Below, one piece after another: positions 1 through 64,000 of a stretch of DNA of 64,000 bases. Under the pieces are notes generated by a model. The model ran no database searches. It worked only from the letters and a program-made list of their open reading frames with translations, and had not been told where the DNA came from. Each line of letters starts with the position of its first letter. The stretch's first letter is position 1. Made by a program: the position numbers and the translations under genes. Source of the stretch: Bacteroides uniformis (GTDB lineage Bacteria > Bacillota_I > Bacilli_A > RFN20 > CAG-826); the NCBI GenBank assembly GCA_963641445.1, contig CAVIBR010000005.1:36430-100429 (forward strand), in the 5' to 3' direction.

Positions 1-510
1 CCATATGTTGAAGTAAAAGGAAAAACATATCGTTTCATCAATGGAATTGGCTACGGAATCGATGGAGAATGTTGCAAAAAAGCTGAAGAGCTTAAGAAAA
101 AAGGCAAACAAGATCTAAATTATGGAAATATAACCGTAGGTCTTTTATTTCATGGATATAAGCCACCAGTTGCTAAAGTAGTTATTGATGGTAAGAAAGA
201 AGCAACCTTCAAAAAAGTCTATATATCCGCGGCAATGAACGGAAAATATTACGGCGGAGGAATGATGGTTGCTCCTTCTCAAGAAAGAGGCTCTTCTCTT
301 CTTACTTCCGTAATAATACACGGCAAAGGGAAATTAGGAACCTTAATGATGTTCCCATCTATTTTCAAAGGAAAACACGTAAAGAAAAAGAAAAACGTTT
401 CCGTTATTCAAGGAAAATGTATCGAGGTGTCTTTCTCTCTTCCAACTGCCTTACAAATAGATGGAGAAGTTATTCCTGACGTTACTTCTTATAAGGCATA
501 TATAAAATAA
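1..510 (+). CDS. diacylglycerol kinase family lipid kinase (YegS/DagK-like), C-terminal part. The 5' end is cut by the window edge; the frame is open from position 1.
   Basis: The frame is open from nt 1. The translated C-terminal region (GIGYGIDGE...GGGMMVAP...IDGE) resembles the DAGK catalytic/accessory region. The ORF-track entry 235..510 is the in-frame tail of this gene. Confidence 0.55.
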   Translation, partial: PYVEVKGKTYRFINGIGYGIDGECCKKAEELKKKGKQDLNYGNITVGLLFHGYKPPVAKVVIDGKKEATFKKVYISAAMNGKYYGGGMMVAPSQERGSSLLTSVIIHGKGKLGTLMMFPSIFKGKHVKKKKNVSVIQGKCIEVSFSLPTALQIDGEVIPDVTSYKAYIK

Positions 511-586
511 GGAATTAAGACATATGCAAATTTAGCATATGTTTTTCTTTTTAGTGTTATTATCTTTTTAGTAAGGAGAACGAATT

Positions 587-1561
587 ATGTCAGAAACAAA
601 ATACATTCCATATGAAGCAAGAGAGGGAGAGGAATCAATTGTCTATTTCACAAGAGACCTCTCTAGCGAAGGATTAAAGAAGGCTTATAACAAAATCAAA
701 GGGGTTTTGACAGGGAAAATTGCAATAAAACTCCATACAGGTGAACCTCATGGCCCAAATATTCTTCCTCGTGAATGGGTGAAAGATTTAATCAATGATG
801 AGTTACCAACTGCGACAATAGTGGAAACAAATACATATTACGAAGGTCCAAGATATGAAACAAAAGATCATCGAAAGACCTTAGAGACAAATGGCTGGAC
901 TTCCTGCCCAGTTGATATCATGGATGAAGAGGGAACAATTCATCTTCCTGTTAAGGGAGGAAACCATTTTACCTATATGTCTGTTGGCTCTCATGAAACA
1001 AATTACGATTCATTACTTGTCTTAACTCATTTCAAAGGACATACGATGGGCGGATTTGGCGGATCAAATAAAAATATTGGCATTGGCTGTGCTGATGGAA
1101 GAATTGGCAAAGGCATGATTCATACAAGAAATGGATCTTCCAATATGTGGTCGATAGCAGAAGAAGAACTCATGGAAAAAATAACTGAATCCTCTAAAGC
1201 TACTGTTGATTATTTCGGAAAGCATATTGCCTTCATCAACGTTCTTAGAAATATGTCAGTCGATTGTGATTGCGCAGGCGTTGATGCCGCGCCAGTGGTA
1301 ACCCCAAACGTTGGCATCTTAGCTTCCTTGGATATTTGTGCGATTGACACTGCATCCGTAGATATCATTTATGCGATGAAAGAAGAAGAGCATCATGATC
1401 TAGTAGAAAGAATCGAAACACGAAAAGGCCTTCGCCAACTAACCTACATGAATGAGATGGGCATGGGAAATATGAAATACGTTCTTATTGATTTAGATAA
1501 CGATGAAAAACGTATTGAAACAAAAGACTGTGTAACAAATCTCAAGCCATTTACGAAATAA
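587..1561 (+). CDS. DUF362-like protein (family of putative Fe-S-associated proteins)
   Basis: 324 aa ORF. An RBS-like GGAGAA lies upstream. Cys-containing motifs (VDCDCAG). The family call is from memory of DUF362 architecture and is not verified. Confidence 0.45.
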   Translation: MSETKYIPYEAREGEESIVYFTRDLSSEGLKKAYNKIKGVLTGKIAIKLHTGEPHGPNILPREWVKDLINDELPTATIVETNTYYEGPRYETKDHRKTLETNGWTSCPVDIMDEEGTIHLPVKGGNHFTYMSVGSHETNYDSLLVLTHFKGHTMGGFGGSNKNIGIGCADGRIGKGMIHTRNGSSNMWSIAEEELMEKITESSKATVDYFGKHIAFINVLRNMSVDCDCAGVDAAPVVTPNVGILASLDICAIDTASVDIIYAMKEEEHHDLVERIETRKGLRQLTYMNEMGMGNMKYVLIDLDNDEKRIETKDCVTNLKPFTK

Positions 1562-1576
1562 AATATAATTAAATTT

Positions 1577-1610
1577 AGAGCAGGTTGATAAGAAAATCTG
1601 CTCTTTTTTC
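1577..1610 (+). terminator. intrinsic terminator after the DUF362 gene
   Basis: Hairpin AGAGCAG-(14 nt)-CTGCTCT followed by a T6 run. Confidence 0.5.
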
Positions 1611-1861
1611 ATCTAAAATCTTTACAATTGACTTTAGAAATAATTAAAAAAATCACTCAAAATTTTTACAATTCATTTCACGAAATTAGATATAATGCCA
1701 TTTAATAACCGAATTTCAAGCATTATTTTTCGATTTTTAAGTTGTTTTCATGTTTCAGAAAAAAAGTTGGTAAAAATGAAAAATTTTCATTGACATTGAC
1801 TCTATTAATTTAAAAATAGTTGCACAAGTTCCCGAAACAGGGAAACTTAGGAGGAAAAAAC

Positions 1862-4426
1862 ATGAAAACAAGAAAAGGATTACTTCCTCTAAGCACGTTA
1901 GCAATCGTCGGAATTCTAGCGCTTAGTGGATGTGATGGTGGTCAAACCCCATCGTCTAGTGCAGGAGGCTCTTCTGGTGAAAGCCCTATTTCAAGCTTGA
2001 TCCCTGAAGAAACTAAAACTTATACCTACCATGATGCGACAAGTGGCTCTCCAGAAAAATGGGCACCAGCTACCTGGAAAACAAATGAAGATACCCTTGT
2101 CAGTGGTTACACCGAGATGGGCTTAGTCAACTACATCTTAAATGATGCAAAGAATGGCTATGAGGTTATCCCGGAGATGGCTGCCGAAATCCCAACGGAT
2201 ATTACAAACACCTTAACTGCTGATGAAGCAGAAAAATATGACATGAACGTCGATGAGGAAGGAAAACCTTATACGACTGGTCAAAAATGGGATGTCAAGC
2301 TTAATCAAGCTGCAGTCTTTGCTGATGGAACAGTCATTAATGCGGATACATATATCAACTCATTAAAAGACTTACTTGATCCTGAGATGCAAAACTACCG
2401 TGCTGGTGATTATGCAAACGGACAAACTGCTATTGCTGGCGGTCTCCATTACCTTCAATCCGGTCAAACAATGCTAGAAGACTATATCGATGGAGATGGT
2501 GTTGCCCACGCTGGAGAAGTAACTAGAGAAGGATGGTATCTTAACATTTATGACACGGGTTCCTTCCTTGGCTACTCAATTGCCACTCTTGCTGACTATT
2601 TAGTCGATGATGAAGGCAACTATATTTCTGTTGCAGCTGCAATCATGGATGATGAAGCTACCTGGGGAACTTCAGCAAATCCTAAGGATGTTCGTATCGA
2701 CAACAACGAAGAGCTCAAGAACAAGGTCTTTGCTTTCTACCAAGTCGCAATCACTTTATTTGGAAAACCTTCTTCCATTGTTACGAATGATTTCGTTGAA
2801 GGAGACGTCGGTGATACATTCTCTCTCGCCACACTATGCAAACGTTACTATACATATGATGAATATGAATTCGATAACGTTGGTATCAAGAAAGTCGGAG
2901 ATTATGAATTCTGGATCTATTTCAAATCACCTGTCTCTGACTTTAACGCCAAACAATTCTTCTCTGGCAACTGGATTGTCAAACAAGAACTTTGGGATTC
3001 ATTAAGAAAACCTGTCGCTGATTCTGGCTTATATTCCACAACATATGGCACATCAGTAGATACCTATGTATCCTATGGACCATATAAACTCGTTACCTTC
3101 CAAACAGATAAGGAATTCGATTTCGACCGTAACGAAAAATGGTATGGATATTCCGATGGAAAACATGAAGGAACATATCAAGTCGATCGTATTGAAGTTC
3201 AATACGTTGAAAATATGGATACTCAATTAAGCCTCTTCCGTACAGGAAAGATTGATGGATATGCCTTAAGATCAGCGGATCTTAAAACAGTCTTTGGATC
3301 TTCTAGCCGTTTACTCTACACTCCTCAATCATATACAACGAAGATGAGTGTCAACAGCGATTTCTCTGCCTTAAAAGCTCTTCAAGATAATGATACGACA
3401 GGTAATCACACAATTCTTTCTAACGAAAAGTTCCGTCAAGCTCTCTCATTAGGTCTTGATAGAAAGACTCTTTGCCAAACACAAACTGCTGGTTGGAGAG
3501 GATTCGACGTTCCACTCAACTTCATGTATGTCTCTGATCCTGATACCGGTGTCGCATATCGCGAAACCGAACAAGGTAAGAGAGTAGTTACCGAAAACTT
3601 TGGCTCTGACTCAGATGGTGAACCAAACTACTTTGGATACGATGTTACCGAAGCAAGAAAACTTATTGATGAAGCGGTTAGAGAAGAAGCTGCCTCAACA
3701 AGAGAAGGCCACTATGAAATTGGTCAAGACGTCCACTTCGTTTGGGAAACCTATAACGAAGGTTGGAACGATATGGTCAACTGGGTTGTCGACGCTTATA
3801 AGAACCTCGTCACAGGAACCTTACTTGAAGGCAAACTTAACATCGAAGTTAAGATTGCCGGTGGCGACTATGCCGATCACCTTAGAGCTGGTACATGCGA
3901 CTTTGGTATCTCCACATGGGGCGGCGCTCAATTTGATCCATTCGGCGTCCTTGAATGTTACACTGTTTCTGGAAATATGTATGAAACATATAACATCTAT
4001 AACGATTACCTCGAAATCAACCTCAAGACTGGTGAATGGTCTGCAACAAAGGGCAAACTTGGAACATCCGATGATGTTGTTGGCATGACTCTTGGCGGAG
4101 ATGGATCCGGAAACAAAGCTGGCAACTGGACATATGAACTTAACTCTGGTAAGTATTCCTCTGCCTTAGCTGATTCAGCCACACGTCTTAACATCCTTGC
4201 CGCTTGTGAATCCTACATCGTTGGAACATATAACTTCGTCACTTGGGGTGCACGTCAATCTGTCTCTATCGACAGCTACCGTGTCCAAGAAGCAACCGAT
4301 GAATATGTCACAATCGTTGGCTTTGGTGGAATCCGTGATTTGAAACTCACAAAGTCTGATGATGAATGGGCAAGCTGGGTTAGCGCTAACCTTGGTTCAG
4401 ATGGCTTCATCGACTACAACAAATAA
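1862..4426 (+). CDS. oppA: oligopeptide ABC transporter substrate-binding lipoprotein (family 5 SBP, OppA-like)
   Basis: AGGAGG Shine-Dalgarno (SD) at 1849-1854 and ATG at 1862. Lipobox LALSGC. Large family-5 solute-binding protein followed by the oppBCDF genes. The ORF-track start at 1820 is probably too far upstream. Confidence 0.75.
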   Translation: MKTRKGLLPLSTLAIVGILALSGCDGGQTPSSSAGGSSGESPISSLIPEETKTYTYHDATSGSPEKWAPATWKTNEDTLVSGYTEMGLVNYILNDAKNGYEVIPEMAAEIPTDITNTLTADEAEKYDMNVDEEGKPYTTGQKWDVKLNQAAVFADGTVINADTYINSLKDLLDPEMQNYRAGDYANGQTAIAGGLHYLQSGQTMLEDYIDGDGVAHAGEVTREGWYLNIYDTGSFLGYSIATLADYLVDDEGNYISVAAAIMDDEATWGTSANPKDVRIDNNEELKNKVFAFYQVAITLFGKPSSIVTNDFVEGDVGDTFSLATLCKRYYTYDEYEFDNVGIKKVGDYEFWIYFKSPVSDFNAKQFFSGNWIVKQELWDSLRKPVADSGLYSTTYGTSVDTYVSYGPYKLVTFQTDKEFDFDRNEKWYGYSDGKHEGTYQVDRIEVQYVENMDTQLSLFRTGKIDGYALRSADLKTVFGSSSRLLYTPQSYTTKMSVNSDFSALKALQDNDTTGNHTILSNEKFRQALSLGLDRKTLCQTQTAGWRGFDVPLNFMYVSDPDTGVAYRETEQGKRVVTENFGSDSDGEPNYFGYDVTEARKLIDEAVREEAASTREGHYEIGQDVHFVWETYNEGWNDMVNWVVDAYKNLVTGTLLEGKLNIEVKIAGGDYADHLRAGTCDFGISTWGGAQFDPFGVLECYTVSGNMYETYNIYNDYLEINLKTGEWSATKGKLGTSDDVVGMTLGGDGSGNKAGNWTYELNSGKYSSALADSATRLNILAACESYIVGTYNFVTWGARQSVSIDSYRVQEATDEYVTIVGFGGIRDLKLTKSDDEWASWVSANLGSDGFIDYNK

Positions 4427-4452
4427 GAGAAAATCTGCTCTTTAAATTAAAG

Positions 4453-4486
4453 GAGAGAGGATGGAAAAACCCATCCTCTTTCTTGG
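4453..4486 (+). terminator. hairpin/attenuator between oppA and oppB
   Basis: Stem AGAGGATGG, loop aaaaac, stem CCATCCTCT, then a T-rich tail. This is the typical partial terminator that uncouples SBP expression from permease expression. Confidence 0.45.
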
Positions 4487-4562
4487 TTTATAAAAATCCT
4501 CATTGGCGGGATAAAATGTTTAATCCTTTAGAGATAAACAAGCCAATAGAAGGAGGATAATA

Positions 4563-5510
4563 ATGCTACGATACATCCTTAAAAGAATTGGGCTGATGAT
4601 ATTGACATTCGTCATCATTATGACGATGTGTTTCTTCCTCATCCGTCTATTGCCTGTCACCTCATGTAAATCAAATGATCAGACATGCATCTCAATCAAT
4701 GCCTGGCGTGAAGCGCTTGGCTATAATAAACCAATCATCGTGCAATATGTGCTTTACATAAAGCATATTTTCCAAGGTGATTTCGGCATTGGCTTTACAA
4801 TCTATGGTGGAAAAGAAGTTACTTCCGTCCTTATGGAAAAACTTCCAAGCACCATCTATTTAAACATTTGGGCTTCGGTTATCGCTATCCCAATCGGCTT
4901 AATACTTGGCGTCATCGCCGCTTTAAAAAAGAACAAATGGCAAGACCAACTTATTTCTATTCTTGTCATGCTCTTCATTTCCGTTCCTAGCTACGTATAT
5001 TGTTTCATCATTCAATACGTATTCTGCGCGAAACTGAAATGGTACCCGCTTATTGTTAATAGTGGTTATGACTATTGGAGCCCGGCATTCTTTCATTCAT
5101 ATTTCCCAGCCATGCTTTGCTTAATTATTGGCACAGTCGCAGGACTTACCCGTTATACTCGTGCTGAATTAACGGAGGTTCTTACAAGTGAATTCATGTT
5201 ACTTGCAAGAGCAAAAGGCTTAACAAGAGGCCAAGCAACCTGGAGACACGCTTTAAGAAATGCGATGGTTCCTATCTTCCCAATGATCTTAGGCGAATTC
5301 ATTTCTTGCTTAAGCGGTTCCCTCATCATCGAAAACTTCTTCGCTGTTCCTGGCGTTGGAGCGCTCTATCTTTCATCCATCAACAACCAAGACTATAACT
5401 TCTTTATGTTCTTGAGCATGTTCTATGTTGGAATCGGCTTAGCTGCCGCCTTAATTGTCGACCTATCTTATGGCTGGGTTGATCCACGTATCAGAATGGG
5501 GGCTAAATAA
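4563..5510 (+). CDS. oppB: oligopeptide ABC transporter permease OppB
   Basis: GGAGG SD. Polytopic membrane protein carrying the ABC permease EAA-like region (LARAKGLTRGQ...). Confidence 0.8.
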   Translation: MLRYILKRIGLMILTFVIIMTMCFFLIRLLPVTSCKSNDQTCISINAWREALGYNKPIIVQYVLYIKHIFQGDFGIGFTIYGGKEVTSVLMEKLPSTIYLNIWASVIAIPIGLILGVIAALKKNKWQDQLISILVMLFISVPSYVYCFIIQYVFCAKLKWYPLIVNSGYDYWSPAFFHSYFPAMLCLIIGTVAGLTRYTRAELTEVLTSEFMLLARAKGLTRGQATWRHALRNAMVPIFPMILGEFISCLSGSLIIENFFAVPGVGALYLSSINNQDYNFFMFLSMFYVGIGLAAALIVDLSYGWVDPRIRMGAK

Positions 5511-5512
5511 TT

Positions 5513-7006
5513 ATGGAAAACAAAGTTACAGATCCACGTTTCACCTTTGTTCAAGAAGATAAGAAATTATCCGATACGAAGATGGAGACAAAACGCATTG
5601 GCTTCTTTGCTGATGCCATGTATCGTTTTAGCCGTAATAAGGCTTCGATTGTTGCTGCATCCGTTCTCTTGATGATGATTCTATTCTCAATAATCACTCC
5701 TTTCTGCACAGGTTTTAGCGCCACAGAGAGCGATTCTTACTATACCAACTGTCTTCCTAAGGCTTTTGATGATGCAGGAGGATTCTGGGATGGCACAGAA
5801 ACTAGATCATTAGGTGAAGCGGAATATTATCTATATTCTGAAGCAGGCCGTGTTAGAGAGACGTATAAGTCATATGAGACTGGTGATGACTTCTCTGGAT
5901 TTACCACGAAATACGATGTTAGATATGACACCTATGTTATTGGCGCGGTAAACGATACTTTCACTCAAGAAGAACTTGATATCTATCTTGCGCACGATGC
6001 AAGCTGTGAAGAAAGCGAGAAAATCCTTCTTCCTTTGATTAGTACATCCTGGGCTACAAAATTAAATCAAAACGAATCCGCCGTTGAAAATGCTGTTAGA
6101 AATAATGCTAACTATGATTATTATTTCTATGCCAAAACCAAGAAACCAATCTTTGATGAAAATGGAGATCTTCAAAGAGCTTGGAAAAAGGATAAAGATG
6201 GCAATTACGTCTATTACGAAGCAACTGGTTTATCCGGCTCGGTATATAACGTCCGTATCAACTACGATAACAAATATCTATTTGAGCATGGAAAATATGC
6301 CAAATTCATTTTAGGAAGCGATGCTCAAGGACGTGATATTCTCACCCGTCTTAGCGTTGGCGGAAGATTCTCTCTTCTTTTCGCCTTTGGCGTATCTGCA
6401 ATCAACCTTGTTATCGGTTTGATATACGGTTCAATCGAAGGCTTCTATGGCGGAAAGACGGACTTAATCATGGAACGTATCGCAGAAATCCTATCTGAGG
6501 TTCCATTCATGGTCGTTATAGCTCTTTTAAAGAACTACAACGGTGTATATTTCTCGATATCTATCGTAGGAATGCTCTTTATTTCCTTCATCTTGACTGG
6601 ATGGCTTGGAACAGCCTCAACAGTTCGTATGCAATTCTATCGTTATAAGAAACAAGAATACGTTCTTGCTTCAAGGACCTTAGGTGCATCGGATGCAAGA
6701 CTTATCTTCAAACACATCCTTCCTAACTCTATCGGCACGATAGTTACCTCCTCCGTCTTAATGATTCCTGGCGTCATTTTCTCGGAATCTTCATTAAGCT
6801 ATCTTGGCATTATTAACTTTGATGCCGTTGGAAGCACATCAATCGGTACGATGCTCTCACAAGGACAAGCATCTTATACAAGCTATCCAAATAACATTCT
6901 TTGGCCAGCTATCTTCATTTCCCTTTTGATGATTTGCTTCAATATGTTCGGAAATGGACTTCGTGACGCCTTTAACCCGCAATTGAGAGGATCCGACAAT
7001 GTCTAA
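5513..7006 (+). CDS. oppC: oligopeptide ABC transporter permease OppC with a long N-terminal extracytoplasmic extension
   Basis: Starts 3 nt after oppB. The C-terminal half is an OppC-type permease. The N-terminal extension of about 250 aa is typical of Mollicutes OppC. Confidence 0.8.
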   Translation: MENKVTDPRFTFVQEDKKLSDTKMETKRIGFFADAMYRFSRNKASIVAASVLLMMILFSIITPFCTGFSATESDSYYTNCLPKAFDDAGGFWDGTETRSLGEAEYYLYSEAGRVRETYKSYETGDDFSGFTTKYDVRYDTYVIGAVNDTFTQEELDIYLAHDASCEESEKILLPLISTSWATKLNQNESAVENAVRNNANYDYYFYAKTKKPIFDENGDLQRAWKKDKDGNYVYYEATGLSGSVYNVRINYDNKYLFEHGKYAKFILGSDAQGRDILTRLSVGGRFSLLFAFGVSAINLVIGLIYGSIEGFYGGKTDLIMERIAEILSEVPFMVVIALLKNYNGVYFSISIVGMLFISFILTGWLGTASTVRMQFYRYKKQEYVLASRTLGASDARLIFKHILPNSIGTIVTSSVLMIPGVIFSESSLSYLGIINFDAVGSTSIGTMLSQGQASYTSYPNNILWPAIFISLLMICFNMFGNGLRDAFNPQLRGSDNV

Positions 7007-8726
7007 TAACAATGAAAACAAAGTATTATCCGTCAGAAACCTCCGTGTGAGTTTCTGGACAAATAACGGAACGGTCAAAGCTGTTCGTGGAGTTTCTTTC
7101 GATCTTTACCGCGGAAGAACTCTTGCAATAGTAGGAGAATCTGGCTCAGGAAAGAGCCAGACCTCCCGTGCAATAATGGGAATCTTAGCAGGAAATAAGA
7201 TCATAGAAGAAGGAGAAATCCTCTACGATGGCCGCGATATTCTCCGCTTAAAAGAAGAAGAACTTTGCAAGATCCGTGGCTCACGTATTGCCATGATCTT
7301 CCAAGATCCTATGTCTTCCCTTAACCCAATCATGAGATGCGGCAAACAAATCACAGAGGCCATGATGCTAAAAAAGAAAGCGACAATCTCTGAAAACAAG
7401 AAACGCGCCACAAAAATCAAACACGCCTTATTAAAAGGTGATCAAAGCAAAAAAGAAGAGCTTGAAAAAATCAGAAAAGGCGAAGAAGTAGATTTGTCTT
7501 TGTTAATCGATGCAGCAACTAAGACTGTTAGCGTTAATGAAGAAAATATCAAAAAAGCGGCAATTGATGCAAAAGAAACGTTAAATGCCCTCTTAAGCAA
7601 TCCCGCTTTCTCTTCAAACAACCTCAATCTTCTTAAGAAAGACCTTTTTCCATTAAAGAGAAAGGTTTCCTTAGTTGAGAACCATCTTGACGAGAAGAAA
7701 GATGACTTTGTCTTCACTTTCTTAGTCACTCTTGAATATTACATCAACGAGTACAATCTTGCTCTTAAACGCGAAAAAGCTGCCGCTAAGAAAGCAGCTA
7801 AAGACGCTAAAAAAGGCAAGAAAGAAAATACAGTAAAAGAAAGAGCCTTTGCTTCAGAAATCGATGTTTCTAAAGAAGCAGTCGTCTCTAGATGCAAAGC
7901 CTACGTTGAATCTTTCATCGCCCATCTTGAAAACGACTACATTGCCAAAGAAGCAAATATCGAAGATAAAGCAGAAAAACTTTTAGCCTTATATGTTTCT
8001 TCTTGCAAAAACGCTCTTACCAAGATCAGCAAGAAAGAACTTAAGAAAAAGGCAATCGAACTTTTAGGCGAGGTTGGTATCAAAGACCCAGAGAAGAGAA
8101 TCAATCAATATCCATTCGAATTCTCTGGTGGTATGAGACAGCGTATTGTTATTGCTATCGCCTTATCTAGTGACCCTGAAGTTCTTATTTGCGATGAACC
8201 TACAACCGCACTTGATGTTACAATCCAAGCTCAAATTTTGGATATGATTAACAAACTCAAAGAAAAGAGACATCTTTCCGTTATCTTCATCACCCATAAC
8301 CTTGGTGTTGTTGCTAATATGGCTGATGATATTGCTATCATGTATGCCGGAAAGATTGTTGAACAAGGAACAGCGGATGAAATCTTCTATCATCCAGCCC
8401 ATCCATATACATGGGCCTTGCTCTCATCTATGCCTGATTTAGAGACGAAAGAAAGACTTGATTCAATCCCTGGAACTCCTCCAAATATGATTCTCCCACC
8501 AAAAGGAGATGCCTTTGCTGCTAGAAATAAATATGCAATGGCAATAGATTTTGAGGAACAACCACCATTCTTTGAAATCAGTCCAACACACAAGGCTGCA
8601 ACCTGGCTATTAGATCCAAGAGCACCTCATGTTGATATGCCAAAATCCGTTAGCAACCGTATTGCTAGATTTGAAAAATTAAACAAAGAAGTAGAAGAAA
8701 AGGAGGCAAAGGAAAATGGAAAATAA
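6999..8726 (+). CDS. oppD: oligopeptide ABC transporter ATP-binding protein OppD with a Lys/Glu-rich insertion of about 230 aa
   Basis: Walker A GESGSGKS, ABC signature FSGGMRQR, Walker B LICDEPTTALD. A long charged insertion lies between Walker A and the signature. The start overlaps the oppC stop. Confidence 0.8.
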   Translation: MSNNNENKVLSVRNLRVSFWTNNGTVKAVRGVSFDLYRGRTLAIVGESGSGKSQTSRAIMGILAGNKIIEEGEILYDGRDILRLKEEELCKIRGSRIAMIFQDPMSSLNPIMRCGKQITEAMMLKKKATISENKKRATKIKHALLKGDQSKKEELEKIRKGEEVDLSLLIDAATKTVSVNEENIKKAAIDAKETLNALLSNPAFSSNNLNLLKKDLFPLKRKVSLVENHLDEKKDDFVFTFLVTLEYYINEYNLALKREKAAAKKAAKDAKKGKKENTVKERAFASEIDVSKEAVVSRCKAYVESFIAHLENDYIAKEANIEDKAEKLLALYVSSCKNALTKISKKELKKKAIELLGEVGIKDPEKRINQYPFEFSGGMRQRIVIAIALSSDPEVLICDEPTTALDVTIQAQILDMINKLKEKRHLSVIFITHNLGVVANMADDIAIMYAGKIVEQGTADEIFYHPAHPYTWALLSSMPDLETKERLDSIPGTPPNMILPPKGDAFAARNKYAMAIDFEEQPPFFEISPTHKAATWLLDPRAPHVDMPKSVSNRIARFEKLNKEVEEKEAKENGK

Positions 8727-10134
8727 TGAATCCAAAGCAACAGATATCGTCAAAGTTGATGAAAACGAAAATCTTATTCCTAACTCTCCTAAAAACGACG
8801 TAAAGGAAGATGCACCTATCATCCTTTCCGTCCGTCATCTTAAGCAATATTTCAAATTTGGCAAAGGTGAGTTCAAATACAACAAAGCTGTCCATGATGT
8901 CTCTTTCGACATTCATAAAGGAGAAGTCTTAGGCTTAGTTGGCGAATCTGGATGTGGCAAAACCACGACCGGAAGAAGCGTAATCAAGCTCTATGACATT
9001 ACTTCTGGCTCCGTCCATTTCGAAGGAACGAGAATTTCCGCTGGAACAAGATGGAATGAGAAAGAAATCAAATGGAAAAGCATCCGTTATAAGGAACAAA
9101 TCAAAAAACTTCAAGCGGAGAAAAAAGATGCCTTAGAAAGCATCACTCTTCATGATGATATTGATTTAGTTAAGGAAAAGGAAAGAATTTCCAAGGAATT
9201 TGATTCCCAAATCTTTGCTTTGAAAGCTGAATTATCAAAAATCATCAAAGAACAAAGAATGGAAATCCGTCGCGCTCATTATGACAATCGTCATTGCAAT
9301 GCTCCATTTGCTAAAAAAGCGCTTGAAAAAGCTAAAGCAGATCATCTTTCTAGAACTGCTGAACTTAAAGCCAATAAAGCAAAAGGAGGGGCTTTTTGCA
9401 AGGAATATTTGAAATATTTAGAAAGTTTGGTTATCGCTAGACACACCAAAATAACCTCTAAAATGCAAATGATTTTCCAAGATCCGATTGCCTCTCTTGA
9501 CCCAAGAATGACGGTTCGCGATATTATCGCCGAAGGTCTTAGAATTCAAGGCGTTCACGATAAGAAGATAATTGATGAAAAGGTCTCAAATGCTTTAATC
9601 CGTGTTGGCCTTCAACCAGAAATGGCTGAACGTTATCCGCATGAGTTCTCAGGTGGTCAAAGACAACGTATTGGCATTGCTAGAGCCCTTATTATGGAAC
9701 CGGATCTCCTTATTTGCGATGAGCCTGTCAGTGCTCTTGATGTTTCCATTCAAGCTCAGGTTATCAACCTTCTTAATGACCTTAAGAATGAATTGAACCT
9801 CTCTATTCTCTTTGTTGCCCATGACTTATCTGTCGTAAAATATTTCTGCGATAGGATTGCTGTTATGTATTTTGGCAATATTGTTGAAATTGCTTCAAGC
9901 GATGCCTTATTCGCTCATCCTCTCCATCCTTACACCAAATCATTGCTTAGCGCTATTCCTCTCCCAGATCCTCATTACGAGAAGAAGAGAAAGAGAATAA
10001 CCTATAATCCTCAGGAAGAACATTCTTACGGAGAAGAAAAACCAATCCTAAGAGAAGTAGAACCTGGACATATGGTGCTTTGCGATGAAAAAGAATTTGC
10101 TAAATACCAAGAAATAATCAAAGGAAATAATTAA
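8716..10134 (+). CDS. oppF: oligopeptide ABC transporter ATP-binding protein OppF with an internal insertion
   Basis: Walker A GESGCGKT, signature FSGGQRQR, Walker B LICDEPVSALD. An insertion sits between the N- and C-terminal lobes. The start overlaps the oppD end. Confidence 0.8.
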   Translation: MENNESKATDIVKVDENENLIPNSPKNDVKEDAPIILSVRHLKQYFKFGKGEFKYNKAVHDVSFDIHKGEVLGLVGESGCGKTTTGRSVIKLYDITSGSVHFEGTRISAGTRWNEKEIKWKSIRYKEQIKKLQAEKKDALESITLHDDIDLVKEKERISKEFDSQIFALKAELSKIIKEQRMEIRRAHYDNRHCNAPFAKKALEKAKADHLSRTAELKANKAKGGAFCKEYLKYLESLVIARHTKITSKMQMIFQDPIASLDPRMTVRDIIAEGLRIQGVHDKKIIDEKVSNALIRVGLQPEMAERYPHEFSGGQRQRIGIARALIMEPDLLICDEPVSALDVSIQAQVINLLNDLKNELNLSILFVAHDLSVVKYFCDRIAVMYFGNIVEIASSDALFAHPLHPYTKSLLSAIPLPDPHYEKKRKRITYNPQEEHSYGEEKPILREVEPGHMVLCDEKEFAKYQEIIKGNN

Positions 10135-10613
10135 TGAAAAAGATCGATGATGTCACACAAGAAGAAATAGAAGAAAAGAAGATGAAGGAACCATTAACCT
10201 TTAAAGGGATTTTGCTCCGCTCAATTTTCTCTTCAGTGTTTGCTATTCTTCTTTTTGTGGCCGTCCTTCTTATTGAATTAAATGGTTTAAAGCTTTCCTG
10301 GGATGCCTACAAGTTTAGGATTCTTTGCGATTCCTTCTTTATTGCAGGTGTCTTCCCAGTTCTATTTTGGCTTCTTTTATGGGTTGCAGCCAAAGGCGCT
10401 TTCGATATGATTGCCTATTCAATGGGAAAAATGTTATCTTTCATGTTTAGGATTCATCCTGAAAAAAGCAATCTCCCTCCAACATATGCTGATTATGTCG
10501 AGCAAAAAAGAGCGAAAGCTAAACCATTCCATTATGAATTGCTTATTGTAGGAGGAGCCTTCCTTCTTCTTGGAGTAATATTCTTAATTCTAAATATGTG
10601 TTTTGAAGGATAA
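10134..10613 (+). CDS. small membrane protein (DUF3899-like)
   Basis: 159 aa with hydrophobic helices. The start overlaps the oppF stop (ATGA...). The family call is tentative. Confidence 0.4.
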   Translation: MKKIDDVTQEEIEEKKMKEPLTFKGILLRSIFSSVFAILLFVAVLLIELNGLKLSWDAYKFRILCDSFFIAGVFPVLFWLLLWVAAKGAFDMIAYSMGKMLSFMFRIHPEKSNLPPTYADYVEQKRAKAKPFHYELLIVGGAFLLLGVIFLILNMCFEG

Positions 10614-10636
10614 CAATATCCTGAAAAATCCAAAAA

Positions 10637-10664
10637 TAGACGGCCAATCGGCCGTCTTTTCTTC
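10637..10664. terminator. bidirectional intrinsic terminator between convergent genes
   Basis: Perfect hairpin AGACGGCC-aatc-GGCCGTCT flanked by an A-run upstream and a T-run downstream. Confidence 0.6.
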
Positions 10665-10728
10665 GATATATGGATCAAAACCGCATCAATCTCTATTTAA
10701 AGAATATTTTGATTTAAAATATGTTTGC

Positions 10729-11244
10729 TTATTTACGTTTTTTGATTTTATCTAATTTAAATTGAGTGATGGCTTTTGACTCATCAATTCTGTTTTTATG
10801 CATTAAGGATTTTGGAAACAGTATCTTTGATCCGTCAAATCCTATTGTAAATTCTCCTTGTGTGACGGCAAGGACACAGGTTACTTTGCCTTTTGAAAAA
10901 CATTCTTCTAATTTATCGCATCTAACGACTATTTCGCCTATTTGCGAAAGATAGTGCATTTTTTCCTTAACTTTACCTTTTATTTCTTTTGTAGAGTCAC
11001 AGTCAAAATCAATTTCTAAAATCGTTCCATCAAAACATTTATTGTAGAAATCTAAAGCATGCATTTTTGTTTTAACTCCAGTAAGATGAAGAAAATTTTC
11101 AGGATCAAAACTTATTATGTATGATTTTCTTCCGTTAAAACGATCTGATTGGAAGACATATAAGAAATACGTTAGTTTTGCATATTCCTTGGCTGATATT
11201 TTAAGCAAAGAAATTATAGTCTGTTTAAATGATTTGTTTCCCAT
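10729..11244 (-). CDS. hypothetical protein (171 aa, basic C-terminus); no family recognised
   Basis: Clean ORF with an AGGGGAA RBS 4 nt upstream of the ATG. Preceded on the minus strand by a hairpin plus U-tract and a near-consensus promoter. Confidence 0.55.
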   Translation of the reverse strand: MGNKSFKQTIISLLKISAKEYAKLTYFLYVFQSDRFNGRKSYIISFDPENFLHLTGVKTKMHALDFYNKCFDGTILEIDFDCDSTKEIKGKVKEKMHYLSQIGEIVVRCDKLEECFSKGKVTCVLAVTQGEFTIGFDGSKILFPKSLMHKNRIDESKAITQFKLDKIKKRK

Positions 11245-11260
11245 TAGTTCCCCTATAAAT

Positions 11261-11293
11261 AAAAAAAGGGCGGTTTTTTAAGGTATTTCGCCC
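11261..11293 (-). promoter_or_regulatory. attenuator-like hairpin plus U7 tract in the 5' leader of the 171-aa gene
   Basis: On the minus strand, GGGCG-(16 nt)-CGCCC is followed by UUUUUUU. Then come the RBS AGGGGAA and the ATG at 11244. Confidence 0.35.
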
Positions 11294-11338
11294 AGCCTCT
11301 AACACAAGAGAGTTTAATGTCTTCCTGCCGACACCTAT

Positions 11339-11382
11339 AATATAAATTTATTTTGACTGAATGTCAAATTCTTTTTTAAAAT
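11339..11382. promoter_or_regulatory. palindrome TTGACTGAATGTCAA (11353..11367) that supplies a -35 box on both strands (divergent promoter candidates)
   Basis: Minus strand: TTGACA (plus coordinates 11362..11367), 17-nt spacer, TATATT (11339..11344). Plus strand: TTGACT (11353..11358), 18-nt spacer, TAAAAT (11377..11382). Confidence 0.35.
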
Positions 11383-11389
11383 AAACTAG

Positions 11390-11673
11390 ATATTGGTGCA
11401 AATAGGGATGAAGGCATGCGTGGCCAGAAAACTGTTATCTTTCGCGATTATCTCTGCAATCAAATCTAGCCATATATCGCATAAATACGAATAAATCTAG
11501 CATCGCTTGTTTTTGCCCCCCTTCTAGCTAAATACCAGGGAAAGAAGGGCTGGTGCAAAAGATAGCGTTTATTGATGATTTCTCACGTTCATGAAACGTC
11601 AAGTCGCATCAAAGGTGCGAACGTTTTTGAAAAAGCGCTGAGTCAATCATGGTTCTTACCCCCCATTTGCACC
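11390..11673. ncRNA. candidate structured RNA or element of unknown class (GC-enriched, with a terminal 9-bp inverted repeat)
   Basis: A roughly 280-nt segment with GC clearly above the local background. It is closed by GGTGCAAAT (11395..11403) and ATTTGCACC (11665..11673). It contains an internal helix CCCUUCU...AGAAGGG and two C6 runs. It has no ORF. The strand is undetermined. Confidence 0.35.
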
Positions 11674-11714
11674 TACATCTAGAAAATAAATCAGAAAATA
11701 ATGTTTTTTTTGAA

Positions 11715-11972
11715 TTAAAGAAGATTATTCTTCTCTAGATAATGTTTAGCATAAGAACATGATGCAGTAACTTTATAGCCTTTTTCCTTTGCAATCTCTA
11801 GAACCTTTTCAACGAGTTTCTTTGCTATTCCTTGTCCTTGGAGAGAGAGGGAGACAATCGTGCGGGTTATTTCGATAACGTTCTCTTTAACGAGAGGGAA
11901 ATCAATTTCTGCAAGGGCTTCTTCCTTTTCATTAACAAGAAGATATTTATCTTTAAACATTCTTTCTTGCAT
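11715..11972 (-). CDS. small GNAT-family N-acetyltransferase-like protein
   Basis: 85 aa containing the Q/RxxGxG/A-like motif LQGQGIAKKL. The start codon overlaps the stop of the upstream protease gene. Confidence 0.6.
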   Translation of the reverse strand: MQERMFKDKYLLVNEKEEALAEIDFPLVKENVIEITRTIVSLSLQGQGIAKKLVEKVLEIAKEKGYKVTASCSYAKHYLEKNNLL

Positions 11973-13720
11973 TAGTTATGCTCCGTGATCTTGATTGTTG
12001 CTTCGCTATCACTTAATGAGGTAACTTCAACTTTGTAATTAAGCTCATTTCCATTATTGAGCTTATAGGAATCAGCAAAATATTTAGAATATTTCTTTGA
12101 AACTTTTGAATCGATTAAAGAGAATTCATCTCCTTCATGGAATAAATCTTTATCGGTTGAATAAGTTGAAGTTGTGAAGGAAGTTCCTTGAGAAGAAATT
12201 AATGTTAACGCGTCAAATCCTTTTCCTTTGCATACATCAGTATCTCTATCACTTCCATTTGAGCAAGCAACTACAGGATAGTAGTTATTCCCATTGACAT
12301 TTCCTTTAGTTACATCGGAATCACTGAAATAAGAATAACTGGTTCTATTTCCTTTATAGGTAACCTTGGCTAAACGGTTATCAACGTGCCACATTCTAAC
12401 GCCAGACTTGCTATAGCCAGTCTCACCCATGTTAGGTCTTCCTGGGTAAAGCTTTTCGGAATCGAGTTGATTCAAGCCCGTTGGAGTGAATAATTCAATG
12501 ATGACATATTCATCAAAAGCCGTGCCATTCCAACCATTTGGATCAGCAATAACAATGCAATCACCAGTCTCTTCAAAAGAAGAGATTGTTACTTCAGCAG
12601 AACCGTGGACATAATGAGGGGTAACCCAGTTATATTGAAGCTTGTTGAAAGCATCGTGGTCTAAAATGTTATAGGCCATCATAATCTTTCCGCCTGTTAC
12701 TTCCTTTGTTGGATTATCATCGGAATTATAATAGTCATCCGCGCCAAGCATATGGCCAAATTCATGGATGAGGGTATGTGCATCTATACCAGTGTGGTTC
12801 GCCCTTGTTCCTGTGCCTTCATAGAAGAAATCTAGTGATGCCCAGAAATAGGAACATCCAACAGGAGAGTTTTCATTTGCATCAGGGTACTCGCCCGTAT
12901 ATGTATAATTGTCGTCATATGTATCCCAGAATCTATAGGCCCAGTAAGTGCTTGTATTATCGTAGTCTGGAGAATATGTTTCGGCATAAATCAAGATGAC
13001 GGAATCGATATAGCCATCGCCATCTGTATCAAATTTCTTGGTTGAATCGTTGCCGTTTGCCGCCTTATATGCTTTAATTGCTTTTTTCATGGCAACTGCA
13101 GCAGGTTTTCCTGTGCTAGAATCATCTTCGTCTTTTCCGTAGCTGTTATAGAAACTTTTTGCTTTAACGCCCATATCAACTGGATCTGAGTAAGTGAATT
13201 CAAGTTTTAATTTGCCATAGGATGATTTTTCATAGAATGAGCCAAGAGACTCCCAATAACTGGTTTGCTTAGCTGTTCCTCCACAAAGAGTCTTAATTTC
13301 TTGTAATTCGCTATTGGTGAATTTTTTATCGGTGAATGTGATAGGAAGGACTAAAACTGGTTGGGTCCCCGTGCTATAAGTGTTGTAATCGAGATCGTTT
13401 AAAGAAATGTTCTTGTTTGCGTCATAATTGAAATCAACGTTATCATCGGAATAATTAGTATTCCATTCACCATCGCTTCTAGAAGATGATGAAGAAGAAC
13501 TGCTAGAAGATGAACTTTCTGAAGAAGACGTGTTTGTAGATTCGGAAGTTGTCGAATCAGTTGAAACGCTTGAATCAGAAGATGTAGTTGAATCGGTTGA
13601 AGAATTAACATCGCTAGAAGAATCAACGTTACTAGAAGATGAATTAGGCGTAAAAAGGTCGCAAGAAGCAAGAGTGATCAAGCTTCCGAATGATAATGCA
13701 AATAATAATTGTTTTTTCAT
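11972..13720 (-). CDS. secreted zinc metalloprotease lipoprotein (HExxH; M6/InhA-like assignment is tentative) with a Ser/Thr-rich linker
   Basis: Signal peptide plus lipobox LITLASC. A Ser/Thr low-complexity tract of about 75 aa. HEFGHMLGADDYY zinc-binding motif. The likely start is MKKQLL at 13720 rather than the ORF-track 13780. Confidence 0.6.
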   Translation of the reverse strand: MKKQLLFALSFGSLITLASCDLFTPNSSSSNVDSSSDVNSSTDSTTSSDSSVSTDSTTSESTNTSSSESSSSSSSSSSSSRSDGEWNTNYSDDNVDFNYDANKNISLNDLDYNTYSTGTQPVLVLPITFTDKKFTNSELQEIKTLCGGTAKQTSYWESLGSFYEKSSYGKLKLEFTYSDPVDMGVKAKSFYNSYGKDEDDSSTGKPAAVAMKKAIKAYKAANGNDSTKKFDTDGDGYIDSVILIYAETYSPDYDNTSTYWAYRFWDTYDDNYTYTGEYPDANENSPVGCSYFWASLDFFYEGTGTRANHTGIDAHTLIHEFGHMLGADDYYNSDDNPTKEVTGGKIMMAYNILDHDAFNKLQYNWVTPHYVHGSAEVTISSFEETGDCIVIADPNGWNGTAFDEYVIIELFTPTGLNQLDSEKLYPGRPNMGETGYSKSGVRMWHVDNRLAKVTYKGNRTSYSYFSDSDVTKGNVNGNNYYPVVACSNGSDRDTDVCKGKGFDALTLISSQGTSFTTSTYSTDKDLFHEGDEFSLIDSKVSKKYSKYFADSYKLNNGNELNYKVEVTSLSDSEATIKITEHN

Positions 13721-13941
13721 GAAAAGGCTCCTATGTCGAACAGATGTTATTTTAATAAAAATAAAAGGAATAAAAAACAAAAATGATTAATTTTAGTTTC
13801 TTGAATATAACTTGATAATATATTAGGTAACAAATACAATCGATTAAATCTAAATATTAAAGTGATTAAAGTTAAATTTTCCTATTCTTTTTAATGCTAA
13901 AAATGCACCTTTTTGCTAAAATTTCATCTAGAGGAGAATTT

Positions 13942-16158
13942 ATGATCAACTACAATTCCGAAACGAACATTTTTCATCTTTTTAACAAAGACATTTCATA
14001 TATCATCCATCTTAATGGATTTGGGCGCTTAGAAACCCTATATTTTGGCGAAAAACTTAACGATACAAGCGATATCATCAAAAGTAGAGTCGTTTATCCA
14101 GATAACACTTATTTAGATAAGAAGATGTCAATCATGACACCAACACCAGCTTATTTCTATCCCGAAACCATGCAAGAGATTTCCTCCCATGGCCAAGCAG
14201 ATAAGCGTGACGCGCCAATAATCATCCAACACGAAAATGGTTCATATCTTACTGATTTTGAGTACGTTAAGCATAAGATATATCACGGAATTAAACCTCT
14301 TGATTCCCTTCCTTCATTAGATTCTCCGCTTGTAAGGGAAGAAAACATCTATAACAAAGAAAATGTTGATACCCTTGAAATCCTCTTGAAAGATATAACG
14401 ACAAACGTATATCTAACTGAATATATTTCAATTTACCGTGATAAGAATATCATCGCTAAGTCTTTTAAAATCGAAAACAAAGGTAAGAAAATAAAACTAT
14501 TACGCGCTTTCTCTTTGCAACTAGATTTACCTACATCTGATTATTATCTCCATCATTTCTATGGTGCCTGGGCAAGGGAAAGAAAAGAAGAAATAAGCAA
14601 GATTCACGATGGAATTCAGGAAATTTCTTCAAATAGAGGTAAATCATCTCATCAGGAAAACCCTTTCTTTTTCATCTCTAAAGAAAGAAACAATTACGAA
14701 GCAGGAGAAACAATCGGTTTCAATATTCTCTATTCCGGCAACTGGAAGATGAGAATGGAAAAGACAATGTATGGAACTCTCCATATAGTTTACGGAATTA
14801 ACGATGAAGATTTCTCTTACGTTCTTGGAAGAAATGAATCATTTATCACTCCTCAGGCAGTCATATCTTATTCAAAAGATGGCATTGATAAGATGTCTCA
14901 ATCTTTCCATTCCTTAATAAAAGAAAACATTCAAACCGATAAGAGAGAAGAAAGACGTCCATTGATTTTTAATTCATGGGAAGGATGTTTCTTCACTTTC
15001 AATACGGATTCTCTTATTGCTTATTCAAATGAAGCAAAGAAGATCGGTATTGATTTATTCGTCTTAGATGATGGATGGTTTGGCGAAAGAGAAAACGATT
15101 CTTCGTCTTTAGGCGATTGGCAAGTGAATGAGAAGAAAGTAGACCTTCATAAATTCGTTGATCACTTAAATTCGATTGGCTTAGATTTTGGCATCTGGTT
15201 TGAACCAGAGATGATTTCCTCAAATTCAAAATTGTTCTCCGAACATCCTGAATTTGTTCTTGGCTATGAAGAAAACAAAGACTGGATGACCTTAGAAAGA
15301 CATCAGTTGATGCTTGATTTTACAAACGATCAAGTAATCGATTATATTTTTGATGAAATTTCAAAAATCCTCGACGAATACCCCGTGAAATATGTTAAAT
15401 GGGACCATAACCGTAATATGGCCGAACATTATTCGCTATACCTAGGAAACGAAAAACAAGGTGAAGTTTATCATCGTATGACCTTAGGCTATTACAAACT
15501 TATTTCTAAGCTACGTATCAAATATCCAAATGTTTTCTTTGAAGGATGCTCAGCTGGTGGAGCAAGGTTTGATTTAGGAACCCTTTATTATGTTCCGCAG
15601 ATTTGGACTTCCGATGAGACGGATGGTGCTTCAAGAGCGGAGATTCAGTATTTCACTTCCCTTGGTTACCCTCTATCTTGTATTTCAAGCCACGTTTCTG
15701 CTTCCCCTCAAACCACATATAAAACTAAGGTTGATGTAGCGCTCTTTGGCACATACGGGTATGAGATGAATCCAACTCTTCTAAAAGAGGATGAACTTAA
15801 GATACTTAATGTTGGCACGGATATCTTCAAGAAATATCATAACGATATCATCATGAATGGAACCTTGTATCATCTTTCATCTCCTTTAGATGAAGATCAG
15901 ATGTCTTTGATTTCCGTTTCAAAAGATAAGAGCAAAGCAATGGCTATATTCTTCGAAAGAAGCAATCATACTTGGCACTTAGATTATTGGAAATTAAGAG
16001 GTCTTGATCCAAAAAAGAGATATATGGTCATCCTTGATGGAGAAGAAAAAGGAACTTATTCAGGTGAATATCTTATGAAAGCAGGATATTTCTTAATGGA
16101 TTTCTTCAAAAGACAAAACAAGACTCATCTCTTGTTGCTAAAAGAAACAAATTATTGA
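13942..16158 (+). CDS. alpha-galactosidase (GH36)
   Basis: GAGGAG SD and ATG at 13942. GH36 hallmarks: KYVKWDHNR, CSAGGARFD, and WTSDETD (the catalytic region). Confidence 0.85.
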   Translation: MINYNSETNIFHLFNKDISYIIHLNGFGRLETLYFGEKLNDTSDIIKSRVVYPDNTYLDKKMSIMTPTPAYFYPETMQEISSHGQADKRDAPIIIQHENGSYLTDFEYVKHKIYHGIKPLDSLPSLDSPLVREENIYNKENVDTLEILLKDITTNVYLTEYISIYRDKNIIAKSFKIENKGKKIKLLRAFSLQLDLPTSDYYLHHFYGAWARERKEEISKIHDGIQEISSNRGKSSHQENPFFFISKERNNYEAGETIGFNILYSGNWKMRMEKTMYGTLHIVYGINDEDFSYVLGRNESFITPQAVISYSKDGIDKMSQSFHSLIKENIQTDKREERRPLIFNSWEGCFFTFNTDSLIAYSNEAKKIGIDLFVLDDGWFGERENDSSSLGDWQVNEKKVDLHKFVDHLNSIGLDFGIWFEPEMISSNSKLFSEHPEFVLGYEENKDWMTLERHQLMLDFTNDQVIDYIFDEISKILDEYPVKYVKWDHNRNMAEHYSLYLGNEKQGEVYHRMTLGYYKLISKLRIKYPNVFFEGCSAGGARFDLGTLYYVPQIWTSDETDGASRAEIQYFTSLGYPLSCISSHVSASPQTTYKTKVDVALFGTYGYEMNPTLLKEDELKILNVGTDIFKKYHNDIIMNGTLYHLSSPLDEDQMSLISVSKDKSKAMAIFFERSNHTWHLDYWKLRGLDPKKRYMVILDGEEKGTYSGEYLMKAGYFLMDFFKRQNKTHLLLLKETNY

Positions 16159-19023
16159 TCAATTGGAAGATGTTAATTCATCTTCCTTTTTCTTAAATAT
16201 CTTATTCTCTAGTTTTGGGTAGAAAATAAGTATAGGAACTAAGGAAACGAGACTAATTGATGAAACGATGATTCCTGCCTTTAAACCTTTGTCGTTATAG
16301 ACGATTTTGATTACATGGGTGCCTTCTTTTTCATCTTTTAAAGATATTGCAGTAAAGATGTCGAAACGTGTCATAGTCTCTTTTTTCTTACCATCTAAAT
16401 AGACAGAAAAATTCTTATCGTATGGTAAGGTGAAGAGGAATTCTTTGTTATTTCCAGCGAGAAGGAATTCTCCTTCAAAAGAGGTAGAAGAAAGACTGCT
16501 AGATTGTTTGAGATTATTAGCCCCGCCATTTTTGATGGAGGTTAGGTATTCTCTTAATATAGAAAGGTCTTCATAATAAACTTCAGGATTAAGAACGAAT
16601 GTTCTATCATTTCCTGTATTAACAATTTCAAATTTATGTGTCGTACCTTCTTTTGCGTTAAAAGAGTGGATTCCACCATGCCAATAATCTCTGATTCTTA
16701 GGGAATATCCATCGAGGTAATAATATAGATTGCCAGTTTCTGATTGCTCGTGAATATAAAGAACATTGTCATTAGCTTCTGAAGGAACGGTGAAAGAATA
16801 AGTGATTCTTGCTCCTTTTTTCATCGTTATTGTATTTCTTCCGAATTCATCGGTAGAAACGATTGTAGTTTTATCATCCATTGAAAGAATACTAGTTTCA
16901 ATCTTGTGGAAAATATCTTTCCTTTGTCCATTTTCATTGAGGATTGATTCGTTCATTTTCTTATACATCTCGTTTTGATATTCAAAATGATCGTACCAAT
17001 AAGTATTTTCAAATCCTTCTTTTTTGCATCCTTGATAAACGTATGTTGAAGAAGACGAATCAACGCAAAAGCCTAATGGGAGAGCGTATTTGTTTTCGTA
17101 ATATGTGTAATTGATATTGTTTGCGTTTCTTGTGATATCCATCTTTTGGAATAAATTCAAAGATGAAGAATTGTAGATGAAATTTGCTTTGTCTCTATTC
17201 GTTTTTCCATCATCGATAAGATATTTGATTCCAAGGAAAGCGTTCATTGCCTCAGTTGAACCTGTATCGTAGTTTTCCCAGAAATAATTGGTATGGAACC
17301 CAATCCTTTTCATATAGGTGGCAATATCTTTCTTTTCCGTTGAAGAGAAATGAGATAAGCCGTTATAGGAGAAGAAAAGAGGGTTATTATTGATTTGGTT
17401 ACCAGAACCATTACGATTAAAATTGCTTTCCATCCTATAGATTGAGGAGTCATATTCTTTTACTGCATTAAAAACAGGAGATAGATTATCATCACTTAAG
17501 TAAGTGTTATAAGGCTGATAAAGCTCTTTATTAACGTTCTTCTCAATTACGTTATATCCTCCACGATAGGAAGAAATAACAGTAAGAATTAATAAGGAAG
17601 ATTCAACGACATAATGGATATGTTTTGGAGGGTTTATCTTCTTTATGTTAGCTAAGAGAATGAAAAGAAGATAAAGAAGAACTACAACAAAAGAAACAAT
17701 GAATATCGTTAGAGATATAGTAGATAATGGATAGAATATTGCCTCAGAATCTTTTTCTAGGGTATTTTTCGTTACTAAAGCAATTAAAGGAAGAATGATG
17801 CAAGAACTAACTGCAGGTATAGCCATTCCCCATATCTTAGTATCTTCTAGATATGCGCTTTCTTTCAAAGCCATATAGCAAAGATAAAAGCCAATGATGA
17901 AAGAATATCTTGCTGGGAAGAATGTTGGCTCTCTTCCTCCATGATAATAGGCATTAAGAGTGGAATTGATTGAAATAATGAAATAGATAAGAATAAGACC
18001 ACCATCAATGATTTTTTCTCTCCAAGAATATTTCTTGTTTGCAAAATAAATCTCGGCAAACAGCAATGTTACAACAGAGACGAACATCGTCATATAGCCA
18101 TTATTGCGAGATATTGTCGAACTAGAGATGTAGTTATTCTCTAACAATCCTTCGATGAAGATTGTCCATGAAAACCATCTTTTGTTTGGCAAATCGAGAG
18201 TTGCTTTGGTTCCATCAAAATGAAAGAAAGCGGTCATCCATGTGCACGAAACTAATAAGCCTCCAACTAAGGAATAGACAATAAATCTAAGAGCATATTT
18301 GATTCTTGTTTTGATATCACATTTCATCAAGACAATTTTCAAAACAAAAAGGATAACGAGATAGAAACAAATCATTGCTCCGATATACCAGCTTGTTAAT
18401 AATGCATAGGCTAAAGAAAGAGGGTAAAGCCATTGAATCTTATCTTTCTCTAACATTTCAAAACCTAATGTTACTAATGGAAGGATCATCAATCCATCAA
18501 GGAACATGAAATTGAATAGATATACGAATGCATAGCTAATTAAGCCATAAGCAATAGAGAAAGCAATAAAAGAAATTCTTCTCTTTTTCGTAACATATCT
18601 TGCAAGCAAATACATATTTCCTGATGCAAAAGACATCTTAATGATTGAAGTGAAGAAAAAGAAAGTTGGTATATCTTTCGAAGATATGAATATTACGATT
18701 AGATTAAATGGAGAGGCCAGATAATAAGTAAATAAAGATTGGAAATCTCCGCCAAAGACTTTTGAAAGAGAATATATGAGATTCTCGCCATTCTTTAAGG
18801 CATTTTGATATGTCCTCATATAAGTCACATACTGGTCTCTTTGGTCGGACATCATTGTAGTTAAACCATTCTCATCAAACGGATAGAATCCAAGTCCCTT
18901 AAATATCAAAATATAAATTAGAAACGTAGCGAAAAAGGTTAGAGAAAAGATAAGAAAATCAAGTAATGGGCCAAACCATTTCTTTTCTTTCAAACTGTTT
19001 AATGTGATTGCCTTTTCGTTCAT
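16159..19023 (-). CDS. YfhO-family polytopic membrane protein (GT-C-like; putative glycosyl transfer to lipoteichoic acid or glycolipid)
   Basis: About 950 aa. The N-terminal half has at least 12 TM helices and the C-terminal half is a large extracytoplasmic domain. The likely start is MNEKAITL at 19023. Confidence 0.5.
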   Translation of the reverse strand: MNEKAITLNSLKEKKWFGPLLDFLIFSLTFFATFLIYILIFKGLGFYPFDENGLTTMMSDQRDQYVTYMRTYQNALKNGENLIYSLSKVFGGDFQSLFTYYLASPFNLIVIFISSKDIPTFFFFTSIIKMSFASGNMYLLARYVTKKRRISFIAFSIAYGLISYAFVYLFNFMFLDGLMILPLVTLGFEMLEKDKIQWLYPLSLAYALLTSWYIGAMICFYLVILFVLKIVLMKCDIKTRIKYALRFIVYSLVGGLLVSCTWMTAFFHFDGTKATLDLPNKRWFSWTIFIEGLLENNYISSSTISRNNGYMTMFVSVVTLLFAEIYFANKKYSWREKIIDGGLILIYFIISINSTLNAYYHGGREPTFFPARYSFIIGFYLCYMALKESAYLEDTKIWGMAIPAVSSCIILPLIALVTKNTLEKDSEAIFYPLSTISLTIFIVSFVVVLLYLLFILLANIKKINPPKHIHYVVESSLLILTVISSYRGGYNVIEKNVNKELYQPYNTYLSDDNLSPVFNAVKEYDSSIYRMESNFNRNGSGNQINNNPLFFSYNGLSHFSSTEKKDIATYMKRIGFHTNYFWENYDTGSTEAMNAFLGIKYLIDDGKTNRDKANFIYNSSSLNLFQKMDITRNANNINYTYYENKYALPLGFCVDSSSSTYVYQGCKKEGFENTYWYDHFEYQNEMYKKMNESILNENGQRKDIFHKIETSILSMDDKTTIVSTDEFGRNTITMKKGARITYSFTVPSEANDNVLYIHEQSETGNLYYYLDGYSLRIRDYWHGGIHSFNAKEGTTHKFEIVNTGNDRTFVLNPEVYYEDLSILREYLTSIKNGGANNLKQSSSLSSTSFEGEFLLAGNNKEFLFTLPYDKNFSVYLDGKKKETMTRFDIFTAISLKDEKEGTHVIKIVYNDKGLKAGIIVSSISLVSLVPILIFYPKLENKIFKKKEDELTSSN

Positions 19024-19218
19024 GGGGATAATTATATACAAGTATATAAAGAAAATAAATGTTACGTCGCTAATATCATTCTCAAACAAAATATAAATAT
19101 TCAAAAATCCAAAAATACCCCATAAAAGTCCCTTATTTCATATGAAAAGAAGTGATTTCTAGCATCAGAAAAATAAAATTAAGGGCTTTTTTGCCAAGAA
19201 AACATTAATATATTAAGG

Positions 19219-19647
19219 ATGGAAAAGAATATCTTAGCAATAGACTTAGGAAAGGGCTCAATAGGCCTAGCGATATCAAGAAGCGGAATGTTTGTTTCCG
19301 CCTTACCTGAAGTTCGTTTTAGAGCAACTCATTATGAAGAAGCTCTAGCAGCAGTCAAAGATGTCTTTTCAAAAGAGAAAGTAGAAAATATCGTTATCGG
19401 TTATCCTCTTTTCCCTTCAGGCGATGAATGCGAAATGACACCAATCGTCAATGATTTCATCATAATCCTAGAAAAAGAGTTTCCAAATATACCTATAAAG
19501 AAACAAGATGAAAGAAACACGACTGTTGAAGCAGCCCAGATTTTTCATCAAAACGGCATGAACTCGAAAAAGCAAAAGAAGAAGATTGATTCAGGCGCGG
19601 CAATGGTCATCCTAGAAAGATATCTTAAGAGCATTGGACAGCTATAA
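19219..19647 (+). CDS. ruvX: Holliday junction resolvase-like protein RuvX/YqgF
   Basis: 142 aa. The N-terminal ILAIDLGKGSIGLAIS motif is typical of YqgF. Confidence 0.8.
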   Translation: MEKNILAIDLGKGSIGLAISRSGMFVSALPEVRFRATHYEEALAAVKDVFSKEKVENIVIGYPLFPSGDECEMTPIVNDFIIILEKEFPNIPIKKQDERNTTVEAAQIFHQNGMNSKKQKKKIDSGAAMVILERYLKSIGQL

Positions 19648-19869
19648 ATTCATCAAATCAATTAGGTATATCAGTATTTTTGTGTTGATTTATTAAAATG
19701 ATAAAACATTCGATGAAAACTAAACAAATAATTTATTTTTAATTCCGGTAATACGTTATTTTTGAAAATGTAAGCGTTATCAATAAAATTTTACTTATTA
19801 ATTCCTTTATAATGTTTGCCGGTAAGAAAATACCGATTAAATTCATAGCTATTATTGAAAGGAAAAATT

Positions 19870-22494
19870 ATGGCAGAAAAGAAAGAACTTACACCAAAAG
19901 AAAAAGCCGAAGCCGAAGTTGACGCTCTTGTCAAAAAAGGCTTAAAAGCTCTCGATGAATTCGCTGATTACGATCAAGAAAAGATTGATTACATTGTTGC
20001 TAAGATGTCAGTCGCTGGTTTAGATAACCACGGAATCCTAGCAAGAAAAGCCATTGATGAAACTCATCGTGGATGTTTTGAAGATAAGGCAACAAAGAAC
20101 CTTTTTGCTTGCGAATATGTCGTTAATCATATGCGTCATGCAAAAACAGTTGGTATCATCAGCCAAGATCCAGTAACTGGTATTACTGAAATTGCTGAAC
20201 CAGTTGGCGTTGTCGCAGGTATCACCCCGGTTACAAACCCAACATCAACCGTTATCTTTAAATCTCTTATTTCTATTAAGACACGTAACCCTATTATTTT
20301 CGCATTCCATCCAAATGCTCAAGAATGTTCTAAAGCGGCCGCAATAGTTATGCGTGATGCCGCAGTTGCAGCTGGAGCCCCAGCAAACTGCATTCAATGG
20401 ATCGAACATCCATCAATGGATGCAACAACCGCCCTTATGCAACACCCAGGAATTGCCACAATCTTAGCAACTGGCGGAAATTCCATGGTCAAAGCAGCTT
20501 ATTCTTGCGGTAAACCAGCTCTTGGCGTTGGCGCAGGTAACGTTCCTTGCTATATTTGTAAAGATGCTGACCAAGATCAAACCGTTAATGACGTTGTCCT
20601 TTCAAAAGCTTTTGATAACGGCATGATCTGCGCTTCTGAATCCGCTATCTTTGTTGATGAAGAAATCTATGATTCAGTCAAAGAAAAGCTTCAACATTTC
20701 CACGTTTATTTCGCAAACGAAGAAGAAAAAGAAAAACTTGAAAAATTCATGTTTGGCTTTACTTCCAAAGATCCAAATGTCGCTAACGCAAAATTAAATG
20801 GCGCTGTTGCTGGTATGAGCCCACAATGGATTGCTGAACAAGCTGGATTCAAAGTTCCTGCCGAAGCTTCCATTATCGCAGTTGAATGCAAAGAAGTTGG
20901 TCCAAAAGAGCCAATGTCTAGAGAAAAACTTTCACCAGTACTTGCAGTATACAAAGTCAAAGATTCCACCGAAGGATTCGAAAAATGCGAGCAAATGCTT
21001 GAATTCGGTGGATTAGGACACTCTGCTGCAATCCATTGCAAAACCCAAGAAATGGCCGATAAATTCGGTGATAAGGTCAAAGCAATCCGTATCATCTGGA
21101 ATTCTCCTTCCACATTCGGTGGAATTGGTAACGTCTATAACTCATTCACCCCATCCCTTACCTTAGGATGCGGTAGCTATGGACACAACTCCGTTTCTGG
21201 CAACGTCAGCGCGGTTAACCTCTTAAATATCAAGAAAGTAGGCAAAAGGAGAAATACTATGCAATGGTTCAAAGTCCCACAAAAGATTTATTTTGAACGC
21301 AACTCAATTCAATATTTACGCTCAGCCAAAGACGTTAACAAAGTCTTTATCGTTACAGACCATTCCATGGTTCAACTTGGCTTCCTTAATAAGATCATCG
21401 ACGAATTAGAGCAAAGAAGAAATCCTGTCACATATCAAATCTTTGCCGAAGTCGAACCAGATCCAGATGTAACAACAGTTAAACGTGGTGTTGATTTAAT
21501 GAGAGAATTCCAACCAGACACGATTATCGCTCTTGGTGGAGGATCTCCAATGGACGCCGCAAAAGGTATGTGGATCTTCTATGAACACCCAGAAGTCAAC
21601 TTCGATGACCTCAAACAAAAATTCATGGATATCCGTAAACGTGCCTTCAAATATCCAGAACTTGGAAGAAAGAGCAAACTCATTGCCATTCCAACCACCT
21701 CTGGTACAGGATCTGAAGTCTCCCCATTTGCCGTTATCTCGGATAAAGCGAACCAAAAGAAATATCCTTTAACCGATTATTCCTTAACCCCATCAATTGC
21801 TATCGTTGATCCAGAATTCACAACCAATCTCCCAGCAAGATCAACCGCTGAAACTGGTATGGACGTTCTCACTCACGCTATTGAGGCGTACACCTCCGTT
21901 ATGGCTTCAGATTTCACTGATGGCCTTTGCTTAGAAGCAATCAAACTCGTCTTTGAATACCTCCCAAGAGCCGTAAAAGATGGAAAACACGATCTTGAAT
22001 CACGTGAAAAGATGCATAACGCCGCAACAATTGCCGGTATGGCATTCGCAAATAGCTTCTTAGGATTGGTTCACTCCCTTGCCCACAAAGTCGGTGGAGA
22101 ATTCCATACAGTCCACGGAAGAACCTGTGCTATCCTTCTCCCACACGTTGTTAGATACAACGGCACAGCCCCAGCTAAGCTCTCCGTTTGGCCAAAATAT
22201 GAAGAATATTGCTGCGATAAGAAATATCAAAATATTCTCCGTATGTTAGGTGTCGAATGTGCGGATAAATCACAAGCTGGTGAAATCCTTGCCAGCAAGA
22301 TTCTCGACCTTATGAGAGAAATTGGCATCGATCCAAACTTCCAATCCATTATTCCAGATGAAGAACACTATCTTAGCAAACTTGAAGATGTCGCATATCT
22401 TGCTTATGAAGATCAATGTACACCTGCAAACCCACGTCTTCCATTAGTTCCTGATATGGTTCAAATCCTTAAGAACGCATATAAAGGCAACTAA
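19870..22494 (+). CDS. adhE: bifunctional acetaldehyde-CoA/alcohol dehydrogenase AdhE
   Basis: About 875 aa. The N-terminal half is an aldehyde dehydrogenase domain and the C-terminal half an Fe-ADH domain (GGGSPMDAAK and the His-rich metal site HSLAHKVGG). Confidence 0.9.
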   Translation: MAEKKELTPKEKAEAEVDALVKKGLKALDEFADYDQEKIDYIVAKMSVAGLDNHGILARKAIDETHRGCFEDKATKNLFACEYVVNHMRHAKTVGIISQDPVTGITEIAEPVGVVAGITPVTNPTSTVIFKSLISIKTRNPIIFAFHPNAQECSKAAAIVMRDAAVAAGAPANCIQWIEHPSMDATTALMQHPGIATILATGGNSMVKAAYSCGKPALGVGAGNVPCYICKDADQDQTVNDVVLSKAFDNGMICASESAIFVDEEIYDSVKEKLQHFHVYFANEEEKEKLEKFMFGFTSKDPNVANAKLNGAVAGMSPQWIAEQAGFKVPAEASIIAVECKEVGPKEPMSREKLSPVLAVYKVKDSTEGFEKCEQMLEFGGLGHSAAIHCKTQEMADKFGDKVKAIRIIWNSPSTFGGIGNVYNSFTPSLTLGCGSYGHNSVSGNVSAVNLLNIKKVGKRRNTMQWFKVPQKIYFERNSIQYLRSAKDVNKVFIVTDHSMVQLGFLNKIIDELEQRRNPVTYQIFAEVEPDPDVTTVKRGVDLMREFQPDTIIALGGGSPMDAAKGMWIFYEHPEVNFDDLKQKFMDIRKRAFKYPELGRKSKLIAIPTTSGTGSEVSPFAVISDKANQKKYPLTDYSLTPSIAIVDPEFTTNLPARSTAETGMDVLTHAIEAYTSVMASDFTDGLCLEAIKLVFEYLPRAVKDGKHDLESREKMHNAATIAGMAFANSFLGLVHSLAHKVGGEFHTVHGRTCAILLPHVVRYNGTAPAKLSVWPKYEEYCCDKKYQNILRMLGVECADKSQAGEILASKILDLMREIGIDPNFQSIIPDEEHYLSKLEDVAYLAYEDQCTPANPRLPLVPDMVQILKNAYKGN

Positions 22495-22512
22495 TAGCTA
22501 AAACAACGAACT

Positions 22513-22539
22513 AAGGCCAGAAATGGCCTTTTTTCTTTT
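22513..22539 (+). terminator. intrinsic terminator after adhE
   Basis: AAGGCCA-gaaa-TGGCCTT followed by TTTTCTTTT. Confidence 0.6.
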
Positions 22540-23226
22540 GTCTAAAACCGAAATTTATCGGAATAGAAGCCTGAGATAAAACCAACCGGCTAACTATACA
22601 TTTAATAGGGGCAAAGATAGCCTCTAAATAGGCTTATGGATAAGATGAAAGGAAATGGGCGAATAAAATATTGAAACAGGAAAGAAAATCAAAATTGGAC
22701 GCCTTTACGATCCGTTTGATAATAGCCGTATGGTTCTTAGCTTTACACCGGTGGCAAATCCTCAATGTTTTGCATATTGGCATGAACAAACATACAAATT
22801 TGAGGGGTTTTGAAGGTTATTTTTGTAGCATCTCTAACTGATTAGGTCCTATGTTGGAGGTGAAATCGCCCTTTCTTGGAACGATGGATTTAGATAGTAA
22901 CATCAAACCAGGACTGTGAATCCTTTAACCATTTATCTCTACTGCATAACAATTTTGTGTGAAGTTATATTTTTTCAAATAAGGCAGTCAATCAAAAATA
23001 ATGATTTTGATTTAAAAAAATACAAAAAATAGAAAAGGCGTTAACAATACCTAGTATTATATTGACTAAAAATATTAATTTTCTTAAATTTCCAAATTTC
23101 TTCACGAATGAACAATTAATAAATGACTAAAAAGAAAAAATATGTCTAATTAATGTTTTGAAATTATTTTTACACATTTTTTTGAAAAAATATTAAAATG
23201 GGTACAGAAATCTTGGAGGAATAACT

Positions 23227-23841
23227 ATGAGCGTTTTAATTACAATCGGTCGTGAATTCGGAAGTGGTGGTCGTGAACTTGGCCGTCGTATCGCCGATGA
23301 GCTTGGGATAGCGTATTACGACAATGAAATCTTGGAAGAAATTCTTAAGGAAACTGATTATTCAAAGGCCTATCTTCAAGAAGTATCTGAGTCTAGACCC
23401 GCTGCCTTATTCCCTATACATTTTGGCGTTAGCTGGGGACACACCTATGCTCCACTTAACCAAAGCATGGATGTTTACGCAAAGCAAAATGAGATTCTTC
23501 ACAAATTAGCAGATAAATCTTCTTGCGTTATTATTGGACGTGCAGGAGATTACATTCTTAAAGATCATAATCCATTCAAAATCTTCGTCTATGCCGATAT
23601 GCCTTCAAAAGTTAATAGATGTCGCGAAAGAAACGAAGATAAAAACATCACTGATCAAGAAATAATCAAGCATATCAAGAAGATCGAAAGAGAAAGAAGA
23701 TCTTTCTATGAGTTCTACACCAACACCAAATGGGGGGATAAAAACAACTACGATATGATGATTAACACAAGCAATCAAAATATCAAAGAAATCGCCCATT
23801 TGCTTTGTGCGATGATTAAATCAAATAAAAATTTTCAATAA
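23227..23841 (+). CDS. cytidylate kinase-like family protein (P-loop NTPase-like)
   Basis: 204 aa. The N-terminal ITIGREFGSGGRELGRRIA resembles the cytidylate-kinase-like (Cytidylate_kin2) family. Confidence 0.55.
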   Translation: MSVLITIGREFGSGGRELGRRIADELGIAYYDNEILEEILKETDYSKAYLQEVSESRPAALFPIHFGVSWGHTYAPLNQSMDVYAKQNEILHKLADKSSCVIIGRAGDYILKDHNPFKIFVYADMPSKVNRCRERNEDKNITDQEIIKHIKKIERERRSFYEFYTNTKWGDKNNYDMMINTSNQNIKEIAHLLCAMIKSNKNFQ

Positions 23842-23996
23842 TTTCTAGCCTTCATTAGAAGGTTTTTTTCTTGTAAAAGATAAGTAAAATGTAACTTGTT
23901 TGCCAATATATTTACTTATTAGAAACGTTTTTCTGTGACAAAACTTTTACAAAAATATCTTGCAAAGATCTTTTATAAAAATAAGAATTAGTATGT

Positions 23997-24767
23997 ATGT
24001 TAAATGAAAAAGAAATAGATGCCTTAGTTGGCGGATATGAATTAAAAGGAAATCCAGATGAATGTATTTTTATGATTCATGGCTTCACTGGATCCGCTTC
24101 AGAATTCTATCCTTTGGCTACTTTGTTGAATGAAAAAGGATATTCCGTGATTGCCCACGCTTTGCCAGGGCATGGCACATCTTCCTTAAAAGCATTAAAA
24201 GCAGTTGGTCCAAAAGATTGGACGAATTCCGTTAAAAACGGTTATGAGGAAGCAAAAAAGAAATATAAGAAAGTATATGTTTTTGGCTATTCTATGGGTG
24301 GATGCTTAGCTATCACCCTCACAAAAGAACACAATCTTGATTGCTTGATTCTTTGCGAACCAGCCTTAGTTCCGAATTCTTCCTTCTCTTGGCTTGCTAA
24401 ATTCCTTCGTCCTTTCCCAATAAAGATAACCTGGACTGGATCACTTGAATTCCCTGATCATTCAGAGAAATACATGCGTGGCCAATCAGGCTACTACATT
24501 AAATCCGCCGCAGATTTAGTTGTTGTTGCAAGAAAGGCAAAAAGGCTTCTTCCAAAAGTCGTATGTCCAATCATGATGACTTGGGCGAATAAAGACACGT
24601 CAATAAGAAAAGAAGGAGTAGATATGATTGAGAAAATAACTCCTTCAAATATCAAAACATATAAGATTTACGAGAATAACACTCATCATTTGCCAAGCGA
24701 ACCCGAAAAGGAAAAGCTTGCGAAAGACATCGACACGTTCATAAGGAAAACCATACCTCTGAAATAA
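23997..24767 (+). CDS. alpha/beta hydrolase (carboxylesterase/lipase-like)
   Basis: HGFTGS oxyanion region and the GYSMGG nucleophile elbow. Confidence 0.7.
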   Translation: MLNEKEIDALVGGYELKGNPDECIFMIHGFTGSASEFYPLATLLNEKGYSVIAHALPGHGTSSLKALKAVGPKDWTNSVKNGYEEAKKKYKKVYVFGYSMGGCLAITLTKEHNLDCLILCEPALVPNSSFSWLAKFLRPFPIKITWTGSLEFPDHSEKYMRGQSGYYIKSAADLVVVARKAKRLLPKVVCPIMMTWANKDTSIRKEGVDMIEKITPSNIKTYKIYENNTHHLPSEPEKEKLAKDIDTFIRKTIPLK

Positions 24768-24797
24768 GAGATATGGTCCTTTTTTTGAATTTTCAAA

Positions 24798-25982
24798 TTA
24801 AGCGATAATGATGATCAAATAGACAATTGCGTTAATTATTACGACTCCAGCGACACAAGCGCATGCAATCCAGTTTTTCTTCTTGAAACGGAATGTTCCA
24901 TTTGCAATAACTAAGAAGAAATAATAAGCAACTCCCCACATAATCAAATACAAGATGACTTGAACGACTGCCATCCATGCCATTGTTTGGCCATTCACGC
25001 CAACACCCGCCAATATGCCATAAGTACATGAATTAACTAAGCCAAGAAATAAGGCGAAAACGTGAGGAATAACGTATGAAATTGGTGAGGTAGGAACGCC
25101 TTTTCCGGCATGTTCTCCAGAAGGATCTTTCTTCTTGAAAAGCATATACCAAGTCATGAAAGCACCAAAAATAAGATATGCCGAGCTTGAAACGATTCTT
25201 GTTGCGATGCTTCCTGCATCAAGAACATAGTTGATTTTTGCTATCCATAAGCAGAATAATCCGGTAACTCTTCCGACTTCTAGCCAAGAAATAGATGGTG
25301 TATATGCAAGAGCATATAAAGACCAATGGTCGCTCGTAAATTTCGTTCCGGCGAAAATCAAATAGAGGAACACTTCAACGAAGAAAGCCAAGAAAAGTTG
25401 GCCAAATATTTCATATAACGCGGAATCAAGGTATTTCGTTCCAAGGGAAACAAAGAAAGATGAAATGAAATAATTGAATGCAATGCCAATAATAAGAATG
25501 AAATAGTAAGGAATGAAATAGACGTAATTGTAATAGTAATGCTCATTTAGAAGATATTCGATGGTATTATTAGCAATGATTTGTCTAATTCCAATAAAGA
25601 GGATTCCAAACCAATAGATGATTGTTATAGTAGCTAAGAGAATTACTAAGCTAATCAACAAATTCGTTCTTCTTAGCTCGTTCTTTTTGAATGGCAATTG
25701 GTAATAGAAATCTGCATGAATATGTTTTCTTTGATGAGAAAATGCAAAGTAAGGAAGAACGAAAGATAGAATCAAAGAAGGAACGAAGAGCGCGAATAAT
25801 GGAGGCCATGGGGCATTTCCAAGCTTTTCATAAATTCCAGTGTTCGGATTCTTGTAATAAAATGGCCAAAAATCCATCATGGAGATTGTCAGCCAGAAAA
25901 TAGCAACTAAGATAATCGCGGAAATAATGTATAGAGGCAAGAGTTCTTTAATTTGCCACTTAATGTATCTTTTCTTATTCAT
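24798..25982 (-). CDS. ABC-type transporter permease (polytopic membrane protein; the family is uncertain)
   Basis: 394 aa with many TM helices. It overlaps the upstream ABC ATPase gene by 8 nt. It lies in an operon with the GntR gene and the ABC ATPase gene. Confidence 0.5.
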   Translation of the reverse strand: MNKKRYIKWQIKELLPLYIISAIILVAIFWLTISMMDFWPFYYKNPNTGIYEKLGNAPWPPLFALFVPSLILSFVLPYFAFSHQRKHIHADFYYQLPFKKNELRRTNLLISLVILLATITIIYWFGILFIGIRQIIANNTIEYLLNEHYYYNYVYFIPYYFILIIGIAFNYFISSFFVSLGTKYLDSALYEIFGQLFLAFFVEVFLYLIFAGTKFTSDHWSLYALAYTPSISWLEVGRVTGLFCLWIAKINYVLDAGSIATRIVSSSAYLIFGAFMTWYMLFKKKDPSGEHAGKGVPTSPISYVIPHVFALFLGLVNSCTYGILAGVGVNGQTMAWMAVVQVILYLIMWGVAYYFFLVIANGTFRFKKKNWIACACVAGVVIINAIVYLIIIIA

Positions 25983-26877
25983 GTATATCCCCTTTTCTAG
26001 CTAATAACATTTCCATAGCAATGATTTCGCTTGTCTCTAACGGGCATTGTTCGAATAAAGTTGGTGAATATTTATTTTTAAGAATTTCTTCAAGCCCGTC
26101 TTTCTTAAGCAAAACGATTGTTGTAATTGAACCGACTTTGTTAATGGATATTGGCTTAAGCCCAATCTCTTCTAAATCATTTCCATCAACTTTGTCTTTG
26201 CAGATCATCTGATATTTTACGATTTCTGTTCCAATATCAACTTTCTCTTTGTTTTGAGATAATGTTCCTCGATACAAAATAGTGATTGAATCTGCTATTT
26301 TTTGAATGGATGACATATTATGTGATGATAAGACAATGGTCTTATGCTCATCTGCAACAAGCTTGATTATTTCTTTTCCGATTGTATCGATAACTAACGG
26401 ATCGAGACCATCAAACGCTTCATCAAGTAAGATATTTTTGCATTTGACCGAAAAAGCGATAAAGAGGAACAATTGTCTTCTCATTCCTTTAGAAAAAGAA
26501 GAAATTGAACGATTGTTTGGTAAAGAAGAACGCTCAATCAAAGAATTAAATTTCTCCATATCAAGTTGATAGAAGATGTCATAAAGCTTAGCCACTTCCT
26601 TGACTGTATACCTTCCAGGCGCATATGGCTCATCAGGTAGAAGGAAAAGATCCTGCTTTGCTTCTTTGCTTCTATTATCTTTTCCATCAATTAAGATTTC
26701 CCCCGAATCTCTTTCGATGATATCGGCAATAAGACGGAAAAGAGTAGATTTCCCCGCGCCATTCTCTCCGACTAATCCTGTCACCCCTTCGTCAAAGGAA
26801 ATCGTGAGATTGTTCACCGCATGGACATCTCCTTCCTTTTTACCGAAGGTTTTATTCAGATTTCGAATTTCAATCAT
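25975..26877 (-). CDS. ABC transporter ATP-binding protein
   Basis: Walker A GENGAGKST, signature FSKGMRRQ, Walker B LLDEAFDGLD. Confidence 0.8.
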   Translation of the reverse strand: MIEIRNLNKTFGKKEGDVHAVNNLTISFDEGVTGLVGENGAGKSTLFRLIADIIERDSGEILIDGKDNRSKEAKQDLFLLPDEPYAPGRYTVKEVAKLYDIFYQLDMEKFNSLIERSSLPNNRSISSFSKGMRRQLFLFIAFSVKCKNILLDEAFDGLDPLVIDTIGKEIIKLVADEHKTIVLSSHNMSSIQKIADSITILYRGTLSQNKEKVDIGTEIVKYQMICKDKVDGNDLEEIGLKPISINKVGSITTIVLLKKDGLEEILKNKYSPTLFEQCPLETSEIIAMEMLLARKGDIHE

Positions 26878-27226
26878 AATAATATATCTCAACTTTCTTT
26901 GCTTCGTTAATGATTTCTTCTTTTGTGAATCCCTGTGCTATTAAGGATCGTAATTCTTTCCGTAATAAATCATATTTATCCGCGGAAGGTTTCTTACAAA
27001 CGATAAACCCTTTCTTTGGCATGTTAAGCACATAGCCTTCCTCAACTAAGTAAGTAAAGGATTTTTGAACAGTCATAGGATTTACCCCTTCGGATAATGC
27101 GAGCTCTCTGACGCTAGGAAGTTTCTCTCCTTCATGCATCAATCCATTATCTATAAGATTTTTGTAGAAATTTGCTATATCAATATATAGCGGATTTTTT
27201 CCAGTGAAATTTATCATATTTTCCAA
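26870..27226 (-). CDS. GntR-family transcriptional regulator (YtrA-like short form)
   Basis: 118 aa. The wHTH LPSVRELALSEGVNPMTVQKSF comes first in a GntR-ABC ATPase-permease operon. Confidence 0.75.
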   Translation of the reverse strand: MENMINFTGKNPLYIDIANFYKNLIDNGLMHEGEKLPSVRELALSEGVNPMTVQKSFTYLVEEGYVLNMPKKGFIVCKKPSADKYDLLRKELRSLIAQGFTKEEIINEAKKVEIYYYD

Positions 27227-27327
27227 CCTTTCCTATATTGTATCAACTGTATTATCAAATAACAAGATAGCAAAAACGATGTTTTTTATTTTCGATAAGT
27301 TGTAAAATTACTCCGGAGTTGATACTT

Positions 27328-28830
27328 ATGAAGAAAAACGAAAGATTTTTTGGAATTTTGATGCCTATCTTTTCCTTGCCGGAGAAACATGGCATTGGAA
27401 CTTTAGGCAAGGCCGCATATAAATTTGTTGATTTTGCAAAAGAATGTGGAGCAAAGGTTTGGCAAATGTTGCCGCTAAATGTCACTAGTTATGGCGATTC
27501 TCCATATCAATCACCATCTAGCACAGGCTTAAATTACTATTTCATTGATTTAGATACATTAGTTGAAGAAGGTCTTTTAAAAGAAAATGAAATCGATGAT
27601 TCTTTGATGCAATATGATGAGAATCACGTTAATTACGAAAAACTTTTCCATAACAGAATCCCTCTTTTGAAGAAGGCGTTCTCTCGTTTCTCTAAGAAAG
27701 AGGAAGAATTCGTTAAATTTGAAAAAGATGGAGAATATAACGACTTTGCTTTCTATATGGTCCTAAAGGAGAAGAACAATTATCGTCCTTTCTATGAATG
27801 GGATGATGTCGAAAGAAATTATTCTCCTGAATTAGAAACGAAAATCAAAGAAGAATGCAAAGATCTTTATGAATTCTATCTTTGGACCCAATATGAATTC
27901 CTAAAACAATATAAGAAATTAAAGGAATACGCGAATAAGAAAGGTATCTCAATTATGGGAGATATGCCAATTTATGTCGCATATGATTCCGTTGAGGCAT
28001 ATAAATACCCAGAATTATTCTTATTTGACAGCGAACATAAGCCAACAGATGTTGCAGGTGTTCCACCGGATGCTTTCTCAGAAGACGGCCAACTTTGGGG
28101 AAACCCTCTTTATGATTGGGAAGCACAAAAGAAGACCGGATATAAATGGTTTAACCATAGAATTGCGAAAAACCTAGAATTATTCGATATTTTAAGAATT
28201 GATCATTTCAGAGGCTTCAGTGCGTATTACGCCATTCCATATGGCATGAATAATGCAAAAATCGGCAAATGGGTCGATGGTCCTAAATTTGATTTGTTCA
28301 AAGACAAAACTGAATTACCAATCATTGCTGAAAACCTCGGTGTTATCGATGATGGCGTCATAACTCTCCTTGAAGAAACGAAATATCCAGGTATGGAAGT
28401 GGTATTATTTACGATCAACAATGATTATGAACCAGATTCAAATAAGCCTTGGAACGCTCTTGCAAATACTGTTACGTATGTTGGAACACATGATAACGAA
28501 ACGGCTATGGGCGAATTAATCGGAGCAAAAGAAAATATTGATCTATATAAAAAGGTTATTAAGAAATGTTGCGAATATCTAAAGATCACTTATAAAGGCG
28601 AGACTCTTGATGAACTCGTTGACACGATCAATAGAATGGCTCTTGCTTATCCATCATTTGGAACAATTATCTCTATGCAAGACCTCTTGCATTTAGACAA
28701 TTCAGCAAGAATCAACTTCCCATCAACCTTATCAACAAATAACTGGTCTTACCGTTTCCTTGCTAAGGATTTCTCAGATACTTTAGCTAAGGAAGTTCAT
28801 GCCTTAGTAAAAGAGAATAACAGAGAATAA
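27328..28830 (+). CDS. malQ: 4-alpha-glucanotransferase (amylomaltase, GH77)
   Basis: The N-terminal FGILMPIFSLP...GIGTLG, the YGDSPYQS motif and the overall length match MalQ. Confidence 0.85.
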   Translation: MKKNERFFGILMPIFSLPEKHGIGTLGKAAYKFVDFAKECGAKVWQMLPLNVTSYGDSPYQSPSSTGLNYYFIDLDTLVEEGLLKENEIDDSLMQYDENHVNYEKLFHNRIPLLKKAFSRFSKKEEEFVKFEKDGEYNDFAFYMVLKEKNNYRPFYEWDDVERNYSPELETKIKEECKDLYEFYLWTQYEFLKQYKKLKEYANKKGISIMGDMPIYVAYDSVEAYKYPELFLFDSEHKPTDVAGVPPDAFSEDGQLWGNPLYDWEAQKKTGYKWFNHRIAKNLELFDILRIDHFRGFSAYYAIPYGMNNAKIGKWVDGPKFDLFKDKTELPIIAENLGVIDDGVITLLEETKYPGMEVVLFTINNDYEPDSNKPWNALANTVTYVGTHDNETAMGELIGAKENIDLYKKVIKKCCEYLKITYKGETLDELVDTINRMALAYPSFGTIISMQDLLHLDNSARINFPSTLSTNNWSYRFLAKDFSDTLAKEVHALVKENNRE

Positions 28831-29046
28831 ACGCAATCTTCATATCTCAAAAATAGGTATGAAATATCTTCGATAAACGCGAAGATATAACATAATAAAA
28901 TTGAAAATAAAAACTTCAATTTAACAATAATCCAAATTGCATATAATCGACAGGTTGTATGCAATTTTTTCTTCGAGTTAAATTTAAATTCAAAAACGTT
29001 GACAATATGTCACAAGATATTAGAATTTAGGTAAAGGAGGTTAAAA

Positions 29047-29676
29047 ATGAAGACTTGTTACAGTAAAGAGAGAGTTCAAACAATTAAGTCCGACATGATC
29101 AAAGCAGCTGAGAAATTATATAAGGCTCATGGCTATGAATATGTTAATTTGCTCAATATATCGAAATTAACCCATTTATCTAGACCAGCAATATATAACT
29201 ATTATCATTCCAAAGAAGAAATCTTCTTAGATGTCTTACTTAGAGAATATAACGATTTCGGTGCTGCATTAAAGAAGAAACTAACAGTTAAAAAGCTCAC
29301 TAAAGACGAACTTGCAGAGCAAATTGCAGATATTATTCTCAAACACTTGTATTTATTGGAATTTATATCATCATATGAGAATAGCATCGAATCAAATTCA
29401 ACTATTGAACATCTAAAAGAGTATCGCGAAGAATGGGACAATGGATTTTATGCCTCATTCATGGAAGTTCTTACCTTCCAATTCCCTGAAGCAGCGAAGA
29501 GCGAAAAAGAGACATTTATTGATCTATTTATCGCGTCGCTTTATGGAATCTATCCAATCATTTGCCCATCAGAAGAAAGAGTCGCTGCCATGAAAGAACG
29601 TGGCCGTTATCGCGAAGTAGATGCTAGATCATTCATCACAAAGACGATGAAGTTAATTTTAACGAATATCGATTGA
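29047..29676 (+). CDS. TetR/AcrR-family transcriptional regulator
   Basis: N-terminal HTH (ISKLTHLSRPAIYNYYHSKEEIF) and a size of about 200 aa. Confidence 0.75.
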   Translation: MKTCYSKERVQTIKSDMIKAAEKLYKAHGYEYVNLLNISKLTHLSRPAIYNYYHSKEEIFLDVLLREYNDFGAALKKKLTVKKLTKDELAEQIADIILKHLYLLEFISSYENSIESNSTIEHLKEYREEWDNGFYASFMEVLTFQFPEAAKSEKETFIDLFIASLYGIYPIICPSEERVAAMKERGRYREVDARSFITKTMKLILTNID

Positions 29677-29827
29677 CGAAGAAACAAAGAAAAAGTGCCA
29701 TCAAAATTGGTGGCATTTTCTTTTGCTTAAATAACGCAATATAATGACTAGTCTATATAATGTATAGCCTCCATAAGTCTTATATCAAAATATTGAAAAA
29801 TGATAAAAATACCTTTAAAATTTTATC

Positions 29828-31033
29828 ATGAAATTTGAATCTATTTATCAATTAAGCAAAGATTTATCAGATGATGAATTACTAAAACAAATTGAAAAAA
29901 GAAAGAATTCATCGATTGTTTTTGATTATGATAACAAATTATATCTAGCTTATGATTTTTCTTATCTAAATTTGATATTAGACTGCACCGAGCATGAACA
30001 GCGATTGAAGTCATGTTTTGAATCTCTAAATCAATTTGAGAAGACAATCTTGCTTGAAGAATCGTCAATCAAAGAGTTAAAAATCCTCTTTGGATATTCG
30101 TTTATCAGAAATACTCCTCAATATATCTTTTCATGTTGGAATGACGAAGAAATTGGAAAAAATAGTTATTTCATTAACGCATATAAGGACCTAATTTCTT
30201 CCAAAGTTAAATCTCCTTTAAGCATTGATTCACTAAATGCAATTTACGAAAAATATGTTAAGCCACGTAATATTGCTTTTAAGAAAAAGAACATCAAAAA
30301 ATTTCATAAATTCAGGGATACTCCATTTTCTAATGATCTTGAATATTCAACATTAAGCAATATTCTTCCCAAAAACACATATAAAAAATGTCTTTCTTTG
30401 TTTAACAAAACTCCAGTTAAAGAAGATGAAGTTATCTCTAAGATGAATCAAACTTTGAATGTTCTTTCTAATCCTGACCTTGATATTTATTCCAAAGGGG
30501 CTATTTTTCTTTTGAGTTTTTTAAAGACTATGCCTTACTATGGGGTTTTAGATAATGTCTTTATGGCTAGCTTTGCTTTAGCTTCTTACTTTTATAACGA
30601 AGGGAAGACTCTTTTAGCAGTTTCCATCTGGCAGATTTTCTTTTCTGACGAAAGCCTATCTTTCCTAATCAACTACGCTTATGAAACTTTTAGCAAAGAC
30701 AATCATGGCGATCTTATGCATTTTGTTTATCCATTTGTTTCATTACTAAAAGATGGCATTTTGAAAATGAACCAATCACTAAAATTATCTCAAACGAAGA
30801 AAGACAATCTTAGAAAGAGTATTGGAGATGATTTTTCTAAATCTGAGAAAGAAATAATTGATGCCCTGCTTTCTTCATCTATTTATTCCTCTTTTGGCAT
30901 AGGCGTTAAAAGAATAGAAGAAGTAAGCAAAATCTCCTTACCAACAATTAATCGCTTATTAAAGAAATTAAAAGATAAAGGAAGACTTGATAAAATTAGA
31001 ATCGGGAAAAACGATTTTTATAAAGTTATTTAA
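29828..31033 (+). CDS. hypothetical protein with a C-terminal winged-HTH; possible degenerate Fic-like protein
   Basis: 401 aa. The C-terminal LPTINRLLKKLKDKGRLDKIRIGKNDFY is wHTH-like. The central region TMPYYGVLDNVFMASFAL aligns loosely to the Fic HPFxDGNGRxxRLL core but lacks the His and the GNGR. Confidence 0.4.
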   Translation: MKFESIYQLSKDLSDDELLKQIEKRKNSSIVFDYDNKLYLAYDFSYLNLILDCTEHEQRLKSCFESLNQFEKTILLEESSIKELKILFGYSFIRNTPQYIFSCWNDEEIGKNSYFINAYKDLISSKVKSPLSIDSLNAIYEKYVKPRNIAFKKKNIKKFHKFRDTPFSNDLEYSTLSNILPKNTYKKCLSLFNKTPVKEDEVISKMNQTLNVLSNPDLDIYSKGAIFLLSFLKTMPYYGVLDNVFMASFALASYFYNEGKTLLAVSIWQIFFSDESLSFLINYAYETFSKDNHGDLMHFVYPFVSLLKDGILKMNQSLKLSQTKKDNLRKSIGDDFSKSEKEIIDALLSSSIYSSFGIGVKRIEEVSKISLPTINRLLKKLKDKGRLDKIRIGKNDFYKVI

Positions 31034-31038
31034 GCACT

Positions 31039-31830
31039 ATGGAAGATAAAGATATATTGCGTGGAAGAATCTATGATTTGATCGACAAAGCTGAAAAATA
31101 TTATTGCCCAGTCTCTTCAAAGTTTTTCTCATATTCGGAAATTTCAATAATCAAACAAATCTTAAAAGAAGAAAAACTCATCTCTAGCGAATCAAAAATA
31201 GGAGATTTGGTATATTTCTTCTTTGGTGGAATTGATGAAAGCGATGCAGGATGTCTCTTCCTTGTCCCGGATATCTTTAGTGAAGAAGATATTAAGAAAG
31301 ATAACGATTTCATATCTTGCCTACATATAAGCCCTAAAAACGTTAAATTCTCTGATTCTTTAACACATCGAGATGTTTTAGGCTCAATAATGAATCTAGG
31401 ATATGAAAGAGATGAATTCGGTGATATCTATATCAAAGACAATGATATATACGTTTTTCTTCTGAAAGAAATAGCCGACAATATCAAAAACGAACTAACG
31501 AAAATTAAACATACGAACGTGAAATCAGAAATCATTCCTCCATCAAAATGCCCATATAAAATAGAGTTTGAAGAAAAAACAATAAATATTTCTTCACCAA
31601 GGCTTGATAGCATCATCGCGGAGACTTTCAATCTTTCGAGAAGTTCTTCTCAAGAATTGATTCAAAACAAAAACGTTTTCATTAAAGGGCAAACAATTCT
31701 TGATAACGATTATCTTCCGTGTGATATGGAAAGAATATCCATAAGAGGGCATGGAAAATTCATATATTTAGGGATAATGGGAAAGACAAGAAAAGATCGT
31801 TTTATCGCTAAAGTGGAAGTCTATAAATAA
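31039..31830 (+). CDS. YlmH-like RNA-binding protein with a C-terminal S4 domain
   Basis: 263 aa. The C-terminal SPRLDSIIAETFNLSRSSSQELIQNKNVFIKGQ is an S4 RNA-binding motif. The size and layout resemble YlmH. Confidence 0.55.
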   Translation: MEDKDILRGRIYDLIDKAEKYYCPVSSKFFSYSEISIIKQILKEEKLISSESKIGDLVYFFFGGIDESDAGCLFLVPDIFSEEDIKKDNDFISCLHISPKNVKFSDSLTHRDVLGSIMNLGYERDEFGDIYIKDNDIYVFLLKEIADNIKNELTKIKHTNVKSEIIPPSKCPYKIEFEEKTINISSPRLDSIIAETFNLSRSSSQELIQNKNVFIKGQTILDNDYLPCDMERISIRGHGKFIYLGIMGKTRKDRFIAKVEVYK

Positions 31831-32095
31831 AAAATCCTCGTAAGAGGACCTAGATAAAATAAAAAAGCCCCAAATTGCCAGAAAGAGGGGAACTTTTGCT
31901 GACTTAACAGCGGGCAACTTGGTGCACATAAATATTAAACAATTAAACTTAAATTAACCTAAAAAGATTTGAAAAAAATTTAAAAATTTTAAAAAGTGAT
32001 AAAAATATCGATAAACACTAGACTTTTTAGATATAAAAAATGATAACTTTTCTTTTTATTTTCTTTTTAATTGAAAGGTAAGAAAATATTAAATA

Positions 32096-32538
32096 TGGAA
32101 CTAGAAACATTTCATCAAAAGGTAGGAGAAATATTGATGTACTGTCAGTGCATAGAACATGATGTTAAGTGCATTTATGCCTTCATGGCTGATGGAGGTT
32201 TTAAGGAGAATATGCAACGTTTCAAAGAGGAAAAACTAACCCTTGGCCAGATCGTTTATATGTTGAAAGCGTATGACCAAAGCTGGGATACGCCTTTTTT
32301 AAGTGAAGAAGATTATGACATTCTCTTTGAGGTCGTTCACAAAAGAAATTATTATGCCCACAATGTTTACCTTTCTTTTTGCTATTTGGTAAATGAAGAA
32401 GATTTCGATCGCGTTTATGAAGATGAATGCTCTTTATTGCTTGCTGACGTCAAGAAACTTTCTTATTTATACGAAAAAGTAGAAGAAAAACGTATCGAAT
32501 ACATGAAAGATGATCTAGATTTAGTTATTGAGGATTAA
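32096..32538 (+). CDS. hypothetical protein with an Rx4H (HEPN-like) motif
   Basis: 147 aa from the ATG at 32096 (the ORF track used a TTG at 32071). Contains HKRNYYAHN. Its end is 3 nt before the start of the next gene. Confidence 0.4.
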
Positions 32539-32540
32539 GT

Positions 32541-33215
32541 ATGAAACAAATTGGTATGATTATCGCTGTGGAGTTCACTCCATTTAAGGAAGCATATGGC
32601 GAGGCAAATGAAGTTATTAAAGAAAAGGGATATGAGGTCTCAATTTATAAAAAGGATAACTATTCTCTTTATGTCATTCCTTCAGGAGAAGGAGAAGTTG
32701 CAGCGGCAATTTGCACCCAATATCTAATTGACAAATTTGGCGTTGAAATGATTTTGAACTATGGCGTTGTTGGAGGATTATCCGATAAGCTTGGACATGC
32801 TCTAACATGCGTTGTTAAAGAAGTAGTGGATTACCGTTTTGATACGTCGGCAATAGATAAGATTCCTGTTGGAAAACATCCAACTCTCCCAATCAATATT
32901 CCTACAAACGAATTCCTTAGAAAAAAAGCTCTTGAAGCAGTTCCTTCTTTAATAGAAGTAAGATGTGCTTCAGGCGATCGTTTTGTTGATCTTCCAGAGG
33001 AGAAAAAAGAAATCCACGGGACTTTCGCTGCGGATATTTGCGAAATGGAGGCGGCAGGAATCCTTCTTACATGTCTTAGAAATGATGTTCCTTCACTCTT
33101 TATAAAAGTTATCGCAGACACCCTTTTTGGCGGAGCAAACGAATACTCTGACAAATCACAAAAAGCAGCAAGAGAATGTGTCAAAATCCTTGAACACATA
33201 ATGAATCAACTATAA
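32541..33215 (+). CDS. nucleoside phosphorylase-family protein (MTA/SAH nucleosidase-like, PNP_UDP_1)
   Basis: An N-terminal Glu in IGMIIAVEF, plus the CEMEAAGI motif, parallel the MTAN catalytic residues. Confidence 0.6.
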   Translation: MKQIGMIIAVEFTPFKEAYGEANEVIKEKGYEVSIYKKDNYSLYVIPSGEGEVAAAICTQYLIDKFGVEMILNYGVVGGLSDKLGHALTCVVKEVVDYRFDTSAIDKIPVGKHPTLPINIPTNEFLRKKALEAVPSLIEVRCASGDRFVDLPEEKKEIHGTFAADICEMEAAGILLTCLRNDVPSLFIKVIADTLFGGANEYSDKSQKAARECVKILEHIMNQL

Positions 33216-33322
33216 AAAATTTACCGATATTGTTGTTAGAAATCTCTAAATAAAAATTTATCCGATTATCGCTTATTTATTATTTTTAATCGTTATAAAT
33301 GAGTTAATTTTTCCTAACCTAA

Positions 33323-33343
33323 AATAGACTTTGTAAGTCTATT
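33323..33343. promoter_or_regulatory. perfect 9-bp inverted repeat AATAGACTT-tgt-AAGTCTATT, 50 nt upstream of the large Fe-S flavoprotein gene
   Basis: Read directly from the sequence. It could be an operator, or a weak hairpin terminator for the upstream gene. Confidence 0.3.
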
Positions 33344-33395
33344 ATTGGTTTTCTTATTGCAATAAAATTAAGCATATTTTCATAGGAGAAAAAAT

Positions 33396-36176
33396 ATGGC
33401 AAGTAAGAAACATCAATGGACTGAAGGCGAAAAAGCCTGTATGGAGAAGTATTTCGCATACAAAAAAGAACATCCCGAACCAAGAAAAAATCTCATTAAA
33501 CTCGTTAAACATATCAACATGCTTAACCCTGTCGCGGATGAATATTCTTGGGAATATATCTTCTTTGATCGCTTATTAAACGATGAACAAATTGATTTCT
33601 TGCTCAAGATCAAACTTCGTAAGGAATATACGATTGATGAATTAGCAAAAATCTATGGAAAAGACGTGGTTACAACAGCAAAATTCATTAATGAATTAGT
33701 TTGCATCGGTATCCTTGAATATTGCACGGAAAAAGGCAGCAATATCGATAAAGTTAAAATGCCAGTTTTTGCTCCTGGGGGAATGGAAAATACTGCTTAT
33801 ACCGCTTCAACGCTTGAACATTCCCCAGAAATAGCTCCTGCCTTCCTTAACTATATTCTTGATCTTCAAAAGCTTATTGCTTGTTTTGTTCCACATGGCA
33901 ACGCCTTAATGAGAACAATCCCTGTTGAAAAATCTATCGCCAATTTAAGTAAGAAAGTCTCTACTGATGAAGTCTCTCATTGGCTTGATTGGGCCGAGAA
34001 AGAAGGCTGCATTGCAGTTGGGTATTGCGAATGCCGTCGCTTAAGAAGAATGGTTGGAGAAGGGACTGCTGACTTAGAAGGAGAATGGTGTATCTCTTTA
34101 GGAAAACTTGCATCTTCCTTAGTTAGAGCAGGAAAACATCGTCAAATCAGCCGTGAAGAAGCGGAGAAAATACTCAAAGAAGCAGAGAATAAGGGATACG
34201 TGCATCAATTATCGAATGTTGATGGCAAAGATTATTCATGCTTTATCTGTAACTGCCCATGGGATACTTGCATGGCTTTAAAGACATCTTGGTATACATC
34301 TTCGCCGAATCTTTCTTCATCAAATTTCCGTGCGAAAGTAGATCCAGCTAAGTGCGTTGCTTGTGGAGGGTGCGTTGAAGTATGTCCGCAAAATGCCGTT
34401 CGCTTAGGCGAGAAACTTTGCACTAAGAAACATATAAGAATCAAGCCAAAATCAGTTCCTGCCGATCATCTTTTCTTCTTTGGAGAAAAGGGCGATAAAT
34501 GGAATGGAAATTCTTTCTTAACGGATAGGGAAAACGTTTATCGTGAGACTGGAACATCTCCATGTAAGGTTGCTTGCCCTGCCCACATTGCCGTTCAAGG
34601 CTATTTGAAGTTAGCAAACGAAGGCAGATATGATGAAGCACTTGCCCTCATTAAAAAGGAAAATCCATTCCCAGCTGTTTGTGGATCCGTTTGCCATAAA
34701 TATTGCGAGCTTCAATGCACTAGAGGAAAGCTTGATGCATCAGTAGCCATTGATGAAGTAAAACGTTTCCTTGCTTTACGCGATATCAATGCAAAAACCC
34801 GTTATATTCCTGAAAAGTATTATACATATGGTCATAAGATTGCCATTATTGGTGCAGGTCCAGCTGGTTTAAGCGCGGCATATTATCTTGCAATATTAGG
34901 CCATGATGTTACGGTTTTTGATAAAAACAAACTTCCTGGTGGCATGATGAGATACGGTATGCCTTCTTTCCGTTTGGAAAAAGATCTCGTTGATGCGGAA
35001 ATAAAAGTAATTGAAGAACTTGGCGTTAAGTTCAAACAAGGCGTTGAAATAGGAAAAGATGTTACCTTAGCCGATCTCCGTAAAGAAGGATTCAAAGCCT
35101 TCTATTTAGCAATCGGTTGCCAAGGCGGAAGAGCCTTAGGAATCGAAGGAGAAAACAACGAAAACGTCATTTCCGGTGTATCTTTCCTCCATAAATATAA
35201 CGAAGAAGGATACCCATTATCTGGAAAAGTCGTAGTCGTTGGTGGAGGCAATGTTGCAATGGATGTTGCAAGAGCTGCTAAACGTGCTGGAGGAGAGGTA
35301 AGCATGTATTGCCTTGAATCTAGAGAAGAAATGCCTGCAAGCAAAGATGAAATCGAAGATGCGTTAAATGAAGGAATAGTCATTAACAACGGATGGGGAC
35401 CAAAAGTTATTCTCGGAGAGAATGGCAAAGTAAATAAAATCGTCTTCAAGAAATGCCTTTCAGTTAAAGACAAAGATGGGAAATTCAATCCTTCATATGA
35501 TGAAAATCAAACGATTGAAGCTGATGCGACATATATCTTAACTGCCATAGGCCAAAGTGTTGTCCTTAACGATCTTCTCAAAGATAGCAAAGTTGAAACT
35601 AGAAGAGGAAACTTCATCCTTGCTGATTCTTGGACCTATCAAACAAAAGAACCTGATATTTTCGTTGGCGGAGACGTTTATTCCGGACCACGTTTTGCAA
35701 TCGATGCTATAGCTGCGGGCAAAGAAGCGGCAGATTCTCTCCATCGTTACGTCCATGAAGGACATTCTCTAACCTTAGGACGTGTAAAACGTGATAATTT
35801 CGTTTCAATTGATAAAGACAATCTTGCTGATATAAAAGATTACGACCACACTCCAAGACAATATGTGAATCTCGATAAGAACAAACTAAATTCTAATCGT
35901 GATCCACGCCTTCCATTCACCGAAGAAGATGTCAAGAAAGAAACTTCACGTTGCCTATCTTGTGGAAGAGCGATCGTTGATCAAGGAATTTGCATTGGCT
36001 GCGGTCTTTGCACGACTCGTTGTCGTTTTGATGCCATCCATATGGAAAGTATGGATAAACCAAAATGGGGTCCAGATTATGAGCATCTAGTCGGAGCCGT
36101 CTTAAAAGAAGAAGGCGCTCGTATTGGAAGAAGCATCGCCCGCCCATTTAAAGGCAAGAAGGACCTCAATAAATAA
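33396..36176 (+). CDS. large Fe-S flavoprotein oxidoreductase: a novel Cys-rich N-terminal domain, 4Fe-4S ferredoxin motifs, and a GltD-like NAD(P)H/FAD domain
   Basis: 926 aa. CVACGGCVEVCPQNAV and CIGCGLCTTRC ferredoxin motifs. SPCKVACPAHI...CGSVCHKYCE (GltD/DPD N-terminal Fe-S domain). IAIIGAGPAGLSAAYYLA Rossmann motif. The N-terminal 330 aa carry CxC/CxxCxC clusters with no recognised family. Confidence 0.7.
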   Translation: MASKKHQWTEGEKACMEKYFAYKKEHPEPRKNLIKLVKHINMLNPVADEYSWEYIFFDRLLNDEQIDFLLKIKLRKEYTIDELAKIYGKDVVTTAKFINELVCIGILEYCTEKGSNIDKVKMPVFAPGGMENTAYTASTLEHSPEIAPAFLNYILDLQKLIACFVPHGNALMRTIPVEKSIANLSKKVSTDEVSHWLDWAEKEGCIAVGYCECRRLRRMVGEGTADLEGEWCISLGKLASSLVRAGKHRQISREEAEKILKEAENKGYVHQLSNVDGKDYSCFICNCPWDTCMALKTSWYTSSPNLSSSNFRAKVDPAKCVACGGCVEVCPQNAVRLGEKLCTKKHIRIKPKSVPADHLFFFGEKGDKWNGNSFLTDRENVYRETGTSPCKVACPAHIAVQGYLKLANEGRYDEALALIKKENPFPAVCGSVCHKYCELQCTRGKLDASVAIDEVKRFLALRDINAKTRYIPEKYYTYGHKIAIIGAGPAGLSAAYYLAILGHDVTVFDKNKLPGGMMRYGMPSFRLEKDLVDAEIKVIEELGVKFKQGVEIGKDVTLADLRKEGFKAFYLAIGCQGGRALGIEGENNENVISGVSFLHKYNEEGYPLSGKVVVVGGGNVAMDVARAAKRAGGEVSMYCLESREEMPASKDEIEDALNEGIVINNGWGPKVILGENGKVNKIVFKKCLSVKDKDGKFNPSYDENQTIEADATYILTAIGQSVVLNDLLKDSKVETRRGNFILADSWTYQTKEPDIFVGGDVYSGPRFAIDAIAAGKEAADSLHRYVHEGHSLTLGRVKRDNFVSIDKDNLADIKDYDHTPRQYVNLDKNKLNSNRDPRLPFTEEDVKKETSRCLSCGRAIVDQGICIGCGLCTTRCRFDAIHMESMDKPKWGPDYEHLVGAVLKEEGARIGRSIARPFKGKKDLNK

Positions 36177-36517
36177 TGCATGAGATAGGAACTCTTTCTA
36201 GGGCTATCGAAGAAATAGAAAAAGTGGCTTTAGAAAAGAAAATCGACAATATCAAAGTAGTCACTTTCCAAATAGGTGAAGCGAGTGGCTACATCACAAA
36301 ATTCTTTACTGATTATTTTCCGATTATGACGCAAGATAAACCTCTTTTTGCCAATTGCGAGTTAAAGATGATTCAAACAAAGGCTGAAGCGATTTGCCTA
36401 AATTGCCATACCTTATATAACGTCATGAAGCAAAAAGGAGTTTGTCCTCGTTGTCAATCAAGAGAAAAGGAAATGATTGGCGGTCAGGAATTTCTAATAA
36501 AAGAACTAATTTATTAA
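36176..36517 (+). CDS. hypA: HypA-like nickel/zinc metallochaperone
   Basis: 113 aa. MHE N-terminus, IGEASG, and the zinc knuckle CLNC-x13-CPRC. The start overlaps the upstream stop (TAATG). Confidence 0.65.
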   Translation: MHEIGTLSRAIEEIEKVALEKKIDNIKVVTFQIGEASGYITKFFTDYFPIMTQDKPLFANCELKMIQTKAEAICLNCHTLYNVMKQKGVCPRCQSREKEMIGGQEFLIKELIY

Positions 36518-36553
36518 ATTCAAGCGGGTTTTATAGGTGATTTTGAGATTTTT

Positions 36554-36578
36554 AAAAGGCATCGTCATGATGCCTTTT
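36554..36578. terminator. bidirectional terminator between hypA-like (+) and prs (-)
   Basis: AAAAGGCATC-gtcat-GATGCCTTTT palindromic hairpin with A and T runs on both sides. Confidence 0.55.
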
Positions 36579-36595
36579 AACATATGTATATTGTT

Positions 36596-37522
36596 TTATT
36601 TTGCGATTTCACGCTTAATTGCATCAGCAATAAGTGGAGCAATGCTAATAGTGGAAATAGATGGATTTTTGTTTTCGATTGAATCAGATACCATCAAGCA
36701 AGTAACGCCTGCATTCTTTAATTTCTCAAGAGCATTTCCGGAGAAGACGCCATGAGTGGCTGCAACCCAACAACGTTTTGCGCCATCTTCAAGAAGCTTA
36801 GCTGCAACAGCGGACATTGTTCCTGCCGTATCGATAATATCATCGACTAAGATACAAAGTTTATTTTGAACATCGCCATGCAAACCTAAGACTTTTGCCT
36901 TATTTGGAACTGGACGATGCTTATCTGCATAAGCAAATGATGAGCCAGGAAGTAAAGCAGCAAATGCTTGAGCTCTTGCAACTCCTCCATGGTCTGGTGA
37001 AACGACGGTGACATCTTTCAATGCAACGTTTGCTTCAGCTAATCTCTCTTTGAAATTTTCAGCAAAAAGTTCCATCGCGGAAAGGTTTTCTGTCTCAATG
37101 CCAAATTTAGGCATGACCTTCAAAGAATGCAAATCACATGTATATAACTTATCTGCACCAGCTGCCTTGATTAAATCAGAGACAAGCAATGCTGAGACTG
37201 GATCTCCTTCGTCAATGACTCTGTCCTGCCTTGCATATCCATAATAAGGAATAAAGACTGTTATTCTTCCAGCGTCCGCGTTCCTTAAGGCATTTAAGAA
37301 GACAAGCAATTCCATTAAACGCTCATTTGCAGGAGAGAAAGTGGAATGAATGATGAAGATGTCCTTCTGCTTAACTGGAAGCATAGGCTTAGAAAAAACT
37401 TCGCCATCAGCAAAGTGCATGACTTTAGCCTTCTCACAGTTTATCCCTAGTTGATTAGCAACATTGTTCGCTAAGGTAGGGTTTGAGCCAAGTGAGAAGA
37501 GCAATATTGAATTTAGATCCAT
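36596..37522 (-). CDS. prs: ribose-phosphate pyrophosphokinase
   Basis: PRPP synthetase motifs: FIPYYGYARQDR, and DLHS near the PRPP-binding loop (ILVDDIIDTAGT). Confidence 0.9.
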   Translation of the reverse strand: MDLNSILLFSLGSNPTLANNVANQLGINCEKAKVMHFADGEVFSKPMLPVKQKDIFIIHSTFSPANERLMELLVFLNALRNADAGRITVFIPYYGYARQDRVIDEGDPVSALLVSDLIKAAGADKLYTCDLHSLKVMPKFGIETENLSAMELFAENFKERLAEANVALKDVTVVSPDHGGVARAQAFAALLPGSSFAYADKHRPVPNKAKVLGLHGDVQNKLCILVDDIIDTAGTMSAVAAKLLEDGAKRCWVAATHGVFSGNALEKLKNAGVTCLMVSDSIENKNPSISTISIAPLIADAIKREIAK

Positions 37523-37675
37523 ACTTATTTTTACCCTTAAACAATAATACTATTATCTAAAGGAAAAAGTAACCTTTATTTACTTATGCACAGTAAAAAA
37601 TAATTAATGCAAACAAAATATTAATTGACATCTTAAAACCCTCCTTTACAATTCAATTTGTTTTAAGGAGCGATT

Positions 37676-39052
37676 ATGAAAAAAACGAATATATTAATGC
37701 TTGGAAGTTTATCTTTCATTGTTTTAGCGGGTTGCACGAACAACGTGACCTCTTCAAGTGAAGAAAGTCCATCTTCAGTAGAAGAATCATCTACTAGTAT
37801 TGAGGTCGATCCATTAGAGACGGCCCTTAAAGATGCCAAAACAAATAAGATTGCAATAAGTGGCAAATCTACTCATACCTATTACTATGGTAGTGTAGCA
37901 ATTTCAACAAAAGACGTTACAAGAACATCAACATTTACAACTTCTTTTGAAGATGATGCTTGGACTTTTTCAAATCTAGATTCAGGCATTGGAAAGGTCA
38001 CTAACTATATAAGCTATTTCAAAGACGATGACGGTTTCTTAGCCGAAGAATATATCGAAGGAGATAACTCAGTAATCTTAGTCCCGACTTTATCTACCGA
38101 CGGAGGAAGACAACTATTCGCTCCAAAATATGAGAATCCATTCAAACTCCTATCTGTTGAAGATTTCTCCCTAGATGGTGATTGCTATATCTTAAGCGGT
38201 GAAAAGGCTCAATTATTCGTCGCTCATGTATTTGACGAAGCATTTTCTGATGGTAGCCTTAAATTTACAATCAAAGATGAAAAATTCTCCTCAATATCTG
38301 CTGAAGGATTCGTTTCTTCTGACTATCTTTATGCCAAAGAAGATTCATTCGCAAGAGAAAAAGGCTTATCTTTTGAAGCAAATATCACTAAAGCCACAAA
38401 GATTTATCATATAAGTTCAGAAAAAGAAAAGAATTTCGAGACTCTTCAAACTGCTTTAGATGCAACCAGTTCAGGCAAGTTCCGTATACAAAATGGATCT
38501 AGTGTTTCAAGCATGGGTTTTGATGCGTATTTCGATGGAACAAATATCTTAGCAACTTTCAATGTTGGCGCAACATCACCTTCCGATGAAGATATGTATT
38601 TCACTCCAGGAGAAGACGGAACACTTGATTTGTATATATATAGTTCAAGCAAATCATCTTGGGTACCATTAGAAGATACGGATTATGCCGGAGAGATATA
38701 TAACTACCCAATGACATATGAAGAGATTGCTCCAAAGATGTATGAAGTTAGCGCAAATATCTTCAACAAATCTTCCTATTCAAATGGTTGTTATAACACC
38801 GCAAGCAACGCAACGAAATATGTTGGTAAGTATTTTGTCTCAATGCTTTATGATCAAATCGGATATCCAGAAGAACTCTTTAGAAATTCCGTTTCCTCTT
38901 TCCAACTTTCAAACATTACGACAAATAGCTTTGATATCGCTGTCGTTTCTAGCTATGGTGGAACAGGATACACAGTTACTTCGGATTTCTATTTACAAGT
39001 TTCTTCAATCGGAAAATGCCACATTCCTTATAAAGTAACAATCAATAAATAA
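37676..39052 (+). CDS. hypothetical surface lipoprotein
   Basis: Signal peptide and lipobox VLAGC. Ser-rich mature N-terminus. No recognisable domain. Confidence 0.55.
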   Translation: MKKTNILMLGSLSFIVLAGCTNNVTSSSEESPSSVEESSTSIEVDPLETALKDAKTNKIAISGKSTHTYYYGSVAISTKDVTRTSTFTTSFEDDAWTFSNLDSGIGKVTNYISYFKDDDGFLAEEYIEGDNSVILVPTLSTDGGRQLFAPKYENPFKLLSVEDFSLDGDCYILSGEKAQLFVAHVFDEAFSDGSLKFTIKDEKFSSISAEGFVSSDYLYAKEDSFAREKGLSFEANITKATKIYHISSEKEKNFETLQTALDATSSGKFRIQNGSSVSSMGFDAYFDGTNILATFNVGATSPSDEDMYFTPGEDGTLDLYIYSSSKSSWVPLEDTDYAGEIYNYPMTYEEIAPKMYEVSANIFNKSSYSNGCYNTASNATKYVGKYFVSMLYDQIGYPEELFRNSVSSFQLSNITTNSFDIAVVSSYGGTGYTVTSDFYLQVSSIGKCHIPYKVTINK

Positions 39053-39065
39053 CATGCTTACTTAG

Positions 39066-39097
39066 AAAAAAGAGACGGGTTTTACCGTCTCTTTTTG
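39066..39097. terminator. bidirectional intrinsic terminator
   Basis: AAAAAGAGACGG-gtttta-CCGTCTCTTTTT. Confidence 0.6.
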
Positions 39098-39103
39098 AAA
39101 ATT

Positions 39104-40378
39104 TTAAATATTAGCTTTGATTTCAAATACTTTGTTTTTACCTGACGCACTTATCTTTCCGTGATGCAAAGTAACGATTTCCTTCGCCATTGATAAACCG
39201 ATTCCGGAGCCTGAAACAGAAGAAGATCTTGCATCATCTAAACGGTAGAATCTTTCGAATACCATTTTAAGATTTCCATCAGGCAAACTTTCCGTATCAT
39301 TCTTTACGTCAATCTCAATTCCTTTTTGTTGAGTGGATGCAATCGTGTAAACGATATATGTTTTTGAATACTTTATCGCATTGTCGAAAAGAATCCTTAG
39401 AAGCCTTTCGATTTTATCTTTATTGCCATAGTAAGTTAGATTTTCATCTACTTTGAAATCGATTTTCTTCTCATATTGGTTAATGACTCCTTCAAAAGAA
39501 TCATAGACGTCTTTAGCAAGCTTCGTTAAATCAAATGATGTGAAAGAAACTTTCTTTTCTTCATCCATCTTGGCCAAATCATTAAGACTTTTAACCATTC
39601 GCGACAGTATATTAACTTGCTTAGTGATATTAGCCGTATTTTCGTTGCCGCCAGTTTCGGCCTCTTCCATTTCATTATTTAAAGAAATGATTGCAAGAGG
39701 AGTTTTCAATTCATGCGAAGCATCAGAAATGAAACGTCTTTGCTTTTCGAAATTCTCTTCAACTGGTTTAACGATCATTTTTGAAATAGGAATAAGAAGA
39801 AGGAAAGTTGCAAATATGCCAGCGAATCCAGCCATAATTGATGCCCACATGACACGGAAGGATGGTTCAAGTTCCCTGCTTTGATCGATAAGAGTGAAAT
39901 ATTGCCTCCCTTTATAATCGTAAGATGAATAACGATAGAAGAAGTCGTACCAGCCATTTCCACTTTTACTTTTTCCGTGAGCTAAGGCGATTGATTGAGC
40001 TTCCTCCTCACTAATCGAAGAGATATTAAAGATTATTTCCTCAAGCGTTCCATCATCATTGAAAGCATAGGTGAAATAACGCATGGAGTTGTTATCTTCT
40101 CTCCCTGGGCCTTCATCACCCTTTTCAGGCTCAAGAATATTAGATGAATCTAGGCTTGAACCAGTATCAACGGATGAACTTTGATCTGGCCTTTCGCCCT
40201 CATGTTCTTTAAATGATCCACCGGAATTAGCGATACGTCTTAAAGTCTTGTCCGCGCCATTGGCAACACGAACAAAATTATAAGTGTTAACGAAAACTAA
40301 GATTGAAACAAGAATCGTGGAAAGAGATAAAAGAGTGATCCCTATGACTTTTTTTCTTAATTTATCAACCGCTTTCAT
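39104..40378 (-). CDS. sensor histidine kinase (two TM helices and an extracellular domain of about 150 aa)
   Basis: H-box SHELKTPLA, N-box NAIKYS, and G-box GSGIGLSMAKEIV. No response regulator lies next to it. Confidence 0.8.
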   Translation of the reverse strand: MKAVDKLRKKVIGITLLSLSTILVSILVFVNTYNFVRVANGADKTLRRIANSGGSFKEHEGERPDQSSSVDTGSSLDSSNILEPEKGDEGPGREDNNSMRYFTYAFNDDGTLEEIIFNISSISEEEAQSIALAHGKSKSGNGWYDFFYRYSSYDYKGRQYFTLIDQSRELEPSFRVMWASIMAGFAGIFATFLLLIPISKMIVKPVEENFEKQRRFISDASHELKTPLAIISLNNEMEEAETGGNENTANITKQVNILSRMVKSLNDLAKMDEEKKVSFTSFDLTKLAKDVYDSFEGVINQYEKKIDFKVDENLTYYGNKDKIERLLRILFDNAIKYSKTYIVYTIASTQQKGIEIDVKNDTESLPDGNLKMVFERFYRLDDARSSSVSGSGIGLSMAKEIVTLHHGKISASGKNKVFEIKANI

Positions 40379-40430
40379 AAATTTACCGATACTAATTATA
40401 TCTTAATTTCTAAAATGAACTTTATATTTT

Positions 40431-40820
40431 CTAGAATATGGCGATAATTGCAGCAGAAGTTATCATCAAGGCCTGGAATAAGAAAGCAGAGATAACCGCC
40501 CCATATAAACGATTATTGAGTTTCTTTGTGATATAGTTTCCTAGAGGAATCGTTAATAAATACATCAAAAGAAGATTTTGAATTTGACCGATGAAGCCTG
40601 AATAACTCTTGATAGCTAGATAGAAGAAGACGAATAGGAATAAGGCAACATATTCAATAAGATTATATAGAAGAACGATATGTGGTTTGGCTTTTGCCTT
40701 CTTTAACATATCTCCTTCAACGCCAGAGATGTAGTGGCCAACACTCATAAGAATTGTTGCAAAGAATAACCAGAATTGCCTGATATTGAATGGCAAAAGG
40801 TTATACATAGTCATTTTCAA
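40431..40820 (-). CDS. small integral membrane protein (4 TM helices)
   Basis: 129 aa, hydrophobic, in an operon with the HK gene. Confidence 0.45.
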   Translation of the reverse strand: MKMTMYNLLPFNIRQFWLFFATILMSVGHYISGVEGDMLKKAKAKPHIVLLYNLIEYVALFLFVFFYLAIKSYSGFIGQIQNLLLMYLLTIPLGNYITKKLNNRLYGAVISAFLFQALMITSAAIIAIF

Positions 40821-40826
40821 AACGTA

Positions 40827-42161
40827 CTAAGCAAAGAGAATGAGACCTAAAGAAACAAGAATGCATTCAATGATATTTTTCTCATTTGAATGGATTTTGA
40901 AAGAGATTTTTGGCAATTTTCCTTTCGTTCCTCTAAATGCTCCCTTCCTATAGAAGAAAAGCATCACCAAACCATATCCAGCAATGCAACACATATAAGG
41001 GATATTCATAACCGGTGAGCCAAAAGGCAAAATGACGCAGATGCAGCATATTAAAAACCCCATCAATAATCCAGGAAGCCATAGAAGAAGTTTTCTTAGT
41101 AAGAATGATTTTTCGTTTTCAATAATAGGAACGCCATCTTCAAGAGGGATTTCTCCTTCTTTAGCTAGTGATGGAGAAGAATTAAGCGTTAGAAGAGTTA
41201 AGAATATTCCAACTAAGACAAAAACCCAACCTACATACACAAAAGAGATAAGGAATGATGGATATGAAGTTGATATACCAGTTATATCACTTATGGAATT
41301 AAGCACATATTGCGAGAATTGAGGAGAATACATTTGATAAGAATGCAAAACTCCTGAAGATATTCCAACAGTAATCTTTCCTCCATAATCATTAGTCTTA
41401 GAAAAAGAAACTGTTCCTTTCTCTTGAACATCTTTTCCTGATAGTCTTTCCGAAATTCGGAGAATATCATAATCAGAAACAACATCATCTGCAGTTGATC
41501 CAAATAGATAAACGTTACAATCTTTTATTGCATTAGGTCCATAGTCTTTCCAAGGATATTCATTTTCATCATCCGTTGATGCAAATAACGATGCTTGAGC
41601 AGAATGCTTATAGTTAACTTCAGGAGAGAAAAGAATAATGTTTTTGATGTTTTTCTTAGTAACTGTAGTTTCCGCTCCCTCGATATTGTAATCATACATA
41701 AGGCGAAGAATAGATCTTCCACCCATGGAATGACCCATGAGGATGATGTTCTCGTAATCGATTGAAGAAATATTATGCAAATATGTTAACTCATCATCAA
41801 TTTCCTTAGGAATTTCATCGGTTTTTGCATTATCAAAGCCAATTCTTCCAAATGAATTCCCTTGGCCGGAATAATCAAAAGTCATAACTGCTGACATGTT
41901 ATTTGCTAAAAAGATATTCGCCATCGGTCTCCATTTGGCTCTATCACATGAGTAGCCAGGACAGATAAGGACGGCATATTTCGCGCCCTTCTTTTCATAA
42001 TATGTCGCAGACAAACTAACTTCATCATTCTTATATGTTGAATTGAAATGAAAAGTTCTTCCATCCAAGGTATGGAAAGAGTAAAGGAAGATGAGGACAC
42101 TTGAAAACAAAATGCTAACAAGCCCTGAAATCAATAAAAAGAGGTTTTTCTTGCTTTTCAT
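40827..42161 (-). CDS. membrane-anchored alpha/beta hydrolase
   Basis: An N-terminal TM helix, the GHSMGG nucleophile elbow, and C-terminal TM helices. Confidence 0.6.
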   Translation of the reverse strand: MKSKKNLFLLISGLVSILFSSVLIFLYSFHTLDGRTFHFNSTYKNDEVSLSATYYEKKGAKYAVLICPGYSCDRAKWRPMANIFLANNMSAVMTFDYSGQGNSFGRIGFDNAKTDEIPKEIDDELTYLHNISSIDYENIILMGHSMGGRSILRLMYDYNIEGAETTVTKKNIKNIILFSPEVNYKHSAQASLFASTDDENEYPWKDYGPNAIKDCNVYLFGSTADDVVSDYDILRISERLSGKDVQEKGTVSFSKTNDYGGKITVGISSGVLHSYQMYSPQFSQYVLNSISDITGISTSYPSFLISFVYVGWVFVLVGIFLTLLTLNSSPSLAKEGEIPLEDGVPIIENEKSFLLRKLLLWLPGLLMGFLICCICVILPFGSPVMNIPYMCCIAGYGLVMLFFYRKGAFRGTKGKLPKISFKIHSNEKNIIECILVSLGLILFA

Positions 42162-42219
42162 AATTTAAAATATCTTAACATGATTTTGAATATTTCACCT
42201 ACTCTTTTATAATGAAGAC

Positions 42220-43032
42220 ATGGAAAGCGAATTCATCAAAAAAGAAAACTCTAAAGTAACAGTTTTATTCGTTCATGGAATTTTAGGATCTCCGAAAAGA
42301 TTTGAAGAACTATGCCCTCTTGTTCCAAAATCATTTTCGATTGTTAAATTAGTTCTCGAAGGCCATGGTAAAAAGGCTAAAGATTTTCGTAAGTCAAATA
42401 TCAAAAAATGGAAAAATCACCTGCGAAACACCATTATTTCATTAAAAAACGATAATCAGAAAGTTATTCTTGTAGGCCATTCTATGGGAACGTTATTGGG
42501 AATAAAAGAAGAAATAGATGGAATTTCTCCTGATGCTTTATTCCTTCTTAATGTCCCTTTAAAACCACATATGACATGGAAGATGATGAAATCATGCATA
42601 AATATAGTCTATAAGAAAGAAGAAAACCTTAATAGAGAAGAGAAATTTCTAAAAGACAATTGTTCTATAACCTTAACGAAGAATCCCTTCGCATATCTTT
42701 TATGGATTCCTCGTTATTTAGAACTATTCAAAGAAATGAGAAAGACAAGGCCATTATTATCTAAGATAAGACATACATGTATATGTTTTCATTCAAAGAA
42801 AGATGAATTAGTTTCACAAAAAACATATAAATATCTTCAGGAAGCAAAGAATATAAAAACATATTACCTAGAGAATTCAACTCATTATTCGAATGAAGGG
42901 GAAGACCTAGTTCTTATAAAAAATGAATTCACTAAGTTGATGAAATCTTTTGAAGAAGATAAAAAGGATTCATTCCAATCTGATTTCTTGAAAGAATTAA
43001 GAAAGATGATTAAACCGAAGGAAATAAAATAA
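42220..43032 (+). CDS. alpha/beta hydrolase (esterase; paralogous to 23997..24767)
   Basis: LFVHGILGS and GHSMGT motifs. Colinear similarity to the 23997 esterase. Confidence 0.65.
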   Translation: MESEFIKKENSKVTVLFVHGILGSPKRFEELCPLVPKSFSIVKLVLEGHGKKAKDFRKSNIKKWKNHLRNTIISLKNDNQKVILVGHSMGTLLGIKEEIDGISPDALFLLNVPLKPHMTWKMMKSCINIVYKKEENLNREEKFLKDNCSITLTKNPFAYLLWIPRYLELFKEMRKTRPLLSKIRHTCICFHSKKDELVSQKTYKYLQEAKNIKTYYLENSTHYSNEGEDLVLIKNEFTKLMKSFEEDKKDSFQSDFLKELRKMIKPKEIK

Positions 43033-43106
43033 GGTGTTTTTCGATAGCTTTAGAATGCGTTTTGCCAGATATTTTTCGACCATCAAAACAAAACATTCTT
43101 ATAATT

Positions 43107-43457
43107 TTATTGAATCTTTGTAAGCTGTTCGTACATCTCAGGTATCCATCTTTTTGTTGTGTCATAAACTATAGTCATGTTAACAACACCATAATCATGA
43201 ACAATTCTGTTTCTCATGCCTTTGATAGCTACCCAAGAAATTTCACGATGTTTTTCTTTGAATTCATCGGATAGACGATTATTGTTCTCTGCAATTTGTA
43301 TAATACGGAACATGATAGAATCAACTAGTAGTTCATTACTTTCGATTTCTCTTTTGCTTTTGCCTGCGGTGTGTTCAATTACAAAACGCAAGTCCGATAT
43401 GATTTTATCAACATAGTATTCATCATTTTTCGTGTTATCCATATATTTTAACTCCAT
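43107..43457 (-). CDS. hepT: HepT-family HEPN toxin (DUF86; type VII TA system)
   Basis: 116 aa with a C-terminal RNRIVHDY (Rx4HxY) motif. It overlaps the upstream NTase gene by 23 nt. Confidence 0.75.
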   Translation of the reverse strand: MELKYMDNTKNDEYYVDKIISDLRFVIEHTAGKSKREIESNELLVDSIMFRIIQIAENNNRLSDEFKEKHREISWVAIKGMRNRIVHDYGVVNMTIVYDTTKRWIPEMYEQLTKIQ

Positions 43458-43905
43458 CTTTTAATATTTCATTTACAAGTGTGGGGTTATTATCTAGTTG
43501 AGTTAAATCCAGCAAATCAACTTTCTTTTTTAACCGTTCCCTTAATGTTTCTATGATTTCGAAGAACTTCATACCATCAACTGGCATTGCAATAAGTAAG
43601 TCAACATCGCTTTTTTCCGTCGCTTTCCCTTTTGCATAAGAACCAAACAAATAGCAATAATCTATTTGATAATTTTTGAATATTTCGTTACAAACTTCTT
43701 TAATTTGATCGATTGTTAAAATGCCATGGTCCTCATCAATCAGACTTGCCTTCTTTAATGTATCTACAACGTATTTATATTTTAATGAAGATTCTTTAAT
43801 TTTACCGGATTCATAGTTTACGTATGTTCTTCTAGTAACGCCTAAAAGGTTTGCTGCCTCTTCCTGCGTAAGTTTATTTTCTAATCGAATATCTCTTAAA
43901 TTCAT
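43435..43905 (-). CDS. mntA: MntA-family minimal nucleotidyltransferase antitoxin fused to an N-terminal XRE-type HTH
   Basis: The N-terminal LTQEEAANLLGVTRRTYVNYESG is an XRE HTH. LFGSYAKGKATEKSDVDLL is the GSx9-10DxD motif of a Pol-beta NTase. Confidence 0.75.
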   Translation of the reverse strand: MNLRDIRLENKLTQEEAANLLGVTRRTYVNYESGKIKESSLKYKYVVDTLKKASLIDEDHGILTIDQIKEVCNEIFKNYQIDYCYLFGSYAKGKATEKSDVDLLIAMPVDGMKFFEIIETLRERLKKKVDLLDLTQLDNNPTLVNEILKDGVKIYG

Positions 43906-44100
43906 TATGATTCACCTTGTCTATATTATATGTTTTTCACATTTTTATTCAAGGCATATGTGTAAATATTTCTCATTTGTATTAAAGAAGATGTGAAATA
44001 ATTACTCATTCGCTATTTAAAAAATGAGAAAATCAATCAATAATAAACACGGTTTTAAAGAATGTTTAGAATGATGAAGAATAAAAAATAAGAGGATTTT

Positions 44101-44352
44101 TCACCATTCTTCAACAGGATTGAACCTAGCCATCTCAGATGTACTTTCTCTTTCTGCATCTTTGATTTTAGAAAGGAGTTCAGATTTGCATTTAAGATTA
44201 GCCGTTTCTGGGAGACTGTTGTATTCTTTTTCACTGATGAGAATCACGTTTCCATTATTAGTTGCTATTTTAATTTGTTTATTCGAACTAATAACTGATT
44301 CGATTGCATCAAATAAGCGTTTATCAAAATTATCAATGTTGATTGTTTTCAT
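44101..44352 (-). CDS. Phd/YefM-like antitoxin-fold protein (orphan; no adjacent toxin ORF)
   Basis: 83 aa. The N-terminal MKTINIDNFDKRLFDAIESV...NGNVILISEKEYNSL matches the Phd/YefM consensus pattern. Confidence 0.45.
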   Translation of the reverse strand: MKTINIDNFDKRLFDAIESVISSNKQIKIATNNGNVILISEKEYNSLPETANLKCKSELLSKIKDAERESTSEMARFNPVEEW

Positions 44353-44441
44353 GCGTTTCGCCCCTTTTTGTTATTATCTAAATGGAGATGTCCACTTGCA
44401 AGATGACTTTGGATAATTATTCCTTATCTTCATTTAGCGAA

Positions 44442-45782
44442 TCACATTTCTTTTAACCAATCTTTGATTAAAAATGATAGGAAATGGGGAAATGTATAAA
44501 TTTTGTTTTCGCAAGCTATGTTGCAGTCTGAAAGTTTAACGCCAAATGCGACATCTTGATATTTTTCTAAATCAATCAATGTACGCAATGATTTAGAACG
44601 CCCATTTTTTGACTTCACTTCAACTGGAACAATGTTATTTTTTGTTCTGACAAAGAAATCTTCCTCGAGAGTTCCGTCGGGCCTTTTGTAAAAATATAAT
44701 GGCAGCCCCTCCTTTACGAATGCGTCAGCAACTAGATTTTCGTATATGGCGCCTTTATATACCCCAAGATTTTTGTTGGCTCTTAAATTATCTTGTGATT
44801 CTTCATCTAGGGAAGCGATCAAGAGACCGGTATCAGCAAAGTAAAGACGATAATTATTGATAAGAGTATTGCCTTTTAATGGCAATTCAGGGAAATTCAA
44901 TCCCCTTGAAATTAAAACGATACCGGAGTCCGCTAACCATTCTTTAACTCCTTCAAAATCTCTTCCGTTTGCATAAGGACGCACTTTAGATATCATAAAC
45001 TTTGGGTTGCTCTTGGCAAGTTGAGCTGGAATGGCATCATAAACCAATTGTATTTTCGTTTTGTCTAAACCATCAGCGTATTGTTGCATATCTTCCTTGT
45101 ATCCAGCGATAATTTCTTGCTGCAATAGTTGCGTTCCTGAGAAATTGCCATTTTTTATATATGAAAAGATGACCTCAGGCATGCCTCCTAAAACAACGAA
45201 ATCATAGAAGAGGTTGCGTAAAGTAGAATAAAGAGAATCCGGGATGCTCTTTGCATTTTTCATATATCCAAGTAACTTGTCTTTGATTTCACTAGCGTAT
45301 CCTTTTGCAATAAGGAATTCTTCGAAATCAAGTCCATGCATCCGATATTCTTCCTGATATCCAACGGCGATGGATGATATAGAAGAATAATTCAAGCCCA
45401 ATAAAGATTCTGAACATATCACGTCGTATCCGCCGTCTTCACAAAACGATTTTAAAGACGTGCATATATCAGGGAATGATTGAACTTCATCGAAAAAAAT
45501 TAATGTTTTGCCGGGAATGAATTGTTTGCTTGGATCTATATTTGATATTTCTTTAATGATATCTTTCGCCTCATACGAGCTAGTATCTAATACGATTTTC
45601 TTGTAAATTGGTTTCAATTTAAAATTGATCTCGATAAAAGACTCATATGTTTTTCCAAATTCACGAATGCATTCAGTTTTTCCTACTTGTCTTGCACCAG
45701 AGATTATAAGAGGCTTATGCTCTCTTTTTTTCCATTCTTTTAGGAATATATCAGTTTTTCTTGATAATCTTTTCATAACCAT
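44442..45782 (-). CDS. AAA+ ATPase with a C-terminal DUF4143 domain
   Basis: Walker A GARQVGKT, Walker B IFFDEVQ, and the typical layout of about 440 aa. Confidence 0.75.
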   Translation of the reverse strand: MVMKRLSRKTDIFLKEWKKREHKPLIISGARQVGKTECIREFGKTYESFIEINFKLKPIYKKIVLDTSSYEAKDIIKEISNIDPSKQFIPGKTLIFFDEVQSFPDICTSLKSFCEDGGYDVICSESLLGLNYSSISSIAVGYQEEYRMHGLDFEEFLIAKGYASEIKDKLLGYMKNAKSIPDSLYSTLRNLFYDFVVLGGMPEVIFSYIKNGNFSGTQLLQQEIIAGYKEDMQQYADGLDKTKIQLVYDAIPAQLAKSNPKFMISKVRPYANGRDFEGVKEWLADSGIVLISRGLNFPELPLKGNTLINNYRLYFADTGLLIASLDEESQDNLRANKNLGVYKGAIYENLVADAFVKEGLPLYFYKRPDGTLEEDFFVRTKNNIVPVEVKSKNGRSKSLRTLIDLEKYQDVAFGVKLSDCNIACENKIYTFPHFLSFLIKDWLKEM

Positions 45783-45819
45783 ATGCTTATTGTATTAAAA
45801 AATATCGATAAAAGCAATA

Positions 45820-45908
45820 TTTTACATATTTTTAGAGCCAATTGATAGTATGTTTTACATATTTTTAGAGCCAATCAGTCATTGATTTTACATATTTTTA
45901 GAGCCAAT
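45820..45908. repeat. three direct copies of TTTTACATATTTTTAGAGCCAAT (23 bp) with 33-bp periodicity
   Basis: Exact copies at 45820..45842, 45853..45875 and 45886..45908, separated by 10-bp unique spacers. They lie between divergent genes. Confidence 0.85.
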
Positions 45909-46156
45909 AATGATTTGCTGGCCGTTGTTTGCCAAATCGATTTTAGCTCTTTATTTGGATTTTTTCTTTTTTTGCTGCAACTCATAACTCTATTTCTCCA
46001 GAAATAGCCTTTGGTGATGCCATTTTATTGTCATTCAACATTTATTGTTTTGCCTAATACGAAAAATAATCTGCCTAAAAAGACATAAAATATAGGCAAA
46101 TAGCTATGAGAATAGGCAAAATACGAGAAGATTCGATTATTCATTTCTAAAAAAAC

Positions 46157-47167
46157 ATGATGGTCCCAGTAACTTTTGTGCAAATGACACAAACAATATA
46201 TTCGTTAAAAACAATTTCGGATATGAAGAAAGAAGAATATCCTTCTCTTTTTCGCATCTCTTCAAAAATAGCTATCGTCCAATCGGTTAAGGGGAACAAT
46301 GAAATTGAAGGTATTGTAGCCACTGATAAGCACATTAAAGAAATCGTAAATGAATCTGCTGCTCCACTTAACCATAACGAAATGGAGAACGCAGGATACT
46401 GCGATGCACTTTCTATGATTCATCAAAAACATAAAAATATCAATTTGGACGAATCTTCAATTTTAAATTTGCACAAAATTCTCTTATCTAAGACCAATCT
46501 TCCTTATGGAGGGATTTATAAAACACATGATAACGTTATTAGAGAAACTTACTTTGATGACACTTCAAGAATCCGTTTGTCTCCAGTTTCAACAAAAGAT
46601 ACAAAAGAAGCAATGACTCAATTGATATTAGCTTATTAAGAAGCAAGAGATGATAGCGGTATTAATAAACTCCTTTTGGTTCCTTGTTTCATCTTAGATT
46701 TTTTATGTATCCATCCATTTAGAGATGGGAATGGCAGAATGTCTAGATTATTAACTTTGCTTCTTTTATATAAAGCGGATTTTGACATTTCAAAATATGT
46801 ATCATTTGAAGAGCAAATCAATAAAATGAAAGACAAATACTATGAAGATCTCAAAAAGAGTTCCGAATGGTGGCATGAGAATAAAAACGACTATATTCCT
46901 TTCATAGAAGATTTTCTCTACACTCTCTATCTTTGCTATAAAGGACTAGATAAACATTTCCTTACCCTTTCATCAAAGAAAGTAAGCAAAAAAAAGAGTG
47001 AAGCAAATAATTCTTTCTTCGTTCATTCCGATTTCAAAAAAAGAAATACAAGATTTGCTTCCGGATATAGCAATTGGAACAATAGAAATGGTTTTAAGCG
47101 AAATGTTAAAGGAAGGGGAGATCAGAAAATCGGTACAACAAAGAGTAGTAGATATCTAAAAATCTGA
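46157..47167 (+). pseudogene. Fic-family (AMPylase-type) gene interrupted by a single in-frame TAA at 46637..46639
   Basis: The ORF-track entries 46157..46639 and 46676..47167 share one frame. The N-terminal part has the Fic N-terminal region (NNEIEGI). The C-terminal part has the catalytic motif HPFRDGNGRMSRLL. Confidence 0.7.
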
Positions 47168-47183
47168 TTCAAAAATCAAAAAA

Positions 47184-47211
47184 ACACGGCAGAAACCGTG
47201 TCAAATTTTTT
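47184..47211 (+). terminator. intrinsic terminator after the Fic gene
   Basis: ACACGG-cagaaa-CCGTGT followed by caaaTTTTTT. Confidence 0.45.
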
Positions 47212-47212
47212 C

Positions 47213-47303
47213 TGGCGGAGGAATAGGGATTCGAACCCTAGCGCAGTGTTACCCGCCTACGAGCTTTCCAAGCCCGCCCCTTCGACCACTTGGGTATTCC
47301 TCC
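47213..47303 (-). tRNA. tRNA-Ser (anticodon GGA), type II with a long variable arm and encoded CCA
   Basis: The reverse complement folds as an acceptor stem GGAGGAA/UUCCUCC, an anticodon stem CGGGC/GCUCG with loop UUGGAAA, and a T arm UAGGG-UUCGAAU-CCCUA, ending in 3' GCCA. Confidence 0.75.
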
Positions 47304-47454
47304 AGTTTTTGCCAATTAAGGCAAGAGAGATTATATTGTTTTTGTCTTTGTTTCGCAACAAATATTTTCTTCTTCTCTAACATTCGTGAAAATTCTTGAA
47401 AAAACATTTCTTGCTCCCTCGTTTTTGCTAGCCTGTTAGAGTATAATAACTCAC

Positions 47455-48420
47455 ATGAAAGAAATTACCGTTACTAAAGCAAATGATGGGCAAAGAATCG
47501 AAAAATTCATCCGTCATTACTTATCTGAAGCACCGCTAGGATATATCTATAAAGCATTCAGAAAGAAAGATATCAAAATAAACGGTCGCTGGGTCAAAAA
47601 AGATGCAGTAGTCCATGAAGGAGACGTTGTTAGAATATACGTTACTGACCAACAATTAGCTGATTTTGCCAAGCCAAAAGAAGTAGTCTCTAAGCCTTTC
47701 AATCATCCAATTGTATATGAAGATGAAAATATCCTCATTGTCAATAAACCATCTGGATTATTAGTCATGGGAGATGAAAAAGAAAAACGCGTTACCTTAG
47801 CAAACGATGTCTTATCTTATTTATACGGAAAAGGGGAATATGATCCAAAAGATTCATCATTTACTCCATCACCTGCTCATAGATTAGATAGAAATACATC
47901 AGGAATTATCGTTTTTGGAAAGACTGATGAAGCATTAAAAGAATTAACGAGGCTTCTCAAAGAAAGAGATGACATTGATAAACGTTACCTCGCCTTAGTC
48001 GCAGGCATTCCTCCAAAAGATGAAGGATTGATCGATGCACCACTTTTAAAAGATCCTGCAATGGGACTAGTAAAAGTATCAAAAGAAGGCAAGGAAGCAA
48101 AAACAAAATACAAAGTCCTTGAAAAATATGAAGACACGTCTCTTCTTGAACTCGAACTCTTAACAGGAAGAACCCATCAGATTCGTGTTCATCTATCATA
48201 TATTGGCCATCCAATAATCGGTGATGGAAAATACGGTGATTTTGAGATGAATCGTATCTATAAGACAAGATATAGAATCAACAATCAATTCTTGATCGCA
48301 TATTCATTGTCTTTTAAGAAAGTTCAAGGAAAATTAGAATATCTTAGTGGAAAAACATTCAAGATAAACTTGGATGAAGAAGAGCAAAAATTGTTAGACG
48401 CGCTTAAAGCGAGCAAATAA
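47455..48420 (+). CDS. RluA-family 23S rRNA pseudouridine synthase (RluD/YlyB-like) with an N-terminal S4 domain
   Basis: HRLDRNTSGIIVFGKT catalytic motif and an S4-like N-terminus. Confidence 0.85.
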   Translation: MKEITVTKANDGQRIEKFIRHYLSEAPLGYIYKAFRKKDIKINGRWVKKDAVVHEGDVVRIYVTDQQLADFAKPKEVVSKPFNHPIVYEDENILIVNKPSGLLVMGDEKEKRVTLANDVLSYLYGKGEYDPKDSSFTPSPAHRLDRNTSGIIVFGKTDEALKELTRLLKERDDIDKRYLALVAGIPPKDEGLIDAPLLKDPAMGLVKVSKEGKEAKTKYKVLEKYEDTSLLELELLTGRTHQIRVHLSYIGHPIIGDGKYGDFEMNRIYKTRYRINNQFLIAYSLSFKKVQGKLEYLSGKTFKINLDEEEQKLLDALKASK

Positions 48421-48449
48421 ATTAACTGTCGAAGAAAGGGTGATGAAAA

Positions 48450-50165
48450 ATGGAAAACACAGTTGAAAAGAATTACAAACGTTGGATTGAATCAAGCAAA
48501 CTCAGCAAGGAAGAAAAAGAAACTCTTCAAAAAATGAGCGAAGAAGAAAGAGGAGACGCTTTCTTCAAAGATGCTGAATTTGGCACAGGCGGAATGAGAG
48601 CAAAGATTGGCTTAGGCACAAACCGCATTAATAAATATGTCATTCGTCGTGTTACGATTGCCTTTGGATTATATTTGAAAAAGGTTTGCAAAGACATTGA
48701 ATCAAAAGGAGTCGTTATCTCCCACGATAACCGTTTCTTCTCAAGAGATTTTGCTATTGAAGCAGCAAATATCCTTAATGAAGAAGGAATCAAGGCTTAT
48801 CTATTCGATTCCTTGCGTCCAACTCCAGAATTATCTTATGCCGTTAGATATATGAAAGCGGGAGCTGGCATCATGATCACAGCCTCCCATAACCCAAAGG
48901 AATATAACGGCTATAAAATCTATGATGACACTGGCTGCCAATTAATCCCTGCTCAAGTGGATGAGATGCTTAAGATTTTAGATTCTCTTCCAAATGAGCT
49001 TGAAGTTGAAGCTCCTAAAGCAGATAAAAAAGGTGAAACTACCATTCTTCCAAAAGAGGTTGACGATACTTATTGCGCATTGGTTGAAAAATGCCAAATG
49101 GAACCAAACATGAAGAAAGACGATTTCAAGATCATCTATTCTCCTCAACACGGAACCTCATATGAAAATGCCATGCGCGTTTTCAAAGACTGCGGATATA
49201 ACGTCATCCCAGTTGAAAAGCAATGTAACCATGACCCAGCATTTGGTGGAACCCTTTCCCCTAACCCAGAAACTGCCGAAGCCTTCATCGAATCTATCAA
49301 ATTAGCAAAAGAAGAAGGAGCAAACCTTACTGTTATGACCGATCCAGATGGCGATCGTTGCGGTCTTGCTTATTTATCTAGCAAAGGCGAATGGGAAAGA
49401 TTCACTGGTAACCAATCTGCCGCTTTACTTCTTGACTATCTCCTTTCTGAAAGAAAGAAAAAAGGCACATTATCAGCAAACGGAGTTATCTACGACACAA
49501 TAGTTTCTTCTGATCTTGCTAGAAAGATTGCTAAAAGCTATGGTATTGGAGTTGAATCTTTCCTTACTGGTTTCAAATATATTGGCAACCGTATCGGATA
49601 TTATGAGAAACTCGGTCATGGCCCTCATTTCGAGTTTGGCTATGAAGAAAGCTATGGTTGCTTAATTGAACCGTTTGTTCGTGATAAAGATGGAATTCAA
49701 GCTATTCTCTTATATTGTGAGATGGCCTTACATTATTTCCGTTTAGGCATTCCTCTTGATATTGCCTATGATAACCTTGAAAAGAAATATGGCTATCATG
49801 CTTCAGAAACTCTCTCCGTCTATTTTGAAGGAGAAAAAGGCGCTCATGAGATGGATGAATTGATGAAAAACGTTCATGCAAATCCGTTAAAAGAAGTAGG
49901 TGGCAAGCAAATCGTTAAAATTGAAGACTATCAAACTTCAATTGCTAAAGATTTATTGACTGGAAAAGAAAGCGAAATCGAACTTGAAAAATCAAATGTC
50001 ATTCGCTGGACATTTGCTGATTCATCTTGGATTGCTATCCGTCCATCAGGTACTGAACCTAAGTGCAAATTCTATGTTGAAGTCTTCCAAAAAGATGGAG
50101 ATGGAATCAAAGAAAGCATTGCTAAGATGATGTCTTCCTTAAAAGAGCAACTTCACTTAAAATAA
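48450..50165 (+). CDS. phosphoglucomutase/phosphomannomutase-family phospho-sugar mutase (PgcA-like)
   Basis: TASHNPKEYNGYK active-site loop and DPDGDR metal-binding motif. Confidence 0.85.
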   Translation: MENTVEKNYKRWIESSKLSKEEKETLQKMSEEERGDAFFKDAEFGTGGMRAKIGLGTNRINKYVIRRVTIAFGLYLKKVCKDIESKGVVISHDNRFFSRDFAIEAANILNEEGIKAYLFDSLRPTPELSYAVRYMKAGAGIMITASHNPKEYNGYKIYDDTGCQLIPAQVDEMLKILDSLPNELEVEAPKADKKGETTILPKEVDDTYCALVEKCQMEPNMKKDDFKIIYSPQHGTSYENAMRVFKDCGYNVIPVEKQCNHDPAFGGTLSPNPETAEAFIESIKLAKEEGANLTVMTDPDGDRCGLAYLSSKGEWERFTGNQSAALLLDYLLSERKKKGTLSANGVIYDTIVSSDLARKIAKSYGIGVESFLTGFKYIGNRIGYYEKLGHGPHFEFGYEESYGCLIEPFVRDKDGIQAILLYCEMALHYFRLGIPLDIAYDNLEKKYGYHASETLSVYFEGEKGAHEMDELMKNVHANPLKEVGGKQIVKIEDYQTSIAKDLLTGKESEIELEKSNVIRWTFADSSWIAIRPSGTEPKCKFYVEVFQKDGDGIKESIAKMMSSLKEQLHLK

Positions 50166-50954
50166 GCCAAATATATTTGCTAATTCATAGGCAACGCCAT
50201 CTTGGTCGTTGCCTTTTCTAGTCATCTTGAATGTATCTTTCAATAAAGAAGAAAGGGAATTTTTCAAAACATATCCGTCCTTAACTACGGATAACATCTC
50301 AAAATCGTTATCCGAATCCCCAAAGGCAAGGCAATCTTCTTTCTTAAAAGATAACTGCTTCATGATATAAGTGAGTGCGACACCTTTATTAACGTTAGGC
50401 AATACTGCTTCGGAATAATTATTTCCATTCCAATGACGGAAAATGAAACCTTCTTTTTCTAAAGATTCTTTTAATTTAGAGACATTTCCATCATTACAAG
50501 CAAAAAGAGATGTAAAACAATCTTCTTTGATTATTTCATCCATCTTTCCAATAAGATATTCTTCATTGATATACGGAAAATAATTATTTAGATAAGGTTC
50601 TTCCTTCTCTAGATAGATTCTTTCTCCATCTTCAGCCATAGAGGATAAAAGAATATCGCTATTCTCTTTATATATTTTTCTTAATGAAGAAGAAGGAAAT
50701 CTCTTTTCTAATTTCGAAAATGTTGAATCCTTAGGATTAAAAACGAGTGCCCCATTATAGCAAATTAAAGGAGAATCCAATCCTAATTTATCATGCAGAT
50801 TTTTCATTGATCTATATGGTCTTCCAGAGGATAAAACCACTATATGTCCCTGCTCTTTTAGCTTCTTGATGATAGAAATAGTAAAAGAAGAGACATCCAA
50901 AGACGAATTCAAGAGAGTTCCATCTAAATCAATGGCAATTAATTTTCTATTCAT
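50157..50954 (-). CDS. Cof-type HAD-IIB phosphatase
   Basis: The N-terminal LIAIDLDGTLL (DxD motif) and C-terminal GDSDNDFEM. Confidence 0.8.
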   Translation of the reverse strand: MNRKLIAIDLDGTLLNSSLDVSSFTISIIKKLKEQGHIVVLSSGRPYRSMKNLHDKLGLDSPLICYNGALVFNPKDSTFSKLEKRFPSSSLRKIYKENSDILLSSMAEDGERIYLEKEEPYLNNYFPYINEEYLIGKMDEIIKEDCFTSLFACNDGNVSKLKESLEKEGFIFRHWNGNNYSEAVLPNVNKGVALTYIMKQLSFKKEDCLAFGDSDNDFEMLSVVKDGYVLKNSLSSLLKDTFKMTRKGNDQDGVAYELANIFGLF

Positions 50955-51790
50955 TATTTAGTTTTATTAAAAGATACTGATTCAATGAAATGAAGGGACT
51001 TTGACGCGGAATTTATGTCTTTCCAGTTTCTCATTTCTTCATCTCTTCCTTCATATATTGCCATACCCCACCACGGTTCAACGCAAAGGAAAGAAGATTC
51101 TTTTGCTGGGGACCATATAGCAATAAATGGGCAATCATAATGATAGGTAATTGAATAACCGACACCTGTATCAAGAATTAAATCGTTTCTTGGCCTTTCA
51201 ATAAGGATTGTATCGTATTTGGCAAAATCTTCTTTGCTAAGTAAATAGTCTTTCTTTTCTAAAAATGAAATTGGCTGAGGAAGGAAAACATTATTCCTTC
51301 TTGGATAATAATAGATATTTCCTTCGCCTAGATGAAGAACTGCCTCACCAAACTTGGCAATATATGCGGCGTGATCACCTAATTGGAATGGAAGTTCCTT
51401 GTCTCCTTTATTGATGACATCATATTCTCTTTTTAAGGTATTTCCATTTAAGGAATACGTTGCTCTTAAAAGAAAATGGAACGGAAAAGATTTGAATGTT
51501 TCTTCATTATCTTCAAATTCCATCACTAATTTTGTCGGAGTTAATTCTTTTAAAACGAAAGTGGAGGTTCTAATAAAACCGTGCTGGGTTGGACATCCTA
51601 ATTCCTCTCCGTCAATAACATAATGTGAATCTGGACCGATAAATGGGAAAAGGATGACATCATGATGTTTCCATTCCTCATTTGCTTGATATAGCAATTC
51701 TTGATTATCAACCTTGCTAATAACGTGGAGGAGTTCTCCTCCTTGAAGACTTGCTTCAACTTTTAATAATTCATTTTCAATAATTGGCAT
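50954..51790 (-). CDS. aldose 1-epimerase-family protein (LacX/YihR-like)
   Basis: 278 aa with a mutarotase-like fold signature (HHDVILFPFIG...HGF). Confidence 0.65.
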   Translation of the reverse strand: MPIIENELLKVEASLQGGELLHVISKVDNQELLYQANEEWKHHDVILFPFIGPDSHYVIDGEELGCPTQHGFIRTSTFVLKELTPTKLVMEFEDNEETFKSFPFHFLLRATYSLNGNTLKREYDVINKGDKELPFQLGDHAAYIAKFGEAVLHLGEGNIYYYPRRNNVFLPQPISFLEKKDYLLSKEDFAKYDTILIERPRNDLILDTGVGYSITYHYDCPFIAIWSPAKESSFLCVEPWWGMAIYEGRDEEMRNWKDINSASKSLHFIESVSFNKTK

Positions 51791-51990
51791 GAATACATTC
51801 TAGCCTTTTTGTTAAAGAAAATCTTTATTTTGTTTATCACATCAATTTTTAAGTAGTTTTTAATTGACTGGCATGATAGAATAGTAGCGCAAAATAAAGA
51901 GAGGGAAAATATGTTGCAAGAACCTGCCTGCTAATGTCTTTCTCAATTTCTTTATTCCTTATATCTTTAAAACTTGAAAGGGGCATCAAA

Positions 51991-52629
51991 ATGAAAAGAA
52001 AGTTTCAAAAGATTTTATTAGTATGTTCAGTGTTTTCCTTATTTTCTTGTGATTCAAATGATAGATATTACGACTCTTCAATTGGTTTGATCAATGAACA
52101 TACGTTGAAATATAAAACCAATGGTCTAGTTTTAGGCGATCCCCAATATGTTCATTTTGAAGATGGTAATCTGGTAGGTAAGATAAAAAACAACGAAGAA
52201 GTGTTCACTAATCTTCAAACCTATTATGAATCGAACGATTCATTAATTCTATTCACCGCAGATGCATCATTTTCCTTTAAATATTTTGAAAATAACGAAA
52301 CTGGTTATAAAGAGAAATACTGTTATAAGATCAATACGATGTACTATGAATTGTATTTAGAAGACAATATGAGAATAAGATTCTATGCTCCATCGTATTT
52401 AGAAATGAACTTGCCTAAAAAATTAAATGATAAAGTGGAATCAAAAATAAGTTTTGATGAATATAAGAAATTCTATTCGAAGATGAGCAATTACGCGATT
52501 GAAGAGTCTAATGAGAGAATCAAACTTGAAGTCTATTCCTTCAATCCTGGAATTGAGTCTTCAAAGAAACTAGACGATATCTATTACCTAAACATCAAAG
52601 GTGGCTATTCTTCTATAACAAAAGATTGA
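51991..52629 (+). CDS. hypothetical lipoprotein
   Basis: AAAGGGG SD, ATG at 51991, and lipobox FSLFSC. The ORF-track start at 51934 is probably too far upstream. Confidence 0.55.
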   Translation: MKRKFQKILLVCSVFSLFSCDSNDRYYDSSIGLINEHTLKYKTNGLVLGDPQYVHFEDGNLVGKIKNNEEVFTNLQTYYESNDSLILFTADASFSFKYFENNETGYKEKYCYKINTMYYELYLEDNMRIRFYAPSYLEMNLPKKLNDKVESKISFDEYKKFYSKMSNYAIEESNERIKLEVYSFNPGIESSKKLDDIYYLNIKGGYSSITKD

Positions 52630-52675
52630 TATTTGTTATAATTCCTATCATTGATAGAGAAAAGAAGGAAGACAT

Positions 52676-53119
52676 ATGCGTAAATTTGAAATTGCTAAAG
52701 GATTCGAAAACGAAAATATAATCATGCCAAGCAGGGCCACAAAAAAGAGTGCTGGCTATGATTTTCGCTGTTTAGAAGGATATACCCTCAAACCAGGTGA
52801 AACCCATTTCTTCAAAACTGGTTTAAAAGCAAAAATGGAAGATGATGAAGTTCTTCTTATCTTCCCTCGTTCCTCTTTAGCTATCAAAAAAGGCCTTCGT
52901 TTAACTAATTCGGTCGCCGTTATAGACGCGGATTATTATGGAAACGAAAACAATGATGGTCATATCATGATTTCCTTATTCAATTTCACCGATCATGATG
53001 TTGTTATTGAAAGTCAAGAAAGAATTGCTCAAGGCATATTCATCAAATATTTTGCTACGGATGATGATGATGCGACAGGCATTAGAGCGGGTGGATTTGG
53101 CTCGACAAAAACTCACTAA
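52676..53119 (+). CDS. dut: dUTP diphosphatase (trimeric dUTPase family)
   Basis: Motifs SAGYDF, PRSS, and the C-terminal RAGGFGSTK (motif V). Confidence 0.8.
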   Translation: MRKFEIAKGFENENIIMPSRATKKSAGYDFRCLEGYTLKPGETHFFKTGLKAKMEDDEVLLIFPRSSLAIKKGLRLTNSVAVIDADYYGNENNDGHIMISLFNFTDHDVVIESQERIAQGIFIKYFATDDDDATGIRAGGFGSTKTH

Positions 53120-53138
53120 AATCCAAATATCCCTATTA

Positions 53139-53172
53139 AAAAGCCCTCGGATTTAAAAAACGAGGGTATTTT
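53139..53172. terminator. bidirectional terminator between dut (+) and the oxidoreductase gene (-)
   Basis: CCCTCG-(11 nt)-CGAGGG followed by TATTTT. Confidence 0.45.
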
Positions 53173-54727
53173 ATATCTTTTCTGTTCGTAAGATTTTAAA
53201 AGATGGATTATCTAGATGTTCAAGGTTCTTGAATTTCTTGCCTTCCATTTTGCATACTCTTATTGCCGCATGTTTCCCTGAGAAAAGAGCAATTGGAAGA
53301 CCGCCTGGCGGCATCACCCATTGTCCGGCAAGAATAAGATTATCGATGCCAAATTCGCCTTTTCTCATCAAACCTTTAGATTTCTTTGTCGTAAGGAAAG
53401 ACATATAGGAGCCTTTATAGGCGTTGCAATATCTTTCGTATGTCAAAGGGGTGGTGACATCTAATAATTCGATATCATCTTCCTCTAGAGAAAATGCTTT
53501 TGCAGATAACTTTTTGAAATAAGTACCAATTCTTTCTTTTTCTTTTTGATATTCTTCTTTGCTAAGCCCTTTGAGGTAATCATAATCCTTAGAAACAGTA
53601 GGCAATAATATAGTGAAAGTCGTATAGCCGTTATTTGAAAGCAATCTATCAAAAGAGAAATTCCTTATGCAATAATGATTTATTGTAGATGAAAGAAAGG
53701 GAACTTCGTCAATTAGACAATCAACCATCTTTGGGAAGGAAGAAATGTCTTTCTTTGTTCTAAAAGAAAGTTGAACTGAAGATACAAGAGGATAATCCAT
53801 TTCATTAGAGAAACGCTTTTCAAAGAATTTATCTTTATGCTTATCACCTAAAAGGTCTTTTAATAGGTGATATGCATCACAAGAAGAAATGACATAATCG
53901 CTTCTAATTGATTCTCCATTCTCTAGAATAATTCCTACCGCCTTATTATTTTCAATATCAATTTTCTTAACGGCTTTGTTTAAATATAGTTTTCCTCCCT
54001 TTCCTAGATAGGTGTTTTTAACACGATTTATCATTGCAAGAGATCCTCCTTCAACCATGCCTGCATTCTCTAAAGAAATAGCTTGGCAGACATAGAAGAA
54101 GGAGTGAACGTTATAATTTGCCGGCAAGAAACGTAAAAGAATATCGCCTAGTTCCTTGCTTTTAAAATGAGAGCAATATTCTTCCATAGAGACATGCTTA
54201 TAATAAAGGAAAGGCAAAGCCATCGGTAACATTTTTAAACCAAAACCCATGAATTCAAATAGATTCATATATTCCATAGGTTTCTTAGTAGGAATAACAA
54301 CGGATTGATAGAATTTAACATTACGGATGAAGTTATTAATCATTCTTTTATCTGTTGGAAAATGATGCAACATTTCTTCTTTTAACTTATTCAAATCAGC
54401 ATAAAAGGTAAATAATTCGCCATTAGATAGATAGAATTTTGTTAGATATTCAGTTTCATAGATCGTTGATGATTCATCAAATGCACCAATATGTCGCCAT
54501 AAAGGGAAAAGATCACTTTTAGGATTTGTTCCTACAATCCAATGAGCGCAGCCTTCGATATATGTTCCCTTTCTATACCATCCAGTGCATTCACCACCGG
54601 CAATAGAATGTTTCTCGTATATTGCCACATCAAAACCATTATCAAGTGCATAAATACCTGCCGTTAAGCCAGATAACCCCCCGCCTATGATAGAAATTGT
54701 TGGTTTTTTGCTTGTTTCCATTAACAT
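53171..54727 (-). CDS. FAD-dependent oxidoreductase, phytoene desaturase/amine-oxidase-like (COG1233-type)
   Basis: The N-terminal ISIIGGGLSGLTAGIYAL Rossmann FAD motif and a length of about 515 aa. The start may be the internal Met at 54721. Confidence 0.7.
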   Translation of the reverse strand: MLMETSKKPTISIIGGGLSGLTAGIYALDNGFDVAIYEKHSIAGGECTGWYRKGTYIEGCAHWIVGTNPKSDLFPLWRHIGAFDESSTIYETEYLTKFYLSNGELFTFYADLNKLKEEMLHHFPTDKRMINNFIRNVKFYQSVVIPTKKPMEYMNLFEFMGFGLKMLPMALPFLYYKHVSMEEYCSHFKSKELGDILLRFLPANYNVHSFFYVCQAISLENAGMVEGGSLAMINRVKNTYLGKGGKLYLNKAVKKIDIENNKAVGIILENGESIRSDYVISSCDAYHLLKDLLGDKHKDKFFEKRFSNEMDYPLVSSVQLSFRTKKDISSFPKMVDCLIDEVPFLSSTINHYCIRNFSFDRLLSNNGYTTFTILLPTVSKDYDYLKGLSKEEYQKEKERIGTYFKKLSAKAFSLEEDDIELLDVTTPLTYERYCNAYKGSYMSFLTTKKSKGLMRKGEFGIDNLILAGQWVMPPGGLPIALFSGKHAAIRVCKMEGKKFKNLEHLDNPSFKILRTEKI

Positions 54728-54830
54728 ATTTTAATACATATAAGCCATTATTACCCTAAAAATACATTAAGAGTTCTATCTTTATGCACATTTATATGAA
54801 ATATAGCTGAATTGATTGTAGAATAAAGCC

Positions 54831-55256
54831 ATGATTAAAATCTTTTATTCCCCAAGTTGTTCTTCGTGCCGCAAAGTTAGAAAATGGTTTGATGAACAAA
54901 AAATACCTTATGTCGCTAAAGATATATTCACTTCCCTTACCGAAGAAGATATCAAAGAAATGATTTCTAAATCCATTGATGGAACGGATGAAATCCTTTC
55001 TAAACGTTCAAAAATAGTTTTAGAAAACAACATTGATTTTGATTCAATGAAAATTTCTGAATTGGTTACCTTCATTAAAGAAAATCCATCAGTATTAAAA
55101 AGGCCAATAATCGTTGATGATAAAAGGCTTCAAGTTGGATATAACGAAGAAGATATAGATATTTTCATCCCTCAAGCAAGAAGAATGGCTTATCTCCTTT
55201 GCAAAGAATGCCCAAAGAATCTCGATTGCGCAGGTGCGCCAGAAAGCGAAGATTAA
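54831..55256 (+). CDS. spx: Spx/ArsC-family global transcriptional regulator
   Basis: It aligns along its length to Bacillus Spx (IKIFYSPSCSSCRKVRKWFDEQKIPY...RPIIVDDKRLQVGYNEEDI). The CxxC redox motif is present. It carries an extra Cys-containing tail of about 12 aa. Confidence 0.8.
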   Translation: MIKIFYSPSCSSCRKVRKWFDEQKIPYVAKDIFTSLTEEDIKEMISKSIDGTDEILSKRSKIVLENNIDFDSMKISELVTFIKENPSVLKRPIIVDDKRLQVGYNEEDIDIFIPQARRMAYLLCKECPKNLDCAGAPESED

Positions 55257-56306
55257 TTACTTCCTGCCAAAGAAATGATGTTTCTTCTTTTCTTGTTGTG
55301 AAGTAAGAAATAGCCTATATTCCGTATCAATTTCCTTAATGCATTTATTGATGATGATTTGATCTTTCTTCGGATCATCATCTTTTTCTTTATCTTCTAG
55401 ATAGAGAAGAGTTCCAGCGACTGCGCTAGCGTGTTCTTCTTTGATATACGGATAATGTTTCTTTTTATAGGAACGAAGGAATTCTAATAAAGAAGGTATT
55501 TGTTTATAATCGGGGTTCTTTTCGTTAAACTTCGTTTTTTCTGTTTGTTTTAACAACAATTTGAACTCTTTCTTGTTTACTAATAAGTCTTTTGCTTTTT
55601 CTTTGAAAGACTGATATTTCTCTAATAATTCTTTATCAACCGGTGCGTCTTGAAGTTTCTTTCTTCTTTTTTCTTCTTCATCCTTCTCAAGATTTTCTAA
55701 TTTATGGAGAAGATCTAATTCTTCTTCGGTATATGATTTCCTATCTTCCTTAAGCTCTTCAAGATAATCCTTATGATTGAATTTAAGAACGAATTGGATC
55801 GTTTTAGAAGTGCGGATATCTTCTTCAATGGCCAATTGAAACATGTTTGCATAACGTGTTGCAAGCATAGCAATGCTATCAAAGATTATTTGAAGAATAA
55901 GGATAACTCCTGAAACGATCGTTGAAATAATTGATAAATCAGTCGCACCTTGCAATGATATTTCAACGATTGCTACGATTATCGCGGCCATTTTGCAAAG
56001 ATATTTCAATGATTTCAAAGAAAGAGTGATGGCTTCTCTCTCTTTTCTTTTTAATCTTTTCAGGGCTTTGTTATCATAAATTTCCGTCTTATAGAAGGGC
56101 TCAATAATAAAGGTGAGAATAGTAAAAATAAGAATGAAAGAATAGATAATGATATAGGCTAAGGAATTGAAGTTAGAGAAGATGAGGTACAAACAATAGA
56201 TTAAAAAGACGATCTGAACAATAACATTAATGACTTTTTTGATTGAGTTCAGTTCGTTTTTGATGAATTTGAGTGCTGCAAGTGAATGTGAAAACATGTT
56301 TGCCAT
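55257..56306 (-). CDS. hypothetical membrane protein with a long charged coiled-coil cytoplasmic region
   Basis: Four N-terminal TM helices, then a Lys/Glu-rich segment. No family recognised. Confidence 0.45.
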   Translation of the reverse strand: MANMFSHSLAALKFIKNELNSIKKVINVIVQIVFLIYCLYLIFSNFNSLAYIIIYSFILIFTILTFIIEPFYKTEIYDNKALKRLKRKEREAITLSLKSLKYLCKMAAIIVAIVEISLQGATDLSIISTIVSGVILILQIIFDSIAMLATRYANMFQLAIEEDIRTSKTIQFVLKFNHKDYLEELKEDRKSYTEEELDLLHKLENLEKDEEEKRRKKLQDAPVDKELLEKYQSFKEKAKDLLVNKKEFKLLLKQTEKTKFNEKNPDYKQIPSLLEFLRSYKKKHYPYIKEEHASAVAGTLLYLEDKEKDDDPKKDQIIINKCIKEIDTEYRLFLTSQQEKKKHHFFGRK

Positions 56307-56366
56307 AGCAAGATTATAACTAAAAAGAGGCAGAAATGAAAAAGGTTACCGAAGTAACCTTAGCTT

Positions 56367-56951
56367 TTATTTTTTCTCGGCTGCTTTCAAAGCTTCCATC
56401 GCACGAGCTGTTTTGCTCTTTTTGTTCAAAGTGAATTGAATATGATTCTTTTCGAGGAATTGTTGGAGATATTTCTCTGCATCAATTTCATTGTTATGCT
56501 CAAGTTCAACTTCATAATCCTCAATGCCTGAATACATGTTCTTGTCGATAGATAATTTTCCATCTTCATAAGGGACATCAATTCTATCTGTGACGAGTGA
56601 TGTCTTGATCTTCAACGTTTTGGTGTGAATATCAAGCATGTTAAGCATTTTTTTGACATCTCCATCAGGGAAGATGGCTTTATCGCGGAAATTGACGAAA
56701 TCTTCTTTTGTCCAGACGCAATTCTTCTCTAATAAGCCTTGAGAAAGAGGAACTTTAAGCGTCATTTCAAAATGATTGTCTTTTTCTCTTACGCGAAGGG
56801 AAAGTTTTTCTTTTTGTAAAATGTTGTCTTTTGAATCGATGTAGTGATTTGTTTGGGTGTAAACGCCATACTTCATATACTTCAAAGCTAATTTTTCATA
56901 ATCAGCTTTTGAGACTAAAGCTTTGGCTTCTATTTCAATTGTATTACTCAT
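56367..56951 (-). CDS. CYTH-domain protein (YjbK-like triphosphatase fold)
   Basis: The N-terminal IEIEAKAL (ExExK motif). About 190 aa. AAGAGG SD before the ATG at 56951. Confidence 0.6.
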   Translation of the reverse strand: MSNTIEIEAKALVSKADYEKLALKYMKYGVYTQTNHYIDSKDNILQKEKLSLRVREKDNHFEMTLKVPLSQGLLEKNCVWTKEDFVNFRDKAIFPDGDVKKMLNMLDIHTKTLKIKTSLVTDRIDVPYEDGKLSIDKNMYSGIEDYEVELEHNNEIDAEKYLQQFLEKNHIQFTLNKKSKTARAMEALKAAEKK

Positions 56952-57040
56952 ATTGCTACCTCTTATGGTATTATAACTCATGTATGAATAATTGTGTGTT
57001 ATTTCTCGAAAATGATTTCTATGTAAGAAATCTTTGGTGG

Positions 57041-57355
57041 ATGATTCTTCTTGCAGTCATCCTTATTGGGGGTTTGCTTACCCTCCTTATGTGCATAAGA
57101 CATAAAGGAAGCAAAGAAAAAGGAAGAAAGGTATCAATAGAAGATAACCTTGAAGCCATTGGTGGAAGAGACAATGTCATTGCTCACTCCTTAAATGGTT
57201 CAAGAATCGTTTTAGTATTAAAAGATTATGATTTGATTGATAGAGAAAAACTCAAAGTCGCAGGTGCGATTGGCTTTGTTTTGAAAAGCGATAAGATAAC
57301 GATCGTTTTCAAAAAAGATGCAAAAAATATCTATAACCAGATGTTTAGAAAATAA
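57041..57355 (+). CDS. membrane-anchored PTS EIIB(Glc)-like domain protein with the phosphorylatable Cys replaced by Ser
   Basis: 104 aa. One N-terminal TM helix. It aligns to the PtsG EIIB domain (LEAIGGRDNVIAHSLNGSR versus FGGKENITNLDACITRLR). The ORF-track N-terminal extension from 56831 overlaps the CYTH gene and is rejected. Confidence 0.5.
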   Translation: MILLAVILIGGLLTLLMCIRHKGSKEKGRKVSIEDNLEAIGGRDNVIAHSLNGSRIVLVLKDYDLIDREKLKVAGAIGFVLKSDKITIVFKKDAKNIYNQMFRK

Positions 57356-57374
57356 AAAATAAAGGGGTTTTACC

Positions 57375-58391
57375 ATGGAAAATGAGAAAAACAGATCTTT
57401 TAAGGAAGTTGTCTTAGACTTTCTTAGAGGAATAACTTTAGGTATATCTGCGGCTGTCGCAGGTCTATCAGCCGGAACGATTGCAGTCGTAGAAGGCATC
57501 TATGATAAATTAATCGGAGCAATATCTACATTAAGAGCAAACTTTAAAAAGAATGTTCTTTACCTTCTTCCAATCATTCTTGGCGGGGCATGCGGAGCCA
57601 TAGCGGCCTTTATTGGTATTCAAAAAGGCTATTCTGCCGCGCCATTCTCAACCACATCGCTTTTTGCAGGCTTAATCTTTGGATCATTGCCATTCACCTT
57701 CAATGAACTCAAAAGAGGAACCAATAATAAAGAAAAAACGTATCACGCCTTATCTTTTGGGATTTGCTTGATTGTTGCAGCAGGACTTGGCATCGTGACC
57801 GCCCTAACTAAATGGCAAATTTCTTTCATTAGTTCAGATAATAACATCTATTGGTATGCCTTTATTTTAATTATCATCGCTGGCTTTATCGGTGCTTTCG
57901 CTTGCATTGTTCCTGGTGTATCGGGCTCAATGTCTTTAATGGTTCTTGGCGTATATTATCCAATATTAAATATGTACACAGGCGATGATGCGATTTGGCA
58001 TAAAGATTCAAAGGTCATAATTTTAGGCTTTGTTTTAATTGCTTTATTTGCAATTGGTGTTCTCGCTGGCGCCTTTGTTGGCTCTAAAGCAATGAAACGT
58101 CTTTTAGATAAGCATCGTGCGACTACTTTCTGGGGAATCTTAGGCTTAATTCTTGGCTCCTTGGTTTCGATGTATATCAATTCATCAATTTTCCCTCTAT
58201 ATGCAGGATATGATAAAAATGCAGGCCAAATCTGTTATGATGTCGATGTATGTCCACCGGAAATCGTTAAAATTCAGACTTGGGATTATATCGTTGGAGC
58301 GGTTTTGTTCATTATTGCAGCCGCAGCAATGATTGGCTTATATGTCTATATGAATAAAAAGAAAAAAGCTTCCGAAGAAGCTAATTCCTAA
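57375..58391 (+). CDS. DUF368-family polytopic membrane protein (PopT-like, putative undecaprenyl-phosphate recycling)
   Basis: Two-repeat architecture with a PGVSGSMSLMVLG-type motif. Confidence 0.55.
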   Translation: MENEKNRSFKEVVLDFLRGITLGISAAVAGLSAGTIAVVEGIYDKLIGAISTLRANFKKNVLYLLPIILGGACGAIAAFIGIQKGYSAAPFSTTSLFAGLIFGSLPFTFNELKRGTNNKEKTYHALSFGICLIVAAGLGIVTALTKWQISFISSDNNIYWYAFILIIIAGFIGAFACIVPGVSGSMSLMVLGVYYPILNMYTGDDAIWHKDSKVIILGFVLIALFAIGVLAGAFVGSKAMKRLLDKHRATTFWGILGLILGSLVSMYINSSIFPLYAGYDKNAGQICYDVDVCPPEIVKIQTWDYIVGAVLFIIAAAAMIGLYVYMNKKKKASEEANS

Positions 58392-58929
58392 AGACAAATT
58401 TACGAAGGTCTTCAGTTGGAAGACCTTTTATATTATCGTAACTTCCTTCAATGTGATTGATTAAAGGAAAATCATCTTGAACCCCAAACGCACCGGCTTT
58501 ATCAAATGGTTCAAATTTATCAACGTATTCAACTATTTGATCATGCGTTAGTTCATTGAAATAAACATAGGATTTGACTGTTCTAGATATCTCTACCTTG
58601 GGGGAGAGATAAGTATAAGAAGTCAAAACAATAAGGCGTTTTCCTGATTCATTCTCTAACATTGCTATTGCATCATTTCTGTCTTTTGGCTTGCCAAGAC
58701 TTTTTCCATCGCAAATGACTGTTGTGTCCGCGGCTAAAATCTCATCATTTGAATAAAAGGAGCGGACCATATATGCTTTAATGCGACTTTCATCATAGGA
58801 AATGCCATAAGAAGAAAGATATGGTTGAATCAATTCTTCATCGATATTCGGAAGAAAGACAACAAAAGAAGTGGTTATCTTAGAAAGCAATTCTTTTCTT
58901 CTTGGGGAAGATGAAGCAAGGATTAACAT
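58381..58929 (-). CDS. maf: Maf-family nucleoside triphosphate pyrophosphatase
   Basis: The N-terminal LILASSSPRRKELL motif. Confidence 0.85.
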   Translation of the reverse strand: MLILASSSPRRKELLSKITTSFVVFLPNIDEELIQPYLSSYGISYDESRIKAYMVRSFYSNDEILAADTTVICDGKSLGKPKDRNDAIAMLENESGKRLIVLTSYTYLSPKVEISRTVKSYVYFNELTHDQIVEYVDKFEPFDKAGAFGVQDDFPLINHIEGSYDNIKGLPTEDLRKFVFRN

Positions 58930-58930
58930 A

Positions 58931-60607
58931 TTATTCTGCCGTATTCATGATGATCGGGACAATCATCGGACTCCTTGCTGTACGACGATAGATATAGTGT
59001 GATAATGCTTCTTTAATAGCGGATTTAATCTCAGCATAGCTTGCTTTATGAGACATAACCTGCGTAACGACTTCATTGGCGTGGATTTGCGCATGTCTAA
59101 TAACGTGAGTATCTTCAGAAACGTTGAATCCTCTTGAATAAACTGTTGGAGGAACAATTAATTTATTACGCTTGTAATCGATTGTTAGAAGAACACAAAC
59201 AACACCGTTATTCTTTAATTGATCACGATCGTTGATAACGGCAGAAGAAAGACCATCAAGATCACGTCCATCAATATAAATATCATCTGCAGGAACATGC
59301 ATTCCTGTCTTTTTAACGACATGGTTCTGTAGCTGTAACATATCGCCATTTGAACAGACAAAAATCTTATCCTTAGGAATATCGATAGTTTGAGCCAATT
59401 CGCCATGTAATCTTAACATACGATATTCACCATGGGCTGGCATAAAATATGTTGGTTTGGTTAATCTTAACATCAAACGTAATTCTTGTCTTGATGGGTG
59501 ACCTGATGAATGCAAAGAGAAAGCTAAACCGTTTTGCTTAACGTCCGCGCCTTGTTTAACAAGCATATTAACCAATTTATCAATTAACGCACCATTTCCT
59601 GGAATAGGATTCGAGGAGAAGATGATTGTATCGCCAGGAATGATATGAACGTTTTTGTGTTCACCTTTAGCAATACGTGATAATGCAGCCATTCTTTCGC
59701 CTTGGGAACCAGTGCAAAGAATACATATTTCATTGGCTTTGAAGTTCTTTATTTGATCATCCTTGATTAATGACGCGTCAGGAATCTTGATATAGCCATA
59801 TTGTCTTGCAATTCCTACAACCGTTTCCATCGAACGGCCTAAGATACAAATCTTTCTGCTATGCTCGACTGCAACTTCAACGACTTGTTGAATACGGTTG
59901 ATATTTGAAGAGAAGGTGGAAACAATAATTCTAGCTGGAGCCTTATCGAATATTTCCTCAACACCATTACGAACATTAGTTTCTGATGGGGTGTATCCTT
60001 CAATTTCAGCATTTGTTGAATCGGCCAAAAGAAGATCAACGCCTTCCGTTCCAATTTTAGCAATCTTAGAAATTTCAAATGTTGGTCCAACAGGGGTAAG
60101 ATCGATTTTGAAATCGCCTGTATCTACGATTCTTCCTTCTTTTGTATCAACACAAATGCCATAAGAATCTGGAATTGAGTGCGTTACTCTAAAGAAAGAA
60201 ACAACGAAATCATCGCCGACTTTGATAATTGAATCAGAGTCATATTCAACAATCTTAATTGCATCTTTGATACGATTTTCTTCCAATTTGTGACGAATTA
60301 ATGCGGCAGCTAATTTTGGCGCATAGATGACAGGAATATGGACGGAACGAACAAGAAAAGGAATACCACCGATATGGTCTTCGTGACCATGGGTGATAAA
60401 AAGAGCTTTGATCTTGCTACGATTATTCTTCAAATAAGTGTAGTCAGGAATAACGTAATCAACGCCAGGAAGAGTTGCTTCAGGGAAACGAACTCCAGCG
60501 TCTAAGAGAATCAAAGATTTTTCTGATTCGATGCAATAGGTGTTCTTGCCAACTTCACATAATCCGCCAAGTGCAAACACATTAATACCATTTTGAAAAC
60601 CTATCAT
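58931..60607 (-). CDS. rnj: ribonuclease J
   Basis: Metallo-beta-lactamase HGHEDHIGG, a beta-CASP region and a C-terminal domain. AGGAGG SD before the ATG at 60607. Confidence 0.9.
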   Translation of the reverse strand: MIGFQNGINVFALGGLCEVGKNTYCIESEKSLILLDAGVRFPEATLPGVDYVIPDYTYLKNNRSKIKALFITHGHEDHIGGIPFLVRSVHIPVIYAPKLAAALIRHKLEENRIKDAIKIVEYDSDSIIKVGDDFVVSFFRVTHSIPDSYGICVDTKEGRIVDTGDFKIDLTPVGPTFEISKIAKIGTEGVDLLLADSTNAEIEGYTPSETNVRNGVEEIFDKAPARIIVSTFSSNINRIQQVVEVAVEHSRKICILGRSMETVVGIARQYGYIKIPDASLIKDDQIKNFKANEICILCTGSQGERMAALSRIAKGEHKNVHIIPGDTIIFSSNPIPGNGALIDKLVNMLVKQGADVKQNGLAFSLHSSGHPSRQELRLMLRLTKPTYFMPAHGEYRMLRLHGELAQTIDIPKDKIFVCSNGDMLQLQNHVVKKTGMHVPADDIYIDGRDLDGLSSAVINDRDQLKNNGVVCVLLTIDYKRNKLIVPPTVYSRGFNVSEDTHVIRHAQIHANEVVTQVMSHKASYAEIKSAIKEALSHYIYRRTARSPMIVPIIMNTAE

Positions 60608-60747
60608 AAAGGCCTCCTTATAACAAATTGAAATCACGACAAACGTATCTTATGTTTTTCGTCATCAAAAATATACCATATGGTATCTACATTACCAAAG
60701 GTAAATTAATGAAAGCGTTTTCCAAGTTTCCAACAACAAAATGAAAC

Positions 60748-61650
60748 TTAATTTTGCTTCAACGCCCTGATGAAGAAATATATCGAATAACCAAGACCCG
60801 GCAAGGTTATTAGATAGAGAAATAAGAATAGAGAACCCATAAAATCAAGTGGTAACAACATTTGGAAATTCTCTATGATGTATGAGGAATTATAGCCTAA
60901 AAGGGAATAAGCCGTTCCATAAAGAACAATCGCTAAAGTTAAATAGACAACAGTGACAATAAGATTCATCTTTTTAGATGGATTGCATTTGAATTCACCA
61001 TCGTTATGAGCGATGAATTCATAGTAAAGAAGAACTAGTGAATTGAAAACCATGATGATATAGATGACAAAATAAGGTGCAGAAGACGCGTTAAAATTGC
61101 CACCAATCAAGGAAACGAGGAATCCACCAAAGAAATACATACTCAAGAGAACATAGAAAGATCTTAAGAATCTAGCAAGACCTCTAAGCTTCTCTGAACC
61201 AATATATTTATGTGGAGTAACTTGAAATTCTTCCTTGAAACTCGATTTAATCATGTATCCGCCAAATAAACCAGTTAAGGCATAAATGATATAAAGTTCA
61301 CCTGGGAAGATGATAGAGAAGTTTCTGTTTCCCCAGAAGAAGACGCCAGTACCAAGAAGAATACTTGTATAAATAATTCCAACAAGAGCAATAGAGGCAA
61401 AGACGATGCCGTTAACGCGAATCATCTTTTTGAATTTTGCCGCATCTGTTTGATATAAAGATAGATGCAAGACAAATAGCCAATAAATTGGCAAGAAATA
61501 AGCTATTTCAATGCAAATATCCCACCATTGATTAGGAAAACCGTCAATATCTGCAGCAAAGAAAGCGAAACCTTTGAAGAATAATATTGAGGCAAATACA
61601 TAGAGGATAACTTCAGTTATCTTTAGGGACAAACGTAATTTCTTTTCCAT
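60748..61650 (-). CDS. hypothetical polytopic membrane protein
   Basis: 300 aa with 8-9 TM helices. No family recognised. Confidence 0.45.
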   Translation of the reverse strand: MEKKLRLSLKITEVILYVFASILFFKGFAFFAADIDGFPNQWWDICIEIAYFLPIYWLFVLHLSLYQTDAAKFKKMIRVNGIVFASIALVGIIYTSILLGTGVFFWGNRNFSIIFPGELYIIYALTGLFGGYMIKSSFKEEFQVTPHKYIGSEKLRGLARFLRSFYVLLSMYFFGGFLVSLIGGNFNASSAPYFVIYIIMVFNSLVLLYYEFIAHNDGEFKCNPSKKMNLIVTVVYLTLAIVLYGTAYSLLGYNSSYIIENFQMLLPLDFMGSLFLFLYLITLPGLGYSIYFFIRALKQN

Positions 61651-61651
61651 C

Positions 61652-62677
61652 TTATTTCGACTCCCAGACTATGCTTCTTTTGATATTCGTATGATCGTTG
61701 TAATCCATCAAGATGTGTTGGATATTCCATGTCTTATCTTTTTTCAAGGAATATGTGGCATAACCAGTTCTTGTAAAACCAGTCTCATCTTTGCAATAGT
61801 AAAGTTCAATATTGGATTTAACGCCATAGCCCATGACTACATCGTCACGTTTTGCGACCAAATCATTCGAATGGTCATGACCAAAGAAGTAGCCTTTCAT
61901 GTTAATTTCTTTTGCGGCATCATAGAATGGTGAATATACCTTAGCTGAAGAATTAGATTCATGCATCTCACCTAAAAGATGGCTGCTTTCATCATTTACG
62001 TAATCTTTCCATTCTAAGGTTGGAATGTGAATAAAGCCTAAAGAAGGAAGATATTCTCCGTTTACTTTGGATGATTCAGCAACATTCTTCATCCAATCGA
62101 CTTGATTTTCATGGATATAGTCATATTGATATTTGATGGCGTTTTTCGCCATATAAGAATTGCTATCTAAAACGAAAACTTGCCAAAGCTTTTCATCTCC
62201 ATCCTTAATATCGATGAAGTAGTTTGTATTTCCTTGTAAATCATCGTCAACTATTTTGCTAATGAAATTCTTCGTTGTTGAAATTTTGTTATTTAACCAA
62301 GCCGTATTCCACTCGCCTTGCTTATCATGGTTCCCGTAATTAACTGCAATAGGAACATCCCAAGAAGAAAGGAAATTAAGCAATGTTTCGGCGATATACT
62401 TATTTGCGTTAAGGAAGGTATCGCCTGTTACCATAAGTAAATCGATATGGCCTTTTTCCTTCTTTGCGTCCTCGAATAAATCCTGCATATATGCCATTGA
62501 TTTCTTTAAATTCGTGGTATAAGTCCAGTGAATATCCGTTAACTGCATAATGTTAAAAGAATCATCCTTAAAAGAAAGGGTGGCTCGATAATCATCGATG
62601 GTAACGTTAGGTTTTGTTGAGTTGCAAGACACTAAAATAAAGACGCTTGCTAAAAGTAATATATTTTTCTTTTTCAT
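61652..62677 (-). CDS. metallophosphoesterase lipoprotein (calcineurin-like)
   Basis: Lipobox ILVSC. GDTF...GNHD metal-binding motifs, and GHDH. Confidence 0.7.
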   Translation of the reverse strand: MKKKNILLLASVFILVSCNSTKPNVTIDDYRATLSFKDDSFNIMQLTDIHWTYTTNLKKSMAYMQDLFEDAKKEKGHIDLLMVTGDTFLNANKYIAETLLNFLSSWDVPIAVNYGNHDKQGEWNTAWLNNKISTTKNFISKIVDDDLQGNTNYFIDIKDGDEKLWQVFVLDSNSYMAKNAIKYQYDYIHENQVDWMKNVAESSKVNGEYLPSLGFIHIPTLEWKDYVNDESSHLLGEMHESNSSAKVYSPFYDAAKEINMKGYFFGHDHSNDLVAKRDDVVMGYGVKSNIELYYCKDETGFTRTGYATYSLKKDKTWNIQHILMDYNDHTNIKRSIVWESK

Positions 62678-62704
62678 GTCATTAACATTGTAAAGGAAAA
62701 TATT

Positions 62705-63256
62705 TTAGATAGCAACGGCACCGAGAACTTTTTTGAATGGATCTTTTTTATCTATTCTGTCATAGAAAAAGATTCCTGATAAATGATCGATTTCATGCTG
62801 GAGGACTATTGCGTCGAATCCTCTAGCAACAATCGTGATATCTTCATTTTTTATTGCATCAAAGGCTTTGACGGTAACTTTGAAATCACGGTAGGCATAT
62901 CCTGGATGATTTCCATCAACAGATAAGCAACCTTCCCCAGATTCGAGATAACATTTCTTAATCGAATTAGCGACTATTTTTGGGTTAACAAGCTTATATT
63001 GGACGTATTCTCCCTCTGTTTCACCTGGATAATAGATAACAAGCATCGTTTTATATACGCCTATTTGTGGGGCTGCAAGTCCAACGCCTTCTCTTACTTC
63101 AGGGTGTTTTTCTCTAAATGCGGGATCCTGCGTTTCTTTTAGATATTCAAACATTTGATCGATTGTTTGACGATCCTCAATAGATAATGGCATTTCAACC
63201 GCTTTTGAAGGCTGGTGGATTCTTTTGTTAGTATCTTTGACAATTTTTAAATTCAT
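62705..63256 (-). CDS. def: peptide deformylase
   Basis: Motifs GVGLAAPQIG, EGCLSV, and HEIDHLSG. Confidence 0.9.
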   Translation of the reverse strand: MNLKIVKDTNKRIHQPSKAVEMPLSIEDRQTIDQMFEYLKETQDPAFREKHPEVREGVGLAAPQIGVYKTMLVIYYPGETEGEYVQYKLVNPKIVANSIKKCYLESGEGCLSVDGNHPGYAYRDFKVTVKAFDAIKNEDITIVARGFDAIVLQHEIDHLSGIFFYDRIDKKDPFKKVLGAVAI

Positions 63257-63306
63257 AACATATGAATTGTAGCATAGATTTCAGATAGAAGTTAAAATGT
63301 TAATGT

Positions 63307-63672
63307 ATGGAAGAAACGATTCTTAAAGCAATCAACGAATTATCTGTTGCCTTAAAAGAAGATCCCAGGGTCAAAGAATTAAATTCAATTGAAGAAAGGC
63401 TATATGATGATCCAACTTTGATTGAACTAGTTAAGAAAAAGAATGATTTAGAAAGAGATTATGAATCCTCTCTTTCTTATCTGTCCCCAGATTCAGAAGA
63501 AGCCTCCTTAAAACAAAAAGCTCTATATGAAGCAAAACTTGAATTAGATTCCTACCCATTAGTTAAAAAATATAACGAAGCATATATTGAAGTAAGAGAT
63601 CTATACATGAATATTGATGACATCATTTTTGGACCATACCGTTCAAAGACTTTATCAAGTGAGGCTAAATAA
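63307..63672 (+). CDS. YlbF/YmcA-family regulatory protein
   Basis: 121 aa, helical, with a size and pattern like B. subtilis YlbF. It lies upstream of rsmD, as ylbF does upstream of ylbH. Confidence 0.55.
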   Translation: MEETILKAINELSVALKEDPRVKELNSIEERLYDDPTLIELVKKKNDLERDYESSLSYLSPDSEEASLKQKALYEAKLELDSYPLVKKYNEAYIEVRDLYMNIDDIIFGPYRSKTLSSEAK

Positions 63673-64000
63673 TGTTAAAAGTTGCTGGTGGGAAATATCG
63701 TTCAAGACTTTTAGAAGTGCCAGAAGTGGTAACTGTACCAACGAAAAGCATTGTTAGAGAAGCGCTTGCTAACGCCTTAAGATACAAAATACAAGATTCA
63801 GTGGTCTTGGATCTTTTTGCTGGAAGTGGGGCTCTAGGAATCGAAGCTCTTTCTTGGGGAGCGAAAAAAGCATATTTCGTTGATAAATCTCCTGAAGCAG
63901 CAAAAATCATCCGCAAAAACCTCCTATCTTTGAAAATAGATAATGCAGAAGTCATTAATATGGATTTCAAAGACGCTTTAAGCAAAATCCCCTGCAAAAT
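63672..64000 (+). CDS. rsmD: 16S rRNA (guanine966-N2)-methyltransferase RsmD; the 3' end is cut by the window
   Basis: The start overlaps the ylbF stop (TAATG). It has the DLFAGSGALGIEALSWGA SAM-binding motif. The minus-strand ORF 63665..63997 in the track is rejected. Confidence 0.8.
   Translation, partial: MLKVAGGKYRSRLLEVPEVVTVPTKSIVREALANALRYKIQDSVVLDLFAGSGALGIEALSWGAKKAYFVDKSPEAAKIIRKNLLSLKIDNAEVINMDFKDALSKIPCK

What the first reader, a model, noticed from the sequence alone, without database searches (positions are those of the whole stretch)
11339..11673. A GC-enriched structured element of about 280 nt, bracketed by a 9-bp inverted repeat and lying next to a bidirectional promoter palindrome
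The sequence shows that between the GNAT gene end (11715) and the 171-aa ORF start (11244) the GC content rises well above the local AT-rich background. There are no ORFs. The segment is closed by GGTGCAAAT (11395..11403) and ATTTGCACC (11665..11673). Internal helices are evident, for example CCCUUCU...AGAAGGG, and there are two C6 runs. Immediately beside it, the palindrome TTGACTGAATGTCAA gives -35 TTGACT with an 18-nt spacer and TAAAAT on the plus strand, reading into the element. It also gives -35 TTGACA with a 17-nt spacer and TATATT on the minus strand, reading toward the 171-aa gene. I could not match the element to RNase P, tmRNA, SRP, 6S, T-box, or any common riboswitch motif that I can recall. 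It could be a novel sRNA or cis-regulatory RNA. It could instead be a DNA-level element, such as a MITE-like element with 9-bp terminal inverted repeats.
Basis: seen in the sequence. Interest (0 to 1): 0.6.

Follow-up and report, generated by a model that had tools for sequence, protein, structure and literature searches.

The report
MITE-like insert beside toxin-RNA cassette
The flagged 297-bp segment is most likely a small transposon-like insertion seen in only one gut Bacilli species, not a conserved RNA gene. The promoter next to it, however, drives a conserved repeat-RNA leader in front of a PBECR4 nuclease gene, and that pair looks like an undescribed RNA-antitoxin/toxin module.

Summary
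The sequence features are real. The inverted repeat is longer than reported: 22-nt arms, 19/22 complementary, at 11386-11407 and 11661-11682. It is the only repeat of that quality in the 64-kb window. The "structure", however, is mostly that repeat. Without the arms the interior folds about as well as shuffled sequence (z -2.0 and -1.2). No Rfam family matches.

The 297-bp element is abutted by a perfect 8-bp direct repeat, AAAATAAA. Alternatively, it sits in a CTAG duplication with an IS5-like end core. It has no ORF and is GC-richer than its surroundings. It occurs, nearly identical, only in assemblies of one species. The sister species has GNAT followed directly by DUF3899, so element, leader and the 171-aa gene together form a ~1.05-kb indel.

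Best reading: a MITE-like insertion (confidence ~0.5). Copy number could not be tested.

The minus-strand promoter of the palindrome is supported by comparison; the plus-strand one is not. It drives a conserved leader: GTCGG-hairpin units with AGACNTTAAAC loops, with covariation, then a terminator. This leader was found upstream of all 16 independent PBECR4 nuclease homologue loci that had upstream sequence, and nowhere else. It resembles a type III toxin-antitoxin layout and is the more interesting object here.

The parts
11386..11682 (.). 297-bp element bounded by inverted repeats (candidate MITE). GC 42.1%; no ORF longer than 36 aa.
   Evidence: At least 98.3% identical in L014-L019 and present in L034. 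Absent from L026.
11386..11407 (.). Left terminal inverted repeat, CTAGATATTGGTGCAAATAGGG.
   Evidence: The core GGTGCAAAT resembles the E. coli IS5 end GGAAGGTGCGAATAAG, matching at 10-11 of 16 positions.
11661..11682 (.). Right terminal inverted repeat, CCCCATTTGCACCTACATCTAG.
   Evidence: 19/22 Watson-Crick with the left arm, or 21/22 counting G.U pairs on the minus strand (read from the sequence).
11378..11385 (.). Left copy of the abutting 8-bp direct repeat AAAATAAA (candidate target-site duplication). In the alternative parse the duplication is CTAG, at 11386-11389 and 11679-11682.
   Evidence: The YTAR duplication motif of IS5 is taken from PMC5009759.
11683..11690 (.). Right copy of the direct repeat AAAATAAA. 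It is the first unit of a 12-nt tandem repeat (11683-11706) whose copy number varies between strains.
   Evidence: (family D3).
11339..11367 (-). Sigma-70-type promoter TTGACA-17-TATATT. The predicted start is about 11332, the first base of the conserved leader.
   Evidence: 11/12. L037 upstream of its leader has TTGACA-17-TATATT and L036 has TTGACA-17-TATAAT.
11353..11382 (+). Promoter-like match TTGACT-18-TAAAAT reading into the element. Unsupported.
   Evidence: 10/12. Such matches are frequent here: 9 found against 5.7 +/- 2.2 expected.
11261..11332 (-). Conserved PBECR4 leader RNA core. It has a GTCGG unit (hairpin with loop AGACATTAAAC), then GGGCG...ACCTTAAAAAAC...CGCCC followed by T7 (terminator-like).
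   Evidence: Covariance-model hit at 11266-11332, 49.7 bits, E = 3.8e-10. Alignments. Covariation.
10729..11244 (-). 171-aa PBECR4 (PF18813) nuclease-like protein, the presumed toxin.
   Evidence: Pfam E = 1.3e-14. AlphaFold pLDDT 92. The best PDB neighbours are RelE toxins, but not significantly so, with E >= 0.16.
10660..11716 (.). Block of about 1.05 kb (element, promoter, leader and PBECR4) that the sister species lacks. There GNAT is followed after 61 nt by DUF3899.
11715..11972 (-). 85-aa GNAT acetyltransferase. It lies upstream of the element on the minus strand and has no terminator of its own before the element.

Best explanation
Window 11386-11682 is a 297-bp non-coding, non-autonomous transposable-element-like insertion (MITE-like). 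It has 22-nt imperfect terminal inverted repeats and is flanked by a duplicated target. The duplication is either the 8-bp AAAATAAA, or the 4-bp CTAG if the ends are read as IS5-family-like (core GGTGCAAAT). It landed in the AT-rich spacer just upstream of the promoter of a PBECR4 toxin cassette, in one lineage of uncultured gut/rumen Bacilli. Its apparent 'RNA structure' is the pairing of its two ends. I infer, without demonstration, that GNAT transcripts reading into it on the minus strand would form the 22-bp terminal stem, which is followed at once by UUUAUUUU. That could act as a terminator or insulator in front of the toxin promoter. The palindrome beside the element belongs to the neighbouring system, not to the element. 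Its minus-strand half is the -35 box of the promoter that transcribes a conserved leader RNA and then the PBECR4 gene.
For: The terminal inverted repeat is 19/22, unique in the 64 kb, and never reached in 300 shuffles. An exact 8-bp direct repeat abuts both ends, with a chance rate of about 9e-4. In the alternative parse, the flanking CTAG fits the IS5 YTAR duplication motif (PMC5009759), and the end core matches the E. coli IS5 ends at 10-11 of 16 positions. There is no ORF longer than 36 aa. GC is 42% against 30-35% for the neighbours. The interior is no more stable than shuffled sequence. There is no Rfam family. The element is found only in assemblies of one species, at 98.3-100% identity. 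The syntenic site of the sister species (M6-like protein 82% identical) has GNAT, 61 nt, then DUF3899, with no trace of it. Sixteen PBECR4 homologue loci carry the leader but not the element. The element is therefore not part of the conserved PBECR4 unit.
Against: Only one copy was seen. There is none elsewhere in the 64-kb window or in about 170 kb of related loci. The rest of the genome could not be searched. No autonomous IS with matching ends was found. All six hits of the end-pattern scan of metagenome contigs lie in unrelated DNA; five of them were checked and lie inside coding sequence. The sister species lacks the whole 1.05-kb block, not just the element, so there is no clean empty site. 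The direct repeat is AT-rich and lies in a 12-nt tandem-repeat tract. The resemblance to IS5 is short.
Confidence: 0.5

Rival explanations
1. It is a lineage-specific small RNA gene. One version is transcribed on the plus strand from TTGACT-18-TAAAAT, starting at about 11390. It would end either at the internal terminator-like hairpin 11604-11620 (an RNA of about 240 nt) or beyond the right arm. The other version is on the minus strand, as a structured 3' extension of the GNAT transcript.
For: A promoter-like site lies so that the start falls on the first bases of the left arm. A terminator-like hairpin lies at 11604-11620 on the plus strand. The full-length fold has z = -5 to -6. The element is conserved among strains at a level at or above that of the flanking genes.
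Against: There is no Rfam match. The stability disappears once the terminal repeat is removed. The promoter-plus-terminator model excludes the right arm, so it contradicts the 'closed by the inverted repeat' model. There is no homologue outside the species, hence no covariation. G.U counts do not favour either strand. Strain-level conservation is uninformative at 0-1.7% divergence.
Confidence: 0.15
2. It is a relic of the vehicle that delivered the PBECR4 cassette, for example the end of an integrative element or phage fragment. On this view it arrived in a single event together with the toxin gene, not as a separate transposition.
For: Element, leader and PBECR4 are absent together from the sister species. 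PBECR4 cassettes are mobile: 6 of 12 sit directly after different tRNA genes, and one lies among prophage tail genes.
Against: No other PBECR4 locus has anything similar upstream. There is no match in the phage or plasmid collections. The direct repeats flank the 297-bp element itself, not the 1.05-kb block.
Confidence: 0.15
3. It is an invertible DNA switch (inverton), whose 22-bp inverted repeats are recombinase sites.
For: Inverted repeats flank about 250 bp between two genes.
Against: The assemblies that span or enter the element show one orientation only. There is no good internal promoter; the best match is 9/12. No recombinase was found among the 16 neighbouring ORFs scanned against Pfam in 8.7-31 kb. 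Invertons do not explain the abutting direct repeat.
Confidence: 0.05
4. It is a chance inverted repeat in ordinary spacer DNA with no history or function.
For: It is single-copy, species-restricted, and its interior is unremarkable.
Against: The inverted repeat is unique in the window and beyond 300 shuffles. It coincides with an exact flanking direct repeat and with a GC excursion.
Confidence: 0.1

Closest known systems
Bacterial MITEs, i.e. non-autonomous derivatives of insertion sequences such as IS5-family derivatives, Correia elements and RUP (general comparison from my own knowledge)
   Same: Size under 300 bp, no coding capacity, terminal inverted repeats, a flanking duplication, an intergenic location next to a promoter, and ends that pair into a long RNA stem if transcribed. 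The CTAG flank fits the IS5 YTAR duplication motif. The end core GGTGCAAAT resembles GGTGCGAAT of E. coli IS5.
   Different: Only one copy was seen and no parental IS was identified. The IS5 resemblance covers 10-11 of 16 positions, and the shared GGTGC core starts 6 bases (after a CTAG duplication) or 10 bases (in the 22-nt-arm reading) in from the terminus, against 5 bases in IS5. Multi-copy status is untested.
Type III toxin-antitoxin systems (toxIN, cptIN, tenpIN; PMC3401426, PMC5086642), compared with the adjacent leader-PBECR4 unit, not with the element
   Same: The order is promoter, short tandem RNA units (about 32 nt, against 36-45 nt), intrinsic terminator, then a single nuclease-like toxin gene, with no conserved protein partner.
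   Different: The toxin is a PBECR4 (BECR/RelE-like) protein, not a ToxN/AbiQ-fold protein (weak support). The units are degenerate hairpins with a conserved loop, not near-identical repeats. The window copy has one clear unit plus a terminator hairpin carrying the loop motif. Toxicity, RNA processing and RNA-protein binding are untested.
AbiF / RCd22 of Clostridioides difficile (bioRxiv 10.1101/2025.04.15.648962)
   Same: A non-coding RNA immediately upstream of an Abi-type toxin gene. It contains two copies of a conserved motif, and it lowers toxin expression and neutralises the toxin by direct binding. This is the closest functional analogy for a leader with two or three motif copies.
   Different: The protein family (Abi_2/AbiD/F) and the RNA motif are both different. 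Nothing has been shown experimentally for PBECR4.

Membership tests
MITE / non-autonomous IS derivative | Terminal inverted repeats | tested here: met
   22-nt arms, 19/22. Unique in the window and beyond 300 shuffles.
MITE / non-autonomous IS derivative | Target-site duplication directly flanking the ends | tested here: met
   AAAATAAA, 8/8, abuts both arms, with a chance rate of about 9e-4. The alternative is a CTAG 4-bp duplication. Caveat: the tract is AT-rich and contains 12-nt tandem repeats.
MITE / non-autonomous IS derivative | Small size and no transposase ORF | tested here: met
   297 bp; the longest ORF is 36 aa. The six-frame translation matches no predicted protein.
MITE / non-autonomous IS derivative | Several copies in the genome or in related genomes | tested here: inconclusive
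   There is no second copy in the 64-kb window, in about 170 kb of related loci, or in the viral, plasmid and phage collections. The metagenome scan gave only chance hits, and it did not even recover the home locus, so the species is not in that collection.
MITE / non-autonomous IS derivative | A parental IS with matching ends | tested here: inconclusive
   None was found. There is only a 10-11 of 16 resemblance to the E. coli IS5 ends.
MITE / non-autonomous IS derivative | Presence/absence polymorphism with an intact empty site | tested here: inconclusive
   The sister species L026 lacks it, but it also lacks the adjacent PBECR4 cassette. Every same-species assembly fetched that covers the site carries it.
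Any curated RNA family (Rfam 15) | Covariance-model score at or above the gathering threshold | tested here: not met
   There is no hit at gathering score. The best sub-threshold hits are 10-18 bits at E >= 0.5.
Structured non-coding RNA (generic) | Folding stability beyond composition, and covariation in homologues | tested here: not met
   The interior has z = -2.0 and -1.2 once the terminal repeat is removed. Covariation cannot be tested, because only sequences at least 98.3% identical exist.
Inverton | Both orientations present in populations, an internal promoter, and a recombinase | tested here: not met
   Only one orientation is seen in the assemblies. The best internal promoter match is 9/12. 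No recombinase was found among the 16 neighbouring ORFs scanned in 8.7-31 kb.
Type III toxin-antitoxin (adjacent leader-PBECR4 unit) | Tandem-repeat RNA gene immediately upstream of the toxin gene on the same strand | tested here: met
   L037 has two 32-nt GTCGG-hairpin units, 78% identical to each other, with a compensatory change between them, plus a third small hairpin. The L003-type leaders have three loop-motif hairpins. The window has one unit plus a terminator hairpin carrying the motif.
Type III toxin-antitoxin (adjacent leader-PBECR4 unit) | Intrinsic terminator between the RNA and the toxin ORF | tested here: met
   L037 and L036 have strong hairpin-plus-T-run terminators. The window has GGGCG/CGCCC followed by T7. 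The terminator is weak (3-4 bp) in the L003-type leaders.
Type III toxin-antitoxin (adjacent leader-PBECR4 unit) | The toxin is an endoribonuclease of the ToxN/AbiQ, CptN or TenpN families | tested here: not met
   The protein is Pfam PBECR4, with no PADLOC or NCBIfam hit. Its fold neighbours are RelE-type toxins, not significantly. It is therefore not a member of the three known families, though the layout is the same.
Type III toxin-antitoxin (adjacent leader-PBECR4 unit) | The RNA is processed by the toxin, binds it and neutralises it | not testable with these tools
   This needs toxicity-rescue, Northern and co-purification experiments.

The most novel reading that the evidence does not exclude
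The promoter inside the flagged interval drives a previously undescribed RNA-protein toxin-antitoxin family. Short tandem hairpin units (GTCGG, a 5-7 bp stem and an AGACNTTAAAC loop) are followed by a terminator and then by a stand-alone PBECR4 (BECR/RelE-like) RNase. The RNA would act as a type III-like antitoxin or decoy. The 297-bp element would be a MITE that landed at the upstream edge of this cassette and now insulates the toxin promoter from GNAT read-through. A less likely novel reading is that the 297-bp element is itself a lineage-specific structured RNA.
Probability: 0.35. Interest if true: 0.7.

Novelty: new member of a known kind. Interest (0 to 1): 0.4.

Why it matters
The element itself matters little. 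It would be one more small mobile insertion in an uncultured gut Bacilli lineage. It is useful mainly as a marker of recent genome flux, and as a warning that a long terminal inverted repeat can mimic a structured RNA in folding statistics.

The neighbouring unit matters more. Only a handful of RNA-antitoxin (type III or type III-like) families are known. Here a conserved, covarying, repeat-like leader plus terminator precedes every stand-alone PBECR4 gene examined. The protein family has about 1,000 clusters at 50% identity, no assigned partner, and one PBECR4 mention in the searched literature. If the RNA neutralises the nuclease, that would give this family a function and an immunity mechanism. 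It would also extend type III logic to a BECR-fold toxin.

Tried and rejected
- **Rfam.** I ran the gathering threshold on the whole window and E<=10 on 11200-11800. Only noise came back, and tmRNA and tRNA were excluded.
- **BLASTN of the element.** There was no match against the phage and plasmid collections. There was no second copy in the window. BLASTN and nhmmer against all fetched loci gave nothing real.
- **End-pattern scan, CTAGATNTNGGTGCAAATNGGG.** Viral contigs gave 0 hits. Metagenome contigs gave 6 hits, none a copy of the element. L020 and L021 lie in eukaryote-like coding sequence (LDxGAN). L022, L023 and L025 lie in a methyltransferase-like ORF; that reading is my own translation of the flanks printed. 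L024 matches the end only and was not examined further. The pattern required CTAG, so copies with other YTAR flanks would have been missed.
- **Six-frame pseudo-protein of the element** against 5.8 billion protein clusters, hoping to catch spurious ORF calls in other copies. Nothing was found.
- **Strand assignment from G.U pairs.** The counts were 7 and 9, which is uninformative.
- **Short matches between the element and the PBECR4 coding region** (12-15 nt). I judged these chance level among many similar matches.
- **An 8-nt match, CGCACCTT, between the element and the leader consensus.** I estimated (not computed) that this is about as likely as not by chance.
- **Synteny test on L003.** Its 583-aa upstream ORF is not homologous to the M6-like protein of the window.
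- **Whether L026 lost the block or the window gained it.** There is a weak resemblance between the L026 spacer and the PBECR4 3' end. The question remains unresolved.
- **PDB sequence and fold searches for PBECR4.** No significant hit was found.

Full report
**1. What is in the sequence**

The interval lies in the 470-nt spacer between the stop of an 85-aa GNAT gene (11715, minus strand) and the start of a 171-aa ORF (11244, minus strand).

Its 22-nt arms are CTAGATATTGGTGCAAATAGGG (11386-11407) and CCCCATTTGCACCTACATCTAG (11661-11682), 19/22 complementary.
- None of 300 dinucleotide shuffles of the spacer reaches 19/22.
- An exhaustive scan of the 64-kb window finds no other inverted repeat of that quality at 50-500 nt spacing.
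- The bounded element is 297 bp with 42.1% GC. The window mean is 35.6%, and the neighbouring genes have 30-35%. That places the element at the 92nd percentile of 297-nt windows.
- It has no ORF longer than 36 aa.
- The C6 runs, the CCCTTCT/AGAAGGG helix and the palindrome TTGACTGAATGTCAA with its two promoter-like readings are all present.

**2. Is it a structured RNA?**

The whole element folds well on both strands, with z = -4.95 (+) and -6.08 (-). That signal comes mostly from the terminal repeat. The 253-nt interior alone gives z = -1.16 (+) and -2.04 (-).

G.U pairs do not discriminate between the strands, with 7 and 9. Rfam 15 gives nothing at gathering score for the window, and only 10-18-bit noise at E<=10 for 11200-11800. 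ARAGORN finds no tmRNA.

**3. Where else does it occur?**

It has no match in the phage or plasmid collections, and there is no second copy in the window.

Contigs from the same species were reached through exact or near-exact neighbouring proteins. These are L014 (GCA_963653265.1), L015-L019 and L034. All carry the element at the same place and in the same orientation, at 98.3-100% identity. That is too close for any covariation test.

The nearest other species is L026 (GCA_963608955.1), whose M6-like protein is 82% identical. It keeps the synteny melibiase - M6-like - GNAT - DUF3899 - Opp, but has only 61 nt between GNAT and DUF3899. Alignment places the difference at window ~10660-11716. 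The element, the promoter, a leader and the 171-aa gene therefore form a 1.05-kb indel. Two further relatives (71-73% identical) have a different gene after GNAT.

**4. Evidence for a DNA-level insertion**

A perfect 8-bp direct repeat, AAAATAAA, sits immediately outside both arms, at 11378-11385 and 11683-11690. Between AT-rich flanks in this window, such an exact match at fixed positions occurs at about 9e-4.

A second parse is equally consistent with an insertion.
- The outermost four bases of both arms are CTAG. If that is the duplication, the ends become ATATTGGTGCAAATAGGG and ATGTAGGTGCAAATGGGG.
- The pre-insertion sequence would then be three 12-nt tandem units: AAAATAAACTAG, AAAATAAATCAG, AAAATAATGTTT. 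The copy number of these units does vary between strains.
- CTAG fits the YTAR duplication motif of IS5 (PMC5009759).
- The core GGTGCAAAT resembles the E. coli IS5 ends GGAAGGTGCGAA(T/C)AAG, which I read from the K-12 genome. It matches at 10-11 of 16 positions. This is a lead, not a family assignment.

**5. What could not be shown**

Copy number, the defining property of a MITE, could not be tested.
- The metagenome scan for the end pattern returned six hits, none a copy of the element. Two lie in eukaryote-like coding sequence (LDxGAN). Three lie in a methyltransferase-like ORF. One matches the end only.
- That scan did not recover the home locus either, so the species is not in that collection.
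- A six-frame pseudo-protein query against 5.8 billion protein clusters found nothing.
- No transposase or recombinase turned up among the 16 neighbouring ORFs scanned against Pfam.

**6. The neighbour, and what the palindrome belongs to**

The 171-aa protein is a PBECR4 domain (phage Barnase-EndoU-ColicinE5/D-RelE-like nuclease 4), with Pfam E = 1.3e-14. Its model is confident (pLDDT 92). The best PDB neighbours are RelE-type toxins, but without significance. There is no PADLOC or NCBIfam hit. The family has 1,078 clusters at 50% identity with E<=1e-3. The 150 best-scoring are mostly short, 165-220 aa.

I fetched 13 loci of homologues that are about 40% identical. They do not contain the 297-bp element. 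They do share a strongly conserved leader directly upstream of the gene. The order is:
- a promoter;
- a variable hairpin;
- GTCGG plus a 6-bp hairpin with the loop AGACCTTAAAC;
- GTGGTGGCGCACCTTAAAACGC(C) followed by T6-8;
- the start codon.

The 6-bp hairpin covaries. Five of its six pairs show double changes. None of 500 shuffles reaches the observed score, and 92% of cells are paired, against 23-47% when the partners are slid.

A covariance model of the core hits once per PBECR4 locus, in 14 loci at 74-89 bits. It hits the window at 11266-11332 on the minus strand (49.7 bits, E = 3.8e-10). It hits nothing else in 180 kb.

Two much more distant family members, 210-212 aa long, also have it.
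- L036 lies among prophage tail genes. It has one GTCGG unit, a small hairpin and a strong terminator (22.5 bits).
- L037, next to rimP-nusA, has two tandem 32-nt GTCGG-hairpin units. They are 78% identical, with a compensatory A-U to G-C change between them. A third small hairpin and an 11-bp terminator follow (34.3 bits).

The promoters of L037 and L036 are TTGACA-17-TATATT and TTGACA-17-TATAAT. The first is identical to the minus-strand reading of the window's palindrome, and the second differs at one position. In the window, the predicted start (~11332) is the G of GTCGG. Rfam has no family for this leader.

The flanking genes differ from locus to locus, so there is no conserved protein partner. 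Six of twelve loci sit directly after a tRNA gene of varying identity.

**7. Interpretation**

*Shown.* The terminal repeat and the flanking duplication are real and improbable by chance. The element is restricted to one species and is absent from the PBECR4 unit elsewhere. The interior is not notably structured. The minus-strand promoter belongs to a conserved RNA-plus-PBECR4 unit.

*Inferred.*
- The 297-bp element is a MITE-like insertion (confidence about 0.5).
- On the minus strand, its 22-bp end-to-end stem is followed directly by UUUAUUUU. Since GNAT lost access to the shared bidirectional terminator when the block was inserted, this stem could terminate GNAT read-through ahead of the toxin promoter.
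- The order promoter, tandem hairpin units, terminator, nuclease gene matches type III toxin-antitoxin loci (PMC3401426, PMC5086642). It also matches the AbiF/RCd22 pair, in which an upstream RNA with two motif copies binds and neutralises the toxin.
- The leader-PBECR4 unit is not a member of toxIN, cptIN or tenpIN, because the toxin family differs. It may nevertheless work like them.
- The only paper in the searched library that mentions PBECR4 does so once, in passing. No paper links BECR-fold toxins to RNA antitoxins.

**8. Verdict**

The bidirectional promoter is supported on one strand only.

The element itself is ordinary, a new member of a known kind. The adjacent leader-PBECR4 unit is the more novel object and deserves its own follow-up.

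Noticed in passing
window 11261-11332 (-); L001-L010, L012, L013, L031, L032, L036, L037 immediately upstream of the PBECR4 ORF: A conserved leader RNA precedes every PBECR4 homologue examined. It consists of GTCGG plus a hairpin with an AGACNTTAAAC loop, in 1-2 clear tandem units plus related small hairpins, followed by a terminator-like hairpin and a T-run. The hairpin covaries, and there is no Rfam family for it. This is a candidate type III-like RNA antitoxin or attenuator for a BECR-fold nuclease.
   Followed up: partly
L001 2749-2839; L003/L004 ~2766-2846; L007/L008 2770-2846; L010 2774-2847: Six of twelve PBECR4 cassettes lie directly downstream of a tRNA gene (Ser-GGA, Arg-TCT, Arg-CCT, Gly-CCC). 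In the L003-type loci read (L003, L004, L007, L008, L010), the cassette's -35 region lies inside that tRNA's terminator hairpin. This suggests tRNA-proximal insertion of single-gene cassettes.
   Followed up: partly
window 11683-11706 and the equivalent positions in L014, L015, L034: A 12-nt tandem repeat (AAAATAAATCAG / AAAATAATGTTT) next to the element varies in copy number between strains. L014 and L015 lack one unit.
   Followed up: partly
L017 compared with window 10134-13780: Divergence changes sharply across the element. The M6-like gene differs by 4.1% and GNAT by 8.9% on one side. The element differs by 1.7%. The leader, PBECR4 and DUF3899 differ by at most 1.0% on the other side. This suggests a recombination breakpoint at or near the element.
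   Followed up: no
L012 2720-2822 (+): A COG3943 RNA (RF02941, 91 bits) lies about 500 nt downstream of the PBECR4 gene of that locus.
   Followed up: no
window 10638-10657: A bidirectional terminator hairpin, AGACGGCCAATCGGCCGTCT, is shared by DUF3899 and PBECR4. In the sister species L026 the homologous hairpin serves GNAT and DUF3899.
   Followed up: partly
L003-type loci, e.g. L003 2989-3003: In many PBECR4 homologues the ATG follows the leader's T-run by only 4-8 nt, with no recognisable Shine-Dalgarno sequence. The window, L036 and L037 do have one. Translation initiation may be coupled to the leader's 3' end.
   Followed up: no
L022 4024-4048, L023 5185-5209, L025 172-196: A 24/25-nt match to the element's left arm lies inside a methyltransferase-like ORF (peptide ...TLFAPISS...) in three orthologous metagenome contigs. 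I judged it coincidental, but it is a better match than the search pattern required.
   Followed up: partly
window 47213-47303 (-): tRNA-Ser(GGA), the only Rfam or ARAGORN hit in the window.
   Followed up: no

Follow-up and report, generated by a model that had tools for sequence, protein, structure and literature searches.

The closest known systems to the locus described here are the isr operons (Acetobacterium wieringae ISORED-2, strains Y and N) and the homologues grouped as 'clade 9' (PMC10134865; Jin et al. 2025, PMC12509576). IsrA is a 901-aa FAD/NADH/Fe-S oxidoreductase and a putative isoprene reductase (Kronen et al. 2023, PMC10134865). Its N-terminal ~270 aa contain no known domain and hold a Cys6 site that includes two CxC motifs, C180/C182 and C254/C256, which lie 74 residues apart, and its ferredoxin-type motifs are found at residues 289-300 and 848-877 (PMC10134865). 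Isoprene strongly induces IsrA together with the HypB, the ferredoxin and one of the two HypA proteins of its operon in an organism without a [NiFe]-hydrogenase, and IsrA was the only isoprene-induced redox protein in the reducing culture (PMC10134865). Of 988 IsrA homologues, 73% have HypA no more than 5 genes away, at a mean distance of 1.05 genes, and the neighbourhood frequencies are 0.73 for HypA, 0.56 for HypB and 0.21 for TetR (PMC10134865). Kronen et al. proposed that IsrA is a nickel client with the Cys6 'cluster V' as the candidate nickel site, and later papers restate this proposal; the same authors modelled the site as an Fe/S cluster, likened it to P-type and double-cubane clusters and also compared it to the A-cluster of acetyl-CoA synthase (ACS) (PMC10134865). 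In Pelotomaculum with isoprene, hypA was up 373-fold and hypB 585-fold. Even at 47-49% identity to IsrA, Acetobacterium homologues fail to reduce isoprene (PMC10134865), so the substrate of IsrA is not transferable by homology.

A flavoprotein gene followed by a gene for a HypA-family protein is present in the 64-kb stretch of DNA analysed here (henceforth referred to as the window). The first-pass annotation of the window had presented this pair as a candidate novel system with an undescribed client relationship. Neither claim stands, as Kronen et al. had already described the same architecture and HypA pairing as IsrA and had proposed IsrA as a nickel client (PMC10134865). Because the pairing with HypA was proposed for IsrA in 2023, the window adds a further member of the IsrA kind, minimal in that no hypB is adjacent, and not a new system.

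Results

The flavoprotein and hypA genes overlap

The features of the locus are collected in Table 1. The two open reading frames were recovered with exactly the coordinates and lengths given in the first-pass annotation, and the proposed coupling rests on a 1-nt overlap in the sequence TAATG, where the last A of the flavoprotein stop codon TAA (36174-36176) is the first base of the hypA ATG (36176-36178). Both genes have a readable Shine-Dalgarno sequence; that of hypA lies within the 3' end of the flavoprotein gene, 12 nt from the hypA ATG. On balance we consider it probable, with some reservation, that the two genes form one functional unit, in which an IsrA-type ('clade 9') oxidoreductase is encoded with its own HypA-family metallochaperone.

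Table 1. Features of the flavoprotein-hypA locus (positions are those of the window; residue numbers are those of the encoded protein).
Feature	Position	Strand	Basis
PNP_UDP_1 phosphorylase gene, immediate neighbour	32541-33215	+	Pfam scan
AGGAGA, Shine-Dalgarno of the flavoprotein gene, ATG 6 nt on	33384..33389	+	Direct sequence reading
IsrA-type NAD(P)H/FAD/multi-[4Fe-4S] oxidoreductase gene, 926 aa	33396..36176	+	ORF; Pfam and NCBIfam domains; architecture as for IsrA in PMC10134865
Winged-helix-like sub-domain, about aa 50-125	33543..33770	+	Within the N-terminal domain
Cys-rich sub-domain, about aa 165-300, with invariant C211, C213, C232, H270, C285, C287, C292	33888..34295	+	Candidate Cys6(+His) metal site
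First ferredoxin-type CxxCxxCxxxCP motif (C320, C323, C326, C330)	34335..34400	+	Pfam Fer4, aa 314-335
Fer4_20 (DPD domain II / GltD-NfnB type, two [4Fe-4S]); C390, C394, C429, C433, C437, C441	34554..34775	+	Pfam PF14691, 63.2 bits
Pyr_redox_2, FAD/NAD(P)H module, aa 481-775	34836..35720	+	Pfam PF07992, 102.4 bits
C-terminal ferredoxin-type Cys cluster (C853, C856, C866, C869, C872, C876)	35952..36050	+	Weak Fer4_21 match; Cys conservation
GAAGGA, Shine-Dalgarno of hypA, within the 3' end of the flavoprotein gene	36158..36163	+	Direct sequence reading
HypA-family metallochaperone gene, 113 aa	36176..36517	+	ORF; Pfam PF01155
Met1-His2-Glu3 codons, N-terminal nickel-binding motif of HypA proteins	36176..36184	+	MHEI invariant in orthologue alignment
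Zinc-site codons C74-x2-C77-x12-C90-x2-C93	36395..36454	+	Four Cys invariant; alignment to H. pylori HypA
PRPP synthetase gene, immediate neighbour	36596-37522	-	Pfam scan

The flavoprotein has the architecture of IsrA

The 926-aa protein contains the PF14691 and PF07992 core of the IsrA-type 'clade 9' proteins and shares with IsrA a length of about 900 aa and the domain order of N-domain, ferredoxin motif, Fer4_20, FAD/NAD(P)H module and C-terminal ferredoxin motif. The ferredoxin-type motifs of IsrA have counterparts in C320/323/326/330 and in C853-C876; the four Cys of the former are 100% conserved in an alignment of relatives, as are the six Cys of the Fer4_20 match (aa 387-460), and the C853-C876 pattern is 99-100% conserved, although the Fer4_21 match at aa 859-885 is weak (18 bits against a cut-off of 35). 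The sequence IAIIGAGPAGLSAAYYLA begins at residue 481, in Pyr_redox_2. Both CxC motifs and the first ferredoxin motif are displaced from those of IsrA by the same offset of +31, and, as in the IsrA family, the gene is followed immediately by hypA, which overlaps its stop codon, with no hydrogenase genes nearby; TetR and HypB neighbours occur in some relatives of both. The adjacent HypB/CobW gene found with 56% of IsrA homologues is absent from the ORFs scanned in the 64-kb window, but this feature is not universal in the family. Compared with the isr operon, the window has one HypA and lacks HypB, the second HypA and the separate N-domain/ferredoxin protein, and it comes from a low-GC Firmicute of the gut or rumen, whereas the hosts of IsrA are acetogens. 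The assignment to the IsrA type thus appears justified by architecture, motif spacing and neighbourhood, with IsrA compared through its published description: neither the name nor the accession of IsrA (VUZ27132.1) occurred among the clusters of ten ~900-aa representatives, and no match named Acetobacterium emerged when homologues were sought from the Eubacteriaceae-labelled relative L024. Full-length homologues that are ~60% identical to the window protein are common in Firmicutes.

The central part of the protein resembles the NfnB/GltD/DPD module described by NCBIfam NF009410 (PRK12771), which matched aa 383-902 with 457.2 bits, below its cut-off of 516. The window protein differs from that module in its 380-aa N-terminal extension (winged helix, Cys6 domain and ferredoxin motif), in its additional C-terminal ferredoxin motif and in the absence of a partner NfnA or GltB gene beside it. 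We considered whether it could be a redox- or metal-sensing DNA-binding regulator that acts through its winged helix, or an Nfn/GltD-like electron-transfer subunit without a catalytic site of its own, as its GltD/NfnB-like core might suggest. Either role is highly improbable. The winged-helix match accounts for only 70-100 of the 926 residues of an enzyme with multiple cofactors and separate TetR or GntR regulators adjoin the operon in several contexts, whereas an electron-transfer subunit would be hard to reconcile with scores below the curated cut-offs of all GltD, Nfn and DPD-type NCBIfam models (for example 264 against 472 for TIGR01316 and 304 against 835 for the YgfK model TIGR03315). 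Against both roles stand the induction by isoprene of IsrA alone among the redox proteins of the reducing culture (PMC10134865), and the invariant Cys6/His site with its dedicated chaperone, which indicates a catalytic metal centre. A regulatory role conferred by the winged-helix module was rejected on this evidence, and the IsrA-type oxidoreductase remains our preferred reading of the 926-aa protein.

The N-terminal domain contains an invariant Cys6/His site

As for IsrA, the N-terminal region has no assigned family: no Pfam family scored above threshold in residues 1 to ~310, where the sole match was the winged-helix family HVO_A0114 at 19.2 bits, under its cut-off of 27.6. A search for solved folds resembling the Cys-rich domain found no structural relative, in agreement with the novelty that the first-pass annotation had ascribed to this region. 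The conspicuous Cys clusters are CECRRLRRM at residue 211 and CFICNCPWDTC at 282-292, and the CxC motifs within them, 211/213 and 285/287, are separated by 74 residues exactly as in IsrA. Six Cys (C211, C213, C232, C285, C287 and C292) and His270 are invariant among relatives down to 26% identity and constitute a candidate metal site equivalent to the 'cluster V' of IsrA. In the ACS A-cluster (Ni-Ni-[4Fe-4S]), the distal Ni is coordinated by a Cys-X-Cys tripeptide. By analogy only, Cys-X-Cys beside an Fe-S cluster could provide a thiolate or N2S2 nickel site in the window protein; comparison of sequence and fold gave no support for a relationship of the Cys-rich domain to ACS, CODH, the large subunit of [NiFe]-hydrogenase or double-cubane proteins.

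Short standalone proteins composed of the N-domain and a single Fer4 (P0136, P0145 and P0154) are similar to the ferredoxin encoded separately in the isr operon. We give them little weight because other short matches (P0137 and P0140) are clearly fragments or chimeras.

The 113-aa protein is a divergent HypA-family member

Membership of the HypA family, which had been read from the MHE N-terminus and the IGEASG motif (residues 33-38), was borne out by the profile search, in which residues 1-111 of 113 aligned with positions 1-110 of 112 of Pfam PF01155 at 79.6 bits (gathering score 28.9). The zinc site had been given as CLNC-x13-CPRC; both CxxC motifs are present, but the spacer between them is 12 residues and not 13. 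MHEI is invariant in 33 of 33 distinct orthologues, as are all four zinc-site Cys in the same alignment (C74, C77, C90 and C93), and C74-LN-C77 and C90-PR-C93 align with the zinc-site Cys of H. pylori HypA. The window protein thus shares with the H. pylori protein and canonical HypA/HybF its length class, the Met-His-Glu N-terminus, the four-Cys CxxC...CxxC zinc site and a score above the PF01155 threshold. Judged from sequence, it is nevertheless a member of a divergent subfamily. It is 25% identical to H. pylori HypA (PDB 2KDX, 6G81) over a full-length alignment (E 2e-5), its scores fall short of all NCBIfam HypA equivalog cut-offs (57.5 against 88.1 for TIGR00100, 48.8 against 112 for NF001839 and 40.0 against 113 for NF009046), and its subfamily does not conserve the His residues that flank the zinc site in H. 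pylori HypA. Unlike canonical HypA, the subfamily has its own conserved motifs, GE.sGy, FF.kYFP and C.SR.K..lGGq.F, and the window protein is encoded with an Fe-S flavoprotein, whereas canonical HypA is encoded with hypB-F, hydrogenase or urease.

This divergence, seen in the missed equivalog cut-offs and in the low identity to H. pylori HypA, raises the question of whether the protein handles nickel at all, or is instead a zinc-ribbon accessory subunit, an assembly factor for a Cys6 Fe-S cluster (for example an unusual or double-cubane cluster), or a carrier of Zn, Co or Fe. The absence of hypB and nickel-uptake genes from the window and the Fe/S 'cluster V' model of Kronen et al., with its P-type and double-cubane resemblance (PMC10134865), would also be consistent with such a role. 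However, Met-His-Glu, the set of Ni(II) ligands that defines HypA (established knowledge; PMC10134865), is retained without exception in the orthologues, HypB/CobW GTPases directly follow HypA in other branches, HypB being the usual nickel-delivery partner of HypA, and a dedicated HypA is not normally needed for generic Fe-S assembly. We therefore regard a role without nickel as rather unlikely, and the preferred function of the protein remains that of a nickel chaperone.

The flavoprotein-HypA pairing is conserved across unrelated contexts

Conservation of the neighbourhood, which had been suggested as a check on the pairing, was strongly positive. Among the 47 related loci with enough downstream sequence, a HypA gene lay directly 3' of the flavoprotein gene in 44, across 21 unrelated flanking contexts and with spacings from an 8-nt overlap to a 26-nt gap. 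Start and stop codons also overlap in the window's own clade, and the adjacency is kept in the distant branches P0299, P0161 and P0284, whose N-domains are 28-32% identical to that of the window protein; family members without an adjacent HypA are found at L027 and L048/49. In two branches (L024; L051/52) the operon extends into two HypB/CobW GTPase genes, and in several contexts a TetR gene lies divergently upstream of the operon or a TetR or GntR regulator adjoins it. The HypB/CobW and TetR neighbours agree with the published neighbourhood statistics (PMC10134865). The pairing of the flavoprotein with HypA is not due to chance, and the pair is tightly conserved and occurs very commonly among Erysipelotrichaceae, Lachnospiraceae and Clostridia of the rumen and gut.

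As the first-pass annotation had noted, genes for hydrogenase, urease, HypB or CODH are absent from the window: a greedy gene call, which retained the longer of overlapping ORFs, gave 56 further ORFs with a minimum length of 70 aa, and none of these matched hydrogenase, urease, HypB-F, CooS or CooC in a Pfam scan. The same scan of ORFs revealed no nickel transporter in the 64 kb, where Rfam likewise found no NiCo or other riboswitch. As the sequence in view is 64 kb of the genome, HypA could in principle serve a conventional client from another part of that genome, either a [NiFe]-hydrogenase or a urease, in which case its position beside the flavoprotein gene would have no functional meaning. 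We consider this very unlikely, given an adjacency that persists through 21 unrelated contexts and down to 28% N-domain identity, the start/stop overlap within the clade, the lack of any hydrogenase among the called neighbours of the 53 loci where Pfam annotation was available, and the example of A. wieringae ISORED-2, which has the same IsrA-HypA pairing yet no [NiFe]-hydrogenase or hypCDEF (PMC10134865). The flavoprotein encoded with HypA is thus its favoured client.

Upstream of the pair, a perfect 9-bp inverted repeat at 33323-33343 was considered as an operator and dropped, because it is not conserved in close relatives and probably serves to terminate the preceding gene. A promoter and terminator scan of 32900-36900 gave fewer matches than shuffled controls.

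Discussion

The pair of genes, its domains, the invariant residues and the conserved adjacency are observations; for the cofactor content, nickel delivery and substrate class of the enzyme we infer a scheme. By homology to NfnB/GltD and following the published IsrA model, NAD(P)H would reduce the FAD at aa 481-775, from which electrons would pass to the two predicted [4Fe-4S] clusters of the Fer4_20 domain and then to two further [4Fe-4S] clusters, in a ferredoxin domain that aa 320-330 and aa 866-876 together make up. The electrons would end at a putative metal site in the N-terminal domain formed by the CxC motifs 211/213 and 285/287, C232, C292 and probably His270. The co-translated HypA would use its N-terminal Met-His-Glu to bind a metal, most likely Ni(II), for delivery to the Cys-rich site during maturation of the flavoprotein, in an organism in which hypB is not adjacent to the pair. 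The mature enzyme might reduce a small hydrophobic unsaturated substrate, for example an unactivated conjugated C=C, by speculative analogy to the conversion of isoprene to methylbutene; the substrate in the window organism is probably not isoprene.

A wider reading, for which we see some possibility but which we put forward only tentatively, is that the IsrA-type family, the window protein included, is a new class of nickel enzyme, with a Ni-containing Cys6/His centre in a fold without a solved counterpart, that catalyses NAD(P)H-dependent hydrogenation of unactivated C=C bonds, and that, as the two-gene form in the window would show, HypA suffices for its maturation where no HypB GTPase is adjacent. 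Since the pair is so common in rumen and gut bacteria of the groups named above, diet-derived dienes (for example terpenes or conjugated fatty acids) could be substrates and the enzyme a component so far missing from the picture of biohydrogenation in gut and rumen. The core idea of a nickel-dependent IsrA is that of Kronen et al. 2023; what is new relative to that work is the minimal two-gene pairing, seen among gut and rumen Firmicutes in 21 independent genomic contexts, the invariance of His270 along with the six Cys, and the finding of a Cys-rich domain without a solved structural relative. If the family is truly nickel-dependent, it would represent a nickel enzyme of a new kind and would give HypA a new client outside hydrogenase and urease, and the identity of the Cys6/His site and the reduction of unactivated C=C bonds would become directly testable questions. 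A relative is carried by the cultured isolate Erysipelotrichaceae bacterium NK3D112 (locus L023), which could serve as an experimental system.

A flavoprotein gene coupled to a hypA gene

Over the 64 kb, 58 open reading frames (ORFs) of at least 70 aa were called; the flavoprotein and HypA pair was scanned first and the other 56 were compared with Pfam afterwards. Both ORFs of the pair start and end exactly where the first-pass annotation had placed them, and the start/stop coupling it described was confirmed: at the TAATG junction the last base of the flavoprotein stop codon (TAA) is the first base of the hypA ATG. By inspection, ribosome-binding sites precede both genes (AGGAGA 5' of the flavoprotein gene; GAAGGA 12 nt 5' of the hypA ATG). 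On one side of the pair is a gene for a PNP_UDP_1 phosphorylase and on the other a convergent one for PRPP synthetase, and the housekeeping genes around the pair (Opp-type ABC transporter, AdhE, YfhO, RNase J, Maf, deformylase) are typical of a low-GC Firmicute. A promoter and terminator scan around the pair was uninformative, and Rfam detected no riboswitch in the window, its sole match being one tRNA. At 33323-33343, 53 nt 5' of the flavoprotein ATG, there is a perfect inverted repeat of 9 bp (AATAGACTT-tgt-AAGTCTATT) with a T-rich stretch after it. Close relatives do not share this repeat, so it more probably terminates transcription of the upstream gene than serves as an operator.

Genes of the pair and domains of the flavoprotein
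Feature	Position	Strand or protein	Description or source
Flavoprotein gene	33396-36176	+	926-aa ORF
hypA gene	36176-36517	+	113-aa ORF
Ferredoxin motif Fer4	aa 314-335	flavoprotein	Pfam
Fer4_20	aa 387-460	flavoprotein	Pfam
FAD/NAD(P)H module Pyr_redox_2	aa 481-775	flavoprotein	Pfam
C-terminal ferredoxin-type Cys pattern	aa 853-876	flavoprotein	

The proposed HypA identity of the smaller product was borne out by an end-to-end match to the Pfam HypA profile (PF01155; 79.6 bits, threshold 28.9). It has the MHE start, IGEASG and a four-Cys site, C74xxC77-x12-C90xxC93, whose spacer counts 12 residues and not the 13 given earlier, and it aligns full length with H. pylori HypA (PDB 6G81/2KDX; E 2e-5, 25% identity). 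Because it passes the Pfam threshold yet scores below every NCBIfam HypA equivalog cut-off (e.g. TIGR00100, 57.5 versus 88.1), the protein is, as judged from sequence, a HypA-family member of a divergent subfamily. An orthologue alignment showed that the MHE motif and the zinc site are invariant across this subfamily. As had been stated for hydrogenase genes, none encoding a hydrogenase, urease, HypB-F, CooS/CooC or recognisable nickel transporter was found with Pfam among the window ORFs of at least 70 aa.

By its architecture, the flavoprotein is a probable IsrA-family member

The top NCBIfam match of the flavoprotein, NF009410/PRK12771 (aa 383-902), falls below its cut-off (457 versus 516), and residues 1 to ~310 match no family, their sole hit being a sub-threshold winged-helix. 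The same kind of architecture has been described for IsrA (VUZ27132.1; LNN31_08025 in CP087994), the putative isoprene reductase of Acetobacterium wieringae ISORED-2: 901 aa with PF14691 and PF07992, a first ~270 aa without predicted domain, two further ferredoxin-type motifs (289-300 and 848-877), and a 'cluster V' modelled on six topologically close Cys that include two CxC motifs, C180/C182 and C254/C256 (PMC10134865). In the window protein, residues 211/213 and 285/287 form the CxC motifs, 74 residues apart as in IsrA, and the first ferredoxin motif (C320-C330) is shifted by +31 against IsrA 289-300, as the CxC motifs are. By every feature tested, with IsrA compared by its published description, the window flavoprotein would thus belong to the IsrA family. 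Further Cys at aa 342, 687, 853 and 856 (nt 34419-34421, 35454-35456 and 35952-35963) are 94-100% conserved in the family; as neither the four canonical [4Fe-4S] clusters nor the six-Cys site obviously requires them, they might take part in an additional metal site or in disulfides.

In ISORED-2, isoprene strongly induces four proteins of a five-gene operon, namely IsrA, HypB, a 4Fe-4S ferredoxin and one of two HypA, whereas the second HypA shows no significant rise in abundance; the genome lacks [NiFe]-hydrogenase and hypCDEF (PMC10134865). A neighbourhood network of 988 homologues gave co-occurrences of 0.73 for HypA (average distance 1.05 genes), 0.56 for HypB and 0.21 for TetR, and Kronen et al. 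(2023, mSystems) named IsrA as the likely nickel target, with cluster V as a possible nickel site (PMC10134865). Isoprene also induces hypA 373-fold and hypB 585-fold in Pelotomaculum (two 2026 preprints), and a 2025 genome announcement reports a 'putative diene reductase cluster' that includes three nickel chaperones. Papers after 2023 still term IsrA putative, and we found no biochemical or structural characterisation of the family in the literature. The earlier suggestion that the chaperone serves the adjacent flavoprotein is reasonable but not new, and the client relationship it called undescribed was proposed in 2023 for this same protein family (PMC10134865). What the window holds is a further member, as a minimal two-gene version, of a kind already known though biochemically uncharacterised.

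The flavoprotein-HypA pairing is conserved across unrelated contexts

Full-length homologues of ~60% identity, labelled in databases only as 'FAD-dependent oxidoreductase', are abundant in Erysipelotrichaceae/Solobacterium, Lachnospiraceae, Clostridia and Oscillospiraceae. We sampled 52 related loci (L numbers below) and the window, and considered the 47 flavoprotein genes for which 400 nt or more of 3' sequence was available. A HypA ORF lies 3' of the flavoprotein gene in 44 of the 47, at spacings from an 8-nt overlap to a 26-nt gap, and by flank similarity these 44 loci represent 21 unrelated genomic contexts; the neighbourhood is thus conserved, and the pairing is more than chance. The exceptions were L027, with a terminator hairpin 3' of the gene, and L048/L049. 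The pairing is kept in distant branches (homologues P0299, P0161 and P0284) at an N-domain identity of only 28-32% to that of the window, and is carried by a cultured isolate, Erysipelotrichaceae bacterium NK3D112 (L023; genome JNJQ01). In two branches (L024; L051/52) two HypB/CobW GTPase genes extend the operon, and a TetR or GntR gene is often divergent, upstream of the pair. That HypA instead serves a hydrogenase or urease encoded elsewhere in the genome is very improbable, as both the conservation of the pair over 21 contexts and the precedent of a hydrogenase-free Acetobacterium argue strongly against it.

Two paralogous IsrA-type genes can occur near each other in one genome: in tandem in L026 (414-3161 and 4232-7003), with HypA after the first copy, and convergent in L021 (2358-5111, +; 5928-8789, -), with a single HypA between them. 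At L001 (coordinates 3319-5789), L002 and L004 a divergent TetR and a fatty-acid hydratase gene (MCRA, PF06100) precede the pair, which hints weakly at unsaturated fatty acids as possible substrates of some family members. Flavoprotein genes whose products are 83-98% identical to that of the window (L009-L015, L032, L036, L043) all come from 'cleanbin' MAG assemblies labelled Sodaliphilus, Alistipes communis, Faecalibacterium prausnitzii, Prevotella sp., Hallerella sp., Bacteroidales or Lachnospiraceae; these labels look unreliable, because near-identical low-GC loci cannot be common to such different phyla, and gene content suggests an Erysipelotrichales-like Firmicute as the true source.

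The N-terminal domain holds an invariant Cys/His set

An AlphaFold2 model of the N-terminal domain (N-domain), built from a 95-sequence alignment, was confident (pLDDT 90.6, pTM 0.88). Foldseek returned no PDB match for it at E <= 1e-3, and its fold showed no likeness to any metal domain from ACS, CODH, hydrogenase or nitrogenase. Across the 95 sequences, down to 26% identity, the invariant residues are G105, P176, C211, C213, C232, G267, H270, C285, C287 and C292. The six Cys and His270 are 100% conserved in 72 full-length homologues, in which the Cys of the remaining cluster motifs are 99-100% conserved. Used alone as query, the N-domain matched 779 cluster representatives at E <= 1e-3, most with the domain at the N-terminus of ~900-aa proteins and some being ~390-440-aa proteins with a single Fer4 motif, which resemble the separate ferredoxin of the isr operon. 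The domain had been called novel: it indeed belongs to no curated family and has no solved fold, but it is widespread and was flagged as unknown already in 2023. That the flavoprotein is itself a regulator or a plain electron-transfer subunit we regard as most improbable, given its invariant Cys6/His site, its dedicated chaperone and the regulators encoded separately in sister loci.

A probable route for electrons and nickel

By homology with NfnB/GltD, and following the IsrA model in the literature, NAD(P)H would reduce FAD, from which electrons would pass to two [4Fe-4S] clusters in Fer4_20, on to two more such clusters in the split ferredoxin domain and finally to the Cys6/His site. In acetyl-CoA synthase the distal nickel is held by a Cys-X-Cys tripeptide, so the two invariant CxC motifs are, by analogy, a plausible nickel site. 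HypA probably delivers Ni(II) to the Cys6/His site, to judge from the invariance of its MHE motif and zinc site, the HypB genes of sister operons and the published expression data. A HypA-like protein acting as an accessory factor or subunit that does not handle nickel is favoured by the equivalog score under the cut-off and by the absence of hypB and nickel uptake genes from view in the window; we consider it unlikely, if the most serious alternative to nickel delivery. One may speculate that the substrate is a small unsaturated hydrophobic molecule; isoprene itself is unlikely, because Acetobacterium homologues 47-49% identical to IsrA leave it unreduced (PMC10134865).

Operon structure, domain order, invariant ligand-type residues and conserved adjacency are established here. 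New relative to 2023 are the retention of the pair in 21 independent contexts, the addition of His270 to the six invariant Cys, a Cys-rich domain with no solved structural relative, and the pair's presence in cultured isolate NK3D112; the underlying question of real interest is a possible new class of nickel enzyme.

Other genes of the window

An Opp/Dpp/Nik-family ABC transporter operon (1820-10134, +) encodes two permeases, two oligo_HPY ATPases and an SBP_bac_5 lipoprotein that is unusually large at 868 aa; as NikABCDE is part of this superfamily, a nickel importer is conceivable by analogy. A 602-aa predicted lipoprotein (11972-13780, -) with a Ser/Thr-rich linker and an HExxH motif (LIHEFGHMLG) matches no Pfam family at E <= 1e-5 and is possibly an uncharacterised zinc metalloprotease. 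At 43107-43905 (-), a HepT-like RNase (116 aa) overlaps an MNT/Polbeta nucleotidyltransferase with an N-terminal HTH, forming a HepT/MNT-type toxin-antitoxin pair. Adjoining ORFs of 160 and 163 aa (46157-47167, +), the second of which opens with only the C-terminal end of Fic (profile positions 67-93 of 93), resemble a Fic/DOC gene that a frameshift or stop codon has divided in two. Finally, a 518-aa CrtI/amine-oxidase-type flavoprotein (PF01593; 53171-54727, -), unrelated to the IsrA-type pair, adjoins an ArsC/Spx-family gene and is a candidate for another C=C or amine oxidoreductase.
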